The notes under the pieces: generated by a model
What the model saw: only the letters and a program-made list of their open reading frames with translations
Told to the model about the DNA's origin: nothing
The model's database searches: none
Source: Patescibacteria group bacterium
Lineage (GTDB): Bacteria > Patescibacteriota > Minisyncoccia > Phycocordibacterales > VMEP01
Length of the DNA stretch: 32,020 nt
Reading direction: 5' to 3'
Assembly (NCBI GenBank): GCA_038064275.1
Contig: JBBTTL010000005.1
Coordinates: forward strand, 1-32,020
Part shown: one piece after another, positions 1 to 32,020 of the stretch
Layout: every line of letters starts with the position of its first letter
Position numbering within the stretch: position 1 is the stretch's first letter
Position numbers and translations under genes: made by a program

Positions 1-2
1 GC

Positions 3-206
3 GTCTCTCACGAGATTAGCGACGGTTTTGTGGTAGTGGTTCCGGCCGGCGCCAAGCATAACATTATCAATACCTCGTCAGATAAGGAGCTTAAATTATA
101 TACGCTTTATTCGCCGCCCAACCACAAAGACGGCACTGTTCACGCCACAAAATTGGACGCTATGTCCGACGAGAGTGAACATTTTGACGGTAAAACTACA
201 GAATAA
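3..206 (+). CDS. cupin-domain protein, C-terminal fragment (5' end outside window)
   Basis: Open frame from the window edge to TAA at 204-206. Translation ..VVVPAGAKHNIINTSSDKELKLYTLYSPPNHKDGTVH.. resembles a cupin_2 barrel core. Confidence 0.5.
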   Translation, partial: VSHEISDGFVVVVPAGAKHNIINTSSDKELKLYTLYSPPNHKDGTVHATKLDAMSDESEHFDGKTTE

Positions 207-233
207 ATAGACAAGATTAATTTTTATAAAAAT

Positions 234-995
234 ATGTTTGAATTAAAAGACAAAATTGCATTAGTTACCGGGGGTAGGCGCGGCATGGGTCGGACACACG
301 CTTTGGCTTTGGCAAAACAAGGCGCAAAAGTTGCTATTACCGACATTGACGTGAATGAATGCGCCTCCGTTGTTCAAGAAATAAAAGTCCAAGGCGGAGA
401 GGCAGCATGTTACAAAATGGACGTTTTAAGTAAGGCAGAGGTTGAGAAAGTTTTTGATGAAGTCATCAAACAATTCGGCCGTTTGGATATTTTGGTGAAC
501 AATGCCGGAATTTATTTCCCCAAGCCCGCGCTTGAACTTACCGAGGAAGATTGGGACAAAATGATTGGCATAAACCTCAGGGGTCAATTTTTTTGTGCCC
601 AGCGAGCGGCCAAAGAAATGACAAAAAACAAATGGGGTCGGATAATCAACATTGCTTCCGTTGCTTCCGGACAGGTGGGGGTCGGGATTGCCGGAGGGGC
701 GCACTACACGGCCTCAAAGGGCGGCATTATCGGCATGTCAGAAACACTCGCTATTGAATGGGCACCGTTAGGTATTACCGTCAATGCTATTGGTCCCGGC
801 GCCATTGATACTCCAATGGTACAAGCCGCGCAAATCCCGAAAGAAGCAATGAACGGTATGATGCAGAGAATTCCCCTTAAAAGAATTGGTAGACCGGAAG
901 AAGTTTCTGCCATGGTCGTGTTTTTGGCTTCGGAAGAATCAAGTTATGTTACCGGCGCGACATTTTACGTGGACGGTGGCTGGCTTGCGGCATAG
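234..995 (+). CDS. short-chain dehydrogenase/reductase (FabG-like oxidoreductase)
   Basis: 253 aa. TGGRRGMG dinucleotide-binding motif, NNAG, catalytic YTASK (Y-x3-K). Confidence 0.9.
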   Translation: MFELKDKIALVTGGRRGMGRTHALALAKQGAKVAITDIDVNECASVVQEIKVQGGEAACYKMDVLSKAEVEKVFDEVIKQFGRLDILVNNAGIYFPKPALELTEEDWDKMIGINLRGQFFCAQRAAKEMTKNKWGRIINIASVASGQVGVGIAGGAHYTASKGGIIGMSETLAIEWAPLGITVNAIGPGAIDTPMVQAAQIPKEAMNGMMQRIPLKRIGRPEEVSAMVVFLASEESSYVTGATFYVDGGWLAA

Positions 996-1012
996 TTTGT
1001 CTAATTAATTCT

Positions 1013-1044
1013 CCTATACACACCAATACTTTGGTGTGTATAGG
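1013..1044 (+). terminator. 12-bp perfect hairpin after the SDR gene (no U-tract)
   Basis: cctatacacacc-aatacttt-ggtgtgtatagg. Confidence 0.4.
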
Positions 1045-1079
1045 CAGAAGAAATCACAGCGGGATGTAAATTTTACACT

Positions 1080-1943
1080 ATGGCAAAAATTTTAGACGGA
1101 AAAATTGTACGAGATTTTATTGCCCGCAAACTGAAGCGGAAAATTTCTCGTTTGAAGAAAAAACCGCGGCTTATGATCATTCAGGTCGGCAAACGCAAAG
1201 AATCCAGTGCTTACATACGCCAGAAAAAACTTTTTGGACAAAAAATAGGCGCTTTGGTTTCGCACGAAGAATATCCGGAAAAGGTGGCGGAAAAAAAATT
1301 AATCGCTGAAATTCTGAAGTGGAACAGAGATAAAACCATACACGGAATAATCGTCCAGTTTCCGCTTCCGGCGCATCTTTCCAAGAGCCGGCTGCTTGAG
1401 GCCGTTGACCCCCGAAAAGACGTGGATGGAATGACGGCCAAAAATTTGAAAGGTTTGTGGATAGGGGATAGAAACAGTCTTATGCCCGCGACCACAAAGG
1501 GGATACTGGCTCTATTTGATTATTACAAAATTCCCGTTATGGGGAAAAAAGTTGTCGTAGTCGGCCGGTCGCTTTTGGTCGGCAAGCCCGTGGCCATGGC
1601 ATTTACAAATCGCCACGCCACCGTTGCCACCGTCTGCCACAGTCGGACAAAAAATTTAGAGGAGGTGACAAAAAAAGCCGACATTCTCGTTGTGGCCGTA
1701 GGTAAAATTAAATTAATTACGAAAAAACACGTTTCGGCGGGGCAAGTGATTATTGATGTCGGAATCAATATGACCTCTGATAAAAAATTAACCGGAGATG
1801 TTGATTTTGAAAATGTGAAAAAAATCGTGCGGGCCATAACCCCCGTACCGGGCGGAATCGGCCCCATGACGGTGGCTTCGTTATTTGAGAACCTCCTTTT
1901 GGCGTACGAATCGCAAAACCATAAAAAAATTAAGCGGAAATAG
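1080..1943 (+). CDS. folD: bifunctional methylenetetrahydrofolate dehydrogenase/methenyl-THF cyclohydrolase
   Basis: 287 aa. MAKILDGK N-terminus, IIVQFPLP, VVVVGRSLLVGKP and PVPGGIGPMT motifs typical of FolD. Confidence 0.93.
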   Translation: MAKILDGKIVRDFIARKLKRKISRLKKKPRLMIIQVGKRKESSAYIRQKKLFGQKIGALVSHEEYPEKVAEKKLIAEILKWNRDKTIHGIIVQFPLPAHLSKSRLLEAVDPRKDVDGMTAKNLKGLWIGDRNSLMPATTKGILALFDYYKIPVMGKKVVVVGRSLLVGKPVAMAFTNRHATVATVCHSRTKNLEEVTKKADILVVAVGKIKLITKKHVSAGQVIIDVGINMTSDKKLTGDVDFENVKKIVRAITPVPGGIGPMTVASLFENLLLAYESQNHKKIKRK

Positions 1944-1963
1944 ATTAAAAATAACAAAAATTT

Positions 1964-1981
1964 CCCGCGGCAAGCCGCGGG
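1964..1981. terminator. GC hairpin after folD
   Basis: cccgcggc-aa-gccgcggg, flanked by A/T runs. Confidence 0.35.
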
Positions 1982-1998
1982 GAAACCGACTGCGCGCA

Positions 1999-2089
1999 TT
2001 TTATTAGCGACATAGAGCGAGAGAAATATGAAAGCCCGCCTGCGCGTACACGCGGGCAGGTAATCTTTCATATTTCCGAGCCGAGAAGC
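1999..2089 (-). repeat. hairpin-bearing repeat element, antisense copy
   Basis: ttattagcgacatagagcgagagaaatatgaaag[nested GC hairpin]ctttcatatttccgagccgagaag is the reverse complement of the units at 22607-22784. Confidence 0.7.
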
Positions 2090-2146
2090 CAACAAAAGTT
2101 AATAATTTGCGGCTCTGCCGCGAGACCCGATAATTCTTCGGGGCGT

Positions 2147-2163
2147 ACCCCGAGGAACCTTTA
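2147..2163 (+). repeat. 17-mer CCCCGAGGAACCTTTAT, copy 1
   Basis: The same 17-mer occurs at 13411-13427 (1 mismatch) and in inverted orientation at 15294-15310. Confidence 0.6.
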
Positions 2164-2360
2164 TCGCCTCTACCCCTATAATATGACGGCCGTCACGTTA
2201 TAGGGTACAACATGGTTTAGTCATATTAGTTATAAACAAATAATCCCGCGCCGAAAGCGTGGGGGACTTTATACGCCCACAATAAGAAACCTCGCGACTT
2301 GCCTCAAGAGGTGGATTCTATACGTTTACAATGAACAAGCGTGTCGAGTTCCCGCACTAC

Positions 2361-2394
2361 ATACATATTTAATACTATAGTACTAAATATGTAT
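2361..2394. promoter_or_regulatory. 34-bp AT-rich palindrome upstream of the ZIP transporter (candidate metalloregulator operator)
   Basis: atacatatttaatact-at-agtactaaatatgtat: 16-nt arms with one mismatch, about 40 nt upstream of the -10 box. Confidence 0.4.
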
Positions 2395-2432
2395 ACACGG
2401 CTCCGCTTTCTCTTCCCGCGTCGCTTACTCAC

Positions 2433-2441
2433 TGGTATAAT
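2433..2441 (+). promoter_or_regulatory. extended -10 (TGgTATAAT), 8 nt before the ATG of the ZIP gene; no SD
   Basis: The ATG at 2450 follows the hexamer by 8 nt, which implies a leaderless or near-leaderless mRNA. Confidence 0.45.
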
Positions 2442-2449
2442 CAAACCAA

Positions 2450-3172
2450 ATGGCGATACTTTTCATTACTCTTACCTTTGTTTCCACTTTTTTAGGAGGC
2501 TTTTTGGCGCTTAAGTATCGGGACAAGCTTCATTTGGTTTTAGGTTTTACCGCCGGCGTGCTCTTGGGGGTGGTGGCTTTCAATCTTTTGCCGGAGATTA
2601 TTGAAAAAGTTGAAGAGCTTGGCACCGATCCGTTGTATCCGATGATTGCGCTAGTTTTGGGATTTTTCCTTTTTCATATTATTGAAAAGTGGATTTTGAT
2701 TCATCATTCGCAAGAAGAAGCATACAGTCCGCACAAGCATCCGACTGTGGGGGTTTTTTCGGCTTTGGCTATTGCCGGTCACTCGTTTTTGGATGGCATG
2801 GGTATTGGTCTTGGTTTTCAGATTTCACCGGAGGTGGGGACTCTGGTGGCGGTAGCCGTAATTTCCCACTCTTTCTCTGATGGCTTGAACACTGTTTCTT
2901 TGATGATTGCCAACGAAAACCCGGTGAGAAGAACCATCAAACTTCTTTCTCTCACTGCTATCGCTCCCGTACTGGGCGGTTTGTCCACATTATTTTTTAC
3001 CTTGCCAGAGAGCGCGCTTGTTCTCTTCCTTGGTTTTTTTGCCGGATTTTTCCTCTACATCGGGGCATCCGACATTTTACCCGAAGCTCATAGCAAAGAT
3101 TCGTCGTTTAAGACGATACTCGCCACGGTTTTGGGAACCCTTTTTATTTTCTTTGTAACGCGCCTCGTATAG
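2450..3172 (+). CDS. ZIP family divalent metal transporter (ZupT-like)
   Basis: 240 aa, multi-TM. His-rich loop HHSQEEAYSPHKH. HSFLDGMGIG and HSFSDGL ZIP signatures. Confidence 0.85.
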   Translation: MAILFITLTFVSTFLGGFLALKYRDKLHLVLGFTAGVLLGVVAFNLLPEIIEKVEELGTDPLYPMIALVLGFFLFHIIEKWILIHHSQEEAYSPHKHPTVGVFSALAIAGHSFLDGMGIGLGFQISPEVGTLVAVAVISHSFSDGLNTVSLMIANENPVRRTIKLLSLTAIAPVLGGLSTLFFTLPESALVLFLGFFAGFFLYIGASDILPEAHSKDSSFKTILATVLGTLFIFFVTRLV

Positions 3173-3227
3173 ATATATAATAGAATTAATGACGGATTAC
3201 TGCAGTAAACTAATAGAATAATTATTT

Positions 3228-3767
3228 ATGAAAACAGCAAATGTAGAGACGATAAATAAGGCTGATAGGTGTTTAGGGTGTTGCAACCGCCGATATTTAA
3301 AAATCGCGGCGAGGATATTTCTTTCGGCGTTATTCGTGATTATCGGCTTTACCAAACTTATGAACTTTGCCGGTACAGCCGCTTTTATAGGGGCGGCCGG
3401 ATTGCCAATACCCCAAGTGTTTACCGCCCTGGCCATTATTTTTGAACTCGGCGGCGGTTTGATGCTTCTTTTTGGTTTTAATAAACGCATCGCCGTTTCC
3501 ATGCTCATTATTTTTACCGTGATATCCACCGCGCTCTTCCATATCAAAAATCTGACCACGGACCAGCTTCAAATGATTATGTTCTTGAAGAATTTAGCCA
3601 TCGTGGGAGGCCTCATGGCGCTCTACGGAGGATGCGGTTCTTGTCATGGGGGCTCTCATAAATGCAAAGAAGGGGGTGAGGGTTGTAAAAATTGCGATGA
3701 AAAGCCGCGGTGGCTGGTTATAAAGCTAATTGAAACTTTAAAAATATGGAGAAAGAAACCCTTTTGA
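3228..3767 (+). CDS. DoxX family membrane protein with Cys/His-rich C-terminal tail
   Basis: 179 aa with four hydrophobic helices and a DoxX-like pattern (IFLSALFVIIGFTKL.., FELGGGLMLLFG). Tail GGCGSCHGGSHKCKEGGEGCKNCDEK at about 3627-3704. The start codon is uncertain. Confidence 0.7.
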   Translation: MKTANVETINKADRCLGCCNRRYLKIAARIFLSALFVIIGFTKLMNFAGTAAFIGAAGLPIPQVFTALAIIFELGGGLMLLFGFNKRIAVSMLIIFTVISTALFHIKNLTTDQLQMIMFLKNLAIVGGLMALYGGCGSCHGGSHKCKEGGEGCKNCDEKPRWLVIKLIETLKIWRKKPF

Positions 3768-4543
3768 CCAATAAGTATATTATTTATGCCGCGTTTTCTT
3801 TGCTTATCGCTGCATCGCTTTTTTTCGCCGCCAAGATTATCACTGAAATCAAATCATATAGATATATAGGGGGCGGAGTATTGGCAAGCAACGCCATTTC
3901 AGTCAGCGGAGAGGGTGAAGTGTTTGCGGTACCCGACATAGCCACGATAATTTTCTCGGCGGCAAGCCAAGGCAAGACCGTGGCCATGGCGCAGAAAGAA
4001 GCCAGCAAGAAAATTGATGCCGCTCTCGCGTTTTTGAAAAACTCCGGGATTTCCGACAAAGACATAAAAACGACAAACTACAGCGCCCATCCGCGCTATG
4101 AATACAATGAGGTGGTTTGTCTGTCTCTTAATTGTCCGCGTCCTGGCAAGCAAACTCTCGTCGGATATGACGTAATGCAGACTATTTCGGTGAAAGCAAG
4201 GGATACTGATAAGGTGGGCGCTATTCTTGAAGGCTTGGCCAAGGCGGGAATCACTGAAATATCGGGTCCAAATTTCTCAATTGATGACGAGGAAAAACTG
4301 AAAGCCGAAGCGAGGAAATACGCAATCGCCGATGCCAAGGAAAAAGCGGCCGCGCTTGCCGGCGACCTCGGGGTTTCTCTCGTGCGCATTATAAGTTTTT
4401 CCGAGGCGGGAAATTATCCGATTTATTACGCCAAAGCGCTTGAATCAGCCGGCGGAAACGGCGGGGATGTTCTGGCGCCCGAGATTCCGAAAGGGGAGAA
4501 TAAAATCAGCTCCAACGTAACCATTACTTATGAAATCAGGTAA
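3746..4543 (+). CDS. SIMPL/DUF541 family periplasmic protein
   Basis: 265 aa with an N-terminal TM anchor. GYDVMQTISVKARD and EARKYAIADAKEKA..ISSNVTITYEI resemble the SIMPL (26-kDa periplasmic antigen) family. Confidence 0.8.
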   Translation: MEKETLLTNKYIIYAAFSLLIAASLFFAAKIITEIKSYRYIGGGVLASNAISVSGEGEVFAVPDIATIIFSAASQGKTVAMAQKEASKKIDAALAFLKNSGISDKDIKTTNYSAHPRYEYNEVVCLSLNCPRPGKQTLVGYDVMQTISVKARDTDKVGAILEGLAKAGITEISGPNFSIDDEEKLKAEARKYAIADAKEKAAALAGDLGVSLVRIISFSEAGNYPIYYAKALESAGGNGGDVLAPEIPKGENKISSNVTITYEIR

Positions 4544-4551
4544 AAAACAAA

Positions 4552-4962
4552 ATGGGAAATCCGCTTGAAAATAGTTTTTTAGTGCAAGGGGAAGGAATGG
4601 AAGGAGTCGGGACCCCAAAAGAAAAAACAATCAACATAGAAGAAGAAATAGACGAGGCTATGCATAGATTGCAAGGTCTTTTGGATGAGGCGGTTACAAC
4701 ACTTGAAATGGTTTTTGAAAATAAGTTTATTGACGAGGGAGACAAAGAACGACTCTATGTTATTTTAGACAAAGCGGCAACGGAAGCGAACGATTTGATG
4801 AAAGATAAGAAAAGAGACGGCAATGAAATCCTGGAATTGTTGGCGGAAATATCCGAACGCGTTGATATTAATACCGGTATAAAAAATCAATTCAAAGATG
4901 GGAGCGAAAAAATAGAAACGTTTCTGGCCGGAGAAAAAAAAAGAAAGGAGGGAAAGAATTGA
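4552..4962 (+). CDS. hypothetical acidic, probably helical protein
   Basis: 136-aa ORF rich in E/D/K with no recognisable motif. An alternative start lies at 4597. Confidence 0.45.
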   Translation: MGNPLENSFLVQGEGMEGVGTPKEKTINIEEEIDEAMHRLQGLLDEAVTTLEMVFENKFIDEGDKERLYVILDKAATEANDLMKDKKRDGNEILELLAEISERVDINTGIKNQFKDGSEKIETFLAGEKKRKEGKN

Positions 4963-5066
4963 TTCCGAAGCTAGAGGACAGAGAGACGAGACGGTTGCCG
5001 GACCGCACCACCAAGAAGAGGGCGGCGGAGGACGGGCGGCTCATACATAAGAGAATTAGGGGATAA
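4959..5066 (+). CDS. possible 35-aa basic peptide (TTG start overlapping the upstream stop)
   Basis: AGGAGG at 4946-4951 sits 7 nt before TTG 4959. Translation LIPKLEDRETRRLPDRTTKKRAAEDGRLIHKRIRG. G+C-rich like the adjacent island. Too short to call firmly. Confidence 0.2.
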   Translation: MIPKLEDRETRRLPDRTTKKRAAEDGRLIHKRIRG

Positions 5067-5141
5067 TTTTTTTGGGACAGGAAATAGAGATTAAAAACGC
5101 CCAAGCCGCCGTGGACTAAGCGTTTTTCGCCGTGAGAAAAT

Positions 5142-5169
5142 TTGACAATTCACTGAAGAGGTGTATAGT
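5142..5169 (+). promoter_or_regulatory. sigma70-like promoter TTGACA-16-TATAGT
   Basis: -35 at 5142-5147 and -10 at 5164-5169, about 45 nt upstream of the TTG start at 5214. Confidence 0.5.
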
Positions 5170-5213
5170 GTTCATAGGATTTTTCACCTTCAACCAATAT
5201 TTGGAGAAAGACC

Positions 5214-5648
5214 TTGAATCTGAAAATAATTGTTTTTTTGCTGGCGTTACTGATTCCCTGGAGCGCATCCGTTGCTTGCGACACAAATCGCGCCGAATGG
5301 ATGCTGATTCACAACACCATCATCACGGGGCAATACCGCGACGTGTTACAGGAAGAAAAGGAATTGTTCGCAAAAACAAAGGAATGTTTCGCGGCGGCGG
5401 AGGGAGAAGAAACAGACAATGGTCACTGCAAAGCGTTCATGGGCGCCAGTATTGATGAAATCGGGCCCAAGAAGAAACAGCTCCTTCAGAAGTTTGAGAA
5501 AGAGGCGGAGGCCATTTGGCGCCTGGGTTGCGCGTCGCTATCCAAAATATCAGAGGAGGTGGAGTTAGCGATTGGGCGACTGAAAGAGTCGATTAAGGAT
5601 TTGGAAAAAACAAAGAGAAGGCTGGAAAGAAAGGAATTTCTAATATAA
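5214..5648 (+). CDS. hypothetical secreted protein or lipoprotein with 4 Cys
   Basis: TTG start with GGAG 7 nt upstream. Signal-peptide-like N-terminus MNLKIIVFLLALLIPWSASVAC. Has its own promoter and intrinsic terminator. Confidence 0.55.
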   Translation: MNLKIIVFLLALLIPWSASVACDTNRAEWMLIHNTIITGQYRDVLQEEKELFAKTKECFAAAEGEETDNGHCKAFMGASIDEIGPKKKQLLQKFEKEAEAIWRLGCASLSKISEEVELAIGRLKESIKDLEKTKRRLERKEFLI

Positions 5649-5660
5649 CCCAGCCCCCAC

Positions 5661-5690
5661 AAGCGCGGCACATGCCGCGCTTGATTTTTT
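5661..5690 (+). terminator. intrinsic terminator
   Basis: aagcgcggc-acat-gccgcgctt followed by gatttttt. Confidence 0.75.
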
Positions 5691-5709
5691 GTACCCTATT
5701 TACACGGGC

Positions 5710-5739
5710 TTGACAAACAGTCGCGTTTATGATTATAAT
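5710..5739 (+). promoter_or_regulatory. consensus sigma70 promoter TTGACA-18-TATAAT
   Basis: -35 at 5710-5715 and -10 at 5734-5739, which implies a 5' UTR of about 90 nt before the ATG at 5837. Confidence 0.6.
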
Positions 5740-5836
5740 ATAGGCAGAATTTTACGACTGTTTTTAGCACATTGAGAGAGAAGTTTTCTGAGGCGGGCGA
5801 TTTTTCCAACAACGTACGAACACACAGGAGGCTCCG

Positions 5837-7171
5837 ATGAGCAGAACAAAACAACACGGGAAAAACAAAGGGAAAGGAAAAAAAGGGGACCATGAGGGGC
5901 GGAAAAAACCGGCGGAGGATAAACCGAGGTATCGGAAACCGCCACGCGAGCGTGGTCCAAAACCGGACTACACGCCGAACGGCGTAGCTGTAGCGAAGGA
6001 GTTGATGTTCGTGTACAACACGAGCGCGCGGCAATTGCTCAACGGCACCATGGACAAGGAGAGGTATAAAATCGGCGACGCCGAGTTTGAGAAAGAAATG
6101 GTGCCGCCCTTCAGGGGCGCCCAAGAGAGTGATTTCCGTTGTGCCGTGAGATTCATCGGCGCGCCGGAAGGACACGAACTTCTTCTTTCTGGCGTGCAAC
6201 CGGGGACACACATTCTCGCCAGCACGCTTTCAAAGGAAGATTTCTTCTCCAGGGTGAAGAGCGTTGAGCTCCAAAGGTCGCTCGCCGCGCTTCACAAGTA
6301 CCTCCGAGGGCACTTGGCGGAAGCGAGCAAGGGGAAAGCAAAAGTCGCTAACCCCAAGCCCGTTGCCAACCACAAGGAAACGACCCCTCCTGTCGTATCA
6401 TCCGACCCGAAACTCATCTGGGACGGGAAGGAGGGGCTCGTGGAAATCGGGGGAATACGTTTCCGTGTTTCCACGGAGGAAGTGAAAGGGCACCCTTTCC
6501 GGGCAGCGCGAGTAGATTTTGCGCCGCAGGGAACGGAACTGGCCGACTTGAGCGGGGCAGACACGTATGTGCCGGTGTCAAGGCTTCACCGGCCGGAGTT
6601 TGTATCGCCCCTCCCAAAGGGAAGCAGGGGATGGGAGACACAAAAGCGCATCTGGAAGTTCCTCCGCGGCCAGTTCGCCAAGGCGGGAATTACCGGAGGG
6701 GCGGCGAAAGCCAAACCTGTTTCTGTTGTGGCAAAACCCAAGCCGAAAGCTAAGAATGTGGAAGACCCTTACAAGGGGTCAACCGATATCGGGCAACTCG
6801 TGTCCGGTTTCTATGGGTACTATGTGCTCGGGGAACATGGCGCGCGAGCACTCGTTCGCGTCAGAAGCCACATGAACAGGGAGAAAAGCAGAGAGCGTGT
6901 TGTCGTGGAGCTCGTCAAATGCGAAGCGGGAAATTTCCTCCGCGGGAAATGCGGGGCCAATACCCACATCCCGCACCCGTGGCTCAAGAAGGATCTTGAG
7001 CAGATAGAGATCAAGGATGGGCCCCGTGCTTCCGACATGACAATGCTGTATGTCTATCTGACGGGCGTCATTGACGTTTATCGGAAGGATGTGTATGCGC
7101 ATGTCGCCGCCACCAGAGGCAAAGGGAAACCCGTGGGTGGCATTCACCCAATGCCCGAAGCCATTCAATAA
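5837..7171 (+). CDS. orphan 444-aa basic protein with three internal repeats
   Basis: ATG preceded by AGGAGG (5826-5831), a consensus promoter upstream and a strong terminator downstream. High G+C. No family recognised. Confidence 0.7.
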   Translation: MSRTKQHGKNKGKGKKGDHEGRKKPAEDKPRYRKPPRERGPKPDYTPNGVAVAKELMFVYNTSARQLLNGTMDKERYKIGDAEFEKEMVPPFRGAQESDFRCAVRFIGAPEGHELLLSGVQPGTHILASTLSKEDFFSRVKSVELQRSLAALHKYLRGHLAEASKGKAKVANPKPVANHKETTPPVVSSDPKLIWDGKEGLVEIGGIRFRVSTEEVKGHPFRAARVDFAPQGTELADLSGADTYVPVSRLHRPEFVSPLPKGSRGWETQKRIWKFLRGQFAKAGITGGAAKAKPVSVVAKPKPKAKNVEDPYKGSTDIGQLVSGFYGYYVLGEHGARALVRVRSHMNREKSRERVVVELVKCEAGNFLRGKCGANTHIPHPWLKKDLEQIEIKDGPRASDMTMLYVYLTGVIDVYRKDVYAHVAATRGKGKPVGGIHPMPEAIQ

Positions 7172-7189
7172 CGCCACGCAATGTGGCAT

Positions 7190-7235
7190 AACCGCGCACG
7201 AACCCAGTTTGGTTCGTTGCGCGGTTTTCTTTTTG
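7190..7235 (+). terminator. intrinsic terminator of the 444-aa gene
   Basis: aaccgcgcacgaacc-cagttt-ggttcgttgcgcggtt followed by ttctttttg. Confidence 0.8.
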
Positions 7236-7250
7236 CCGGTTTTCTTCGCT

Positions 7251-7298
7251 TGACCCCGCAGTAGATCTGTCAGTAGGCAGATTCACTGCGGGGTTGAC
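7251..7298. other. nested imperfect hairpin
   Basis: accccgcagt..(atctg-tcagtagg-cagat)..actgcggggt. Confidence 0.4.
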
Positions 7299-7332
7299 TT
7301 CAAAAATGGACAAGTGTAGTATTCCATCAAAG

Positions 7333-7351
7333 CCCCGCGGGGTGTTTTTTT
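7333..7351 (+). terminator. short GC hairpin plus T7
   Basis: ccccgcgggg-tg-ttttttt. Confidence 0.55.
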
Positions 7352-7444
7352 AACCAAAATTTTTAACCGGCCTTTAGCGACTGGCGTTTAGGGAGAATTA
7401 GGTGAATTTGTCCTTTCTCTCTACGCTAATCGCTCAACACTAAT

Positions 7445-7627
7445 ATGAGCTTGATTGATTATTTACGCGAAACCAGAGGAGAATTGAAACACGTCAGCTG
7501 GCCTACCAGGCGGCAGACAATTGTCTTTACGCTGATTGTAATCGCTATCTCAATTATCGTTGCTTATTTATTGGGACTGCTTGATTTTTTGTTTCGTTTC
7601 GGACTGGAGAGGGTTTTGGTTAGGTAA
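7445..7627 (+). CDS. secE: preprotein translocase subunit SecE
   Basis: 60 aa. ELKHVSWPTRRQT followed by a single TM helix. Conserved position directly upstream of nusG. Confidence 0.85.
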   Translation: MSLIDYLRETRGELKHVSWPTRRQTIVFTLIVIAISIIVAYLLGLLDFLFRFGLERVLVR

Positions 7628-7645
7628 ACTAACTTTATACCAATA

Positions 7646-7681
7646 TACGAATGATTCAAATGATGCGAATGGTTACGAATA
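7646..7681 (+). repeat. four tandem about-9-nt ACGAAT-type units (secE-nusG spacer)
   Basis: tacgaatga ttcaaatga tgcgaatgg ttacgaata. Confidence 0.6.
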
Positions 7682-7714
7682 AAACAATGGATGAAAAAGT
7701 AATATATTTATTTC

Positions 7715-8257
7715 ATGAAGCAAGAAATACAAACTGAACGTAATTGGTACGCTATCCATACCTACGCCGGGTATGAAAACGCGGTTATGCGAAATTTGAA
7801 ACAGCGCATTGAATCTCTCGGCATGGAGGGAAAGATTTTTAACGTTGTCGTTCCGATTGAGAAGAAAATAAAAATCAAGGGCGGCAAGCGCGTGGAAGTG
7901 GAGGAGAAAATTTATCCCGGCTACGTGCTGGTTGATATGGTCGTTGACGACGATTCGTGGTATGTGGTACGAAACACTCCGCGCGTTACCGGATTTGTCG
8001 GCGCCGGCGTCAATCCCGTACCCCTCAACAAAAGCGAGGTGGATGTTCTTTTCAGCAGGATGAAAACAGACACCGCTCGTCACAATATTGACCTTGCCAT
8101 AGGCGAATCAGTTGTGGTTACAGACGGACCGTTTAAAGAACTTGAAGGGAAGATAAATGAGGTGGATGAAGAGCGAGGCAAAGTGAAAGTACTAGTTTCA
8201 ATGTTCGGCCGAGAGACGCCTGTTGAACTGGATTTTCTTCAGGTGAAAAAGATATAA
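7715..8257 (+). CDS. nusG: transcription termination/antitermination factor NusG
   Basis: 180 aa. [15 protein letters not shown] start and a C-terminal KOW ([18 protein letters not shown]). Confidence 0.95.
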
Positions 8258-8378
8258 AAGTGCGACACAAATATACTAATGCACGTCAAAGCAGGATTAC
8301 TATCAAACTCAAAGATATTTACAAGCTGGCGGTTATAAGTTAGGATTACTTATCAATTTTAGAAATAAGTATTTAAAA

Positions 8379-8407
8379 CCCATTCGTATCATTCGTTTTA
8401 ATTCGTA
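8379..8407 (-). repeat. three tandem ACGAAT-type units, inverted orientation (nusG-rplK spacer)
   Basis: ccattcgta tcattcgtt ttaattcgta (attcgt is the reverse complement of acgaat). Confidence 0.55.
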
Positions 8408-8424
8408 GATTGGCATCGAGAAAC

Positions 8425-8847
8425 ATGGCTAAGAAAATAACCAAAAAAATCAAATTACAGGTGCAGGCCGGCAAAGCCACTCCGGCGCCGCCATTGGGTC
8501 CCGCGCTCGGTCAGGCGGGCGTTAACATCGGCGACTTCGTCACTAAATTTAATGCCGCCACCAAGGATATGGTCGGCAATGTTGTCTCCGTAAAGGTTCG
8601 GGTCTATGAAGACCGAACTTTTGATTTTGTGGTAAAAACTCCGCCGGCATCGGGGCTCATTTTGAAAGCGGCCGGGGTGGAAAAAGGTTCCGGCAAGAAC
8701 ACCATTTCAAAGGCCGGGAAAATTTCCAAAGCCCAAGTGCGCGAAATCGCCGAGACAAAAATGAAGGATTTAACCGCCCATACCGTAGAGCAGGCCATGA
8801 AAATCATTGAGGGAAGCGCCCGAAGTATGGGGATAGAGGTGAAGTAG
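8425..8847 (+). CDS. rplK: 50S ribosomal protein L11
   Basis: [35 protein letters not shown] is a canonical L11 N-terminus. I prefer ATG 8425 over the TTG at 8410 given in the ORF track. Confidence 0.95.
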
Positions 8848-8848
8848 T

Positions 8849-8876
8849 AACTTACAACTTACAACTGACAACAACG
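8849..8876 (+). repeat. heptamer array directly after the rplK stop
   Basis: aacttac aacttac aactgac aacaacg. Confidence 0.6.
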
Positions 8877-8906
8877 TCAAAACCCCGCCTAGGCGGGGTT
8901 TTGACG
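8875..8906. terminator. 15-bp perfect hairpin after rplK
   Basis: cgtcaaaaccccgcc-ta-ggcggggttttgacg. Confidence 0.6.
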
Positions 8907-8941
8907 TTCGGGGGCTGACTTTTATTTTCTCGAAAATACAT

Positions 8942-8947
8942 TATAAT
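8942..8947 (+). promoter_or_regulatory. TATAAT 7 nt before the dcd ATG; no SD
   Basis: tataat-tcttgac-ATG. Confidence 0.45.
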
Positions 8948-8954
8948 TCTTGAC

Positions 8955-10070
8955 ATGACTTTGACTTTTTCGGGGCACGGCGCGTTTTCCTCGCAAGACA
9001 TTGAAACTCTTATACAGCAAGGGGCGATTATAAACGCAGAGAAAGAGCATATAAGCCCCGCCTCTCTTGACCTCACGATTTCCGACGAAGCATATCGCGT
9101 GGAGGAAATTTTCTTGCCGAAAACAGGGGAGACAGTACGCGACGTTCTTAAGTCTATAGAAGTATTTCCCCACGATTTTAGTAATCCATTGGAGAGGGAC
9201 GTAACCTACCTTTTTCTTTTAAACGAAAAAATTTCGTTGCCGGAAGATGTCTACGGATATTGCAATCCAAAATCCACGACAGGAAGAAACGATGTCCACG
9301 CGCGCGTGATTGCCGACGGGGTTTCGCGCTACGATGCCGTTACCCCAAAAGGATTCCGCGGAGAGCTGTGGGTCGCCGTTACCCCAAAATCATTTCCTAT
9401 TAAACTGGCGAAAGGCATGCCACTTAGCCAATTGCGCTTGTTTAATAAAGACACCCGCTTCACAGAAGGGGAATGTAAAGACGCGCTTGAAACATACGGG
9501 CTTCTGTGGGACCTAGAGGGGAGGAAATATTCTTATGAGGAAATTAAAATCCGCGACAACGATGGCTCCATCATTCTCACCCTTGACCTGTCGCAGGACA
9601 TTGCGGGATATGAGTGCCACGGGTCAAACAAAGTACTCGATTTTTCAAAAGGCGCGCAATCACATAATCCGGCGGGTTTCTTTGAACGCATCCGCATAGA
9701 CAGAAAAAGAATCCATCTCAAGAAAGGAAGTTTTTATGTTCTCTCCTCGTGCGAAGCCGTTCGCGTCCCGCCGGATCTTACCTGCGAGATGGCGCCGATG
9801 GACGAGCGAAGCGGCGAATTCCGTTCTCATTATGCGGGATTTATTGATCCTGGCTGGGGATGGGGGAAAAACGGAGAAGGGAAAGGGCGTCCGCTCACCC
9901 TTGAAGTGCGTCCGTTTGAAGACATCGTCATCCGTCACGGTCAGCCGATTGGAAAAATAAAATTTGAGCGGGTCACGCAGATTCCGAACATGTTGTATGA
10001 CACAAAGGCGAGCAATTATCTTGCGCAGACGGGGCCGAAACTTTCAAAGCATTTCAAGGAACTTGCATAA
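8955..10070 (+). CDS. dcd: 2'-deoxycytidine 5'-triphosphate deaminase, long (about 370 aa) DCD form
   Basis: 371 aa. PASLDLT, GYCNPKSTTGRNDV and HYAGFIDPGWG resemble the dCTP deaminase/dUTPase-fold family. Sits next to dut. Confidence 0.72.
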   Translation: MTLTFSGHGAFSSQDIETLIQQGAIINAEKEHISPASLDLTISDEAYRVEEIFLPKTGETVRDVLKSIEVFPHDFSNPLERDVTYLFLLNEKISLPEDVYGYCNPKSTTGRNDVHARVIADGVSRYDAVTPKGFRGELWVAVTPKSFPIKLAKGMPLSQLRLFNKDTRFTEGECKDALETYGLLWDLEGRKYSYEEIKIRDNDGSIILTLDLSQDIAGYECHGSNKVLDFSKGAQSHNPAGFFERIRIDRKRIHLKKGSFYVLSSCEAVRVPPDLTCEMAPMDERSGEFRSHYAGFIDPGWGWGKNGEGKGRPLTLEVRPFEDIVIRHGQPIGKIKFERVTQIPNMLYDTKASNYLAQTGPKLSKHFKELA

Positions 10071-10078
10071 TATATCCA

Positions 10079-10099
10079 CGCGCTAATGGGATTAGCGCG
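10079..10099. terminator. hairpin after dcd
   Basis: cgcgctaat-ggg-attagcgcg. Confidence 0.4.
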
Positions 10100-10113
10100 C
10101 AAAGACGCGGCAT

Positions 10114-10139
10114 AAAAAAAGCCCCGCATTGCGCAGGGC
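10114..10139 (-). terminator. intrinsic terminator readable on the minus strand
   Basis: The plus strand reads aaaaaaa-gccccgcattgcgcagggc, so the minus strand has a hairpin followed by T7. It lies just beyond the stop of the minus-strand tmk fragment. Confidence 0.5.
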
Positions 10140-10169
10140 CGTCTCCTACATCCTTATAAGAGATGCTTA

Positions 10170-10340
10170 AGATTTCTTTTTTTCCACGATGTCCTGTTGC
10201 CCGCGCTTTACGTCAAACGCGTCGGGATTATCGTCAAGGTAAAGGGCGAGGCCGTATGGGCCGAATTCCTTTTCCAACATCCCTGCGACCTGATACGCTC
10301 TCTGCCTTAATGTGGGGTGTACGAATCGCGTTCGCGAAGT
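10170..10340 (-). pseudogene. tmk: thymidylate kinase internal fragment (remnant)
   Basis: 57-codon open frame: TRFVHPTLRQRAYQVAG..PYGLALYLDDNPDAFDVKRGQQDIVEKKKS*. It parallels the Tmk segments DRF..S.AYQG and PD.t.yLd..pe....R.....DR.E. No P-loop N-terminus or credible start. Confidence 0.3.
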
Positions 10341-10455
10341 TCATCTTGAGCTTGCCAAAGAAAACAATTGGCCCGTCGTAAAAGCTAACGGCACGCCGGA
10401 AGAAGTAGAGGAACGCATTTGGCAAAAAGTAGCTCCTTACTTCTCTTTTGTTTAA
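10294..10455 (+). pseudogene. tmk: thymidylate kinase C-terminal fragment (remnant)
   Basis: NRVREVHLELAKENNWPVVKANGTPEEVEERIWQKV parallels the E. coli Tmk C-terminus ([33 protein letters not shown]). Upstream frame closed by TGA at 10291. Followed by an intrinsic terminator. Confidence 0.4.
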
Positions 10456-10469
10456 TCAAATTGTAGCAT

Positions 10470-10490
10470 CCGGCCCTATGGCCGGTTTTT
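10470..10490 (+). terminator. intrinsic terminator after the plus-strand tmk fragment
   Basis: ccggcc-ctat-ggccgg followed by tttttctttaatttttttt. Confidence 0.7.
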
Positions 10491-10562
10491 CTTTAATTTT
10501 TTTTCACTCGTGTTGCTAAAAACGGCTAACACCCAATTGTACCTGCTTCTGGCGGGATAAAA

Positions 10563-10571
10563 TGCTAGAAT
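10563..10571 (+). promoter_or_regulatory. extended -10 TGcTAGAAT 6 nt before the dut ATG; no SD
   Basis: tgctagaat-tcgcct-ATG. Confidence 0.45.
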
Positions 10572-10577
10572 TCGCCT

Positions 10578-11006
10578 ATGTTAAAAATTAGATTTAAAAA
10601 ACTCTCGGCAGGGGCGAAAGCACCGTCTTACTCCCACCCAGGAGATGCGGGAATGGATTTGTACGCGAACGAAAGCGTTGCTATAAAGAAAGGGGAAGCG
10701 ACGCGCATCCCGACAGGTATCGCCATTGAAATCTCCGACGGGTATGTCGGCTTGGTGTGGGATAAAAGCAGTTTGTCCACAAACCACGGACTTAAGACTC
10801 TCGGCGGTGTTATAGATGCCGGTTATCGCGGAGAAATAATTGTTGGACTTATTAACCTTGGCAAGGAAGATTATATTGTAGAGAAGCATCAGAAAATCGC
10901 TCAATTGCTTATCCAAAAAATTGAACGCGCGGAACTTGAAGGGACGGATGAATTAAGCGAAAGCAAGCGGGGGATGGGAGGGTTCGGAAGCACCGGCAAA
11001 AAATAA
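10578..11006 (+). CDS. dut: dUTP diphosphatase
   Basis: 142 aa. AGMDLY, GVIDAGYRGE and C-terminal RGMGGFGSTG motifs. Confidence 0.95.
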   Translation: MLKIRFKKLSAGAKAPSYSHPGDAGMDLYANESVAIKKGEATRIPTGIAIEISDGYVGLVWDKSSLSTNHGLKTLGGVIDAGYRGEIIVGLINLGKEDYIVEKHQKIAQLLIQKIERAELEGTDELSESKRGMGGFGSTGKK

Positions 11007-11010
11007 TTAC

Positions 11011-12198
11011 ATGAAAGACTCTCAAATAAAAAAATTGATTATAAAAGAAGAGAAACGGCAAAAGGCCGTTGTTAACCTCATTGCATCGGAAAATTATATT
11101 TCCGAAGATGTGAGCGAGGCTCTCGGCTCGGTCTTTGTGAACAAATATGCCGAAGGATATCCCGGCCGCCGTTATTATGGAGGAAATTCGGTTATTGATG
11201 AACTGGAAACTCTCTGCCAGAAGCGAGCCATTAAACTTTTTGGACTTAGCCCAAATGTCTGGCATGTGAACGTCCAGCCGCTCTCCGGTTCGCCGGCCAA
11301 CATGGCCGTGTATACCGCTTTAGTGCCGCCCGGCGGAAAGATTATGGGAATGAGTCTCTCGCACGGCGGGCATTTAACTCACGGACACAAAGTTTCGGCC
11401 ACGGGAAAATTCTGGCAACAAGTGCCGTATGGTGTTGACCCAAAAACAGAAACCATAAATTACGGCGAAATTAAAAAAATCGCTCTTGCGAACAAGCCCG
11501 ATATTATTGTAGCCGGGTTCACCGCCTATCCGCGCATTGTTGATTTCAAAAAGTTCCGCGATATTGCCCGGGCCTGCGGGTCCATTCTTATGGTAGATAT
11601 GTCACACTTCGCGGGGTTAGTGGCCGGTGGCGCGTATCCATCGCCGTTTCCGTATGCGGACATCGTAACGACAACGATACACAAAACTTTGCGCGGGCCG
11701 CGGAGCGCCGCAATTTTTGTGCGGAAGGTCAAGACTAAAGACGGCAGAGAAATGAGCGAGCTCATTGATAAGGCGGTTTTTCCCGGACTCCAGGGCGGTC
11801 CTCACGAAAATCAAATTGCCGCGGTAGCCGTGGCGCTTAAGGAAGCGGACAGTCCGGCCTTTAGAAAATACGCAAAGCAGGTTGTGAAAAATGCGCGAGC
11901 GTTTTCGGCTGAATTAAAAAAGCTTGGTTGGAAAATTATTTCGGGCGGGACAGACAGCCACTTGATTCTTGTGGATGTGTGGATGGGGGGCAAAGGATTA
12001 AGCGGCGCTGAAGCAAGCGACAAGCTTGAGGGTGCGGGAATCATCGTCAACAAAAACACTATTCCCGGCGAAACCCGTTCTCCGTTTGACCCGTCGGGTA
12101 TTCGTCTTGGCACGGCCGCCGAAACCACTCGCGGCAAAAAAGAAAAAGACTTCATAAAAATCGCCCAGAGAATTGACCGGATACTAAGAAAGCAATAA
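11011..12198 (+). CDS. glyA: serine hydroxymethyltransferase
   Basis: 395 aa. NLIASENY, YPGRRYYGG, and TTTIHKTLRGPR containing the PLP lysine. Confidence 0.95.
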   Translation: MKDSQIKKLIIKEEKRQKAVVNLIASENYISEDVSEALGSVFVNKYAEGYPGRRYYGGNSVIDELETLCQKRAIKLFGLSPNVWHVNVQPLSGSPANMAVYTALVPPGGKIMGMSLSHGGHLTHGHKVSATGKFWQQVPYGVDPKTETINYGEIKKIALANKPDIIVAGFTAYPRIVDFKKFRDIARACGSILMVDMSHFAGLVAGGAYPSPFPYADIVTTTIHKTLRGPRSAAIFVRKVKTKDGREMSELIDKAVFPGLQGGPHENQIAAVAVALKEADSPAFRKYAKQVVKNARAFSAELKKLGWKIISGGTDSHLILVDVWMGGKGLSGAEASDKLEGAGIIVNKNTIPGETRSPFDPSGIRLGTAAETTRGKKEKDFIKIAQRIDRILRKQ

Positions 12199-12250
12199 GT
12201 CCCGTATTCACCACTCATACCAGTTGCATTTATTAGCGACATCGTTTATT

Positions 12251-12286
12251 CACCATTCGCACATTCGTACGAATGTGCGAATGGTG
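12251..12286. repeat. perfect 36-bp palindrome (copy 1 of 3) abutting the ArsR-gene -10 box
   Basis: caccattcgcacattcgt|acgaatgtgcgaatggtg; the two halves are exact reverse complements. Confidence 0.9.
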
Positions 12287-12293
12287 GTAAAAT
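12285..12293 (+). promoter_or_regulatory. extended -10 TGgTAAAAT 6 nt before the ArsR-gene ATG; no SD
   Basis: tggtaaaat-caaaaa-ATG. Overlaps the right end of the palindrome. Confidence 0.45.
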
Positions 12294-12299
12294 CAAAAA

Positions 12300-12566
12300 A
12301 TGAAAGCAAATGAAATGGAATTTAATTTGAAAGCGTTAGCCAACCGACGCAGACTTGCAATTATCACCTTTGTAAAAATTAAAAGAGAAGTAACGGTTGG
12401 GGAAATAGCAGAAGAGATAAAACTCTCGTTCCGCTCAACGTCAAAACATCTCGGGGTCCTCGCCGCGGCTGGTATTTTGGAAAAAGAACAGAGAAGCGCG
12501 CAAGTTTACTATTCTTTAGGCGGGAATCTTTCAGAGCCCGCTCGGCGTATTGTCGCCCTTCTTTAA
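12300..12566 (+). CDS. ArsR/SmtB family winged-helix transcriptional regulator
   Basis: 88 aa. LKALANRRRLAIITFV..EVTVGEIAEEIKLSFRSTSKHLGVLAAAGILEKEQRSAQVYYSL is the ArsR HTH pattern. No obvious metal-ligand Cys motif. Confidence 0.85.
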   Translation: MKANEMEFNLKALANRRRLAIITFVKIKREVTVGEIAEEIKLSFRSTSKHLGVLAAAGILEKEQRSAQVYYSLGGNLSEPARRIVALL

Positions 12567-12620
12567 GAATCCTTGGCTAAGTTTTTATTTATCCGTTCAG
12601 CTTCGTAGTATTACTGTCTG

Positions 12621-12655
12621 ATTTACAATTCGCACATTCGTACGAATGAGCGAAT
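12621..12655. repeat. palindromic repeat, copy 2
   Basis: atttacaattcgcacattcgtacgaatgagcgaat. Identical over 35 nt to copy 3, with one arm mismatch relative to a perfect palindrome. Confidence 0.9.
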
Positions 12656-12714
12656 TGCTTCGCGAAAGTGCGTATGATATATTTTTGAGCAGATAATCCC
12701 CGAAGGAGGATGTC

Positions 12715-13209
12715 ATGTCGAGCAAGAAATGCCGCGTAAAACCGACCGATCTCCAGTGGGACTGCGCGATGCGGGTCCTGAAAAAGGTCCGCCCGCAGCA
12801 GACGCTCCACCTCTGGAACGACCCCGCCATCACCTGCGATATGTTCTTTCGCTTAAGCCGGGAGATTCGCCAGATCACATTAACACCTCAACCAGTCTGT
12901 GGCGATAAAGAGGTACCGGCGACCATAGAACAACGGATTGATGGAACTGGCTTGATTTATTATGTGACCGAAATCAAAGAGGTCTTGCCGTTTGAGGAAC
13001 AAGTGCTTTGTTTTCTCCATGAGCTCGCCCACATCGCCGTTTGGAAAGGAGAGTTTATACTTCCTTCGACGTGGAAAGAAGACGACGTCGAGTGGTTCGT
13101 GGAGCTCCTCGCCGTGCAGTACCTTGAGACCTGCGATTACTATGTATACTCGAGATATCTCCAGTATTTCCCAATCGCGTATACTAAGCATCTGCTCGCC
13201 ACCCTGTGA
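12715..13209 (+). CDS. hypothetical protein with HExxH motif (putative small zinc metallopeptidase-like)
   Basis: 164 aa. AAGGAGG at 12703-12709 lies 5 nt before the ATG. FLHELAHIAVW with acidic residues downstream. Terminator overlaps the stop. Higher G+C than its neighbours. Confidence 0.55.
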   Translation: MSSKKCRVKPTDLQWDCAMRVLKKVRPQQTLHLWNDPAITCDMFFRLSREIRQITLTPQPVCGDKEVPATIEQRIDGTGLIYYVTEIKEVLPFEEQVLCFLHELAHIAVWKGEFILPSTWKEDDVEWFVELLAVQYLETCDYYVYSRYLQYFPIAYTKHLLATL

Positions 13210-13240
13210 GGCTTTGTCTAGCGCCCCACAGGGTGTTTTA
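13200..13240 (+). terminator. intrinsic terminator overlapping the stop of the HExxH ORF
   Basis: caccctgtg-(18 nt)-cacagggtg followed by tttta. Confidence 0.6.
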
Positions 13241-13448
13241 TATGTATAGTATTTCTGTATGATTGAAATCGCTTTTTATTGATCCCTATAAAGGCGTCCA
13301 CGACTTCTATTCCGCAACCCAGCGGTCTTTTCTCAATACACCGCGGAAAGGGGGGTGGAATTTATTAGCAACATACCCATCTCTGCCCGTACGTTAACTC
13401 ACGCAGACATTCCCCGAGGAAACTTTATATATTTTGGTCTATATTAGT

Positions 13449-13483
13449 ATTTACAATTCGCACATTCGTACGAATGAGCGAAT
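13449..13483. repeat. palindromic repeat, copy 3
   Basis: 35/35 identity with 12621-12655. Confidence 0.9.
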
Positions 13484-13545
13484 AGCGGGCGCGAAAAACA
13501 AGCGGGGTGACATCAGGCGAGTGCGAGCGGGTAGATTTGATTTTG

Positions 13546-13554
13546 TGATAAGAT
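13546..13554 (+). promoter_or_regulatory. extended -10 TGaTAAGAT 7 nt before the argS ATG; no SD
   Basis: tgataagat-taaattt-ATG. Confidence 0.45.
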
Positions 13555-13561
13555 TAAATTT

Positions 13562-15139
13562 ATGATTAACCGCTTATTGCGCGAAGAAATAGAGAAAACG
13601 CTCAATGTGATTTTTCCGAGCGTTGAGGCGGAAGGGGTTACTGTTTCATCTTTGCGTCAGTTTGGCGACTATACCACGAACGCGGCTATGGTTGTTTCCG
13701 CCCGCGTTGGAAAGACGGCAAAAGAGACAGCCAAAAGTATCGTAGCCCAACTGGACAAGAGCGAAGAAACAAAAAAACGTATTTTAAAAATGGAAATAGC
13801 CGGCCCTGGCTTTATAAATTTTTTTCTCAAAAACGAAGTAATTGTTTCCGAACTGGAAGAAATTGGCGAGAAAGCAAAAAAAGGTTTTGGTTTTCGCAAA
13901 GGAGAGAAAATAAACATTGAACCGTCATCCGCCAATCCGACTGGCCAGTTTCACATTGGGCACGGCAGGGGGGCATTTTATGGCGATACCCTTGCCAACA
14001 TTCTTGAATTTACAGGCGGCGACTTGACTCGCGAATACTACATCAACGACTCGCGCGAGAGCAACCAAATCAAAGAGCTCGGCAAAACGACACTCGGGCA
14101 GGGAGAAACATATCTTACCGAAAAATTAAAAACGCAAATCGCAAGACTTAAAACAGAATCGCAGGATATAGGCGTTGTCGGGTTTTTACTTGCCCGAATC
14201 GTACAAAGCGATAACCGGGAATTTATAGAAAAAAAACTGGGAATCCGCTTTGATATTTGGTATTCGGAAGACGAAAAATTGCGGGCGACGCTTTTAAACG
14301 ACCGAACGTTAGCGGCGCTTAAAATGAAAGAGCTTGTGTATGAGAAAGACGGCGCAGTATGGCTTAAAACTTCCGAATATGGAGACGATGAGGATAGGGT
14401 AATAATCAGAAGCGACGAATCAAAAACTTATTTTCTCTCCGATATTTCTTATCACGGCGATAAGTTCGCTCGCGGGTACGATGTGGTGATAGATGTTTTT
14501 GGAGCCGACCATCACGGGCACGTCAAAAGAATGATGGCGGCAAAAAAAATGCTCGGCTGGAAAGGCGATCTTAAAATTTTTGTCGCGCAAATGGTTTCTC
14601 TTAAGGAAAATGGCGTTTCGGCAAAAATGTCCAAGCGCGCCGGCAATGTGGTTTTGCTTAAAGATTTGGTGGATGAATTTGGCCTTGACGTGGTGCGTTG
14701 GTTTTATAATGAAAAAGCGCTCTCAACGCAAATGGAGTTTGACATGGCTCTGGCCAAAGAACATTCGGCAAAAAACCCGGTTTTTTACGTACAGTACGCC
14801 CACGCGCGCATGAATTCTATTCTTGAAAAAGCAAAAAGCGTTTCCGGTGATAACGTATCTATTGAGGCGATACTCAAAGAGCCGTCGGCCAAAAACCTGG
14901 CCCTTAAAATTTTGCAATTTGCGGAAGTGTTGGAAGAGATCGCTAATGATTATCAAGCGCACCGGCTGACTACCTACGCCTATGAACTGGCAAGCGCCTT
15001 TTCCGCTTTTTATCGGGACGTGCAGGTGGTGGGCGAAGGGTCGTATAACACCGGCGCCCTGGCCACGATAAATATCACCAAGATAACACTAGCAAAATGC
15101 CTTTCCCTTTTGGGCATATCCGCACCGGAGAAGATGTAA
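13562..15139 (+). CDS. argS: arginine--tRNA ligase
   Basis: 525 aa. ANPTGQFHIGHGR (HIGH), MSKRAG (KMSKS-like), C-terminal anticodon-binding region. Confidence 0.95.
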   Translation: MINRLLREEIEKTLNVIFPSVEAEGVTVSSLRQFGDYTTNAAMVVSARVGKTAKETAKSIVAQLDKSEETKKRILKMEIAGPGFINFFLKNEVIVSELEEIGEKAKKGFGFRKGEKINIEPSSANPTGQFHIGHGRGAFYGDTLANILEFTGGDLTREYYINDSRESNQIKELGKTTLGQGETYLTEKLKTQIARLKTESQDIGVVGFLLARIVQSDNREFIEKKLGIRFDIWYSEDEKLRATLLNDRTLAALKMKELVYEKDGAVWLKTSEYGDDEDRVIIRSDESKTYFLSDISYHGDKFARGYDVVIDVFGADHHGHVKRMMAAKKMLGWKGDLKIFVAQMVSLKENGVSAKMSKRAGNVVLLKDLVDEFGLDVVRWFYNEKALSTQMEFDMALAKEHSAKNPVFYVQYAHARMNSILEKAKSVSGDNVSIEAILKEPSAKNLALKILQFAEVLEEIANDYQAHRLTTYAYELASAFSAFYRDVQVVGEGSYNTGALATINITKITLAKCLSLLGISAPEKM

Positions 15140-15224
15140 AGACCCGGAATTAAACAGAACGGACGCGGACCGGCGCAGAAAAATATTTGGTTAATTTTTT
15201 CGTTGGTTTTACGAATACGTAAAA

Positions 15225-15291
15225 ACCAAAAATCCACGTGGAATCAATCCGTGACGGCCCCCGTAGATTGATTCCATGTGGATTTTTTGGT
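15225..15291. other. long (about 25 bp) stem-loop after argS
   Basis: accaaaaatccacgtggaatcaatc-(16-nt loop)-gattgattccatgtggattttttggt, with one G-U pair and one bulge. Confidence 0.7.
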
Positions 15292-15431
15292 CAATAAAGG
15301 TTCCTCGGGGCGGGGCCTGTAAAGAAGGGGGCCGGGTAGTTGCGGTTTTGGGGCGAGATTGATAGCCTTACCTAAGATAATGTTCAGACGGAAGGTGTTT
15401 ATGACTACTGTTACAAATATTAATTACAAAT

Positions 15432-15638
15432 ATGCGCTTTGTGGCGAGAAGTTTGGAAGATGCCTACGGGGTATTATTCAGAATAAAATTCCCGATTCTT
15501 ATCTATCCATACCACTCCCTTAATCTAAATTACCACGGTGTTGTGGTCGAAAATGTCAGCGAACTTAAAAAGCATTTTGCCGGTGTTCAGAAGAAGAGTG
15601 CAGTAAATGCCGTGGTCATAGATAAAATCAAAGAATGA
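15432..15638 (+). CDS. hypothetical small protein (68 aa)
   Basis: ORF ends 3 nt before an intrinsic terminator (15642-15680). No motif recognised. It could instead be part of an ileS leader. Confidence 0.3.
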   Translation: MRFVARSLEDAYGVLFRIKFPILIYPYHSLNLNYHGVVVENVSELKKHFAGVQKKSAVNAVVIDKIKE

Positions 15639-15641
15639 TTG

Positions 15642-15680
15642 ATCCGCTGGGCAATTGTTTGTCAGCGGATTTTCTTTTTT
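15642..15680 (+). terminator. intrinsic terminator 45 nt upstream of the ileS ATG
   Basis: atccgctg-(13 nt)-cagcggat followed by tttctttttt. Confidence 0.7.
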
Positions 15681-15724
15681 GCTTGAACGACAAAAAACGG
15701 ATAAGATAAGGGCACTATCCATAT

Positions 15725-18700
15725 ATGAATAATCCTCTAGATAACAAAAAGTCTAAAGTGACGGAGAGAGAAGAAGAGGTTCTCAAATATTGGCGGGACA
15801 GGAAAATTTTTGAAAAAACTCTCAACCAAACAAAAAAGGGCAAGCCTTTCGTATTTTACGACGGGCCGCCTTTCGCCACCGGTCTGCCGCATTATGGTCA
15901 CATTCTTACAGGCACCATCAAAGACGTTATTCCGCGATACCAAACGATGCGCGGGCGGTATGTCAGGCGCGAGTGGGGCTGGGACTGTCACGGATTACCG
16001 CTTGAAAATATTATTGAGCAAGAACTTGACCTCAAGCACAAAAAAGACATTGAAGAGTTCGGCGTTGGAAAATTTAATTCTGCCGCGGCAAAAGCAGTTC
16101 TGCGCTACGAAGCCGACTGGAAAGAAACAATTCCCAAAACTGGGCGTTTTGTGGATATGGACAATCCTTACAAGACTATGGATTCCAAATATACCGAATC
16201 GGTCTGGTGGTCTTTCAAAACACTCTACGACAAAAAACTTATTTACGAGGGCTACAAGATAATGTTGATTTGCCCGCGCTGTGAGACATCGCTTGCCCAG
16301 AGCGAGGTTGCGGGAAGCTATCAAGATGTCACGGATATTTCGGTTACCGTGAAATTTGAACTCACTAGTTCGCTCGATACCGATATACCCGCCCGACTTC
16401 GCTTGGACGAAGTCCAGGCGGACGGGCGAATGAACGCGAACGATACGAATAGTACGAATGGAGAAAAAATATTTTTATTGGCATGGACCACGACACCGTG
16501 GACCTTGCCCGGCAACACTGCGATTGCGGTGAATCCTAATATTGAATACGCGCTCATTGAAAGCAAAGAAAACGATGAATCTAAAAATGGCAAATTTATT
16601 GTTGCCAAAGAAAGAATTGAATTTTTGAAGATAAAACACTCCCTAATTAAAACAATAAAAGGGAAAGAATTAGTCGGCAAGACGTATAAACCGCTTTTTG
16701 ATTACTACGCCAAGACCGATATAAAAAATAAAGAGAACGCTCGCCCGACCCGTCCGAACGGATCATCCGGGCGGACTGAACACGACGAGTCGTTCGGGCG
16801 GGGATGGAAGATATACGCCGGAGATTTCGTTACCACCGAGACCGGTACGGGTATTGTGCATATCGCCCCGGCGTTCGGCGAAGACGATATGAATTTGCGC
16901 AACCAGTTCAATCTGCCGTTTATCCAACATGTCGGAATGGACGGCAGAATGAAAGATGAGATGTCCCATTTCCGCGGGCTTTACGTAAAACAAAAAGGCG
17001 ATACCCAATCCACCGACATTGAAATAATAAAACACTTGGCGCGCGAGGGACTGTTGTTCGCCAAAGAAAAAATCGTCCACCCCTATCCGCTCTGCTGGCG
17101 TTGCGACACACCCCTTTTAAATTACGCCACCTCGTCGTGGTTCGTCAAAGTTACGGCCATCAAAAAAAAGCTAATCAAAGAAAATAAAAAAATCACCTGG
17201 GTTCCTTCGCACATAAAAGAAGGGCGTTTCGGCAAGTGGCTCGAAGGTGCCAAAGACTGGGCCATATCGCGAACGCGCTTCTGGGGCGCGCCACTTCCGG
17301 TCTGGCGCTGTGATTCTTGTAAAAAAATAAAAGTAATAGGCGGGCTTAAAGAGCTCAAAGAGGGCAGGTCCGCTAATAATTCTTATATAGCAATGCGCCA
17401 CGGGCAGTCGAAGAGCAATGTCTACGGCGTTAACGATTCTTTCGGAGACCCTGAAAATCATTTGACCGAAAAAGGAAGGGAAGAAGTCGCCTATTCTCTA
17501 AAAGCGCTTTCTAAAAAAGGGATTACGCGCATTGTCTCTTCCCCCCTTATTCGGGCCAAAGAAAGCGCGGAAATTGTGGCGGAAAAATTGGGAATCCCCA
17601 TTGAAAAAATAGAAGTGGATAAAAGATTCATTGAATTTAATCACAGTACCGAATGTCAAGGCAAAAAAGCGGGGTTTCCTGAAACCGACCCGTCGGAAAG
17701 AGAGGATTTTTATCTGCGCCACAAAGACGGAGAGAATCATGACGATGTGCGCGCCCGGGTGATGGAAGGACTATTTGATCTTGAGAAAAAATATAAAGGC
17801 GAAACCATATTGATTGTTACACACGGCTCTCCGATGTGGATGCTTATTTCAGGCGCGGTACACTTAAGCGACAAAGAAACCCTTAAATATCGCGAGGATA
17901 GAAAAAAAGACAAAGGCCCCTATTTCATTTCAAACGCCGAGGTAAAGCCGCTTAACTTTACCTTCTTTCCGCACAACAGTCGCTTCACACTTGATTTTCA
18001 TCGCCCATATATAGACGAAGTTGAGTTTCCTTGTTCTTGTGGCGGCGCCATGGAGCGTATAAAAGACGTGTTTGATTGCTGGTTTGAGTCCGGCTCAATG
18101 CCCTACGGGCAACTTCACTATCCTTTTGAAAATAAGAAATTGTTTAAGGAAAATTTCCCGGCTGATTTTATCGCCGAAGGACTGGACCAGACGCGGGGAT
18201 GGTTTTATAGCATGCTGGTATTAAGCGTGGCACTTTTCGGAAAAACACCTTACCGACGGGTGATTGTGAACGGGCTTATCCTAGCAGAAGACGGCCAGAA
18301 AATATCCAAGCGTCTCAAGAATTATTCGGATGTGGCGGAGGTGATTGAAAAATACGGCGCTGATTCTCTTCGCTATTATCTTTTGTCATCGCCGGTAGTG
18401 CGCGGCGAGGATGTCGCTTTTTCCGAAAAGGGGGTGGCGGAAATCGGGAGAAAAATAATTTCACGGCTGGATAATGTTTATGTTTTTTACGAAACCTACG
18501 CCCATGAATTGAAAAGCGAGAAAAGCGTTGCTAAAACTAAAAATATTTTAGACCAATGGATACTGGCGCGTTTGGGCGAACTTCGTCAGGATATTACTTC
18601 CGGCATGGATAAATATGAACTTGATACAGCCACCCGGGGCATTGATAAGTTTATTGACGATTTATCTACATGGTATTTGCGCCGCTCCCGCGAGCGTTTC

Positions 18701-19369
18701 AAGGGTGACAACAAAGAAGACAAAGAATACGCCCTTTCCACCACCCGCTGTGTTCTTTTTGAATTATCAAAATTGATTGCCCCATTTATGCCATTTATGG
18801 CCGAAGATATTTATCAGAAAGTAAAAGGAGAAAAAAACAAAGAAAGCGTGCACCTTGAGTTGTGGCCGGAAGCGCGGAAGGTTGATAAAAAACTTATAGA
18901 GAAAATGGAAAATACTCGGCATTTAGTTGAACTGGCTCTTGCCGCGCGGGCGGAGAATGGAATCAGGGTTCGTCAACCACTAAGAAGCTTAAAAGTGAAA
19001 AGTGAAAAGTTAAAGGAAGTTTATTCAGAACTCATAAAAGACGAAGTGAATGTTAAAGAGATTATTGGTGGTGTAAATTTAGAAACGGAAGTAGAGTTCG
19101 ATATAACAATTACTCCGGAGCTGAAAAAAGAAGGACAATTGCGCGAACTTATCCGCAATATCCAGGATTTGCGCAAGAAAGAAAAACTGACCCCGCACGA
19201 CATTGCGGTACTTCTTGTCCAAACAAGCGCACACGGAAGAGAATTTATTGGTGAATTTGAGTCGCAATTGAAAAAAGCGACACTCTTGAAGGAAATCAGT
19301 TTTGGGGAAACAGATGGGGGTCCGATTAACATAGACGAATTTTCATTTATACTTAAGCTCGAAAAATAA
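15725..19369 (+). CDS. ileS: isoleucine--tRNA ligase, type 2, with embedded histidine-phosphatase domain and two short inserts
   Basis: 1214 aa. GLPHYGHIL (HIGH), LLAWTTTPWTLPGN and GTGIVHIAPAFGEDD (CP1 editing), DQTRGWFY, GQKISKRLKN (KMSKS). Confidence 0.95.
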   Translation: MNNPLDNKKSKVTEREEEVLKYWRDRKIFEKTLNQTKKGKPFVFYDGPPFATGLPHYGHILTGTIKDVIPRYQTMRGRYVRREWGWDCHGLPLENIIEQELDLKHKKDIEEFGVGKFNSAAAKAVLRYEADWKETIPKTGRFVDMDNPYKTMDSKYTESVWWSFKTLYDKKLIYEGYKIMLICPRCETSLAQSEVAGSYQDVTDISVTVKFELTSSLDTDIPARLRLDEVQADGRMNANDTNSTNGEKIFLLAWTTTPWTLPGNTAIAVNPNIEYALIESKENDESKNGKFIVAKERIEFLKIKHSLIKTIKGKELVGKTYKPLFDYYAKTDIKNKENARPTRPNGSSGRTEHDESFGRGWKIYAGDFVTTETGTGIVHIAPAFGEDDMNLRNQFNLPFIQHVGMDGRMKDEMSHFRGLYVKQKGDTQSTDIEIIKHLAREGLLFAKEKIVHPYPLCWRCDTPLLNYATSSWFVKVTAIKKKLIKENKKITWVPSHIKEGRFGKWLEGAKDWAISRTRFWGAPLPVWRCDSCKKIKVIGGLKELKEGRSANNSYIAMRHGQSKSNVYGVNDSFGDPENHLTEKGREEVAYSLKALSKKGITRIVSSPLIRAKESAEIVAEKLGIPIEKIEVDKRFIEFNHSTECQGKKAGFPETDPSEREDFYLRHKDGENHDDVRARVMEGLFDLEKKYKGETILIVTHGSPMWMLISGAVHLSDKETLKYREDRKKDKGPYFISNAEVKPLNFTFFPHNSRFTLDFHRPYIDEVEFPCSCGGAMERIKDVFDCWFESGSMPYGQLHYPFENKKLFKENFPADFIAEGLDQTRGWFYSMLVLSVALFGKTPYRRVIVNGLILAEDGQKISKRLKNYSDVAEVIEKYGADSLRYYLLSSPVVRGEDVAFSEKGVAEIGRKIISRLDNVYVFYETYAHELKSEKSVAKTKNILDQWILARLGELRQDITSGMDKYELDTATRGIDKFIDDLSTWYLRRSRERFKGDNKEDKEYALSTTRCVLFELSKLIAPFMPFMAEDIYQKVKGEKNKESVHLELWPEARKVDKKLIEKMENTRHLVELALAARAENGIRVRQPLRSLKVKSEKLKEVYSELIKDEVNVKEIIGGVNLETEVEFDITITPELKKEGQLRELIRNIQDLRKKEKLTPHDIAVLLVQTSAHGREFIGEFESQLKKATLLKEISFGETDGGPINIDEFSFILKLEK
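16426..16461 (+). repeat. four in-frame 9-nt ACGAAT-type units inside ileS
   Basis: gcgaatgaa cgcgaacga tacgaatag tacgaatgg, encoding RMN AND TNS TNG. Confidence 0.6.
17372..17989 (+). other. histidine phosphatase superfamily (PGAM-like) domain inserted within ileS
   Basis: YIAMRHGQSKSN, TEKGREEV, IVSSPLIRAKESAEIV, DGENHDDVRARV and ILIVTHGSPM give the R-H-R-E-H catalytic pattern of branch-1 histidine phosphatases. In frame on both sides with IleRS sequence. Confidence 0.8.
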
Positions 19370-19378
19370 CATCAAAAT

Positions 19379-19978
19379 ATGAATATTTGTATATTCGGCG
19401 ATAGCATAACATGGGGAGCGGTTGACCACGATAAGGGAGGATGGGCTGAAAGATTGAAAACTTATTTTATGGAGCACCAAGAAGGCGTAAATTTATACAA
19501 TCTCGGCGTAGATGATAACACATCCGACGACCTGTTGAAACGGTTTGATGTAGAAGCGAGCGCGCGGGAAGCCGCCCTTATAGTTTTTGCAATCGGGACA
19601 AACGATTCGCAATATATAAAAACCACAGACAACCCCAGAGTAAGTCTGGAAAAATTTGAAAATAATATTTTTGAATTGGTAAAACAAGCGAAAAAGTTTA
19701 CGAATAAGATATTGTTTGTTTCTCCAACAAGAGTAGACGAATCAAAAACAATGCCAATACCATGGGATACAGTAAGGTATTATGACAATGAAAATATTAA
19801 AAAGTATAGTGATTTACTAAAAAAGTTTTGTAATGAAGAAAGATTAACTTATGTAGATATTCAAAATTTATTGGATACTGAAGATTTATACGATGGTTTG
19901 CATCCTTTCCCTCAAGGTCATCAGAAAATTTTTGAGATAATGAAAGAAGCCGTTAAAAAACTTCAAACTAATTCCTAA
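19379..19978 (+). CDS. SGNH/GDSL family hydrolase
   Basis: 199 aa. ICIFGDSITWG (block I Ser), GTNDS (block III), DGLHP (block V Asp/His). Confidence 0.85.
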   Translation: MNICIFGDSITWGAVDHDKGGWAERLKTYFMEHQEGVNLYNLGVDDNTSDDLLKRFDVEASAREAALIVFAIGTNDSQYIKTTDNPRVSLEKFENNIFELVKQAKKFTNKILFVSPTRVDESKTMPIPWDTVRYYDNENIKKYSDLLKKFCNEERLTYVDIQNLLDTEDLYDGLHPFPQGHQKIFEIMKEAVKKLQTNS

Positions 19979-19994
19979 CACCTAACGCCTATCA
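19974..19994 (+). repeat. heptamer array overlapping the SGNH-gene stop
   Basis: cctaaca cctaacg cctatca. Confidence 0.5.
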
Positions 19995-20003
19995 ACTGTT
20001 CCC

Positions 20004-20591
20004 ATGTCCCACCATCTCTATCAAACCGAAGGAATAGTGCTCGGAAGCGCCAATATCGGCGAGTCAAATCGTTATTACCATATTTTCACCAAAGACCTGG
20101 GGCTGGTAATGGCCTTTGCCCAGGGAGTGCGCGAACTTAAATCAAAACTGCGCTACCACCTTCAAGATTTTTCGTATCTTTCGCTTGACCTCATTCGCGG
20201 GAAAGATACCTGGCGGGTGACTAGCGCCGACACTGGCGCTAGTTTTGAAAATATTTTTCGTGATAAAGAAAAACTGGCCCTTTTTGCCGCCGTGGCCCAA
20301 TTTCTGAAACGACTCCTTCATGGGGAGGAAAGAAATGAGCCATTGTTTGACGCTCTCACTTTGGGACTTCATTTTTTAGAGAAGGAGACGTTTTCCAAAG
20401 ACGAGCTTAAAAACTTTGAACTTTTAATAGTGGCGAAAATTCTACACATTCTCGGCTATTGGGGCGGCAATGGAGAAACTAAAGCGCTTCTAGAATCAAA
20501 ACTTGATAAGGATGTGCTGGAAAAAGTAACGGCTCTCCGCCCAACAATTCTTGGCGAGGTAAACCGCGCCTTGACCGAGAGCCAACTTTGA
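20004..20591 (+). CDS. recO: DNA repair protein RecO
   Basis: 195 aa. N-terminal OB-fold pattern YQTEGIVLGSANIGESNRYYHIFTKDLGLV typical of compact RecO. Confidence 0.78.
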   Translation: MSHHLYQTEGIVLGSANIGESNRYYHIFTKDLGLVMAFAQGVRELKSKLRYHLQDFSYLSLDLIRGKDTWRVTSADTGASFENIFRDKEKLALFAAVAQFLKRLLHGEERNEPLFDALTLGLHFLEKETFSKDELKNFELLIVAKILHILGYWGGNGETKALLESKLDKDVLEKVTALRPTILGEVNRALTESQL

Positions 20592-20625
20592 AAACCAACA
20601 ACAAACAATCTACAACCTACCAACC
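20591..20625 (+). repeat. G-free heptamer array after the recO stop
   Basis: aaaacca acaacaa acaatct acaacct accaacc. Confidence 0.5.
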
Positions 20626-20633
20626 ATAGTCTC

Positions 20634-20642
20634 TGTTATAAT
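20634..20642 (+). promoter_or_regulatory. consensus extended -10 TGtTATAAT 7 nt before the ATG at 20650; no SD
   Basis: tgttataat-aaaccct-ATG. Confidence 0.5.
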
Positions 20643-20649
20643 AAACCCT

Positions 20650-22566
20650 ATGGATACGACCCCAGACGAAAAAGACCCAATAGATAAGTTATCCGAACGC
20701 CTGTATCGCAATGACGGCATGAAGACCCGGCATCGGACGGGAATGCTTCACCGCGCTTCATATGATGCGAATAAAGGGTGGGCCAATGAATATGTTGAGA
20801 AGGAAAGCAAGGTAGCGAGGCCCACTTCATCGTTATTTAAAAAAATCTTTATCGGTTCGGTTCTGTTCTTTGTCGTTTCGTTTGGTTTTGCTTTCTATAT
20901 GTTTTATGGAGGGGGAAATGTCGTTTCAAACGAGAAAATTGACCTTTCCATTTTTGGTCCGGCCTTTACCGAAGGGGGCAATGAGTTTGAGCTTGAGTTT
21001 GATGTTAAAAATGGCAATAGCCAGGCCCTTCAATATGCCGATTTGGTTATTGAGTATCCAAAAGGGGCCACATTAGAGGGAGATAAGAACACCGTGCGCG
21101 TTAGAAAATTTTTAGGGGAACTCCCGGCCGGCGAGTCTAGAGCCGAGCGCGCCAAAATCGTGCTTTTTGGCGAGGAAGGAAGCGAACGTACCGTGAAAGC
21201 AATTCTTGAGTATAGAGTCTCCGGATCAAACGCCATATTCGTCAAAGAAGCCGGTTATCTTGTCCACATTAAATCAAGCCCGCTTTCTCTCTCGGTTAAT
21301 TCTCTGAAAGAGACAAATTCAAATCAGGATTTTGTTCTTAATATAGAAACGCTGGCCAACGCCGACAAGATAATACGGAATATTTTGCTCAAAGTTGAAT
21401 ATCCGGCGGGGTTTGTATTTAGAAATGCGAGCATCCCTTCTTCGTATGGTAACAATACTTGGCGTTTGGGCGCCCTTGATAAGGGAAAAAATAAAACCAT
21501 CGCTATTCATGGCATTATGCAGGGGGAAGACGGGGAAGAACGTTCGTTTAGAATTTATGTCGGGACAGAAAATGAAAAAGACACGGGAGAGATTGGTGTA
21601 ATTTATAGCTCATTTCTCCAAACAATCGCCATCAAGCGGCCCTTTCTTGAGACGAAGCTTTTGGTTGACGGTGTTTTAGGAACTGAATATGTCGTTGGGT
21701 CAACAGCGCCAATAGCCGGCGAAGTGAATTGGATTAACAATTTGCCAAACAGGGTGCTTGACGCGGAAATTTACGTTCGGATTATAGGAGACATATTGGA
21801 TAAATCGTCTGTGGTGGCACCCGCAGGGTTTTTCAGTTCAAGCGACAACACCATAACATGGAACAAAGACACAAGTTCGGAGCTTGCCCAGCTTGAGGGC
21901 GGCGACAGCGGCAAATTTCCTTTCACTTTCAAAGTCTTGCCCCTTTTCTCCGGAAACAGGACCCTCTTTAGAAATCCGATGATTACCATTGAAGTGGGGG
22001 TACGAGGCAGGCGACTTCTTGAAACGAACGTTCCGGAGCAGATTTCCGCGTCGGAGAAAAAAATCATTAAAATAAGCTCAAACGCGCAGCTTAGTGTCCG
22101 AGCGTTTTATTACAGCGGCCCATTCAAGAATACCGGCGGTATTCCTCCGCGGGCCGATCGCGAGACCTCATATGCTATCGTTTGGACGGTCCTAAATTCT
22201 TCCAACGATTTATCAAAAGCGCAAGTTAAAACAAAATTGCCGACTTACGCGCGCTGGCTAGACTCTGTCAGTCCCCAAGGAGAAGACGTTACTTTTAACC
22301 CGGAGACAAGAGAAGTGACTTGGGACTTGAGGCGCGTTGACGCGGGGGTGGGGATAGAAACCGCTCTACGCCAGGCGGCCTTTCAAGTCGGATTTACTCC
22401 ATCAATAAGCCAAGTGGGAAAACAGGCGGAACTAACGGGGGAAGCCTTGTTTAGCGGCGTTGATTCATTTACTAACGCCGAAATCAATTTCACAAGAAGC
22501 GCCCCAACGACCAATCTAATCAATGAGACCAACATCAAGATAGGAGATGATATTATAGTTAAGTAG
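20650..22566 (+). CDS. hypothetical membrane-anchored protein with a large beta-rich extracytoplasmic region
   Basis: 638 aa. One N-terminal TM (IFIGSVLFFVVSFGFAFYMFYGG), then repeated beta-sandwich-like segments (..LEFDVKNGNSQALQYADLVIEYPKGA.., ..FVLNIETLANADKIIRNILLKVEYPAGF..). Confidence 0.7.
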   Translation: MDTTPDEKDPIDKLSERLYRNDGMKTRHRTGMLHRASYDANKGWANEYVEKESKVARPTSSLFKKIFIGSVLFFVVSFGFAFYMFYGGGNVVSNEKIDLSIFGPAFTEGGNEFELEFDVKNGNSQALQYADLVIEYPKGATLEGDKNTVRVRKFLGELPAGESRAERAKIVLFGEEGSERTVKAILEYRVSGSNAIFVKEAGYLVHIKSSPLSLSVNSLKETNSNQDFVLNIETLANADKIIRNILLKVEYPAGFVFRNASIPSSYGNNTWRLGALDKGKNKTIAIHGIMQGEDGEERSFRIYVGTENEKDTGEIGVIYSSFLQTIAIKRPFLETKLLVDGVLGTEYVVGSTAPIAGEVNWINNLPNRVLDAEIYVRIIGDILDKSSVVAPAGFFSSSDNTITWNKDTSSELAQLEGGDSGKFPFTFKVLPLFSGNRTLFRNPMITIEVGVRGRRLLETNVPEQISASEKKIIKISSNAQLSVRAFYYSGPFKNTGGIPPRADRETSYAIVWTVLNSSNDLSKAQVKTKLPTYARWLDSVSPQGEDVTFNPETREVTWDLRRVDAGVGIETALRQAAFQVGFTPSISQVGKQAELTGEALFSGVDSFTNAEINFTRSAPTTNLINETNIKIGDDIIVK

Positions 22567-22583
22567 TGGGTAGTTTGTAGTAA
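22563..22583 (+). repeat. heptamer array overlapping the stop of the 638-aa ORF
   Basis: gtagtgg gtagttt gtagtaa. Confidence 0.5.
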
Positions 22584-22606
22584 TATATAAAAATTCAATT
22601 CAAAAA

Positions 22607-22784
22607 ATATAACGGGTACAATATTAGCTCCTCGGCTCGGACATGTAAGGGTACTTCACTCTCGCTTCGTCCTCTTACACATCGCTCGCTCTACGTCGCT
22701 AATATAACGGGTACAATCTTGACTCCTCGGTTCGGAAATATGAAAGACTACTTTCATATTTCTCTCGCTCTACGTCGCTAATAA
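22607..22784 (+). repeat. two tandem copies (about 98 and 83 nt) of the hairpin-bearing element, ending 10 nt before the glyQS ATG
   Basis: Each unit reads atataacgggtacaat-yttrrctcctcggytcgga-[hairpin]-ctcgctctacgtcgctaata. Unit 2 has a perfect 12-bp stem (gaaatatgaaag/ctttcatatttc). Unit 1 has a different but still self-complementary stem. Confidence 0.75.
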
Positions 22785-22794
22785 AAAAAATACA

Positions 22795-24114
22795 ATGAAA
22801 AAAACAGAAGAAACATTGATGGAAAAAATAGTTTCGCTTTCCAAGCGGCGAGGTTTCATTTATCAGAGTTCCGAAATTTATGGAGGACTTGCCGGCGCGT
22901 TTGATTACGGCCCGCTTGGGGTGACACTAAAAAACAATGTCAAAAATCTCTGGTGGAAGATGTTTGTTGAAAGCCGTGACGATATGTATGGAGTGGACGC
23001 GGCCATTATTATGAACCCGAAAGTGTGGCAGGCAAGCGGGCATCTTTCCGCCGGGTTTGCCGACCCTATGGTTCTATGCGCGAAATGCCATCACCGCTTC
23101 AGGGCTGATCATTTGGAAGACAAAACAAAATGTCCCGAATGTGGCGGTAAATTGGGCGGGGAACGGCGGTTTAACCTTATGTTTAAGACAAATGTCGGGG
23201 CCATGGAAGATGATTCCTCCGCTAGCTACTTGCGACCTGAAACGGCCCAGGGAATGTTTGTTAATTTTAAGAATATTATTGATTCATTTCATCCGAAATT
23301 TCCATTCGGATTGGCTCAAGCAGGCAAAGCCTTCCGCAATGAAATCGCTCCGCGGGATTTCGTATTCCGCTCGCGCGAATTTGAGCAGATGGAAATTGAA
23401 TATTTTATCCGAGGAAGCGAGTGGGAAGCGGAATTTGAAATCTGGCGCAAGCATATGGGGGAGTGGCTAGATGCCATTGGCATAAACCGCGACCATGTTC
23501 ACGAAGTTGAAATTTCCCCGAAAGACTTGGCGCACTATTCCAAAAGGACGATAGATTTTGAATACGAATATCCATTCGGGCAAAAAGAACTTTACGGCCT
23601 GGCCTATAGGACCGATTTTGATCTTAAAAATCATGGCAAGGAAAGCGGGGTGGAACTCTCGTATATGGACGATACAACCGGCGAAAAATTTATTCCGCAT
23701 GTGATTGAGCCGACATTTGGCGTAGACCGCACTATTTTGGCCTTGCTTCTTGAATCCTACACCGAAGACGAGATGAACGGCGAAATGAGAACTTATCTGA
23801 AATTTTTCCCGCGCATTGCCCCGGTCAAAGTGGCGGTATTTCCGCTTCTTAAAAATAAGGGAGAGTTAGTCGCCAAGGCTAGGCAAGTTTATGATTCTTT
23901 AAAGAAAGAAATCGGTGTGGTTCTCTTTGATGACAACGGCAACATCGGCAAACGTTATCGCCGGCAGGACGAAATCGGCACCCCTTTTTGCGTAACCATT
24001 GATTTTGATACACTAGCGGACGATACGGTTACCGTGCGCGACCGCGATACCGGAAAACAAGAACGCATAAATTGCGGAAGGTTGCCCGAATACATAAAAG
24101 TTCGTATTTCTTGA
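22795..24114 (+). CDS. glyQS: glycine--tRNA ligase (homodimeric class II)
   Basis: 439 aa. RRGFIYQSSEIYGG, LRPETAQG, FRNEIAPR, C-terminal anticodon-binding domain. Confidence 0.95.
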   Translation: MKKTEETLMEKIVSLSKRRGFIYQSSEIYGGLAGAFDYGPLGVTLKNNVKNLWWKMFVESRDDMYGVDAAIIMNPKVWQASGHLSAGFADPMVLCAKCHHRFRADHLEDKTKCPECGGKLGGERRFNLMFKTNVGAMEDDSSASYLRPETAQGMFVNFKNIIDSFHPKFPFGLAQAGKAFRNEIAPRDFVFRSREFEQMEIEYFIRGSEWEAEFEIWRKHMGEWLDAIGINRDHVHEVEISPKDLAHYSKRTIDFEYEYPFGQKELYGLAYRTDFDLKNHGKESGVELSYMDDTTGEKFIPHVIEPTFGVDRTILALLLESYTEDEMNGEMRTYLKFFPRIAPVKVAVFPLLKNKGELVAKARQVYDSLKKEIGVVLFDDNGNIGKRYRRQDEIGTPFCVTIDFDTLADDTVTVRDRDTGKQERINCGRLPEYIKVRIS

Positions 24115-24152
24115 GCATTAATTTTAAAAAACGCAAAAACAAAGGCATTTGG

Positions 24153-24185
24153 GCGCCACTTGGAGGTTTCACCTCCAAGTGGCGC
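24153..24185. terminator. 15-bp perfect hairpin after glyQS (no U-tract)
   Basis: gcgccacttggaggt-ttc-acctccaagtggcgc. Confidence 0.55.
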
Positions 24186-24221
24186 AGGAAACAGCCATTT
24201 GCGTGTCTTAAGAAACTCGGC

Positions 24222-24227
24222 TAGAAT
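24222..24227 (+). promoter_or_regulatory. TAGAAT 6 nt before the ATG of the AI-2E transporter gene; no SD
   Basis: tagaat-tcttgt-ATG. A possible -35 TTGCGT lies 17 nt upstream. Confidence 0.45.
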
Positions 24228-24233
24228 TCTTGT

Positions 24234-25319
24234 ATGCTAGATAATCATATTTCAATAAGCATCGGCACAATAGTGAAGATTTTCGTAGTGGCGCTCGTTT
24301 TTTGGGCGTTATATCTGATTCGCGATTTGGTGCTGGTGGTGCTTACCTCGGTGGTCATTGCTTCGTCCGTTGAACCATTCACCAGACGGCTCCTCCGTTT
24401 CAAAATCCCGCGTGTGGTTTCTGTTATTTTTCTTTTTCTGGCCTTCATATCGCTCTTTCTCATTTTGCTCTACTTTTTTGTTCCCCCTCTCTTTGATGAA
24501 GCCGCGAACTTTTTTGAAGCCCTACCGCAATATCTTGGTTTCATAAAAGGATTCGACTCCACCCTTGACGGTCTTTTTGGGGCCCAGAATCTCTTAAGCG
24601 ATTTTTCGCAAAACTTGGGAGCGAATAATCTTCTTTCCAACGCCAAGGGCACCTTATTCGGTCTTACTGGGGGGGCGCTTCAAACGATTAATTTTGTTTT
24701 TGGCGGACTGACTAGTTTTGTATTAATTTTAGTAATCTCTTTTTATTTGGCGGTTCAGGACCGCGGTGTTGAGAATTTTTTGCGCGTCGTTACGCCAGTC
24801 AAGCATGAGAAATATATAATTAATCTCTGGCAAAGGTCTCAAAACAAAATCGGGCTTTGGATGCAGGGACAGCTTTTGCTCGGACTTTTGATAGGAGTGT
24901 TGATTTATCTTGGCCTCACTATTTTAGGCGTGCCTTATGCATTTCTTCTCGCCATTGTCGGGGCGGTATTTGAACTTATTCCCGTTTTCGGTCCTATAAT
25001 GGGGGCGGTGCCAGCCGTACTTCTTGGTTTTGTTTCCGGCGGTGCCACGCTCGGATTTATGGTAGTCGGCTTTTATATAATTATTCAGCAGTTTGAAAAT
25101 CACCTGATATATCCGTTGGTCGTGCGCAAGATAACCGGCGTGCCTCCGCTTCTGGTTATTCTTTCTCTTATTATTGGCTTCAAGCTGGCTGGATTTTTGG
25201 GCATAGTTCTTGCGGTGCCTGTTGCTTCGGCGCTTATTGAATTTGTTTCCGACCTAGAGAAAAGAAAAACATTAAGCGCGGAAAGAACGAACGGAGAACA
25301 CGTAAAAGATGAGGCTTGA
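24234..25319 (+). CDS. AI-2E family transporter (PerM/UPF0118)
   Basis: 361 aa, about 8 TM. FELIPVFGPIMGAVP and ENHLIYPLVV motifs. Confidence 0.85.
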   Translation: MLDNHISISIGTIVKIFVVALVFWALYLIRDLVLVVLTSVVIASSVEPFTRRLLRFKIPRVVSVIFLFLAFISLFLILLYFFVPPLFDEAANFFEALPQYLGFIKGFDSTLDGLFGAQNLLSDFSQNLGANNLLSNAKGTLFGLTGGALQTINFVFGGLTSFVLILVISFYLAVQDRGVENFLRVVTPVKHEKYIINLWQRSQNKIGLWMQGQLLLGLLIGVLIYLGLTILGVPYAFLLAIVGAVFELIPVFGPIMGAVPAVLLGFVSGGATLGFMVVGFYIIIQQFENHLIYPLVVRKITGVPPLLVILSLIIGFKLAGFLGIVLAVPVASALIEFVSDLEKRKTLSAERTNGEHVKDEA

Positions 25320-26103
25320 ATATATTGATATTCATTCCCATATTCACGATAGAGAATTTGACCAAGATCGTGACGCAGTGCTTGCGAGAATGCGAGAAAA
25401 CCAAGTAGGCACTATTGCCGTAGGCACCCACCATAAAAGTTCACAAGAAGCAGTTGAACTTGCTTTAAAGGAAGAAAGTGTTTATGCCGCCGTTGGCCTT
25501 CACCCAACCGACACAAGAGAAACTTTTGACACCGAAGCTTATAAACTGCTTGCTCAAAACAAAAAAGTCGTGGCTATCGGAGAATGCGGACTTGACTATT
25601 TTCGCGGCGGTATCGACATGGAGGAGAAAAAAAGACAAGGCGGGCTTTTCCAGAACCAAATAGAACTTGCTCTTTCGGTTGACTTGCCGTTGATGATTCA
25701 CGGCAGGCCGTCACGCACCAGCATGGACGCTTATCACGATATTCTTGAAATTCTTAATTCATACAAAAACGAGAAAGGCAATTTGCGAGGGAACGTTCAT
25801 TTTTTTGCCGGAGACATAGATATAGCAAAAAAATTTCTAGACCTCGGCTTCACTATGTCTTTTACGGGCGTTATCACTTTTGCCCGCGATTATGATGAGG
25901 TAATCCGTTATATTCCCCCTAATTCAATTATGTCGGAAACCGATGCTCCATACGTCGCGCCCGTGCCTTATCGCGGGGGGCGCAATGAACCCGTTTATGT
26001 TATTGAAGTCGTAAGGCAAATTGCCCAAATACGGAGAGAAAAAGAAAGCCTAGTGGGAGAAAGACTTTTAAACAACGCCAAGAGTATCTTTCTGTTGGAT
26101 TAA
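25309..26103 (+). CDS. tatD: TatD family metal-dependent hydrolase
   Basis: 264 aa. DIHSHI, GECGLDY, MIHGR, HFFAGD, ETDAPY. Overlaps the preceding gene by 11 nt. Confidence 0.9.
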   Translation: MRLEYIDIHSHIHDREFDQDRDAVLARMRENQVGTIAVGTHHKSSQEAVELALKEESVYAAVGLHPTDTRETFDTEAYKLLAQNKKVVAIGECGLDYFRGGIDMEEKKRQGGLFQNQIELALSVDLPLMIHGRPSRTSMDAYHDILEILNSYKNEKGNLRGNVHFFAGDIDIAKKFLDLGFTMSFTGVITFARDYDEVIRYIPPNSIMSETDAPYVAPVPYRGGRNEPVYVIEVVRQIAQIRREKESLVGERLLNNAKSIFLLD

Positions 26104-26110
26104 GGCCATG

Positions 26111-26145
26111 TTTTAACTTTTGACTTTTTAATTTTGCTTTGATAA
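26111..26145 (+). repeat. T-rich heptamer array after tatD
   Basis: ttttaac ttttgac tttttaa ttttgct ttgataa. Confidence 0.45.
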
Positions 26146-26148
26146 TAT
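26140..26148 (+). promoter_or_regulatory. extended -10 TGaTAATAT 7 nt before the rpsF ATG; no SD
   Basis: tgataatat-tgtccct-ATG. Confidence 0.45.
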
Positions 26149-26155
26149 TGTCCCT

Positions 26156-26629
26156 ATGGTAAAAAATGAAGGAAACGATGAATCAGTGGCGGGAAGCGTG
26201 TATGAAATCGGATATTTGGCGACACCCTCAATCGTGCAAGATAAAATTCACGAGGTGTCGGAAAAAATTAACGACCTCATAAAGAAAGCGGGAGGAACCG
26301 TTATAACCGATGAAGCACCCAAGCTTCGTGAGCTTGCTTATCCTATGGAGAAAATAGTTGCCCACAAGAAAGAAATTTTTTCAAGCGCGTATTTTGGCTG
26401 GGTAAAATTTGAAATTGTTCGGGAGAAGATAAATTCTCTCGCCAAAGAGGTTGAAAGAGAAGAAAATATAATTCGATATCTCCTCATTTCTACTGTGCGG
26501 GAAAATACCATTGCTTCTCGCCGCCCCGTGGCAAGGCAAGGGGGAGAAGTTAGGCGCAAAGAGACAAAGGGGCCCAAAATGAGCGATGAGGAGATTGAAA
26601 AGACAATTGAGCAACTAATTACACAATAA
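26156..26629 (+). CDS. rpsF: 30S ribosomal protein S6 (extended)
   Basis: YEIGYLATPS start and position in the conserved rpsF-ssb-rpsR arrangement. Has N- and C-terminal extensions. Confidence 0.82.
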   Translation: MVKNEGNDESVAGSVYEIGYLATPSIVQDKIHEVSEKINDLIKKAGGTVITDEAPKLRELAYPMEKIVAHKKEIFSSAYFGWVKFEIVREKINSLAKEVEREENIIRYLLISTVRENTIASRRPVARQGGEVRRKETKGPKMSDEEIEKTIEQLITQ

Positions 26630-26638
26630 TTTTAAAGC

Positions 26639-27073
26639 ATGTATTTGAATAAGGCAATAATTGTTGGAAACCTAACCAGAGACCCGGAATTAAAATCTCT
26701 TCCATCCGGCTCAAAAGTGGCTACTTTTTCTCTTGCCACCAATCGCGTTTGGAAAGATTCTTCGGGGGCTAAGCAGGAATCGGTGGATTATCACAATATT
26801 GTCGTCTTTGGGCGGCAGGCGGAAACATCGGCCCAGTATTTAAAAAAGGGGCAGTCCGTGCTCGTTGAGGGTAGGATTCAAACCAGAAGCTGGGACGCGG
26901 CTGACGGTACCAAAAAATACCGCACCGAGATCGTAGCCGACAGGGTGCAGTTCGGCCCCAAAAGCGCCGCAGGGGGGTCTTCTCCGGAGAAAAGTTCAAC
27001 TGGCCCTAAAGAAAAAGAAGATGTTATTGAATATCCGACCGAAGAGGCCAATCCGGAGGATATACCGTTTTAA
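26639..27073 (+). CDS. ssb: single-stranded DNA-binding protein
   Basis: MYLNKAIIVGNLTRDPELK OB-fold, Gly/Ser linker, acidic tip ending EDIPF. Confidence 0.95.
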   Translation: MYLNKAIIVGNLTRDPELKSLPSGSKVATFSLATNRVWKDSSGAKQESVDYHNIVVFGRQAETSAQYLKKGQSVLVEGRIQTRSWDAADGTKKYRTEIVADRVQFGPKSAAGGSSPEKSSTGPKEKEDVIEYPTEEANPEDIPF

Positions 27074-27123
27074 TAAAAAGAGATGAGCGTATAGCATTGA
27101 GCGAATATAGATAAAATCGGACT

Positions 27124-27158
27124 CACTAAACGCTAATCGCTAAAAGCTAAAAAACTAC
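27124..27158 (+). repeat. heptamer array ending at the rpsR ATG
   Basis: cactaaa cgctaat cgctaaa agctaaa aaactac. Related cgctaat cgctcaa cactaat units abut the secE ATG (7424-7444). Confidence 0.5.
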
Positions 27159-27159
27159 C

Positions 27160-27363
27160 ATGAACAAGCAATGCTACTTCTCACAAAATAATATTAAGCA
27201 TATTGACTATAAGGATACGGAAATCCTGAAGAAATTTTTGACGCCGCACTCAAGGATGATGTCAAAAAAACGCTCGGGTGTTTCTTCCATAAACCAGCGC
27301 AAGCTTGCAACCGCCATCAAGCGCGCCCGCTTCATGGGGCTTTTGCCGTACGTTTCTCGCTAG
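27160..27363 (+). CDS. rpsR: 30S ribosomal protein S18
   Basis: 67 aa. IDYKDTEILKKFLT and QRKLATAIKRARFMGLLPY. Confidence 0.9.
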   Translation: MNKQCYFSQNNIKHIDYKDTEILKKFLTPHSRMMSKKRSGVSSINQRKLATAIKRARFMGLLPYVSR

Positions 27364-27377
27364 CCAATAACCAATTT

Positions 27378-27400
27378 ACCTCGCTTCGGCGAGGTTTTTT
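27378..27400 (+). terminator. intrinsic terminator of rpsR
   Basis: acctcgc-ttcg-gcgaggt followed by tttttt. Confidence 0.8.
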
Positions 27401-27431
27401 CGCAGATTTTAAAATACAACACAATGATTAT

Positions 27432-27478
27432 TTGGAAGCTCTTACTTGGAAGCTCGGCTTCCAAGTAAGAGCTTCCAA
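27432..27478. repeat. perfect 22-bp-arm palindrome between convergent rpsR and efp
   Basis: ttggaagctcttacttggaagc-tcg-gcttccaagtaagagcttccaa. Confidence 0.85.
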
Positions 27479-27586
27479 GTTCTATATTCTCAAAAATATT
27501 ATAATGAAAGGATAATGGGGACAGCCACTACTGTCTCCTTCGCGCGAATGAGTTATTGGCGTAACTTTGTTGATTGTAAATTTTTT

Positions 27587-27614
27587 GTCGTAAGTCGTAG
27601 GTTGTTTGTTGTTA
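27587..27614 (-). repeat. heptamer array directly 3' of the efp stop
   Basis: Plus strand reads gtcgtaa gtcgtag gttgttt gttgtta. In efp mRNA sense this is taacaac aaacaac ctacgac ttacgac. Confidence 0.5.
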
Positions 27615-27615
27615 G

Positions 27616-28200
27616 TTACTTACTTACTCGCTCCACGTATTCTCCCGTTTCGGTGTTGACACGGATGATGTCGCCCACGTTTACGAAAAATGGGACCGTA
27701 ACGCTTGTTCCTGTTTCAAGTATGGCGGATTTGCCGCCGCCAGAGGCGGTATTGCCTTTTATTCCCGGCGGAGCATCTTTGATAGCAAGCTCCACTTTAA
27801 TAGGAAGCTTGATACGAATAATTTTTTGGTCGTCTTCGTCGTCTCCGGTGAAAGTGAGAGCGTCCACCATGGTGTTTCCTTTTAAAAATTTTGCCGGCTC
27901 ACCGATGAGATTCTCCTCCAAAGAGAAACGTCTGGATGGGTCATTTATTTCGCAAAACCAGAACTCACCGCGATTGTGGTATAAAAATTTAATTTTCTTT
28001 GAACCGATATCGGCCTCCGTTACTTTGTCTGAAGCATGAAAAGTGGCCGAAACAACCCTGCCCGAAAGGAGACTTCTTAACTTAGTCTGGTTCTGGGGTT
28101 TCCTTTGCTGGGTGCGGGCCACGTGAGATTCAAGCACCTCAAAAGGTTCATTATTGTAGAGGATGTATTTTCCCCCGCGTATCTCGTTGTATTCCAACAT
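27616..28200 (-). CDS. efp: elongation factor P
   Basis: 194 aa with a three-domain EF-P pattern. The loop at the usual PGKG position is atypical (see findings). Confidence 0.9.
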   Translation of the reverse strand: MLEYNEIRGGKYILYNNEPFEVLESHVARTQQRKPQNQTKLRSLLSGRVVSATFHASDKVTEADIGSKKIKFLYHNRGEFWFCEINDPSRRFSLEENLIGEPAKFLKGNTMVDALTFTGDDEDDQKIIRIKLPIKVELAIKDAPPGIKGNTASGGGKSAILETGTSVTVPFFVNVGDIIRVNTETGEYVERVSK

Positions 28201-28259
28201 AGTGCGCCCAATTATATGGAATTTTCGCGAGATTGCAAATCTTTCAGCAGAAATAGATT

Positions 28260-29285
28260 CTATTTATTGCTTGCTTCTTCCACCAATTTCTTTTTGATTT
28301 CTTTTTCTATCTCGTTTGCCACTTTGTGATTTTCTCGCAGAAATGTGCGAGTGGCGTCATAACCTCTCCCCAGCTTCTCCGCTCCGTAGGTGTATGAACC
28401 GCCGCCGGCTTTTTGAATAATCTCGTACTTTTCGCCAAGGGCTATCAATTCTCCCTCGCGTGAAATTCCTTCATTGTAAATTATGTCAAACTCGGTGCTT
28501 TTGAATGGAGCGGCCACTTTGTTTTTCACCACTTTCACCCGCGTGCGCGAGCCGACCATCTCCTCCCCTTTTTTAATTGAAGCGATTTTCCTGATATCCA
28601 GACGGACGGACGTATAAAATTTCAGGGCTTTGCCGCCGGGCGTTGTTTCCGGATTCCCAAACATCACTCCGATTTGCATCCTAATCTGGTTGATGAATAT
28701 AACGATAGTTTTTGATTTAGCGGTAATGGCGGTCAATTTGCGTAGGGCCTGGGACATCAATCTTGCCTGTTTGCCGACATGGTATGCGCCCATATCACCT
28801 TCAATTTCATCTTTGGGGGTCAGAGCGGCCACGGAGTCTATCACCACCACGTCAATTTTCCCGGAGCGCACCAGACTTTCCACAATTTCAAGGGCTTGCT
28901 CGCCGGTGTCCGGCTGGGAGATTAAGAGATCATTAATATTAACGCCAAGTTTTTTGGTGTATTCAGGGTCCATGGCGTGCTCGGCGTCAACAAAAGCGCA
29001 GATTCCTCCTTTCTTTTGGGCCTCGGCGATGACATGCAAGGTGAGCGTTGTTTTTCCACTAGACTCCGGTCCGAATATTTCTATAATTCTGCCGCGGGGC
29101 AGTCCGCCCACACCCAAGGCAAAATCAAGCCCTAAGGAGCCCGTAGAAATGGCTCCCACATCCACCCTCGGCCGGTCGCCCAACTTCATAATTGAGCCTT
29201 CTCCGAATTTAGTTTGTATTTCTTTAATTGTGTCTTCAATTGAAGCGCCTATTTCTCTATCGTCTTTTTTTATTTTTTTTATCAT
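28260..29285 (-). CDS. recA: recombinase RecA
   Basis: 341 aa. Walker [26 protein letters not shown] and L2 loop region. Confidence 0.97.
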
Positions 29286-29310
29286 GACTGTTTAATTATT
29301 TAAATGGTTA

Positions 29311-29673
29311 TCATTTTTTGCGCACAATCTCCAAGGTTGCCTCTTTTTCTTTGCCGAACCGGTCAATTCCCTTGACGCTTATTATAGTATAGCCGAGCGG
29401 CACGACCAATTGCTCGCGGAAATTTCCTTTTTGGTCTATTAAAATCGGGCGGTCATTTACGGATATTTTTGATATATTTTTCGTTGTTCCCTCAAGTGTA
29501 ATCAATGAGTCCGTTAAAACACTTCCGTTCGCGGGCGAGAGGATGGTAATCCCCGGGCCATTAATCAAGTTTTTAGTTTGGAAATAACTGTAGACTATTA
29601 TAACAAGCGCTATAAGCGCGACAAATACAACTTTGATAATTTTCCTGAGAGGGCCTGAAAGAGCGTAGGGCAT
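29311..29673 (-). CDS. hypothetical membrane-anchored protein with small beta-domain
   Basis: I start it at ATG 29673-29671 (MPYALSG..), 1 nt after the ftsK stop (29675-29677), rather than at 29766 as in the ORF track. One TM, then an Ig-like-looking segment. Confidence 0.6.
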   Translation of the reverse strand: MPYALSGPLRKIIKVVFVALIALVIIVYSYFQTKNLINGPGITILSPANGSVLTDSLITLEGTTKNISKISVNDRPILIDQKGNFREQLVVPLGYTIISVKGIDRFGKEKEATLEIVRKK

Positions 29674-29674
29674 T

Positions 29675-31870
29675 TCATTGCGGGCCTCGGGCGTCGGCGT
29701 CTTCGCGACCAAGAACATGACGTGGTTTTGCCCCCTCGCCCGGGCCGATGACCCCCTTTTCTTCAAGCATATCTATAAGACGGGCTGCCCGGGCGTACCC
29801 CACTTTTAATTTTCGCTGAAGATAAGACGAAGAGGCTTTACCGGCTTCAATCACAACGAGCCTTGCTTCCTCATACAACTCATCGTCATCCTCAAGCGCC
29901 TTATCCTCATCTAAAGTTGCCTCAAATATGGATTTACTGCCGGGGATATTTTCGGTCATGGTGATTTCAGACGGAACCTCGTCTTTGTACTGGTCCGCAA
30001 GGTGATTGACCACTTTTTTCACTTCCGTTTCGCTGATGAAAGCGGACTGGACGCGTTCCGGTTTGGTCATGTCGCCTGAAATATAGAGCATGTCCCCGGC
30101 ACCGAGAAGCGTTTCCGCCCCGCCGGTGTCTAAAATAGTGCGAGAGTCTATCTGCGAAGAAACCTGAAGGGCGATACGCCCGGGAATGTTTGCTTTGATT
30201 AGTCCGGTGATAACATTAACACTCGGACGTTGGGTGGAAAGAACCAAGTGAATACCGACAGCTCTCGACATCTGGGCCAAGCGCACCACGCCCGCCTCAA
30301 GTTCTCTCGGATAGGTTGACATAATATCAGCCAGCTCATCAATGACAATGGCGATATAGGGCATGCGTTCGGGAAGCTCCACGAACTCTTCCTTTTCCTT
30401 ATTAGAACGCTCTTTTTGCTTGGCGTAGGCGGGAAAAACTATATTTTGATGATAAGACTCAATATCGCGGACAGATTCAGTTTCCAAAATGTCATAGCGC
30501 CGCTCCATTTCTTTGGCCGCCCACTTAAGCGAAAGAATGGCTTTTTTGGCCTCGGTGATTACCGGTGTAAGAAGGTGCGGAATCCGGTTGTAAAGAGTCA
30601 GCTCAACTCGCTTGGGGTCTATCATTATAAAACGGAGGTCTTCCGGCGAGTTGCGGTAGAGCAGGGAATTGATAATGGCGTGTATGGTGGCGGATTTTCC
30701 CGAGCCCGTGGCCCCGGCTATTAAAAGGTGAGGCATCTTGCCCAAGTTGGCGAATATTGATTTACCGGAAACGGCCCGGCCAAGCGCCATCATCAGAGGT
30801 TTCGTCGCGCCGGCGAATTTTTCATCGGAAAATAATGTGGACAGGCCCACGGTGGCTTTTACGGTATTCGGAATTTCAACGCCGACTAAGGATTTGCCGG
30901 GAATGGGGGCTTCAATGCGAATGGGATGGGCGGCAAGAGCTAAAGCCAGGTCGTTTTTCAGACCGACAATGCGCGAGAGTTTCACTCCTTCGGCTGGCTT
31001 TAAGGCGTAGCGGGTGACAGTAGGACCGATTGAAACCTCGTCCATTTCCACATCAATGCCGAAATTCTGGAGAGTGCGTTTGATGATATTGGCGTTGGCT
31101 TTTACATCGCCCACATCGGGCTTGCCGCGGTCTTTTTCAAAGATGGAGAGTGGCGGGGGAGAGTAGTTGGCAAAACGCCGCAAGTCGCGGCTGCCCTTCG
31201 GGCTTATCAGAATTTCTTCTTCCCCTTTTTTAATCCCCGAGTTGCGTGCTTTTTTATCAGAAGGACCATCTTTTTCCACGGGTTCATTTTCAGACGGAAT
31301 TCCTGCGATAATCGGCTCTATCTCGCGAGTGTCTATTTTTTTGCCCGTATCTTTTTTTGAAAATTTCCTCCAGAAAAAAATTGTATCGGCCCTTGGGCGG
31401 GCGTCAAAAATAACAAGGAGAGAGATTATCAACGCCCCGCCGAGTACAACTAAACTGATATATACATCAAAAAATTTTATGAGAGGGTAAGAAACGATTT
31501 CACCGGCAATTCCCCCCTTTCCGCTAAGACCAATGTGAATAATACCAAGACCCGAAAGTAAAAAAAGAATTGACCCTAACAAATGAGCAGACCCCACATC
31601 CGGTCTAAGCGAACGGAGGTAGGAAAGAGAAAGTATAAAAAAAAGAGCTGGCAGAAGATAATATCCGACTCCGAACAATAAAGACAAAAATGTATATATG
31701 GTATTGCCCGCCACTCCGGCTTTGCCGATTGAGGCAAACATAAAAAGAGCCGACAGCACGAAAAATAAAATACCAAATACGGCATGCACCGTCGTTTCCT
31801 TCAATCCGGGGTTTAATTTTGAAATGCTGAAAAATTTTTTATCCCCCGCTTTTCCATTCTTTTTAGCCAT
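29675..31870 (-). CDS. ftsK: DNA translocase FtsK
   Basis: 731 aa. N-terminal TM helices, Walker A GATGSGKS, Walker B IVIDELAD, C-terminal gamma winged helix (SSYLQRKLKVGYARAARLIDMLEEKGVIG). Confidence 0.95.
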   Translation of the reverse strand: MAKKNGKAGDKKFFSISKLNPGLKETTVHAVFGILFFVLSALFMFASIGKAGVAGNTIYTFLSLLFGVGYYLLPALFFILSLSYLRSLRPDVGSAHLLGSILFLLSGLGIIHIGLSGKGGIAGEIVSYPLIKFFDVYISLVVLGGALIISLLVIFDARPRADTIFFWRKFSKKDTGKKIDTREIEPIIAGIPSENEPVEKDGPSDKKARNSGIKKGEEEILISPKGSRDLRRFANYSPPPLSIFEKDRGKPDVGDVKANANIIKRTLQNFGIDVEMDEVSIGPTVTRYALKPAEGVKLSRIVGLKNDLALALAAHPIRIEAPIPGKSLVGVEIPNTVKATVGLSTLFSDEKFAGATKPLMMALGRAVSGKSIFANLGKMPHLLIAGATGSGKSATIHAIINSLLYRNSPEDLRFIMIDPKRVELTLYNRIPHLLTPVITEAKKAILSLKWAAKEMERRYDILETESVRDIESYHQNIVFPAYAKQKERSNKEKEEFVELPERMPYIAIVIDELADIMSTYPRELEAGVVRLAQMSRAVGIHLVLSTQRPSVNVITGLIKANIPGRIALQVSSQIDSRTILDTGGAETLLGAGDMLYISGDMTKPERVQSAFISETEVKKVVNHLADQYKDEVPSEITMTENIPGSKSIFEATLDEDKALEDDDELYEEARLVVIEAGKASSSYLQRKLKVGYARAARLIDMLEEKGVIGPGEGAKPRHVLGREDADARGPQ

Positions 31871-31877
31871 TTTTATA

Positions 31878-31886
31878 ATTATATCA
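31878..31886 (-). promoter_or_regulatory. consensus extended -10 TGaTATAAT 7 nt before the ftsK ATG; no SD
   Basis: Minus strand reads tgatataat-tataaaa-ATG. Confidence 0.5.
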
Positions 31887-31965
31887 CAACGGGCTAGAAA
31901 TTAGCTGGTAGGAAGATAGGATTTGGTAAAAATAACTCAATGTTTTCTTTCCCTCTTTTCTACCC

Positions 31966-32003
31966 ACTTAATACTTAATACTTAATACTTAATACTTAAT
32001 ACT
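31966..32003. repeat. perfect 7-bp tandem repeat (ACTTAAT) x5.4
   Basis: acttaat x5 followed by act, flanked by taccc/accc, about 95-135 nt upstream of the ftsK start. Confidence 0.9.
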
Positions 32004-32020
32004 ACCCTTTTGACTTTCCC

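What the first reader, a model, noticed from the sequence alone, without database searches (positions are those of the whole stretch)
4959..7360. G+C-rich island whose genes use canonical promoter/SD/terminator signals, unlike the surrounding backbone
Seen in sequence: from about 4960 to 7360, rough hand counts on several 60-nt rows give about 60% G+C, against roughly 35-52% on most backbone rows. Codons shift to AAG/GAG/CCG/CGC. Each gene here is a self-contained unit. One runs from promoter TTGACA-16-TATAGT (5142-5169), through GGAG and the TTG start at 5214, to the terminator at 5661-5690. The other runs from consensus TTGACA-18-TATAAT (5710-5739), through a leader of about 90 nt, AGGAGG and the ATG at 5837, to the terminator at 7190-7235. 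A possible 35-aa basic ORF with AGGAGG lies at 4959-5066. Most backbone genes in the window lack any SD and have a -10 box right at the ATG. None of the island products matches a family I recognise. Inference: this is horizontally acquired DNA from a higher-G+C, SD-using donor, inserted just upstream of secE-nusG. That is a locus where tRNA genes, which are common integration targets, often sit in other bacteria. No integrase or clear direct repeats were found.
Basis: partly seen in the sequence, partly recalled or inferred. Interest (0 to 1): 0.7.

Follow-up and report, generated by a model that had tools for sequence, protein, structure and literature searches.

The report
Hypervariable GC-rich resident gene beside secE
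The "foreign island" is mainly one old, clade-specific gene of groundwater Paceibacterota bacteria: it encodes a very basic repeat protein of unknown family, always sits just before secE-nusG, is G+C-rich in every relative, and differs strongly between otherwise near-identical strains.

Summary
The sequence features are real, but the G+C-rich part is one gene, not 2.4 kb. CDS 5837-7171 has GC 0.564 against 0.45 elsewhere (z about 5). The promoters, Shine-Dalgarno (SD) sites and terminators are where stated, and 24 of 28 window genes lack an SD.

The 444-aa gene is not a recent import. Homologues lie directly upstream of secE-nusG-rplK in about nine distinct related loci, down to 28-35% identity. 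Each has the same TTGACA promoter, and each is 4-16 GC points richer than its flanks.

The protein has pI 9.9, a Lys/Gly-rich disordered tail with a GPKPDYTP motif, and three copies of a confidently modelled ~105-aa domain. Nothing significant matches in Pfam, NCBIfam, PHROGs, PADLOC, PDB or BFVD. Only 60 representatives exist among 1.84 billion proteins.

It is hypervariable and mosaic: NusG is 99% identical in strain L002, but this protein only 73%.

The 144-aa gene (5111-5708 cassette) is a true strain-specific insertion, but it is not GC-rich. The 35-aa ORF is a frameshift artefact.

My best guess is an abundant nucleic-acid-binding protein. The cause of the codon bias is unresolved.

The parts
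4552..4962 (+). orf136, a hypothetical acidic coiled-coil protein. It is found only in the closest relatives. Here it is truncated by an A9 run (4932-4940), which is A8 in L001 and L020.
4959..5066 (+). It is not a gene. In L020 and L010 this stretch is the 3' end of orf136, read in another frame.
5111..5708 (+). Strain-specific cassette (GC 0.467). It is absent from L001, L002, L010 and L020. L001, L002 and L020 carry about 100 nt with a 40-nt palindrome at this spot instead.
5142..5169 (+). Promoter-like site TTGACA-16-TATAGT of orf144.
5214..5648 (+). orf144. TTG start with GGAG 7 nt upstream. It has a signal peptide with a lipobox-like ...SASVAC and a coiled-coil C-terminus. It is an ORFan: the only other copies are 99% identical sequences on three short Hainich groundwater contigs.
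5660..5690 (+). Intrinsic terminator of orf144 (10-bp stem, 8 of them GC, then T6).
5710..5739 (+). Consensus promoter TTGACA-18-TATAAT of the 444-aa gene. TTGACA is invariant in all 10 aligned loci. A TG sits 1-2 nt upstream of the -10 hexamer in most.
5746..5836 (+). Inferred 5' leader of about 90 nt. It is predicted to be unstructured (z +1.0). It holds the recurring motif TAGCACATTGA (5764-5775) and AGGAGG (5826-5831).
5837..7171 (+). 444-aa basic protein (pI 9.9), GC 0.564, GC3 0.647. Disordered Lys/Gly-rich N-tail (aa 1-58, with GPKPDYTP). Three homologous domains at about aa 60-165, 186-285 and 312-416, joined by K/P/A-rich linkers.
6392..6712 (+). Repeat 2, the best-conserved domain. 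The AF2 model of it alone has pLDDT 91.7 and pTM 0.83. Layout: short helix, three-strand meander, short fourth strand, long C-terminal helix carrying the QxRIW motif.
7173..7187 (+). Hairpin GCCAC-GCAAU-GUGGC, 2 nt after the stop codon. CCACGCAATGTGG is identical in 7 lineages whose proteins are only 28-73% identical. L012 keeps the GCAAU loop on a different stem.
7190..7235 (+). Intrinsic terminator (15-bp stem with one bulge, then a U-run).
7253..7294 (+). Hairpin of about 42 nt bracketed by TTGAC...TTGAC. It is absent in L003, L008 and L006 and longer in L029. It looks like a MITE-like insertion next to the -35 element.
7294..7352 (+). Promoter-like TTGACT-17-TAGTAT, followed about 10 nt later by a GC hairpin plus U7, upstream of secE. 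Conserved in L001, L003, L006, L008, L010 and L029.
7445..8847 (+). secE, nusG and rplK, the conserved downstream neighbours that anchor the synteny.

Best explanation
The G+C-rich stretch is a resident, clade-specific gene of Paceibacterota (CPR/Parcubacteria). It is not imported DNA. It is a stand-alone, single-gene expression unit with these parts, in order:
- the terminator of the upstream gene;
- a consensus sigma-70 promoter;
- an unstructured leader of about 60-100 nt;
- a strong SD site;
- the coding sequence;
- a conserved GCAAU-loop hairpin;
- a strong terminator.
This unit has kept its place in front of secE-nusG-rplK throughout the clade. In a more distant branch it sits after infB-rbfA.

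The product is a strongly basic protein. It has a disordered Lys/Gly-rich tail carrying a conserved GPKPDYTP motif, and two or three copies of a previously undescribed ~105-aa alpha/beta domain.

Inferred function: an abundant protein that binds nucleic acid, either nucleoid- or RNA-associated. It would be made in large amounts from this cassette, in a genome that otherwise initiates translation mostly without SD sites.

Shown: the gene is the fastest-evolving one in the neighbourhood, and its alleles are mosaics exchanged by homologous recombination.

The high G+C is a property of the family. About half comes from a Gly/Ala/Pro/Arg-rich composition. The other half comes from a codon dialect shared by all orthologues (C-ending two-fold codons, AAG over AAA). 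Its cause is inferred only. Candidates are recombination-associated GC-biased gene conversion or a shared allele pool, selection against slippery A-runs in Lys-rich segments, and some translational selection.
For: Synteny:
- Homologues lie immediately 5' of secE-nusG-rplK in about nine distinct related loci.
- Distant members lie after infB-rbfA.

Family-wide GC excess, gene versus flank:
- window 0.564 / 0.452
- L001 0.576 / 0.446
- L003 0.485 / 0.432
- L006 0.544 / 0.467
- L008 0.522 / 0.435
- L010 0.558 / 0.437
- L012 0.498 / 0.362
- L014 0.505 / 0.467
- L015 0.496 / 0.393
- L029 0.550 / 0.394

Signals:
- The promoter, leader, SD and terminator recur in all loci.
- The leader is predicted unstructured and the terminator is strong.

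Codon usage:
- C/(C+T) at two-fold NNY codons is 0.56-0.69 in the gene, against about 0.25-0.40 in the backgrounds.
- RSCU of orthologues correlates with each other (mean r 0.50). Correlation with the own genome ranges from -0.22 to 0.44.

Protein:
- pI is 9.9, and nearly all 69 family members have pI 9.2-10.3. The GPKP(D/N)(Y/F) motif occurs in 20 of them.
- Three repeats are supported by hhalign (E 7e-5 to 4.5e-3) and by AF2.
- The weak top fold hits all belong to the beta4-alpha single-strand-binding fold class: PURA, SsgB and PC4-like proteins.

Hypervariability:
- Window versus L002: SecE 98%, NusG 99.4%, RplK 100%, this protein 72.6%.
- L029: NusG 89%, this protein 28-30%.
- DNA identity across the CDS runs in blocks from 40% to 100%.
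- Different protein blocks have different nearest alleles.
- dN/dS is 0.15-0.34, against 0.01-0.04 for nusG.
Against: - There are no expression data. High expression is inferred from the signals only.
- The codon dialect is not shared with the ribosomal-protein genes at hand (rplK in five lineages, rpsF, rplS). The correlation is r -0.03 to 0.09, and their GC3 is 0.47-0.50 against 0.63. Simple translational selection is therefore not enough.
- The fold matches are not significant. The best Foldseek E-value is 0.04 for the full-length model and 0.38 for the single domain, with TM-scores of 0.31 or less to PURA.
- No family or solved-structure sequence hit was found. Nucleic-acid binding rests on charge, fold topology and gene neighbourhood.
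- Mosaic hypervariability between strains is unusual for a housekeeping nucleoid or RNA-binding protein. It is more typical of proteins in conflict with phages or hosts.
Confidence: 0.6

Rival explanations
1. One reading: 4959-7360 is a genomic island recently acquired from a higher-G+C, SD-using donor and inserted upstream of secE-nusG.
For: - The composition and codon usage of 5837-7171 are atypical.
- It carries canonical SD, promoter and terminator signals in an otherwise SD-poor genome.
- The orf144 cassette (5111-5708) is present in some strains and absent in others.
Against: - The same gene sits at the same locus, with the same GC excess, in all relatives down to 28-35% identity.
- All 60 representatives found look like members of this one small family. 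Every context examined is a CPR-like information-processing neighbourhood.
- There is no integrase, tRNA or flanking repeat.
- orf144 is not G+C-rich (0.469).
- The 35-aa ORF is an artefact.
Confidence: 0.05
2. The gene belongs to an allele pool that circulates by homologous recombination among related Paceibacterota lineages. The conserved leader, 3' hairpin and flanks serve as anchors for recombination. Its G+C-rich codon dialect reflects that shared pool and/or GC-biased gene conversion at a recombination hotspot. It does not reflect expression level.
For: - The alleles are mosaic.
- Divergence is decoupled from the flanks. L010 has SIMPL 87% but this protein 54%. L029 has NusG 89% but this protein 28-30%. 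L003 has NusG 81% but this protein 59%.
- Orthologues share a codon dialect that differs from each host genome and from the ribosomal-protein genes.
- The UTR elements are identical across lineages while the CDS diverges.
- Assemblies fragment at this locus, giving short contigs.
Against: - The codon shift is not a uniform G+C increase. In the window CGC, TCG and CAG drop and TAC is unchanged.
- Four-fold-site preferences differ between lineages: GGG in the window and L003, GGC/GGT in L006, L012 and L015.
- For L003 versus L008, pS of this gene (0.61) is close to that of nusG (0.49). In that pair, fast in-place evolution is enough to explain the divergence.
- No formal recombination test was run.
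Confidence: 0.3
3. The protein is not a housekeeping nucleic-acid binder. It is a conflict protein under diversifying selection, for example one targeted by or acting against phages, or one delivered to the host cell of these episymbionts by a non-classical route.
For: - Divergence between strains is extreme, with modular shuffling of the repeats.
- dN/dS is 10-30 times that of nusG.
- The adjacent intergenic spot collects strain-specific insertions.
Against: - There is no signal peptide or transmembrane segment (sequence; the AF2 model shows a disordered basic tail).
- No PADLOC or PHROG match was found.
- dN/dS stays well below 1.
- The fixed position among transcription and translation genes and the uniform pI above 9 argue for a conserved polyanion-binding role.
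Confidence: 0.15
4. The protein is a ribosome-associated factor that compensates for the missing ribosomal protein L1 in this L1-less Parcubacteria group.
For: - rplK is not followed by rplA here or in any relative.
- The OD1-L1 group is reported to lack rpL1 (PMC5220378).
- The gene lies beside rplK or rbfA-infB and is basic.
Against: - Ribosomal components are conserved, whereas this protein is hypervariable.
- It shows no similarity to L1.
- The family has only 60 representatives, far fewer than the OD1-L1 radiation would need.
- Absence of rplA from the whole genome was not tested.
Confidence: 0.04

Closest known systems
PUR-alpha / PC4 / Whirly / SsgB class (beta4-alpha single-stranded nucleic-acid-binding folds)
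   Same: - Each repeat is predicted as an antiparallel beta-meander with a short fourth strand, followed by a long C-terminal helix.
- Like PURA, there are three repeats behind a Gly-rich disordered N-terminus.
- PURA chains take 8 of the top 10 hits for the full-length model. SsgB and PC4-like proteins also appear among the single-domain hits, and a PC4/p15-like phage protein among the viral-library hits.
   Different: - The matches are not significant (E 0.04-1.5, TM-scores of 0.38 or less).
- No member of the family hits the Pfam PUR, Whirly, PC4 or SsgA models.
- The repeats are longer (about 105 aa), with a 15-residue loop and an extra N-terminal turn.
- Each repeat is modelled as a self-contained domain, not as an interlocked pair.
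Basic, low-complexity-tailed nucleoid proteins (mycobacterial HupB/Hlp tails, chlamydial Hc1, histone H1-like proteins). This comparison rests on my general knowledge.
   Same: - Very basic, with Lys/Ala/Pro/Gly-rich disordered tails and linkers.
- Expected to be abundant.
- Tails of this kind evolve quickly.
   Different: - The folded domains are unrelated to HU or H1.
- No DNA-binding test exists.
- Strain-level mosaicism is not a known trait of those proteins.
Genomic islands / horizontally acquired cassettes
   Same: - Atypical composition and self-contained expression signals.
- The neighbouring orf144 cassette is present in some strains and absent in others.
   Different: - The G+C-rich gene is syntenic in all relatives.
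- It has no mobility genes, tRNA or flanking repeats.
- Horizontal movement here is allele replacement by homologous recombination, not insertion.
Hypervariable mosaic loci such as antigenic or contingency genes. This comparison rests on my general knowledge. A CPR example of a hypervariable gene is reported in PMC6851277.
   Same: - A locus in a conserved frame whose alleles are shuffled in blocks and break assemblies.
   Different: - There are no tandem nucleotide repeats, no silent donor copies in the window and no signal peptide.
- The Gracilibacteria case is a 9-mer repeat locus, which is a different mechanism.

Membership tests
Genomic island (recent horizontal acquisition) | Atypical base composition or codon usage relative to the host genome | tested here: met
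   Met for 5837-7171 (GC 0.564 against 0.453, z 5.1). Not met for orf144 (0.469).
Genomic island (recent horizontal acquisition) | Sporadic presence: absent from the same locus in close relatives | tested here: not met
   The 444-aa gene is present at the same locus in all relatives examined. Only the 5111-5708 cassette is sporadic.
Genomic island (recent horizontal acquisition) | Integrase or other mobility genes, a tRNA or similar attachment site, flanking direct repeats | tested here: not met
   No tRNA in the window. There are only short, chance-level repeats. No mobility domains were found.
Genomic island (recent horizontal acquisition) | Closest homologues in a different, compositionally matching lineage | tested here: not met
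   All 60 representatives form one small family. The contexts seen are CPR-like, and the only named source is Candidatus Paceibacterota.
PUR / Whirly / PC4-like ssDNA/RNA-binding domains | Sequence match to the family profiles | tested here: not met
   No such Pfam hit at E up to 1 in any of 62 members. No PDB sequence hit.
PUR / Whirly / PC4-like ssDNA/RNA-binding domains | Four-strand antiparallel sheet plus C-terminal helix, superposable on solved members | tested here: inconclusive
   The topology is compatible. PURA, SsgB and PC4-like proteins are among the top hits, but with E 0.04-1.5 and TM-scores of 0.38 or less.
PUR / Whirly / PC4-like ssDNA/RNA-binding domains | Binds single-stranded DNA or RNA | not testable with these tools
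   Only indirect support: pI 9.2-10.3 across the family and a conserved F-R-V motif on a beta strand.
Highly expressed gene with translational codon selection | Codon usage shared with ribosomal-protein genes of the same genome | tested here: not met
   Correlation with pooled rplK, rpsF and rplS is r -0.03 to 0.09. The sample is small, about 1000 codons.
Highly expressed gene with translational codon selection | Strong promoter, strong ribosome-binding site, unstructured leader, efficient terminator, C-ending NNY codons | tested here: met
Highly expressed gene with translational codon selection | High transcript or protein abundance | not testable with these tools
Anti-phage defence systems | Match to a known defence protein model | tested here: not met
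   No PADLOC hit at E up to 1.
Known structured RNA families (leader, 3' UTR) | Rfam covariance-model match | tested here: not met
   Only one sub-threshold chance hit, inside the CDS.

The most novel reading that the evidence does not exclude
A previously undescribed, Paceibacterota-restricted protein family. It is built from a new ~105-aa nucleic-acid-binding-like domain in two or three copies behind a Lys-rich tail with a GPKPDYTP docking motif. It is expressed from a fixed, high-output cassette next to secE-nusG. The cassette's conserved RNA elements are a leader motif and a GCAAU-loop hairpin directly after the stop codon. These frame a coding sequence that is swapped in blocks between lineages. 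The locus would then be a trans-species allele pool, kept G+C-rich inside A+T-rich genomes by recombination. The conserved UTR elements would serve both regulation, possibly autoregulation by the product, and recombination anchoring.
Probability: 0.3. Interest if true: 0.7.

Novelty: new variant of a known kind. Interest (0 to 1): 0.55.

Why it matters
CPR/Patescibacteria make up a large share of bacterial diversity, and most of their lineage-specific genes are unannotated. This gene shows several features together:
- It is probably among the most strongly expressed genes of its genome.
- It has no recognisable family or fold.
- It keeps a fixed place among core transcription and translation genes.
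- It is the most variable gene in its neighbourhood.

That combination marks it as a candidate for a major, clade-specific cell component, or for a conflict interface with phages or hosts.

The case is also a warning about method. A composition and signal anomaly that looks like a textbook island can be a stable, family-wide property of a resident gene. The real strain-specific insertion next to it has ordinary composition.

Finally, the locus offers a natural test of whether recombination or expression drives local G+C enrichment in A+T-rich, mostly leaderless genomes.

Tried and rejected
- Family scans. Pfam, NCBIfam, PHROGs and PADLOC scans of the 444-, 144-, 136- and 35-aa products gave nothing significant. 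A Pfam scan of all 62 family members found no recurrent family.
- Sequence search of the PDB. A repeat-2 profile gave only spurious weak hits.
- Fold searches. Foldseek against PDB (full-length model and single domain) and against BFVD gave no hit at E of 0.001 or below.
- Rfam on 4400-8500 gave no real hit.
With the narrow alignment it found only one GTDB genome.
- 5' UTR to 3' UTR base pairing. It was suggested by CACATTG/CAATGTG here and by an 11-bp match in L006. It was rejected as a general feature: duplex energies are not better than shuffles in any of 9 loci.
- Translational selection as the sole cause of the codon bias is weakened by the lack of correlation with the ribosomal-protein genes.
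- Covariation in the 3' hairpin and terminator. Pairing is kept in 90% of cells, but the sequences are too conserved to give significant covariation.
- Metagenome scan with the 3' motif. 31 of 33 hits were chance matches in unrelated high-G+C contigs. Only L025 and L029 were true relatives.
- Cluster look-up for names gave none.
- Literature searches found no description of this family.

Full report
**1. Observation**

The window averages 45.6% G+C. A 500-nt profile rises above 0.53 only between about 5750 and 7250, peaking at 0.596.

Composition by feature:
- CDS 5837-7171 has GC 0.564 and GC3 0.647.
- ORF 5214-5648 has GC 0.469.
- The intergenic parts have GC 0.40-0.50.

Against all 1335-nt windows that do not overlap the gene (mean 0.453, sd 0.022, maximum 0.515), the CDS lies at z = 5.1. 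I computed the G+C expected from its amino acids under the window's own codon usage. By that measure the excess splits into +0.057 from amino-acid composition (Gly, Ala, Pro and Arg-rich) and +0.048 from synonymous choice.

- TTGACA-16-TATAGT at 5142-5169 and TTGACA-18-TATAAT at 5710-5739. These are the two best promoter-like sites in 5.5 kb.
- GGAG before TTG 5214, and AGGAGG at 5826-5831 before ATG 5837.
- A terminator at 5660-5683 plus T-run.
- A hairpin plus terminator at 7173-7226 followed by a U-run.

The claim about the backbone also holds. 24 of 28 genes have no SD-like motif, and at least nine have a -10 hexamer 6-8 nt upstream of the ATG, as expected for leaderless mRNAs.

The 35-aa ORF is an artefact. 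A9 at 4932-4940 is A8 in L001 and L020. In L020 and L010 the upstream ORF runs on through this stretch in a different frame.

**2. The G+C-rich gene is resident, not imported**

A search of 5.8 billion proteins found 12 relatives, none of them named. An exhaustive profile search of 1.84 billion representatives found only 60. They come in two-repeat forms (about 270-320 aa) and three-repeat forms (about 440-550 aa).

Contexts:
- In L001 and L002 the homologue lies in the order SIMPL, orf136, gene, secE, nusG, rplK.
- In L003/4/5 and L008/9 the upstream genes differ, but secE-nusG-rplK follows.
- L006 is a Candidatus Paceibacterota MAG with a homologue of 34% identity.
- The P0013 contig shows the order SIMPL, gene, secE, nusG, rplK.
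- L025 and L029 were found through the 3' UTR motif. They have the same layout, with a 540-aa homologue only 28-30% identical.
- L010 and L014 conserve the upstream flank and the downstream signals, but their contigs end before secE.
- Still more distant members (P0035, P0039) follow infB-rbfA.

In every locus the gene is richer in G+C than its flanks, by 4 to 16 points. Examples are L012 at 0.498 against 0.362 and L029 at 0.550 against 0.394. Every locus has TTGACA, about 17-18 nt, then a -10 hexamer, and TTGACA is invariant in 10 aligned loci. Every locus also has a leader, an AGGAGG-like SD and a hairpin terminator.

There is no tRNA, no mobility gene and no flanking repeat above chance.

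**3. The protein**

- It is 444 aa with pI 9.9.
- The AF2 model of the full chain has pLDDT 67. It shows three folded units, at about residues 60-165, 186-285 and 312-416.
- These are separated by disordered K/P/A-rich linkers and preceded by a disordered Lys/Gly-rich tail, residues 1-58.
- The three units are homologous to one another (hhalign E 7e-5, 1.3e-3 and 4.5e-3).
- Repeat 2 alone, modelled with a 50-sequence alignment, gives pLDDT 91.7 and pTM 0.83. Its layout is a short helix, a three-strand meander, a loop, a short fourth strand and a long C-terminal helix carrying QxRIW.
- Foldseek finds nothing significant in PDB or BFVD.
- The weak top hits are PURA repeats I-II (E 0.04 for the full chain, TM 0.31 for the domain), SsgB and PC4-like proteins. 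These all have beta4-alpha folds that bind single-stranded nucleic acid. This is a lead, not a classification.
- No Pfam, NCBIfam, PHROG, PADLOC or PDB-sequence match was found.
- Across the family, pI is 9.2-10.3 in almost all members. The motif GPKP(D/N)(Y/F)(T/A)P recurs in the N-terminal tail, even in the most distant members.

**4. Hypervariability**

| Comparison with the window | Flanking proteins (% identity) | This protein (% identity) |
|---|---|---|
| L002 | SecE 98, NusG 99.4, RplK 100 | 72.6 |
| L010 | SIMPL 87 | 54 |
| L003 | NusG 81 | 58.6 |
| L029 | NusG 89 | 28-30 |

- Flanking DNA is 96-98% identical between the window and L001 or L020. Identity within the CDS swings between 40% and 100% in 60-nt blocks.
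- At the protein level, the window's repeat 1 is closest to P0002 and P0003 (87-93%).
- Its repeat 2 is closest to P0001 and P0005 (97-100%), and only 50-73% identical to P0002 and P0003.
- P0001 and P0005 are identical for about 270 residues and then drop to 67-80%.
- As the table shows, divergence is decoupled from the flanks.
- dN/dS is 0.15-0.34, against 0.01-0.04 for nusG. In the clean pair L003/L008, nonsynonymous divergence (pN) is 0.209 against 0.007, at similar synonymous divergence.

I read this as block-wise homologous exchange among alleles, on top of fast protein evolution. No formal recombination test was run.

**5. Why it is G+C-rich**

- The synonymous bias is a dialect of this gene family. 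C-ending two-fold NNY codons make up 0.56-0.69, against about 0.25-0.40 in the backgrounds. AAG is preferred over AAA, and CTC, ATC and TTC are favoured.
- RSCU vectors of the six orthologues correlate with one another (r 0.36-0.61, mean 0.50). Correlation with their own genomes is poor (-0.22 to 0.44).
- The dialect is not shared with the ribosomal-protein genes at hand (rplK from five lineages, rpsF, rplS). The correlation is r -0.03 to 0.09, and their GC3 is 0.47-0.50 against 0.63.
- Classical translational selection is therefore at best part of the answer.
- Synonymous sites are saturated between the distant lineages. Retention from an ancient donor therefore cannot explain it either.

The remaining candidates are all inferred:
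- recombination-linked GC-biased conversion, or a shared allele pool;
- avoidance of slippery A-runs in Lys-rich segments;
- an unknown constraint at the RNA or DNA level.

**6. Conserved non-coding elements**

- Two nucleotides after the stop codon lies the hairpin GCCAC-GCAAU-GUGGC. CCACGCAATGTGG is unique in the window.
- It is identical in seven lineages whose proteins are only 28-73% identical.
- L008 has a compensatory A-U outer pair. L012 shows the same GCAAU loop on a different stem.
- A strong terminator follows.
- The leader carries a recurring motif (G)TAG(C/T)AC(A/C)TTGA, seen in the window, L003, L008, L010, L015, L014 and L029. It is otherwise predicted to be unstructured.
- Rfam has no match.

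These elements could be regulatory sites. Autoregulation by the product is a testable guess.

**7. The neighbours**

- Segment 5111-5708 holds orf144 with its own promoter and terminator. It is missing from L001, L002, L010 and L020.
- L001, L002 and L020 carry about 100 nt with a 40-nt palindrome at that spot. L010 has almost nothing there.
- orf144 is a predicted lipoprotein-like ORFan. Its only relatives are 99% identical copies on three short Hainich groundwater contigs.
- It is a real strain-specific insertion, but its G+C is ordinary.

**8. Verdict**

The anomaly is real, but it belongs to one gene. The island interpretation fails for that gene and holds only for the small orf144 cassette.

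What is there is an undescribed, clade-restricted, hypervariable basic repeat protein, expressed from a conserved stand-alone cassette next to secE-nusG. The most likely function is abundant nucleic-acid binding. This rests on charge, fold topology and gene neighbourhood, and I hold it with moderate confidence. A conflict-related role cannot be excluded.

Noticed in passing
window 19379-19978: The GDSL-lipase gene is the lowest-G+C gene in the window (GC 0.348, GC3 0.31). It lies between ileS and recO, which are directly adjacent in L004 and L008.
   Followed up: partly
window 12255-12282, 12628-12655, 13456-13483: A 28-nt perfect palindrome, ATTCGCACATTCGTACGAATGTGCGAAT, occurs three times (0 expected by chance). 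The copies lie upstream of an ArsR-like HTH gene (12300-12566), of orf164 and of argS. It may be an operator or a REP-like element.
   Followed up: partly
window 12715-13209: orf164 is the only other gene in the window with a full AGGAGG SD and a high GC3 (0.64). It has an HExxH motif (HELAH) but no Pfam or PADLOC hit. It is conserved in L001.
   Followed up: partly
window 8410-10070 and all related loci: rplK is followed by dcd (or thyA), not by rplA-rplJ-rplL. This fits the OD1-L1 group of Parcubacteria, which is reported to lack ribosomal protein L1 (PMC5220378). Absence of rplA from the whole genome was not checked.
   Followed up: partly
window 7294-7352: A promoter-like site TTGACT-17-TAGTAT is followed within about 10 nt by a GC hairpin plus U7, about 90 nt before secE. 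The arrangement is conserved in L001, L003, L006, L008, L010 and L029. It may be an attenuator or a 5' stabiliser for secE-nusG.
   Followed up: partly
window 7253-7294: A hairpin of about 42 nt is bracketed by TTGAC on both sides. It is absent in L003, L008 and L006 and longer in L029. It looks like a small MITE-like insertion that regenerates the -35 element.
   Followed up: partly
L001 ~9790-9830, L002 ~9540-9580, L020 ~505-545: A 40-nt perfect palindrome, CCCATAGGTTAGACCTATGTACATAGGTCTAACCTATGGG, sits where the window has the orf144 cassette. The intergenic spot upstream of the promoter therefore collects different insertions in different strains.
   Followed up: no
window 4932-4940: A homopolymer A9 (A8 in L001 and L020) truncates orf136 in the window. 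It could be a real frameshift, a phase variation or an assembly error.
   Followed up: partly
L006 ~9960-9975 and ~10949-10962: There is 11-bp perfect complementarity between the 5' leader (AGCAATTTCCT) and the 3' UTR (AGGAAATTGCT) of the homologue in L006. It is not a general feature of the family: duplex energies are not better than shuffles.
   Followed up: yes
L001 and L002 (ERZ1286166 contigs): Many genes in these two contigs (folD, ZIP, glyA, argS and the homologue itself) are split by frameshifts. This suggests an error-prone long-read assembly, so their protein lengths should not be trusted.
   Followed up: no

Follow-up and report, generated by a model that had tools for sequence, protein, structure and literature searches.

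Organization of the locus

The gene considered here lies in a 32,020-nt stretch of DNA from a Patescibacteria group bacterium (hereafter, the window). It encodes a strongly basic protein of 444 amino acids, which is built from three similar modules (A, B and C) joined by linkers rich in lysine, proline and alanine, and it is flanked by signals for its own expression (Table 1). A first-pass annotation, made from the letters alone, had proposed this ORF, and we recovered it exactly as described. All nine peptides quoted from its translation were also present, at residues 100, 221 and 353 (cores), 152, 272 and 403 (helices) and 165, 289 and 426 (linkers).

Table 1. Coordinates of the gene, of the segments of its product and of the flanking signals, numbered from the first nucleotide of the window
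Feature	Position	Strand	Remarks
Sigma-70-type promoter, TTGACA-18 nt-TATAAT	5710..5739	+	12/12 consensus positions
5' UTR, ~90 nt	5746..5836	+	start inferred from the -10 box; holds the Shine-Dalgarno sequence
Motif GCACATTG (CATTG-type)	5767-5774	+	in the 5' UTR
Shine-Dalgarno sequence AGGAGG	5826-5831	+	5 nt before ATG
Coding sequence	5837..7171	+	ATG start; 444 aa + stop; pI 9.9; net charge +29
Disordered polybasic N-terminal region, residues 1-58	5837..6010	+	pLDDT 30-39; composition
RGPKPDYTPN, residues 39-48, end of the polybasic tract	5951..5980	+	conserved short linear motif
Module A, residues 59-165, pI 8.1	6011..6331	+	pLDDT 76-87; module HMM E 5e-64
Linker 1, residues 166-185, K/P/A-rich, net +3	6332..6391	+	pLDDT <50; poorly conserved in alignment A1
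Module B, residues 186-287, pI 9.8	6392..6697	+	pLDDT 95-97 in the B+C model
Linker 2, residues 288-309, K/P/A-rich, net +5	6698..6763	+	pLDDT <50 in both models
Module C, residues 310-416, pI 8.9	6764..7084	+	pLDDT 93-98; profile match to A and B
C-terminal tail, residues 417-444	7085..7168	+	mostly disordered; ending ...HPMPEAIQ common to close relatives
3' UTR hairpin GCCAC-GCAAU-GUGGC	7173..7187	+	2 nt past the stop codon; without a U-tract of its own
Intrinsic terminator, stem + U-run	7190..7235	+	15-bp G+C-rich stem with one bulge (7190-7226)

The disordered polybasic N-terminus that had been suggested is borne out by composition (18 K+R against 7 D+E over residues 1-58, net charge +11, pI 10.4) and by pLDDT values below 50. 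The modules themselves are only mildly basic, with net charges of +1, +4 and +3 for A, B and C, respectively. The short motif at the end of the basic tract follows the pattern G-P-K-P-D/N-Y/F-T-P-K/R, and it occurs a single time in the six-frame translation of the window.

Expression signals and the 3' hairpin

Strong expression signals had been taken as a sign that the ORF is a real gene, and both the signals and the conclusion hold. Besides the full-consensus promoter and the AGGAGG sequence, there is a terminator with a minimum free energy of -33.4 kcal/mol (z -3.9), missed by a consensus scan because of the bulge in its stem. A promoter matching 10-12 of the 12 consensus positions, a Shine-Dalgarno sequence and a terminator are kept at 10 other loci, the promoters being placed 65-107 nt upstream (L002, L004, L007, L009, L011, L012, L014, L017, L019 and L020). 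The length of the 5' UTR and a GGAG-type Shine-Dalgarno sequence are likewise conserved across loci, and at each homologous locus the hairpin is followed by a terminator of the gene's own. The comparison shows a conserved, predicted monocistronic unit, in which the promoter is near consensus, the Shine-Dalgarno sequence is strong, and the coding sequence is followed by a hairpin and then by a dedicated terminator. As judged from sequence, the gene has the strongest expression signals of its neighbourhood, and we infer that the protein is probably present in high abundance.

The hairpin between the stop codon and the terminator is found in both synteny classes described below. Its GCAAT loop is invariant in seven distinct loci with differing stems. 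Across these seven loci, 92% of the cells of the stem pair, as against 20-53% in slid controls, and compensatory double changes occur in five of seven pairs; the covariation score is 0.857 vs 0.347, and none of 500 shuffles reached the observed score. The loop is not confined to this gene, as an ordinary minus-strand terminator at 10120-10140 of the window also carries GCAAT. Scans of the window for Rfam families at gathering thresholds and for tRNAs returned no matches. The CATTG-type motif of the 5' UTR is partly complementary to the hairpin loop over 7 nt, which is marginal here (matched by 16 of 300 shuffles). Base pairing between the two UTRs was considered as a family-wide trait and rejected: an exact match of 10-11 nt reached significance in L002 and L011 alone, the window and L007 were borderline cases, and L012, L014 and L017 showed no such pairing.

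Three paralogous modules in an unannotated family

The threefold repeat read from the translation was confirmed, at a significance that depends on the depth of the comparison. Within the single sequence, only modules A and B resemble each other above chance (Smith-Waterman score 78, z 11.5, reached by 0 of 500 shuffles), the pairs A-C and B-C giving z of about 2. Profiles of 13 sequences yielded P 6.5e-5 for A-B and P of about 1e-3 for A-C and B-C, in the register that had been proposed. Family-wide profiles, built from 25 (A), 54 (B) and 37 (C) sequences and compared with hhalign, gave P 5.8e-10 for A-B, 8.2e-11 for A-C and 4.6e-9 for B-C over 94-99 columns at 96-97% probability. The homology of module C therefore needs family profiles, beyond the single sequence, to become significant. 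Overall, these comparisons show modules A, B and C to be paralogous units of ~105 aa, which are predicted to fold independently; the module size of 115-130 aa given earlier is right if the linkers are counted, and too large for the folded part.

The first-pass annotation had considered the protein an orphan, which can no longer be maintained. Close homologues number 12, and the wider family comprises 60 clusters at 50% identity (E <1e-3), all unnamed; identities to the window protein range from 73 to 17%. Scans of genome contigs and metagenome contigs detected one and two loci, respectively. The architectures encountered are A-B-C, B-C (the commonest) and A-B followed by a tail, and the number of modules varies from two to three or more. 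Hence, the description "trivalent" suits the window protein and fails for the family, most relatives having two modules. Conservation in alignment A1 sits in the modules, and the linkers vary; all 19 invariant columns lie in the stretch of residues 195-319, and module B, the most conserved module of the family, holds the majority. This pattern shows that the modules are under strong purifying selection and the linkers are not.

The earlier statement that no family could be recognised stands for every library tried. Neither Pfam and NCBIfam nor PHROGs and PADLOC returned anything reproducible for the window protein, its relatives or the module consensus sequences; the family profiles A1 and A3 matched no PDB sequence, and a literature search found nothing on the family. 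A match to DUF5559 (PF17714), which runs from the helix through linker 1 into the beginning of module B (residues 130-210), was rejected: at 14.9 bits (E 0.025) it is below the 25-bit gathering threshold, and it appears in one of 67 family members. A sporadic tRNA_anti-codon OB match in Pfam (E 0.048) is also limited to one of 67. Overall, this is a small, unannotated family, probably specific to a Patescibacteria/Paceibacterota lineage.

Predicted structure and comparison with known systems

AlphaFold2 models reach pLDDT of about 75-98 in the modules and remain below 50 in the tail and linkers (165-185, 288-309 and 417-444), the latter coinciding with the basic linkers noted at the outset. 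All three modules are predicted as alpha/beta domains with the same order of elements: a short helix, a three-strand meander, a short fourth strand, a short helix and a long helix. The "strand-like core" of the first-pass annotation corresponds to strand 3, a conserved loop and strand 4, and its "helix-like motif" falls in the long C-terminal helix. Neither a winged helix nor an HU fold is predicted. The pTM values of 0.33 (three-module model) and 0.53 (B+C model) indicate that the arrangement between domains is not fixed.

Foldseek searches of the three-module and B+C models against the PDB and of the B+C model against BFVD gave no match at E <1e-3; all matches were non-significant (E >=0.017, TM <=0.33). 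PUR-alpha repeats and double-stranded RNA-binding domains (dsRBDs) ranked top, weakly, in two independent fold searches, so that the closest analogies, weak as they are, are with modules that bind RNA or single-stranded DNA. The predicted module fold, repeated three times in the protein, is unclassified and has no relative in the sequence or structure libraries searched.

One comparison is with PUR-alpha (Whirly-like fold; PDB 8cht, 3k44 and 5fgo). It binds single-stranded DNA and RNA and, like the window protein, contains three tandem repeats, each with a four-stranded sheet and a helix; the predicted order of secondary structure is compatible with a PUR repeat. It headed the PDB matches of both fold searches, two modules aligning with repeats I and II, at E 0.037-0.2, probability <=0.30, TM <=0.26 and an rmsd of 17-21 Å over the two modules; PUR repeat III (5fgo) gave an rmsd of 4.4 Å over 55 columns, with TM 0.33 and E 2.1. 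However, the modules here measure ~105 aa against ~65-70 aa in PUR; they have an additional turn at the N-terminus, a long loop that is conserved and a short helix ahead of the long one, and B and C are predicted as separate beads (disordered linker, pTM 0.53) rather than one intertwined domain. Pfam PurA did not match the window protein, 66 relatives or the module consensus sequences. Homology to PUR repeats, suggested by the ranking and by eye, was rejected at the sequence level after hhalign gave P 0.03-0.5 and probability <=1.5% in inconsistent registers, with a shallow PUR profile of four sequences (verified against 8cht).

The alpha-beta-beta-beta-alpha order of dsRBDs (MLE, DHX9 and DRB4) is loosely shared as well. 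The Foldseek matches to them (E 0.15-1.8) cover 40-60 residues at rmsd 4-9 Å or more; the N-terminal helix here has only four residues, and Pfam dsrm matched neither the window protein nor its relatives or module consensuses. In architecture alone, ribosomal protein bS1 is analogous: it too is a chain of small homologous domains on flexible linkers, varying in number between lineages (1-6, and 3-4 in CPR according to PMC9297842), and its gene also lies among translation genes. Unlike the protein described here, bS1 is acidic; no S1 match was obtained in Pfam, and no OB folds were among the structural matches.

Genomic context

Two synteny classes were distinguished. In the first, the gene is immediately upstream of secE-nusG-rplK on the same strand (the window, L001, L002, L004-L008, L009-L011 and L017/18; in L014, a 125-aa ORF separates it from secE). 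This order is retained down to protein identities of 29-34% or lower, with a varying upstream neighbour. In the second, the gene follows infB-rbfA, with nothing between them in L012/13 and with a 94-aa ORF intervening in L019, and the next gene is convergent. Since the gene has its own promoter and terminator, its adjacency to secE-nusG-rplK is not a matter of co-transcription, and because translation genes are frequent in such small genomes, the neighbourhood is weak to moderate evidence for function. A position beside core gene-expression operons has been held across deep divergence.

Proposed function

The reading that we prefer, and to which we would give almost an even chance, is that of multivalent nucleic-acid binding by a lineage-specific, cytoplasmic protein of the "beads-on-a-string" kind, which is probably very abundant. 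The charge, the architecture, the genomic context and the co-inherited RNA hairpin are consistent with it, as are the weak fold analogies to PUR-alpha repeats and dsRBDs. A comparable habit is on record for the lineage, in that alanine/lysine-rich extensions have been reported on ribosomal protein uS19 in Parcubacteria (PMC9297842). Homology to known nucleic-acid-binding domains was found in none of the Pfam, NCBIfam, PHROGs, PADLOC, PDB sequence and Foldseek searches. The basic tail and linkers might provide non-specific electrostatic affinity for the phosphate backbone, to which the mildly basic modules would add contacts and possibly specificity. With two to three or more tethered modules, one molecule could occupy several sites simultaneously and so bridge, condense or chaperone nucleic acid.

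As to the target, we lean slightly toward RNA (ribosome, rRNA or mRNA associated) over DNA, because the gene is found beside secE-nusG-rplK or infB-rbfA, and because the covarying hairpin, whose GCAAU loop is invariant, accompanies the gene as part of its 3' UTR. The hairpin might be a cognate or autoregulatory site or, alternatively, an mRNA-stabilising element, and it is a concrete candidate ligand. A comparison with lambda N and boxB suggests itself from general knowledge, the likeness being a basic N-terminal peptide and a 5-bp stem with a GNRA-like pentaloop next to a terminator. The loop here, however, is GCAAU (GNRA + U) and not GNRNA, and the hairpin belongs to the gene's own 3' UTR. 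As the next gene is convergent in the infB-rbfA class, the hairpin is unlikely to serve generally in the control of read-through.

These elements can be joined into one speculative picture, which we regard as improbable when taken as a whole. Confined to a Parcubacteria/Paceibacterota lineage in which rplK is not followed by rplA, possibly the group without uL1, the protein would be a hitherto unrecognised RNA-binding factor of a new fold and among the most abundant proteins of the cell. Its tethered modules would associate with ribosomes or mRNAs, as a basic functional analogue of bS1 or as an RNA chaperone, and recognise GNRA-type (GCAAU) loops, including the one at its own 3' end, with effects on the stability or 3'-end formation of its own mRNA. 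The same design, whether for regulation or for stability, would extend to the unusual coding sequence with its high G+C and strong structure.

The CPR, or Patescibacteria, make up a large share of bacterial diversity, with reduced ribosomes and very few characterised lineage-specific proteins. An abundant organiser of RNA or DNA would fill a gap in our picture of how these minimal cells package and handle nucleic acid, and its module would define a new nucleic-acid-binding fold.

Alternative interpretations

The best-placed competitor, though in our opinion an unlikely one, is a nucleoid-associated protein that compacts DNA as a functional analogue of histone H1, chlamydial Hc1 or mycobacterial HupB/Hlp, with the three modules as extra DNA-binding or oligomerisation units. 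In these proteins, segments rich in lysine, alanine and proline bind and bridge double-stranded DNA, and most characterised bacterial proteins with such low-complexity segments are DNA-binding nucleoid proteins. The tail and linkers, the overall pI and charge, the multivalent architecture and the very-high-expression signals, as expected of a chromatin-like protein, would all fit. A resemblance to H1-like or nucleoid proteins had indeed been pointed out in the first-pass annotation, and in composition it stands: H1-like proteins, Hc1, the HupB/Hlp C-terminal tail and AlgP are also very basic, disordered, K/P/A-rich and presumably abundant. It extends neither to homology nor to the fold. No Linker_histone, Hc1, HU/IHF or other DNA-binding Pfam domain matched the window protein or 66 relatives, NCBIfam gave no H1 or Hc1 match, and no H1 or HU structure was among the fold matches. 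Furthermore, the basic stretches are short (20-58 aa) and tether folded modules, in place of long repeat arrays or tails, the neighbours are translation and transcription genes rather than replication or partition genes, and the element that accompanies the gene covaries in its stem as an RNA hairpin would, which is not how a conserved site in duplex DNA behaves.

Less probable still is a protein-protein scaffold or adaptor, whose modules bind protein partners with the basic linkers as mere spacers, and whose N-terminal GPKPDYTP motif docks onto the ribosome, RNA polymerase/NusG or Sec. In favour of such a role are the conservation of this short linear motif amid a variable disordered tail, the flexible multi-module design, the conserved adjacency to secE-nusG-rplK and a fold that the searches did not recognise as nucleic-acid-binding. 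Nevertheless, a scaffold has no need of the strong overall positive charge, no partner is identifiable and the modules show no tie to a known interaction domain, and only 25 of the 69 family sequences carry the motif in its strict form, looser variants occurring in others.

Base composition invites another explanation, namely, a horizontally acquired or mobile cargo gene on a G+C-rich island, without a core role in the host. The gene has 56% G+C against ~45% in its flanks and a GC3 of 0.65 against ~0.49, and short complementary motifs lie on either side of it in some loci. However, this excess recurs in every lineage examined, with host G+C of 38-47% and proteins only ~17-35% identical to that of the window, and the chromosomal position is the same across those lineages, which is the opposite of what recent transfer followed by amelioration would leave; on this ground we reject recent transfer. 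Integrase, transposase and tRNA genes are absent nearby, and PHROGs and PADLOC gave no match. We hold the cargo explanation to be very improbable. The remaining thought, a spurious or decaying ORF, has a negligible probability and is effectively refuted by the conservation pattern: homologues P0005 and P0006 are truncated or frameshifted, but their contigs split many housekeeping genes too (folD, dcd, thyX and SHMT in L001), so the breaks point to assembly errors, and elsewhere the ORFs are intact across ~60 clusters, with strongly conserved modules, confident AlphaFold2 domains and conserved expression signals.

The persistent gene-specific bias in G+C and structure is an unusual evolutionary signature in itself. 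GC3 of the gene is above that of all neighbours in every locus examined, and in preference for C-ending codons it ranks first among the 29 genes of the window. Ordinary expression-linked codon bias was considered as a full explanation and found incomplete: the ribosomal protein genes rplK and rpsF do not share the bias, which may therefore have a cause other than expression. Two antisense ORFs lie on the minus strand within the gene (5696-6211 and 6779-7189); they are probably by-products of the gene's high G+C, since this leaves fewer stop codons.

Expression signals and genomic surroundings

The target is shown to be a real, conserved and strongly signalled gene. Its reading frame is as the first-pass annotation described it, with every peptide string quoted there found at the relative position assigned to it, and the strong promoter, AGGAGG motif and terminator are all present (see table). 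The same layout is repeated at 10 other loci, each with a promoter matching 10-12 of 12 consensus positions, a 5' UTR of 62-104 nt, a GGAG-type Shine-Dalgarno sequence and its own terminator; identity to the window protein falls to only 17-25% at the remotest of them. Given this recurrence, the target gene is a conserved unit, monocistronic and geared to strong expression. That the ORF might be spurious is effectively excluded.

Gene order in the window runs folD, ZIP, DoxX, SIMPL, two unannotated small ORFs, target, secE, nusG, rplK, dcd, dut, glyA, argS, ileS and onwards, and scans of the window for tRNA genes and Rfam families found none. The two small ORFs are replaced by other small ORFs at related loci. 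Among the loci carrying homologous genes (numbered L001, L002 and so on), two synteny classes were seen, both built on core gene-expression operons. In the first, comprising the window, L001, L002, L004-L008, L009-L011 and L017/18, the family gene directly precedes secE-nusG-rplK in the same orientation, while the upstream neighbour differs (SIMPL, an AAA_14 ATPase or small ORFs); L014 keeps this order but has one 125-aa ORF before secE. In the second, the family gene lies downstream of infB-rbfA; nothing intervenes in L012/13, and L019 has a 94-aa ORF in between. Such company is suggestive but not strong evidence: the gene is transcribed apart from those operons, and small genomes of this kind are rich in translation genes.

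At about six loci the sequence beyond rplK was read, and there it leads into nucleotide-metabolism genes instead of rplA. In the window and homologous loci, these are dcd, dCMP deaminase, thyA/thyX, dut and tmk, in place of rplA-rplJ-rplL, and there is no rplA anywhere in the 32-kb window. The uL1 protein is reported to be missing in a subgroup of Parcubacteria (PMC9297842). Directly after the secE promoter of the window there is a small G+C hairpin with a U-run, which looks like a leader terminator or attenuator before secE-nusG-rplK; similar elements occur in L002, L004, L007 and L011, those of L002, L004 and L011 being more distinct than the one in the window. Between the target terminator and the secE -35 box lies a 9-bp inverted repeat (CCCCGCAGT ... 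ACTGCGGGG), with an identical copy in L001 and none seen at loci further removed.

Coordinates of features in the window and at loci with homologous genes
Locus	Feature	Position	Strand	Remarks
Window	Small ORF upstream of target	4552-4962	+	136 aa; no Pfam match
Window	Small ORF upstream of target	5214-5648	+	144 aa; no Pfam match
Window	Target promoter	5710-5739	+	12/12 consensus positions
Window	UTR match	5767-5774 with 7179-7185		7 nt (CACATTG / CAATGTG)
Window	Shine-Dalgarno AGGAGG			5 nt before target ATG
Window	Target ORF (folding test)	5837-7171	+	444 aa; ATG start
Window	GCAAU hairpin	7173-7187	+	After stop codon, before terminator
Window	Target terminator	7190-7226 + U-run	+	MFE -33.4 kcal/mol, z -3.9
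Window	9-bp inverted repeat	7253-7261 and 7285-7293
Window	secE promoter	7294-7322		TTGACT-17-TAGTAT
Window	Hairpin and U-run before secE	~7329-7351
Window	Nucleotide-metabolism region	8410-10070
Window	Strong terminator	10120-10140	-	8-bp stem, GCAAT loop, U-run
Window	Segment adjoining this terminator	10150-10480	-	No intact minus-strand gene
Window	HELAH ORF	12715-13209	+	164 aa; no Pfam match
Window	ileS	15725-19369	+	1214 aa
Window	ORF	20650-22566	+	638 aa; no Pfam match
Window	Ribosomal protein S6	26156-26629	+	157 aa
Window	ORF	27446-28039	+	197 aa; no Pfam match
L001	GCAAU hairpin	9073-9087
L001	Terminator following thyX	12033-12053	-	Counterpart of window 10120-10140
L002	CDS (folding test)	8001-8948
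L002	Complementary UTR motifs	~7966-7976 with 8952-8962
L004	GCAAU hairpin	7166-7180
L007	GCAAU hairpin	3127-3145
L011	Complementary UTR motifs	~2962-2971 with 3976-3985
L012	CDS (folding test)	5001-6647
L012	GCAAU hairpin	6653-6675
L014	GCAAU hairpin	2824-2838
L017	CDS (folding test)	2992-4614
L017	GCAAU hairpin	4616-4628
L019	GCAAU hairpin	5584-5604
L020	GCAAU hairpin	2145-2163

A family of modular proteins

The protein had been called an orphan, which proved wrong: a word-indexed search found 12 relatives with 73-34% identity, and a profile search run exhaustively against 1.84 billion cluster representatives gave 60 with E <1e-3, 28 of them <1e-30. The sole named relative comes from a Candidatus Paceibacterota MAG. 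The window itself derives from Patescibacteria (CPR), and a cluster-mate of its SHMT, with identity of at least 90%, bears the name 'Patescibacteria group bacterium'. No family had been recognised for the protein, and this stands, as no member has a reproducible Pfam match and searches of NCBIfam, PHROGs, PADLOC and PDB sequences, together with consensus-sequence scans, were all empty. The family is shown to be new and unannotated and, as far as sampled, confined to Patescibacteria/Paceibacterota. The L001 homologue (P0006) is N-terminally truncated, and in the same contig (ENA ERZ1286166 contig_2760) folD, dcd, thyX and SHMT are among many housekeeping genes split into 2-3 ORFs; these are most likely assembly frameshift errors and not pseudogenes.

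Module HMMs separate A, B and C as distinct, anciently diverged subtypes. The window protein and its close relatives are A-B-C, while B-C proteins of 235-322 aa are the commonest, and A-B proteins continue into 150-250 residues with weak module similarity. Many full-length members begin with a polybasic tract ending in G-P-K-P-D/N-Y/F-T-P-K/R (residues 39-48 in the target). The strict pattern occurs in 25 of 69 family sequences and looser variants match more; several sequences without the motif are truncated gene calls.

The proposed three-fold repeat is real, as follows from profile similarity and the same predicted order of elements. In the target sequence alone, similarity is significant only between A and B (score 78, z 11.5, reached by 0/500 shuffles), module C giving z ~2. 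Profiles of 13 sequences gave P 6.5e-5 for A-B and ~1e-3 for A-C and B-C, in the register first proposed, and with family-wide profiles (25, 54 and 37 sequences for A, B and C) all three pairs were strongly related over 94-99 columns at 96-97% probability (A-B P 5.8e-10, A-C P 8.2e-11, B-C P 4.6e-9). Independently of this, the full-length AlphaFold2 model has folded regions at ~59-165, 186-287 and 310-416 (pLDDT 75-90), with residues 1-58, 165-185, 288-309 and 417-444 at pLDDT <50, so that the module size of the first-pass annotation has to be corrected to a folded unit of ~105 aa. A B+C model from a 38-sequence alignment, whose linker is disordered and whose pTM is 0.53, reached pLDDT 95-97 per module, hence the modules appear to act as independent beads. 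Each module is predicted to open with a helix of 4 residues, followed by an antiparallel meander of three strands, a long loop that is conserved (AP-x-G-T/H-x-L...G), a short fourth strand and then two helices, the first short and the second of 19-30 residues. Overall, a three-module architecture with disordered basic tethers is shown; the modules themselves are mildly basic (pI 8.1-9.8).

Fold searches of the PDB with the three-module and the high-confidence B+C models, and of BFVD with the latter, gave no significant match. PUR-alpha repeats I-II ranked first in both PDB searches (E 0.037-0.2, probability <=0.30, TM <=0.26), followed by the dsRBDs of MLE, DHX9 and DRB4. Homology to PUR repeats was rejected at the sequence level: comparison of the module profiles with a PUR-repeat profile, whose human PURA sequence is identical to 8cht, gave P 0.03-0.5 in inconsistent registers, so any likeness goes no further than topology (four strands, then a helix). 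The predicted fold is best called unclassified, as set against the PDB and, for the B+C model, BFVD.

A covarying hairpin after the stop codon

At nine non-duplicate loci of both synteny classes, a hairpin with a GCAAU loop stands 2-15 nt after the stop codon, before the terminator; in L015 the loop is GCAA, a plain GNRA tetraloop. The stem is identical in the window, L001 and L004 and otherwise varies (GCCAC, ACCAC, GGCAC, CCAC, UGUGGUGU, GGUGGCGU, UUUCGC). In a 7-sequence alignment, 92% of hairpin cells are paired, against 20-53% with the 3' partners slid by 1-3 columns; five of the seven pairs show compensatory double changes, and the covariation score of 0.857 compares with 0.347 for shuffles, 0/500 of which reach it. 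Co-inheritance of the hairpin with the family gene is shown, and covariation of its stem favours an RNA (or single-strand) structure over a site in duplex DNA. Protein binding of the hairpin would be the most direct hypothesis.

In two of the loci encoding two-module proteins, L002 and L011, this position is taken by another small hairpin (loop GAAA or AAAUUG), and the third, L009, has none there. L002 and L011 also carry exactly complementary 10-11-nt motifs in their 5' and 3' UTRs (AGCAATTTCC / GGAAATTGCT), the UTRs being otherwise dissimilar. The corresponding match in the window is statistically marginal, and L012, L014 and L017 have none. The GCAAU loop is not exclusive to the target gene, because it also occurs once more in the window, in the stem-loop of an ordinary minus-strand terminator. 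The L001 counterpart of this terminator follows thyX, and the window has no intact minus-strand gene there, so that thyX (and tmk) seem to have disappeared or decayed in the window, in the stretch from dcd to dut.

Codon usage and folding of the mRNA

The target gene has a G+C content of 56% against ~45% in the flanks, and a GC3 of 0.65 against ~0.49. Both G+C and GC3 exceed those of the neighbours at every locus checked (GC3 in L012, 0.56 against 0.16-0.25; L017, 0.68 against 0.26-0.43; L014, 0.56 against 0.25-0.40; L009, 0.69 against 0.43-0.64; L002, 0.66 against 0.36-0.61; L004, 0.55 against 0.32-0.50). The bias spans nearly all amino acids, the strongest preferences being for C-ending over U-ending codons and for AAG over AAA; by this preference the target (0.64) ranks first of 29 window genes, followed by 0.52 for the next gene, with rplK at 0.42 and rpsF at 0.21.

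Recent horizontal transfer was excluded as the cause, since the bias persists at a conserved position, and a foreign origin of the gene is likewise effectively excluded. Ordinary expression-linked codon bias is an incomplete explanation, because ribosomal-protein genes do not share it. Compared with synonymous-codon shuffles, the native coding sequences of four loci (window, L012, L017 and L002) fold more stably (z -5.1, -6.5, -4.1 and -2.2), while thirteen neighbouring genes gave z +1.4 to -2.7. Selection may thus act on the family mRNA itself, for stability or structure.

Possible role of the protein

Judging from its gene signals, we infer that the target protein is highly abundant. Its reading in the first-pass annotation as a nucleic-acid-binding or scaffold protein is plausible: the basic tail and linkers, together with the mildly basic modules, would allow it to bind nucleic acid multivalently. 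We lean towards RNA rather than DNA on account of the neighbouring operons and the RNA hairpin. DNA compaction is a serious rival, as K/P/A-rich segments are typical of H1, Hc1 and HupB-like proteins; for the likeness to histone H1 suggested earlier, no H1 homology was found. A protein scaffold docking through the conserved N-terminal motif is a third possibility. Overall, this is a new domain family whose general kind is familiar: basic, modular and probably nucleic-acid-binding. Unexpected features were the GCAAU hairpin with its covarying stem, a bias in G+C and structure that is specific to the gene and persists across loci, and the conservation of its place next to secE-nusG-rplK.

Other genes of the window

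The isoleucyl-tRNA synthetase carries a His_Phos_1 (histidine-phosphatase) domain inserted at residues 556-719, inside its catalytic domain, an arrangement kept in L002, L005 and L007. The unannotated ORF with an HExxH motif (HELAH) has its own GGAGG Shine-Dalgarno sequence and terminator, and its GC3 of 0.65 equals that of the target. In ribosomal protein S6, the Pfam domain match stops at residue 111, well short of the full length, so the protein carries an extension at its C-terminus, which agrees with reports of CPR-specific extensions in ribosomal proteins.

Follow-up and report, generated by a model that had tools for sequence, protein, structure and literature searches.

What are the three long palindromes that surround a small arsR-like gene in a Patescibacteria genome: operators of the regulator beside them, hairpins, or sites at which accessory genes are captured? 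The question is raised by a 32,020-nt contig stretch (hereafter, the window), in which the palindromes lie before the ArsR-like gene, between this gene and an orphan gene encoding a HExxH protein, and before argS. Transcription factors are scarce in the tiny genomes of Patescibacteria (CPR), and, to our knowledge, gene regulation in this group is almost unexplored; a search for a Patescibacteria regulon, regulatory motif or CPR ArsR found no relevant description in the searchable literature. Our comparison of sequences across lineages leads us to consider it probable that the palindromes are bound as operators by the 88-aa ArsR/SmtB-type protein encoded beside them, and shows the HExxH gene to be an insertion between two copies of one site.

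Palindromes and the probable promoter of the arsR-like gene

A pattern search of the 32 kb recovered the three sites only, compared to none in 100 shuffles, and a rescan of the window returned the same three plus one match with 1 mismatch, of the kind expected by chance. Site 1 (12251-12286; like the other two, assigned to neither strand) is, as originally predicted, a perfect 36-bp palindrome, CACCATTCGCACATTCGT followed by ACGAATGTGCGAATGGTG, with four ATTCG pentamers. Site 2 (12621-12655), a duplicate of site 3 (13449-13483), shares with it a 35-nt repeat unit within which the 28-bp palindrome ATTCGCACATTCGTACGAATGAGCGAAT, with one arm mismatch, occupies 12628-12655 and 13456-13483, respectively. 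The predicted identity of the two copies over 35 nt, at a direct-repeat spacing of 828 bp, was recovered, and the similarity runs to about 48 nt at 92%. Two details needed amendment: TTTACA, which had been placed before the 35-nt identity, actually lies within it, and the gaps of 60 nt to the HExxH gene and 79 nt to argS are 59 nt and 78 nt when counted to the start codons. No T-run follows any of the three palindromes, consistent with the earlier statement that they lack a U-tract. All three sites are kept in every same-species contig and MAG recovered (L001-L010 and L076).

The arsR-like gene (12300..12566, forward strand) encodes an 88-aa protein, a minimal winged-helix representative of the ArsR/SmtB family. 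It scores above the cutoffs of Pfam HTH_20 (34.1, cutoff 27) and HTH_5 (24.6, cutoff 22) and of NCBIfam NF033788 (57.4, cutoff 55), its nearest solved structures are Lmo1102, HlyU, BigR and NolR, and, judged by these profile matches, it is a true ArsR/SmtB member. The protein contains no Cys and none of the metal-sensing residues (alpha3 CxC; alpha5 His/Asp/Glu): the CVCD of Lmo1102 is aligned with TVGE, and the chain stops shortly past the wing. The metal-site criterion defines the metal-sensing ArsR/SmtB members only, not the fold family. Relatives of the protein fall into more than 772 clusters, whose source names, where given, are Patescibacteria groups or only 'bacterium'. PADLOC yielded generic wHTH (Csa3/CasR-like) matches only for the ArsR-like protein and nothing for the HExxH protein, and a defence system was rejected on this basis.

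Reading of the sequence points to an extended -10 element, TGgTAAAAT (12285..12293, forward strand), as the arsR promoter, with the hexamer at 12288-12293 and the A of the ATG (12300) as the 7th base after it. The predicted overlap of this element with palindrome 1 is real, the TG at 12285-12286 being common to both. The same layout is repeated in 7 other lineages (L023, L036, L080, L083, L085, L089 and L090), and the distance from hexamer to ATG is 7-8 nt in the window, L023 and L036, such that the arsR mRNA would be leaderless. A strain variant (12290 A>G) changes the hexamer to TAGAAT, which is found in other lineages. A consensus promoter scan of the window detected nothing beyond the shuffle expectation and did not pick up the -10 candidate of the HExxH gene; the promoter calls made here therefore depend on reading by eye and on comparison of the lineages.

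The site in other lineages

We compared the arsR subfamily of 86-97 aa in, at first, 14 and then 18 lineages. In all 18, arsR has a site of the ATTCG-N2-CGAAT type (<=1 mismatch) at most about 80 nt away, with the variant AATTC-N4-GAATT in L087, compared to one such site per 8 kb away from arsR (<=1 mismatch, first 14 loci). The gene is flanked by sites on both sides in 17 of the 18 lineages, and the upstream site, likewise present in 17, abuts or contains the extended -10 box. A core scan of the genome collection revealed the palindrome in MAGs that bear the labels Kerfeld-, Pacei-, Lipton-, Kaiser- and Saccharibacteria; in L016, L019, L020, L022 and L023, a homologue of arsR adjoins it. A metagenome scan contributed 51 further loci. 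The core is identical across several Patescibacteria phyla and, wherever it is invariant, there is hardly any variation in the recognition helix S[FL][RK][SA]TSKHL. Strict sites number 1-3 per long contig (165-510 kb), and their density is about one per 50-250 kb, which is the scale of a regulon and far below that of REP elements.

In other lineages, the site takes the form of a classical 12-2-12 repeat, TTCTCTAATTCG-NN-CGAAT..., the centre of which is not symmetric, and the right arm is replaced by TGGTAGAAT; this combination is incompatible with a hairpin and is what a protein site fused with a -10 box would look like. Outside the core, the arms vary at positions 8, 11, 12, 15 and 16, yet remain complementary (observed 0.78-0.98 vs 0.33-0.52 expected), and two sites of one genome may differ at the arms, each still being symmetric (L023, L036 and L020). 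Such covariation is not predicted by protein recognition alone and counts against the operator model.

Some sites are found in the gaps of convergent gene pairs (L031, L052 and L075) and others are in frame within genes, namely, miaA (L054), the length of which is unchanged, a mutY-like gene (L044) with 4 extra aa, and folA (L087), where the copy falls within a ~22-aa insertion relative to solved DHFRs. These placements, together with a symmetry that extends beyond the expected need of the protein, are further points that weigh against operators; the convergent and intragenic copies also brought to mind a chromosome-organising site of the parS, Noc or MatP kind, which we consider only remotely possible.

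The HExxH gene and its insertion before argS

The HExxH orphan gene (12715..13209, forward strand) encodes a 164-aa protein with HELAH at residues 102-106, a predicted minimal zincin. The strong SD described originally, AAGGAGG, is present at 12703-12709 (forward strand), a candidate extended -10, TGaTATATT, can be read at 12675..12683 (forward strand), and a terminator-like hairpin with a T-run is located 3' of the stop (13200..13239, forward strand); the L027 homologue, too, has a similar hairpin and T-run behind it. The protein matched no family in Pfam, NCBIfam, PHROGs or PADLOC, a Peptidase_M78/DUF955 domain was absent in Pfam, NCBIfam and PHROG searches, and a profile search against PDB sequences detected no homology even at E = 10. 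Two very large protein databases contain no more than about 5 clusters of relatives, and the motif is invariant. BLASTP against the zincin encoded next to arsR in L022 showed that the two share the HExxH pentapeptide only, and a divergent Zincin_1 was accordingly rejected.

The AF2 model of the protein is of moderate confidence (pLDDT 70, pTM 0.70). With this model, Foldseek retrieved weak matches only, with PprI (8sln) at the top in the PDB (E = 0.085, TM 0.30) and IrrE-N-terminal-like and SprT-like phage proteins in BFVD (E 8e-4 to 2e-2, TM 0.34-0.44), which hints, weakly, at an SprT/IrrE-like minimal zincin. The original prediction tied its reading of this gene to a peptidase fold and to conservation: the fold matches are weak, the motif is invariant, and dN/dS relative to L027 is 0.15, a value that indicates purifying selection over long distances. 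Among strains with identical flanks, the gene is a SNP hotspot. The higher G+C noted earlier (0.515) resides mainly at third codon positions (GC3 0.64, vs 0.39-0.52 in arsR, dut, glyA, argS and ileS), in which the gene resembles a 444-aa ORF at 5837-7171 (GC3 0.65).

Downstream lies argS (13562..15139, forward strand), which in relatives directly follows arsR and its site. The comparison with relatives lacking the HExxH gene, as advocated in the original prediction, shows this gene to be an insertion: L023 and L036 keep the order arsR-site-argS. The HExxH gene is also absent from 15 other arsR loci, and the L027 homologue occurs in another context, with neither a palindrome nor arsR beside it. 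A duplication of 35-48 nt of the site downstream of arsR, the proposed operator, brackets the insertion, site 3 being the orthologue of the site downstream of arsR in other lineages, with the flank CGAATAGCGGG in common with L080. A similar pattern recurs at a second locus, L066, where GNAT and HTH-Fic genes lie between copies of a 126-nt module (95% identity). Upstream of argS, TGaTAAGAT (13546..13554, forward strand) is a candidate extended -10, the ATG at 13562 beginning 8 nt after the hexamer, and comparable boxes exist in L023 and L036. Thus, of the proposal that the palindromes are REP-like sites that captured the HExxH cassette, the insertion, with duplication of the operator, stands, and the REP part falls (low copy number, a core shared across phyla, no transposase). 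As a finding, the HExxH gene is an ordinary one, a rare orphan passenger; its interest is in showing how new genes may join an existing regulon through operator duplication.

An operator model, its alternatives and known systems

In the model that we propose, the protein recognises the pentamer ATTCG, and one dimer would sit on two inverted pentamers, ATTCG-N2-CGAAT; in the lineage of the window, the second pentamer, 8 bp further out in each arm, may allow a second dimer to bind. Site 1, the proposed arsR auto-operator, would span about -13 to -48 of the leaderless extended -10 promoter, such that the protein, once bound, would keep RNA polymerase away, with autorepression of arsR as the result. 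A second site is found just past arsR in every case, ahead of the next transcription unit. In the species of the window, the HExxH gene, equipped with its own SD and terminator, entered behind this downstream site with a duplication of about 35-48 nt, and thus has site 2 on one side and site 3 on the other; as to how the duplication arose, our preferred guess is recombination of the Campbell type between operator copies. Site 2 would span about -62 to -35 of the candidate HExxH promoter, probably placing the passenger under the same repressor, and site 3 keeps the ancestral position upstream of argS. Of the small ArsR-controlled regulon predicted originally, the identity of the sites and autoregulation are strongly supported by the comparative evidence, control of the HExxH gene is plausible from the position of site 2, and control of argS is uncertain, a distance of about 80-106 nt separating site 3 from the likely promoter of argS further downstream. 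This distance exceeds that of simple occlusion and counts against the model; directly after sites 2 or 3, no convincing -10 was found. A far more ambitious scheme, in which a sensor-less ArsR is the master regulator of a Patescibacteria-wide DNA-precursor/replication regulon and is switched off through proteolysis by a co-regulated small zincin instead of by a ligand, its operators doubling as recombination handles by which cassettes such as the HExxH gene or GNAT/Fic enter the regulon, strikes us as highly improbable.

Could the palindromes instead act as RNA or DNA hairpins, i.e., terminators, processing or stability elements, or cruciforms, with the proximity to arsR being secondary? The folding energy of site 1 is -29 kcal/mol (z = -10.8), the arms covary, with symmetry reaching +/-16-18 bp in non-conserved sequence, the convergent-gene copies are where terminators are expected, and the window has other long, perfect, terminator-looking hairpins. 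However, folding is weak at the other two sites (-13 to -16 kcal/mol, z = -1.9 to -3.3), a T-run is missing 3' of every copy, and the self-complementary centre is needed by a symmetric dimer but not by a hairpin loop. Furthermore, many lineages conserve only the 5-bp inverted pair, with an asymmetric centre of 2-4 nt and the -10 box as the right arm, so that no useful hairpin can form. Template-switch correction of quasi-palindromes is an established mutational mechanism, through which the extended symmetry might have arisen even without selection. The Rfam search, which produced no match to the palindromes, adds to the case against hairpins, as it does against a known RNA family, and we regard this explanation as unlikely. 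The same holds, in our opinion, for mobile or recombination sites of the REP, MITE or att type that capture cassettes such as the HExxH gene, although the bracketing of an accessory gene by direct repeats of the site, the L066 module, the folA and mutY-like copies with their additional residues, and the distinct composition and SNP density of the cassette between identical flanks would all suit such sites. REPs are species-specific and run to tens or hundreds of copies per genome, whereas the core of the palindrome is conserved across phyla and the copy number is that of a regulon, and these two features rule out a REP-like element; moreover, the gene list of the window and the Pfam-annotated neighbourhood contain no RAYT, transposase or integrase, the miaA copy involves no change in length, the L027 homologue lacks the palindrome, and viral contigs (IMG/VR) have no copies of it. 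A phage origin was likewise dismissed, given that neither the palindrome nor a relative of the HExxH protein was found in IMG/VR. The serine recombinase of L085 adjoins a tRNA gene, the more usual attB, and the L085/L086 island was discounted as attB evidence because of this tRNA gene at the junction. Among other candidates, XerCD/dif (the 28-mer read as 11-6-11) was rejected because the site is multi-copy, palindromic at its centre and arsR-linked, and dif or an integron site also in view of several copies per genome and no recombinase in the window; an attC-like site because conservation of the centre with variation of the outer arms is the opposite of attC; and a DNA-uptake sequence because of copy number.

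The remaining alternative concerns the two proteins, namely, that they form a pair akin to ImmR/ImmA or DdrO/IrrE, in which the zincin cleaves the sensor-less repressor and thereby induces the regulon. A repressor without a ligand or metal site, followed, as in immR-immA, by a gene for a small HExxH protein whose best fold match is PprI/IrrE in the PDB and, among viral proteins, small peptidases of the IrrE-N-terminal-like and SprT-like kinds, is what such a pair would look like, and in L022 another small zincin (PF06262, HEIAH) comes directly after arsR and its site. Nevertheless, the ImmA/IrrE idea of the original prediction retains only weak backing at the level of the fold (PDB E = 0.085, TM 0.30; viral E >= 8e-4, TM <= 0.44), the protein has no Peptidase_M78 or other Pfam match, and the pairing with arsR is not conserved: a zincin stands beside arsR in 2 of 18 loci only, the zincins of the window and L022 are unrelated, and most arsR loci have no HExxH gene. 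Given also that the repressor of the window is of the ArsR and not the XRE type, we find such a pair very unlikely.

If the palindromes are operators, as we favour, the repressor-operator pair, recognisable across several CPR phyla, provides a motif with which regulons could be predicted in thousands of MAGs and a promoter architecture (extended -10, leaderless), and, as a protein and its DNA, could be studied in vitro without cultivation of the organism. The comparison with known systems is instructive. Like REP/BIME and Rickettsia palindromic elements, the sites are palindromic, mostly intergenic and occasionally in frame within genes, but they are few per genome, extend across phyla and are linked to the gene of a transcription factor, not to that of a RAYT transposase. 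With ImmR/ImmA and DdrO/IrrE, the locus shares a repressor gene followed by one for a small HExxH protein with a weak IrrE/SprT-like fold, and differs in the ArsR-type repressor, the missing M78 match and the non-conserved pairing. HrcA and its operator CIRCE, which is near-unchanged across distant lineages along with its repressor, present in few copies per genome and possibly a hairpin in mRNA, offer a parallel for a palindromic operator conserved together with its repressor, although the protein family is unrelated, CIRCE is a 9-N9-9 repeat, and the regulon here is not the chaperone set. The solved or curated proteins closest to the ArsR-like protein include HlyU, NolR, BigR, SdpR and PagR (E 1e-8 to 1e-6), which regulate without metals. 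HlyU and BigR rely on Cys pairs, and SdpR is sequestered by SdpI; by contrast, the system of the window has no Cys pair or SdpI-like partner, and its protein scores below the equivalog cutoffs of those families. Finally, SmtB, CzrA and CadC belong to the same family of small dimeric winged-helix proteins and are autorepressors with 12-2-12 inverted repeats as operators; the arsR-like gene likewise has an inverted repeat over its own promoter, the site in sister lineages being literally 12-2-12. Unlike these regulators, the ArsR-like protein lacks the alpha3/alpha5 metal sites and Cys, its sites lie on both sides of the gene, with further ones scattered at housekeeping genes, and, in the lineage of the window, the arms are doubled, so that four pentamers are contained in a palindrome of 28-36 bp.

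Palindromic sites in the window and in other lineages

The window comes from a groundwater Patescibacteria population of the Hainich wells and carries, in order, dut, glyA, arsR (88 aa, 12300-12566), an orphan HExxH ORF (164 aa, 12715-13209), argS and ileS; the ileS product (15725-19369, 1214 aa) contains an inserted His_Phos_1 histidine-phosphatase domain (Pfam). The sequence bears out the palindrome layout of the original prediction, namely, a perfect 36-bp copy (site 1, 12251-12286) and two 28-bp copies, each with a single arm mismatch (site 2, 12628-12655; site 3, 13456-13483). Sites 2 and 3, spaced by 828 bp, are identical across 35 nt, including the upstream ATTTACA, and ~92% identical over 48 nt. 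The motif has no other match in the 32-kb window and none in 100 dinucleotide shuffles; a fourth hit, with one mismatch, is of a chance-level kind. All three sites are retained in eleven same-species contigs or MAG fragments. Four more long perfect hairpins or palindromes (1013-1044, 8873-8908, 24153-24185 and 27432-27478; stems of 14-22 bp) lie in window spacers and bear no relation to the ATTCG family; the one at 8873-8908, with a GC-rich stem and flanking A and T runs, resembles a bidirectional terminator.

A scan for GCNCATTCGTACGAATGNGC, covering one genome per species, yielded 16 loci, of which 3 are GC-rich coding coincidences and most of the others belong to MAGs labelled Kerfeld-, Pacei-, Lipton-, Kaiser-, Saccharibacteria or "Patescibacteria group"; a metagenome scan contributed 51 additional loci. 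An arsR homologue directly adjoins the site in 5 genome loci and several metagenome loci. In the reverse approach, loci were fetched for eight diverse arsR homologues: the exact core is absent from these lineages, and arsR is flanked on both sides by TTCTCTAATTCG-NN-CGAAT... repeats, which match the 12-2-12 form of the textbook ArsR operator. Overall, a site lies within ~80 nt of arsR in 18 of 18 lineages, and on both sides in 17. The motif frequency in the remainder of the first 14 arsR loci is one per 8 kb, with several of these occurrences looking like true extra sites. In six lineages, 330-373 bp separate the two flanking sites; DNA looping between them is conceivable, if purely inferential.

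Some arsR neighborhoods hold further genes of note. At L082 (10412-16098), three paralogues (~600 aa each, zinc ribbon at the N-terminus) stand in tandem downstream of arsR; paralogue 1 follows the downstream site of arsR, paralogue 2 has a separate ATTCG-NN-CGAAT site, accompanied by a TAGAAT box, and no site was found directly ahead of paralogue 3. In L085/L086 (10424-12013), arsR adjoins an insert that carries a large serine recombinase plus several unknown genes and lies beside a tRNA gene; because the syntenic L080 has no such insert, the block is probably an integrated element, with the tRNA gene as attB.

The ArsR-like regulator, its candidate promoters and regulon

The 88-aa protein scores above the Pfam and NCBIfam thresholds for ArsR/SmtB, and its closest solved structures are Lmo1102, HlyU, BigR and NolR. 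It contains no cysteines and carries TVGE at the alpha3 CxC position and, thus, is not a metal sensor. The subfamily consists of proteins of 86-97 aa in >772 clusters at 90% identity, with named sources confined to Patescibacteria groups or plain "bacterium"; the recognition helix, S[FL][RK][SA]TSKHL, is nearly invariant, as is the site core. No publications on either the motif or the regulator were found in the literature.

The right arm of the arsR-upstream site is replaced by, or continues into, TGGTAGAAT or TGGTAAAAT, an extended -10 element whose hexamer ends 6-7 nt ahead of the arsR ATG. Given this proximity, the arsR mRNA is probably leaderless, with the site covering the promoter. The layout of argS is the same: in the window (12288-12300 for arsR and 13549-13562 for argS), as well as in L023 and L036, two loci from other lineages, an extended -10 precedes the ATG by 7-8 nt and there is no SD, so that both genes appear leaderless. 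By contrast, the HExxH gene has a strong SD; with a TGaTATATT box at 12675-12683 as its candidate extended -10, site 2 would span about -62 to -35, a position that would allow repression. For site 3, the distance to the likely argS start downstream is ~80-106 nt, compared to ~50 nt for its L036 equivalent, so that direct control of argS in the window is uncertain.

Strict sites number 3, 2, 1 and 2 in contigs of 165, 325, 404 and 510 kb, respectively, a density on the scale of a regulon. Site-facing genes include argS (three lineages), peroxiredoxin and a PIF1-like helicase (two each), as well as dut, glmS, thrS, lepA, a beta-CASP nuclease, glyoxalase, LemA, an ABC transporter and GNATs. Genes of dNTP and thymidylate metabolism and of replication abound near arsR (dcd-dut-glyA in the window, thyA-dcd-folA, holB, MazG/NUDIX, nrdB and priA); this pattern counts as a lead rather than a result.

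The inserted HExxH gene

In L023 and L036, the arrangement is arsR-[site]-argS with nothing intervening; therefore, the HExxH gene was inserted, and duplication of the putative ancestral downstream operator gave sites 2 and 3. The site 3 flank, CGAATAGCGGG, is also present after arsR in L080. The gene stands out in composition (GC3 of 0.64 vs 0.39-0.52 in its neighbors); a 444-aa ORF at 5837-7171, without a Pfam match, belongs to the same outlier class (GC3 of 0.65). Between 12795 and 13522, a SNP hotspot spanning the gene and its 3' spacer, three same-species contigs (L008-L010) differ from the window by ~3%, with dN/dS near 1, whereas their arsR and argS are 100% identical to those of the window, a pattern suggestive of either allelic exchange or a relaxation of constraint in the cassette alone.

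Relatives of the protein are rare: four clusters among 5.8 billion proteins, one extra relative (47% identity) among 1.8 billion representatives, no family in four profile libraries and no relative in viral contigs. HELAH is invariant, as are several acidic residues downstream of it. The L027 homologue (65% identity) follows a CYTH gene and lacks the palindrome; DNA similarity is confined to the stretch from SD through stop codon, and the dN/dS of 0.15 indicates a real gene. The AF2 model (pLDDT 70, pTM 0.70) comprises a sheet and the HExxH helix, followed by a Glu-bearing helix. Foldseek ranked Deinococcus PprI/IrrE at the top against PDB, not significantly (E = 0.085, TM 0.30), and retrieved small IrrE-N-terminal-like and SprT-like peptidases among phage models (E = 8e-4 to 2e-2, TM 0.34-0.44). 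The modelled protein can thus be assigned, reasonably but weakly, as a minimal SprT/IrrE-like zincin.

An ImmA/IrrE-type repressor-peptidase pair, a type of module named in the original prediction, is unlikely here, the window ArsR and HExxH proteins failing the defining tests of the ImmR/ImmA module. Such pairing retains a low probability because a second small zincin, unrelated in sequence to the window protein, directly follows arsR-[site] in a Kaiserbacteria MAG (L022, 597-1004, minus strand; 135-aa Zincin_1, PF06262, HEIAH).

Candidate operators, possible hairpins and moved or duplicated copies

Arm positions 8, 11, 12, 15 and 16 differ between the 49 unique sites, but complementarity is preserved (observed, 0.78-0.98; expected, 0.33-0.52), with weak excess symmetry out to position 18. 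Most arm variants are specific to a lineage, which is what co-evolution of the protein with both half-sites would produce. In L023, L036 and L020, two sites of one genome differ in the outer arm, each remaining symmetric. Template-switch "perfecting" of quasi-palindromes, a known mutational process, is the proposed source of such sites, acting around a long symmetric core. The symmetry might also reflect function as hairpins, with a folding energy of -29 kcal/mol predicted for site 1; however, the central dinucleotide is asymmetric in the arsR-homologue lineages, as is the tetranucleotide in L087, so that the conserved feature is probably a double-stranded protein site rather than a hairpin.

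The original prediction also offered REP-like recombination or insertion sites that captured the HExxH cassette. Identity as a REP element was rejected, as were dif and attC sites, but the mobility implied by this alternative has a counterpart in L066, where a 126-nt promoter-operator module is duplicated with 95% identity (1863-1988 and 3799-3924), bracketing GNAT and HTH-Fic genes. The module, which comprises the palindrome, TATAAT and TGGTATACT 6-7 nt ahead of the ATG, also precedes a second, unrelated GNAT; therefore, operator copies do get moved or copied. A few sites also lie between convergent genes (L031, L052 and L075), and perfect ATTCG-type palindromes occur in frame in miaA (L054, centre 847; no length change vs solved MiaA structures), a mutY-like gene (L044, centre 137; 4 extra residues) and folA (L087, about 3601; within a ~22-residue insertion), a pattern reminiscent of Rickettsia palindromic elements.

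The ArsR-site pair should be useful for understanding regulation in Patescibacteria. By sequence and operator architecture, the 88-aa regulator belongs to the ArsR/SmtB family, differing in that it is not a metal sensor. Its predicted mode of action resembles that of SmtB/CzrA-type autorepressors, and the conservation pattern of the regulator-site pair is similar to that of HrcA/CIRCE.

Follow-up and report, generated by a model that had tools for sequence, protein, structure and literature searches.

A Histidine Phosphatase Domain Inside the Type-2 Isoleucyl-tRNA Synthetase of a Patescibacteria Clade

The ileS Gene and Its Product

The window, which denotes the whole 32,020-nucleotide stretch of DNA analyzed here, comes from an ultra-small groundwater bacterium (Patescibacteria) and contains ileS, an open reading frame that encodes a protein of 1214 residues and has no internal stop codons (table 1). 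The product matches the ileS model TIGR00392 with 876.1 bits (cut-off 621.4), the match being split into two stretches by an insert, and Pfam recognizes PF00133, PF08264, and PF19302 together with PF00300. PF19302, the type-2 C-terminal domain, covers residues 1036–1214, and the type-1 C-terminal zinc domain is absent, which identifies the protein as a type-2 enzyme. Residues H56, G58, and H59 of the HIGH signature and K859 and K862 of the KMSKS signature are invariant in alignment A1, and Y57 is nearly so. Both cysteine pairs of the CP3 zinc knuckle are kept in at least 90% of homologues (n = 119); a zinc motif has been reported for CP3 of the Thermus thermophilus IleRS (PMC7191050).

The full-length AF2 model (pLDDT 90.2, pTM 0.85) superimposes in Foldseek on type-2 IleRS structures (8c8v, 8wnd, 1ile) and on eukaryotic IleRS with TMt values of 0.79–0.88 and an rmsd of 3.9–6.6, compared with TMt values of 0.69–0.77 and a higher rmsd (8.1–11.6) for type-1 enzymes. 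Family matches and the structural model together show that the gene product is the type-2 IleRS of this organism, whose charging activity is predicted. Two more specialized assignments were rejected: the MupA and MupB models of mupirocin-resistance IleRS score 701 and 697 bits (cut-off 1900), reflecting general type-2 homology only, and the ileS_w_GNAT model (NF040702) scores 315 bits against 1999, with no Pfam match to a GNAT domain. An Rfam scan of the window identified neither a leader nor a T-box upstream of ileS, and promoter and terminator scans returned matches at chance level.

Table 1. Positions in the Window of ileS, Its Synthetase Motifs, and the Embedded Phosphatase Domain
Feature	Positions	Strand	Basis
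ileS, type-2 isoleucyl-tRNA synthetase with insert, 1214 aa	15725..19369	+	ORF, TIGR00392, Pfam, AF2/Foldseek
HIGH signature HYGH, aa 56-59	15890..15901	+	Sequence; alignment A1
CP1 editing motif WTTTPWT, aa 254-260	16484-16504	+	Sequence; conserved in A1
CP1 editing motif GTGIVHIAPAFGEDD, aa 374-388	16844-16888	+	Sequence; conserved in A1
CP3 zinc knuckle, first Cys pair (C529, C532), directly upstream of insert	17309..17320	+	Alignment
Inserted module, aa 550-755, histidine phosphatase core plus return segment of ~36 aa	17372..17989	+	Alignment with 8c8u; Pfam
PF00300 His_Phos_1 core, aa 556-719	17390..17881	+	Pfam
RHG motif: R558, predicted nucleophile H559, G560	17396..17404	+	Aligns with PhoE RHG
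R610, second arginine of the phosphate pocket	17552..17554	+	Present in 319/319 domains
E637 (in RFIEF), predicted general acid/proton donor	17633..17635	+	Aligns with Glu of PhoE LREI
H700 (codon CAC), second histidine of the phosphate pocket	17822..17824	+	312/315 domains (99%)
CP3 zinc knuckle, second Cys pair (C770, C772), directly downstream of insert	18032..18040	+	Alignment
DQTRGWFY motif	18185-18208	+	Sequence
KMSKS signature KISKR, aa 859-863	18299..18313	+	Sequence; alignment A1

The Embedded Phosphatase Domain

The insert occupies the loop between the two CP3 cysteine pairs, in the second half of the Rossmann fold. In an alignment with the closest solved IleRS (8c8u), query residues 546 to 755 correspond to chain residues 476 to 485, such that about 200 residues stand where the solved enzyme has about 8. 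The PF00300 match lies between two stretches of PF00133 and is highly significant, both in the whole protein (E = 1.2e-28, 100.6 bits, gathering threshold 21.7) and when the insert is searched alone (E = 7.4e-30, 104.5 bits). The insert is modeled with a pLDDT of 86–97 within the full-length protein and of 87.7 on its own, and its Foldseek neighbors are the phosphatases GpgP, PspA, and PhoE (6s2q, 4ij5, and 1h2e; TM 0.72–0.76). Riboflavin HFP and CobC are also near in fold, and mutase structures rank lower than these small phosphatases.

Sequence comparison with PhoE (1H2E; E = 1.7e-10) aligns all five catalytic positions, R, H, R, E, and H. Across 322 phosphatase domains, tandem copies included, R558 and H559 are kept in all 313 domains aligned at these positions, and the position of E637 is acidic in 98% of 317 domains (297 Glu and 14 Asp). 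Domain matches and model thus show a complete branch-1 histidine phosphatase domain of the PhoE/GpgP/PspA-like type inside IleRS. The insert misses every curated NCBIfam equivalog cut-off, and we rejected an identity as dPGM (NF038349, 68.9 vs. 225 bits; TIGR01258, 21.7 vs. 81.7; NF002339, 33 vs. 316), CobC (TIGR03162, 59.3 vs. 162.9), the phosphoserine phosphatase PspA (NF045917, 56.2 vs. 350), or SixA (TIGR00249, 32.7 vs. 74.5).

These results confirm the observation made in a previous sequence-only reading of the locus and support part of its interpretation. That reading had recognized a full in-frame histidine phosphatase with all its catalytic residues, had placed its boundaries at the coordinates that the 8c8u alignment returns, and had expected a PF00300 match nested within PF00133/PF08264. 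The fold, which it had proposed to predict, is modeled confidently (pLDDT 90 for the whole protein) and has phosphatase-type neighbors. The HYGH, WTTTPWT, GTGIVHIAPAFGEDD, DQTRGWFY, KISKR, and RHG motifs and the H700 codon are likewise located where that reading had put them. One residue has to be reassigned: the catalytic acid had been taken as the glutamate of DGENHDD (E670), whereas the alignment with PhoE 1H2E places it at E637; both glutamates are conserved.

Distribution of the Insert and Other Hosts of the Module

All of the best 120 IleRS homologues (52–100% identity; Paceibacteria/Parcubacteria) contain PF00300, so that the insert, which the sequence-only reading had proposed to map across relatives, is no lone oddity. 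This layout is the norm for IleRS in a large clade of Patescibacteria and is inherited and conserved across Paceibacteria (Parcubacteria). Near-complete genomes with the fusion include the contigs of P0057 (680 kb) and P0076 (784 kb), and sister lineages that lack it include Moraniibacteriota, Falkowbacteria, and Uhrbacteria. Among the matches listed from the genome scan with alignment A1, which are a sample and not a census, 21 of the loci of 80 GTDB species have the insert (18 single, 3 double) and 59 lack it. The IleRS of Peregrinibacteria has two phosphatase copies, and a second phosphatase site in IleRS is found at about residue 926. The CP1 domain of related IleRS also houses GNAT and NUDIX domains; one such protein (P0102, 1325 aa) combines a GNAT domain at about residue 279 with His_Phos. 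Word-indexed searches with the insert alone miss nearly all of the fusions, which full-length and exhaustive searches recover.

The module is also found on other enzymes. Some ValRS proteins contain two to four phosphatase copies at the loop homologous to the CP3 site of IleRS. The catalytic set is kept in nearly every copy of the tandem arrays as a whole (the glutamate is lost only in P0264_d2 and P0270_d1). ArgRS bears the domain at its C terminus in three clusters, and these domains are nearest to stand-alone phosphatases rather than to the IleRS inserts. At one locus (L091) ileS is absent between argS and recO, and the ArgRS encoded at that position bears the fused domain. A fusion with TsaC has one representative only; a metagenome scan for this fusion returned IleRS inserts and stand-alone phosphatases and no TsaC fusion. 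Judging from sequence, the module is independently placed several times, in the ValRS loop, near residue 926 of IleRS, at the ArgRS C terminus, and on TsaC. Among the closest ~300 relatives, the multidomain partners are IleRS, ValRS, ArgRS, TsaC, or NUDIX, and we found none outside the tRNA/adenylate enzymes and NUDIX. Stand-alone close homologues of 190–205 residues are numerous in similar organisms, which indicates that the phosphatase can work away from a synthetase.

A full-text literature search returned no description of a phosphatase–aminoacyl-tRNA synthetase fusion. The statement of the sequence-only reading that it knew of no described synthetase with such a domain accords with this search, but the architecture is not singular, being clade-wide in IleRS and present in ValRS, in ArgRS, and once in TsaC as well. 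Hundreds of database entries of such IleRS already bear an automatic PF00300 match.

Proposed Function and Alternative Explanations

The chemistry of the histidine phosphatase family suggests that the phosphate would be held by R558, R610, and H700 and attacked by H559, giving a phospho-histidine intermediate, and that E637 would protonate the leaving group, after which water would free the phosphate. The partners IleRS, ValRS, ArgRS, and TsaC each use ATP to form an acyl-adenylate with release of PPi and then AMP, and all serve tRNA; based on this shared chemistry, we infer that the substrate may be a phosphate-bearing molecule made or handled at such enzymes. Candidates are by-products of the nucleotide kind (AMP or PPi-type) and acceptor ends of tRNA that carry a phosphate. 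We consider it fairly probable, and the best explanation overall of the sequence evidence and the analogies among partners, that the insert works as a phosphohydrolase attached to enzymes that charge tRNA and form adenylates. By the same analogies, an unrelated metabolite is the less likely substrate. A link with tRNA or adenylate chemistry is plausible in view of the fusion partners, which single out no particular substrate. The functions put forward in the sequence-only reading, hydrolysis of phosphate on tRNA ends or nucleotides or a role as a regulatory module, are likewise candidates.

Fusion to housekeeping genes may also simply mirror co-expression in tiny genomes. The strongest alternative, which we regard as unlikely though far from negligible, is that an ordinary small-molecule phosphatase, acting for instance on phosphoserine, a sugar phosphate, or a cofactor and unconnected to tRNA charging, settled in a surface loop that tolerates insertions, within a gene that a streamlined genome needs and expresses constitutively. 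The closest folds are those of metabolic phosphatases (GpgP, PspA, PhoE, riboflavin HFP, and CobC), close stand-alone versions are found in similar organisms, the GNAT and NUDIX domains in CP1 of related IleRS demonstrate that unrelated inserts are tolerated, and the retention of the domain at the locus that lacks ileS shows that its value is independent of IleRS. Against this alternative stands the restricted set of partners described above, and co-expression alone explains poorly the several independent placements and the arrays of two to four copies with intact active sites.

Many branch-1 histidine phosphatases are obligate dimers or tetramers. The PGAM-like fold might serve mainly in dimerization, tRNA binding, or phospho-ligand sensing, with catalysis secondary; one example would be a multi-synthetase assembly in which it links IleRS, ValRS, and ArgRS. 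The occurrence of the same domain on several synthetases and in tandem arrays is consistent with such a role, as is the pTM of the full-length model, which suggests a defined packing of the domain on the enzyme. Near-perfect conservation of five catalytic residues over 322 domains is unexpected for a purely structural module, and we consider this explanation improbable.

Similarly doubtful is a specific version of the tethered-phosphohydrolase hypothesis, in which the domain would carry out tRNA-end repair by stripping a 3'-(pyro)phosphate or a similar block from the CCA end at the charging enzyme. Blocks of this kind are installed on CCA ends by toxSAS-type toxins (10.1101/2021.04.30.441581; PMC11559606). 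Were tRNA-end repair to prove correct, these epibiotic bacteria would have a built-in resistance to tRNA-targeting toxins, and the recurrence of the domain on IleRS, ValRS, and ArgRS would amount to a tRNA-healing system spread over several enzymes or, alternatively, mark the core of a multi-synthetase assembly in bacteria.

The remaining alternative, an assembly chimera, an intein, or a recent mobile element, is ruled out: the same 1214-residue protein is encoded on eight contigs, of which the six short-read ones compared are independent assemblies with 100% identical DNA, and the insert is kept in host proteins down to 52% identity. An error-rich contig is 99.1% colinear with ileS, and the sole hint of an artefact, a 129-residue fragment across the C-terminal junction (P0002), is a frameshift fragment from this same indel-rich contig. 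There is no compositional break, the GC content of the insert (0.43–0.46) being the same as in the rest of ileS, and a Pfam scan of the insert (E ≤ 0.01) returned PF00300 and a sub-threshold match to tRNA_Me_trans, with no intein and no transposase. The insert is under the same purifying selection as the synthetase core (dN/dS of 0.09–0.12 for the insert, with values of 0.116 and 0.090, the former vs. 0.109 and 0.093 for the core), in agreement with the earlier view that it is neither a decaying insertion nor an intein. Between distant relatives the insert has diverged more quickly than the core (~35–40% vs. ~53% identity), which suggests that the specificity of the phosphatase may not be uniform.

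Few enzymes are as conserved as aminoacyl-tRNA synthetases, and to our knowledge those of bacteria rarely gain catalytic domains, least of all within the Rossmann fold. An intact phosphatase has nevertheless been kept in IleRS by an entire radiation of ultra-small bacteria that depend on hosts, and the module has also been placed repeatedly on ValRS, ArgRS, and possibly TsaC. We posit that this pattern points to an unrecognized step in which these metabolically minimal organisms remove a phosphate in connection with tRNA charging or with adenylate chemistry. The identity of the substrate could reveal a previously unseen activity in quality control or tRNA repair, a disposal route for the by-products of aminoacylation, or a bacterial form of a synthetase complex. 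The architecture is also relevant to annotation: NCBI records name the IleRS–phosphatase homologues just "class I tRNA ligase family protein".

Comparison with Known Systems

The window protein is homologous over its full length to Priestia megaterium IleRS2 (8C8U/8C8V) and T. thermophilus IleRS (1ILE), with 689–709 bits and TMt values of 0.79–0.88, and has in common with them the HIGH and KMSKS signatures, the CP1 editing domain, the CP3 zinc-knuckle cysteines, and PF19302. It differs in that solved type-2 IleRS have ~8–10 residues where it has a 206-residue enzyme domain; unlike the window protein, no solved or described IleRS is known to have a phosphatase. The insert shares the fold of PhoE (1H2E/1EBB), GpgP (Rv2419c, 4PZ9), and PspA (4IJ5) and a core of similar size, about 165–200 residues without the long insertions of mutases. 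Those phosphatases are free-standing and have defined or broad small-molecule substrates, whereas the insert forms part of a synthetase.

A precedent for an IleRS with a foreign enzyme domain is ileS_w_GNAT, although that domain is an acetyltransferase and, in P0102, the GNAT domain sits elsewhere, in CP1. The best NCBIfam match of the insert, at 73 bits, is to NF005567 (PRK07238), the bifunctional RNase H/acid phosphatase of the mycobacterial Rv2228c type, in which a CobC/PhoE-like histidine phosphatase is likewise joined to a nucleic-acid enzyme; that protein is, however, an end-to-end RNase H fusion and no insertion into a synthetase, and the cut-off, 326, lies far above the score. Inserts of class Ia synthetases near the KMSKS loop, such as the leucine-specific domain of LeuRS, and the appendages of eukaryotic synthetases are lineage-specific grafts on the second half of the Rossmann fold or on the termini. 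Those additions are nonenzymatic and bind tRNA or protein, whereas the graft in this IleRS is a predicted hydrolase with an intact catalytic set.

A histidine phosphatase domain in CP3 of IleRS

The insert in the window IleRS is a genuine, conserved and selected domain with an intact predicted histidine-phosphatase active site, placed in CP3, the region with the zinc knuckle. The gene is a single ORF without interruption, and its 1214-aa product matches the class I synthetase model PF00133 as two stretches, the anticodon-binding (PF08264) and type-2 C-terminal (PF19302) domains, and the NCBIfam model TIGR00392 (ileS; 876 bits, cut-off 621). A Pfam match to PF00300 (His_Phos_1) at aa 556–719 is nested between the PF00133 stretches (E 1.2e-28; 7.4e-30 for the insert taken alone), which together with the intact active site bears out the complete in-frame domain proposed in the sequence-only reading; the motifs and codon positions quoted there were all correct on re-reading. 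The window protein falls well short of all the curated NCBIfam models for dPGM, CobC, PspA and SixA. The base composition of the insert is that of the remaining gene.

In an alignment with P. megaterium IleRS2 (8c8u), the nearest IleRS of solved structure, query residues 546 to 755 correspond to chain residues 476 to 485; the insert thus puts about 200 residues where other type-2 IleRS have about 8, in keeping with the short linker that the sequence-only reading gave for other IleRS. The Cys pairs on both flanks are kept in at least 90% of 119 homologues, and in T. thermophilus IleRS a zinc motif is reported for CP3 (PMC7191050). The phosphatase thus branches off the loop of the CP3 zinc knuckle, in the second half of the Rossmann fold and upstream of KMSKS. 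AF2 modelling of aa 15–1214 on the 119 homologues gave high confidence (mean pLDDT 90.2, pTM 0.85; insert pLDDT 86–97), and the model superposes as a whole on type-2 and eukaryotic IleRS (TMt 0.79–0.88). Modelled alone (pLDDT 87.7), the insert has as nearest folds small phosphatase-type family members (TM 0.72–0.76), namely GpgP Rv2419c, PspA, PhoE, a riboflavin-pathway phosphatase, Rv3214 and CobC, with phosphoglycerate mutases ranking below them.

Features of the window locus and phosphatase copies in related proteins; residue counts are over 322 aligned phosphatase domains
Feature	Position	Strand	Detail
argS	13562–15139
ileS with insert	15725–19369	+	ORF, Pfam, TIGR00392
Low-complexity loop 1, CP1/editing region	16388–16465 (aa 222–247)		PARLRLDEVQADGRMNANDTNSTNGE
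Low-complexity loop 2, CP1/editing region	16736–16798 (aa 338–358)		NARPTRPNGSSGRTEHDESFG
Upstream flank of insert	C529, C532		WRCDSCKK
Insert	17372–17989 (aa 550–755)
Conserved residue	R558		313/313
Conserved residue	H559		313/313
Conserved residue	R610		319/319
Conserved residue	E637		297 Glu + 14 Asp of 317
Conserved residue	E670		313/316
Conserved residue	R678		314/317
Conserved residue	H700		312/315
Downstream flank of insert	C770, C772		FPCSCGG
KMSKS signature (KISKR)	aa 859–863		downstream of insert
recO	20004–20591
ValRS P0270 (1538 aa)			valS 849 bits; 2 copies
ValRS P0264			2 copies
ValRS P0150			4 copies
IleRS P0175, second site	~window residue 926		second copy, ahead of anticodon-binding domain
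ArgRS P0241, P0300, P0301	C-terminus		phosphatase copy
TsaC/Sua5 P0197 (387 aa, threonylcarbamoyl-AMP synthase)	C-terminal		phosphatase copy; single representative

The insert is not an assembly artefact. At least 8 contigs have exactly this 1214-aa protein on record; they come from independent samples and assemblers, with Hainich groundwater assemblies among them. A check for chimeric assembly found none: ileS DNA is 100% identical on the six loci fetched, and ileS on the error-rich 78.9-kb contig L001 is colinear and 99.1% identical, with 22 small indels. L001 (ERZ1286166 contig_1820), which covers the same locus as the window, looks like an unpolished long-read assembly; small indels break nearly every gene on it (22 gap openings in ileS alone), and it is a source of spurious short proteins in protein databases. 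One such protein, P0002 (129 aa), spans the C-terminal junction of the insert and was rejected as a truncated form, being a frameshift fragment of this contig.

Conservation and distribution of the insert

The full catalytic set is present in nearly all tandem-array copies in the 322-domain alignment; the exceptions are the copies P0264_d2 (Glu to Ala, second His to Asn) and P0270_d1 (Glu alone lost). The catalytic acid had been placed at the Glu of DGENHDD, an assignment that the alignment with PhoE moves to E637 (RFIEF); both residues are conserved. By the Nei-Gojobori method, dN/dS of the insert is 0.116 versus 0.109 and 0.093 for the flanking core in comparison with an 85%-identical relative, and 0.090 in comparison with a 71%-identical relative, values that indicate constraint on the insert equal to that on the synthetase. 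In distant relatives, the insert retains ~35–40% identity versus ~53% for the core.

A word-indexed search with the insert alone proved misleading on distribution. PF00300 and IleRS domains occur together in 120 of the 120 best full-protein matches (52–100% identity, 1144–1325 aa), from sources named Lloydbacteria, Yonathbacteria, Wolfebacteria, Paceibacterota and Minisyncoccota (Patescibacteria/Parcubacteria), and the NCBI label of such homologues is often merely "class I tRNA ligase family protein". An exhaustive insert search recovered 4970 proteins at E<=1e-3, of which 324 also reach E<=1e-10; the best 150 are mostly of IleRS length (domain at ~aa 490–710), IleRS fragments or stand-alone proteins of 185–205 aa. 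Among the matches listed for a GTDB species sample of 80 IleRS loci, scored with a purpose-built insert HMM, 18 carry one copy (Minisyncoccia, Nomurabacteria, Wolfebacteria, Paceibacteria and Yanofskybacteria labels), three carry two tandem copies (labelled Peregrinibacteria or Peribacteria) and 59 carry none, the last including Moraniibacteriota, Falkowbacteria, Uhrbacteria, Magasanikiibacteriota and all non-Patescibacteria type-2 IleRS. Seven loci with insert-bearing, Patescibacteria-type IleRS (L013, L016, L019, L021, L022, L024 and L025) come from MAGs labelled Spirochaetia, Gammaproteobacteria or Saccharibacteria, which probably reflects mis-binning or loose naming, not occurrence outside Paceibacteria-like lineages.

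The low-complexity loops in CP1, the editing-domain region, are modelled with low confidence (loop 1 pLDDT <50; loop 2 block mean ~49) and are apparently missing from the 85%-identical relative at L008 (1166 aa), as judged from the 498 of 549 N-core codons that can be aligned and from breaks near both loops in the gene-level blastn alignment. A NUDIX hydrolase domain occupies the site of disordered loop 1 in the IleRS P0254 (1382 aa), which also carries the CP3 phosphatase, so a second hot spot for insertion seems to lie here. The IleRS P0102 (1325 aa) combines a GNAT acetyltransferase in CP1 with the CP3 phosphatase, and P0014 is a stand-alone His_Phos-NUDIX protein.

The same module in other enzymes

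Related phosphatase copies occur in ValRS, ArgRS and TsaC/Sua5, and the partners among the closest ~300 relatives are tRNA/adenylate enzymes and NUDIX, with none outside these. The ValRS copies lie in the loop homologous to the IleRS insertion site: the valS profile breaks at ~431–439, a point equivalent to ~433 in T. thermophilus ValRS and to window residue ~760. The tandem copies are orthologous between the three ValRS proteins, which implies that the duplication is old. The TsaC phosphatase begins with SGNKYFLMRH, the IleRS-insert consensus, and shares 49% identity with an IleRS insert; a metagenome scan recovered no further TsaC fusions.

The ArgRS P0241 is encoded at 8001–10070 on L091/L092, 70-kb contigs of another Patescibacteria lineage, where the phosphatase-fused argS is followed directly by recO and ileS is absent; in the window, the phosphatase-bearing ileS and a GDSL lipase gene separate argS from recO. 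The phosphatase domain is therefore at this locus although ileS is not, which suggests that it was retained as ileS left. The argS-ileS gap of the window (15140–15724, 585 nt) held no Rfam family over threshold (no T-box leader), and a promoter/terminator scan of it gave chance-level results; on related contigs such as L003, the equivalent gap contains a called ORF of 68 aa.

Proposed function

By the chemistry of PF00300, R558, R610 and H700 would hold a phosphate that H559 attacks, E637 would protonate the leaving group, and the phospho-histidine would then be hydrolysed. What IleRS, ValRS, ArgRS and TsaC share is a role in tRNA function and an ATP-dependent step that yields an acyl-adenylate, with release first of PPi and then of AMP. 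By analogy among these partners, the candidate substrate would most plausibly be a phosphate-bearing by-product of adenylate chemistry or a phosphorylated tRNA end. The latter candidate is made concrete by toxins that block charging by pyrophosphorylating the CCA end (10.1101/2021.04.30.441581; PMC11559606). The chief alternative is that an unrelated metabolic phosphatase hitch-hikes on an essential gene. It is supported by the nearest folds, which are metabolic in character, and by the large number of stand-alone homologues; it is opposed by the narrow range of partners, by the module having been placed independently more than once, and by the arrays of several copies. With the catalytic residues so well conserved, the fold is unlikely to have a purely structural role.

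A full-text literature search found no description of an aminoacyl-tRNA synthetase with a histidine-phosphatase domain, in agreement with the sequence-only reading. Automatic Pfam hits reveal the architecture in databases, and IleRS with GNAT has a separate NCBI-curated model (NF040702), so that the accretion of domains by Patescibacteria IleRS has been recognised in part; the phosphatase variant is uncharacterised. As a synthetase accessory domain, the insert is unusual in being a predicted intact hydrolase located inside the catalytic domain, and unusual also in that the phosphatase recurs across several synthetases.
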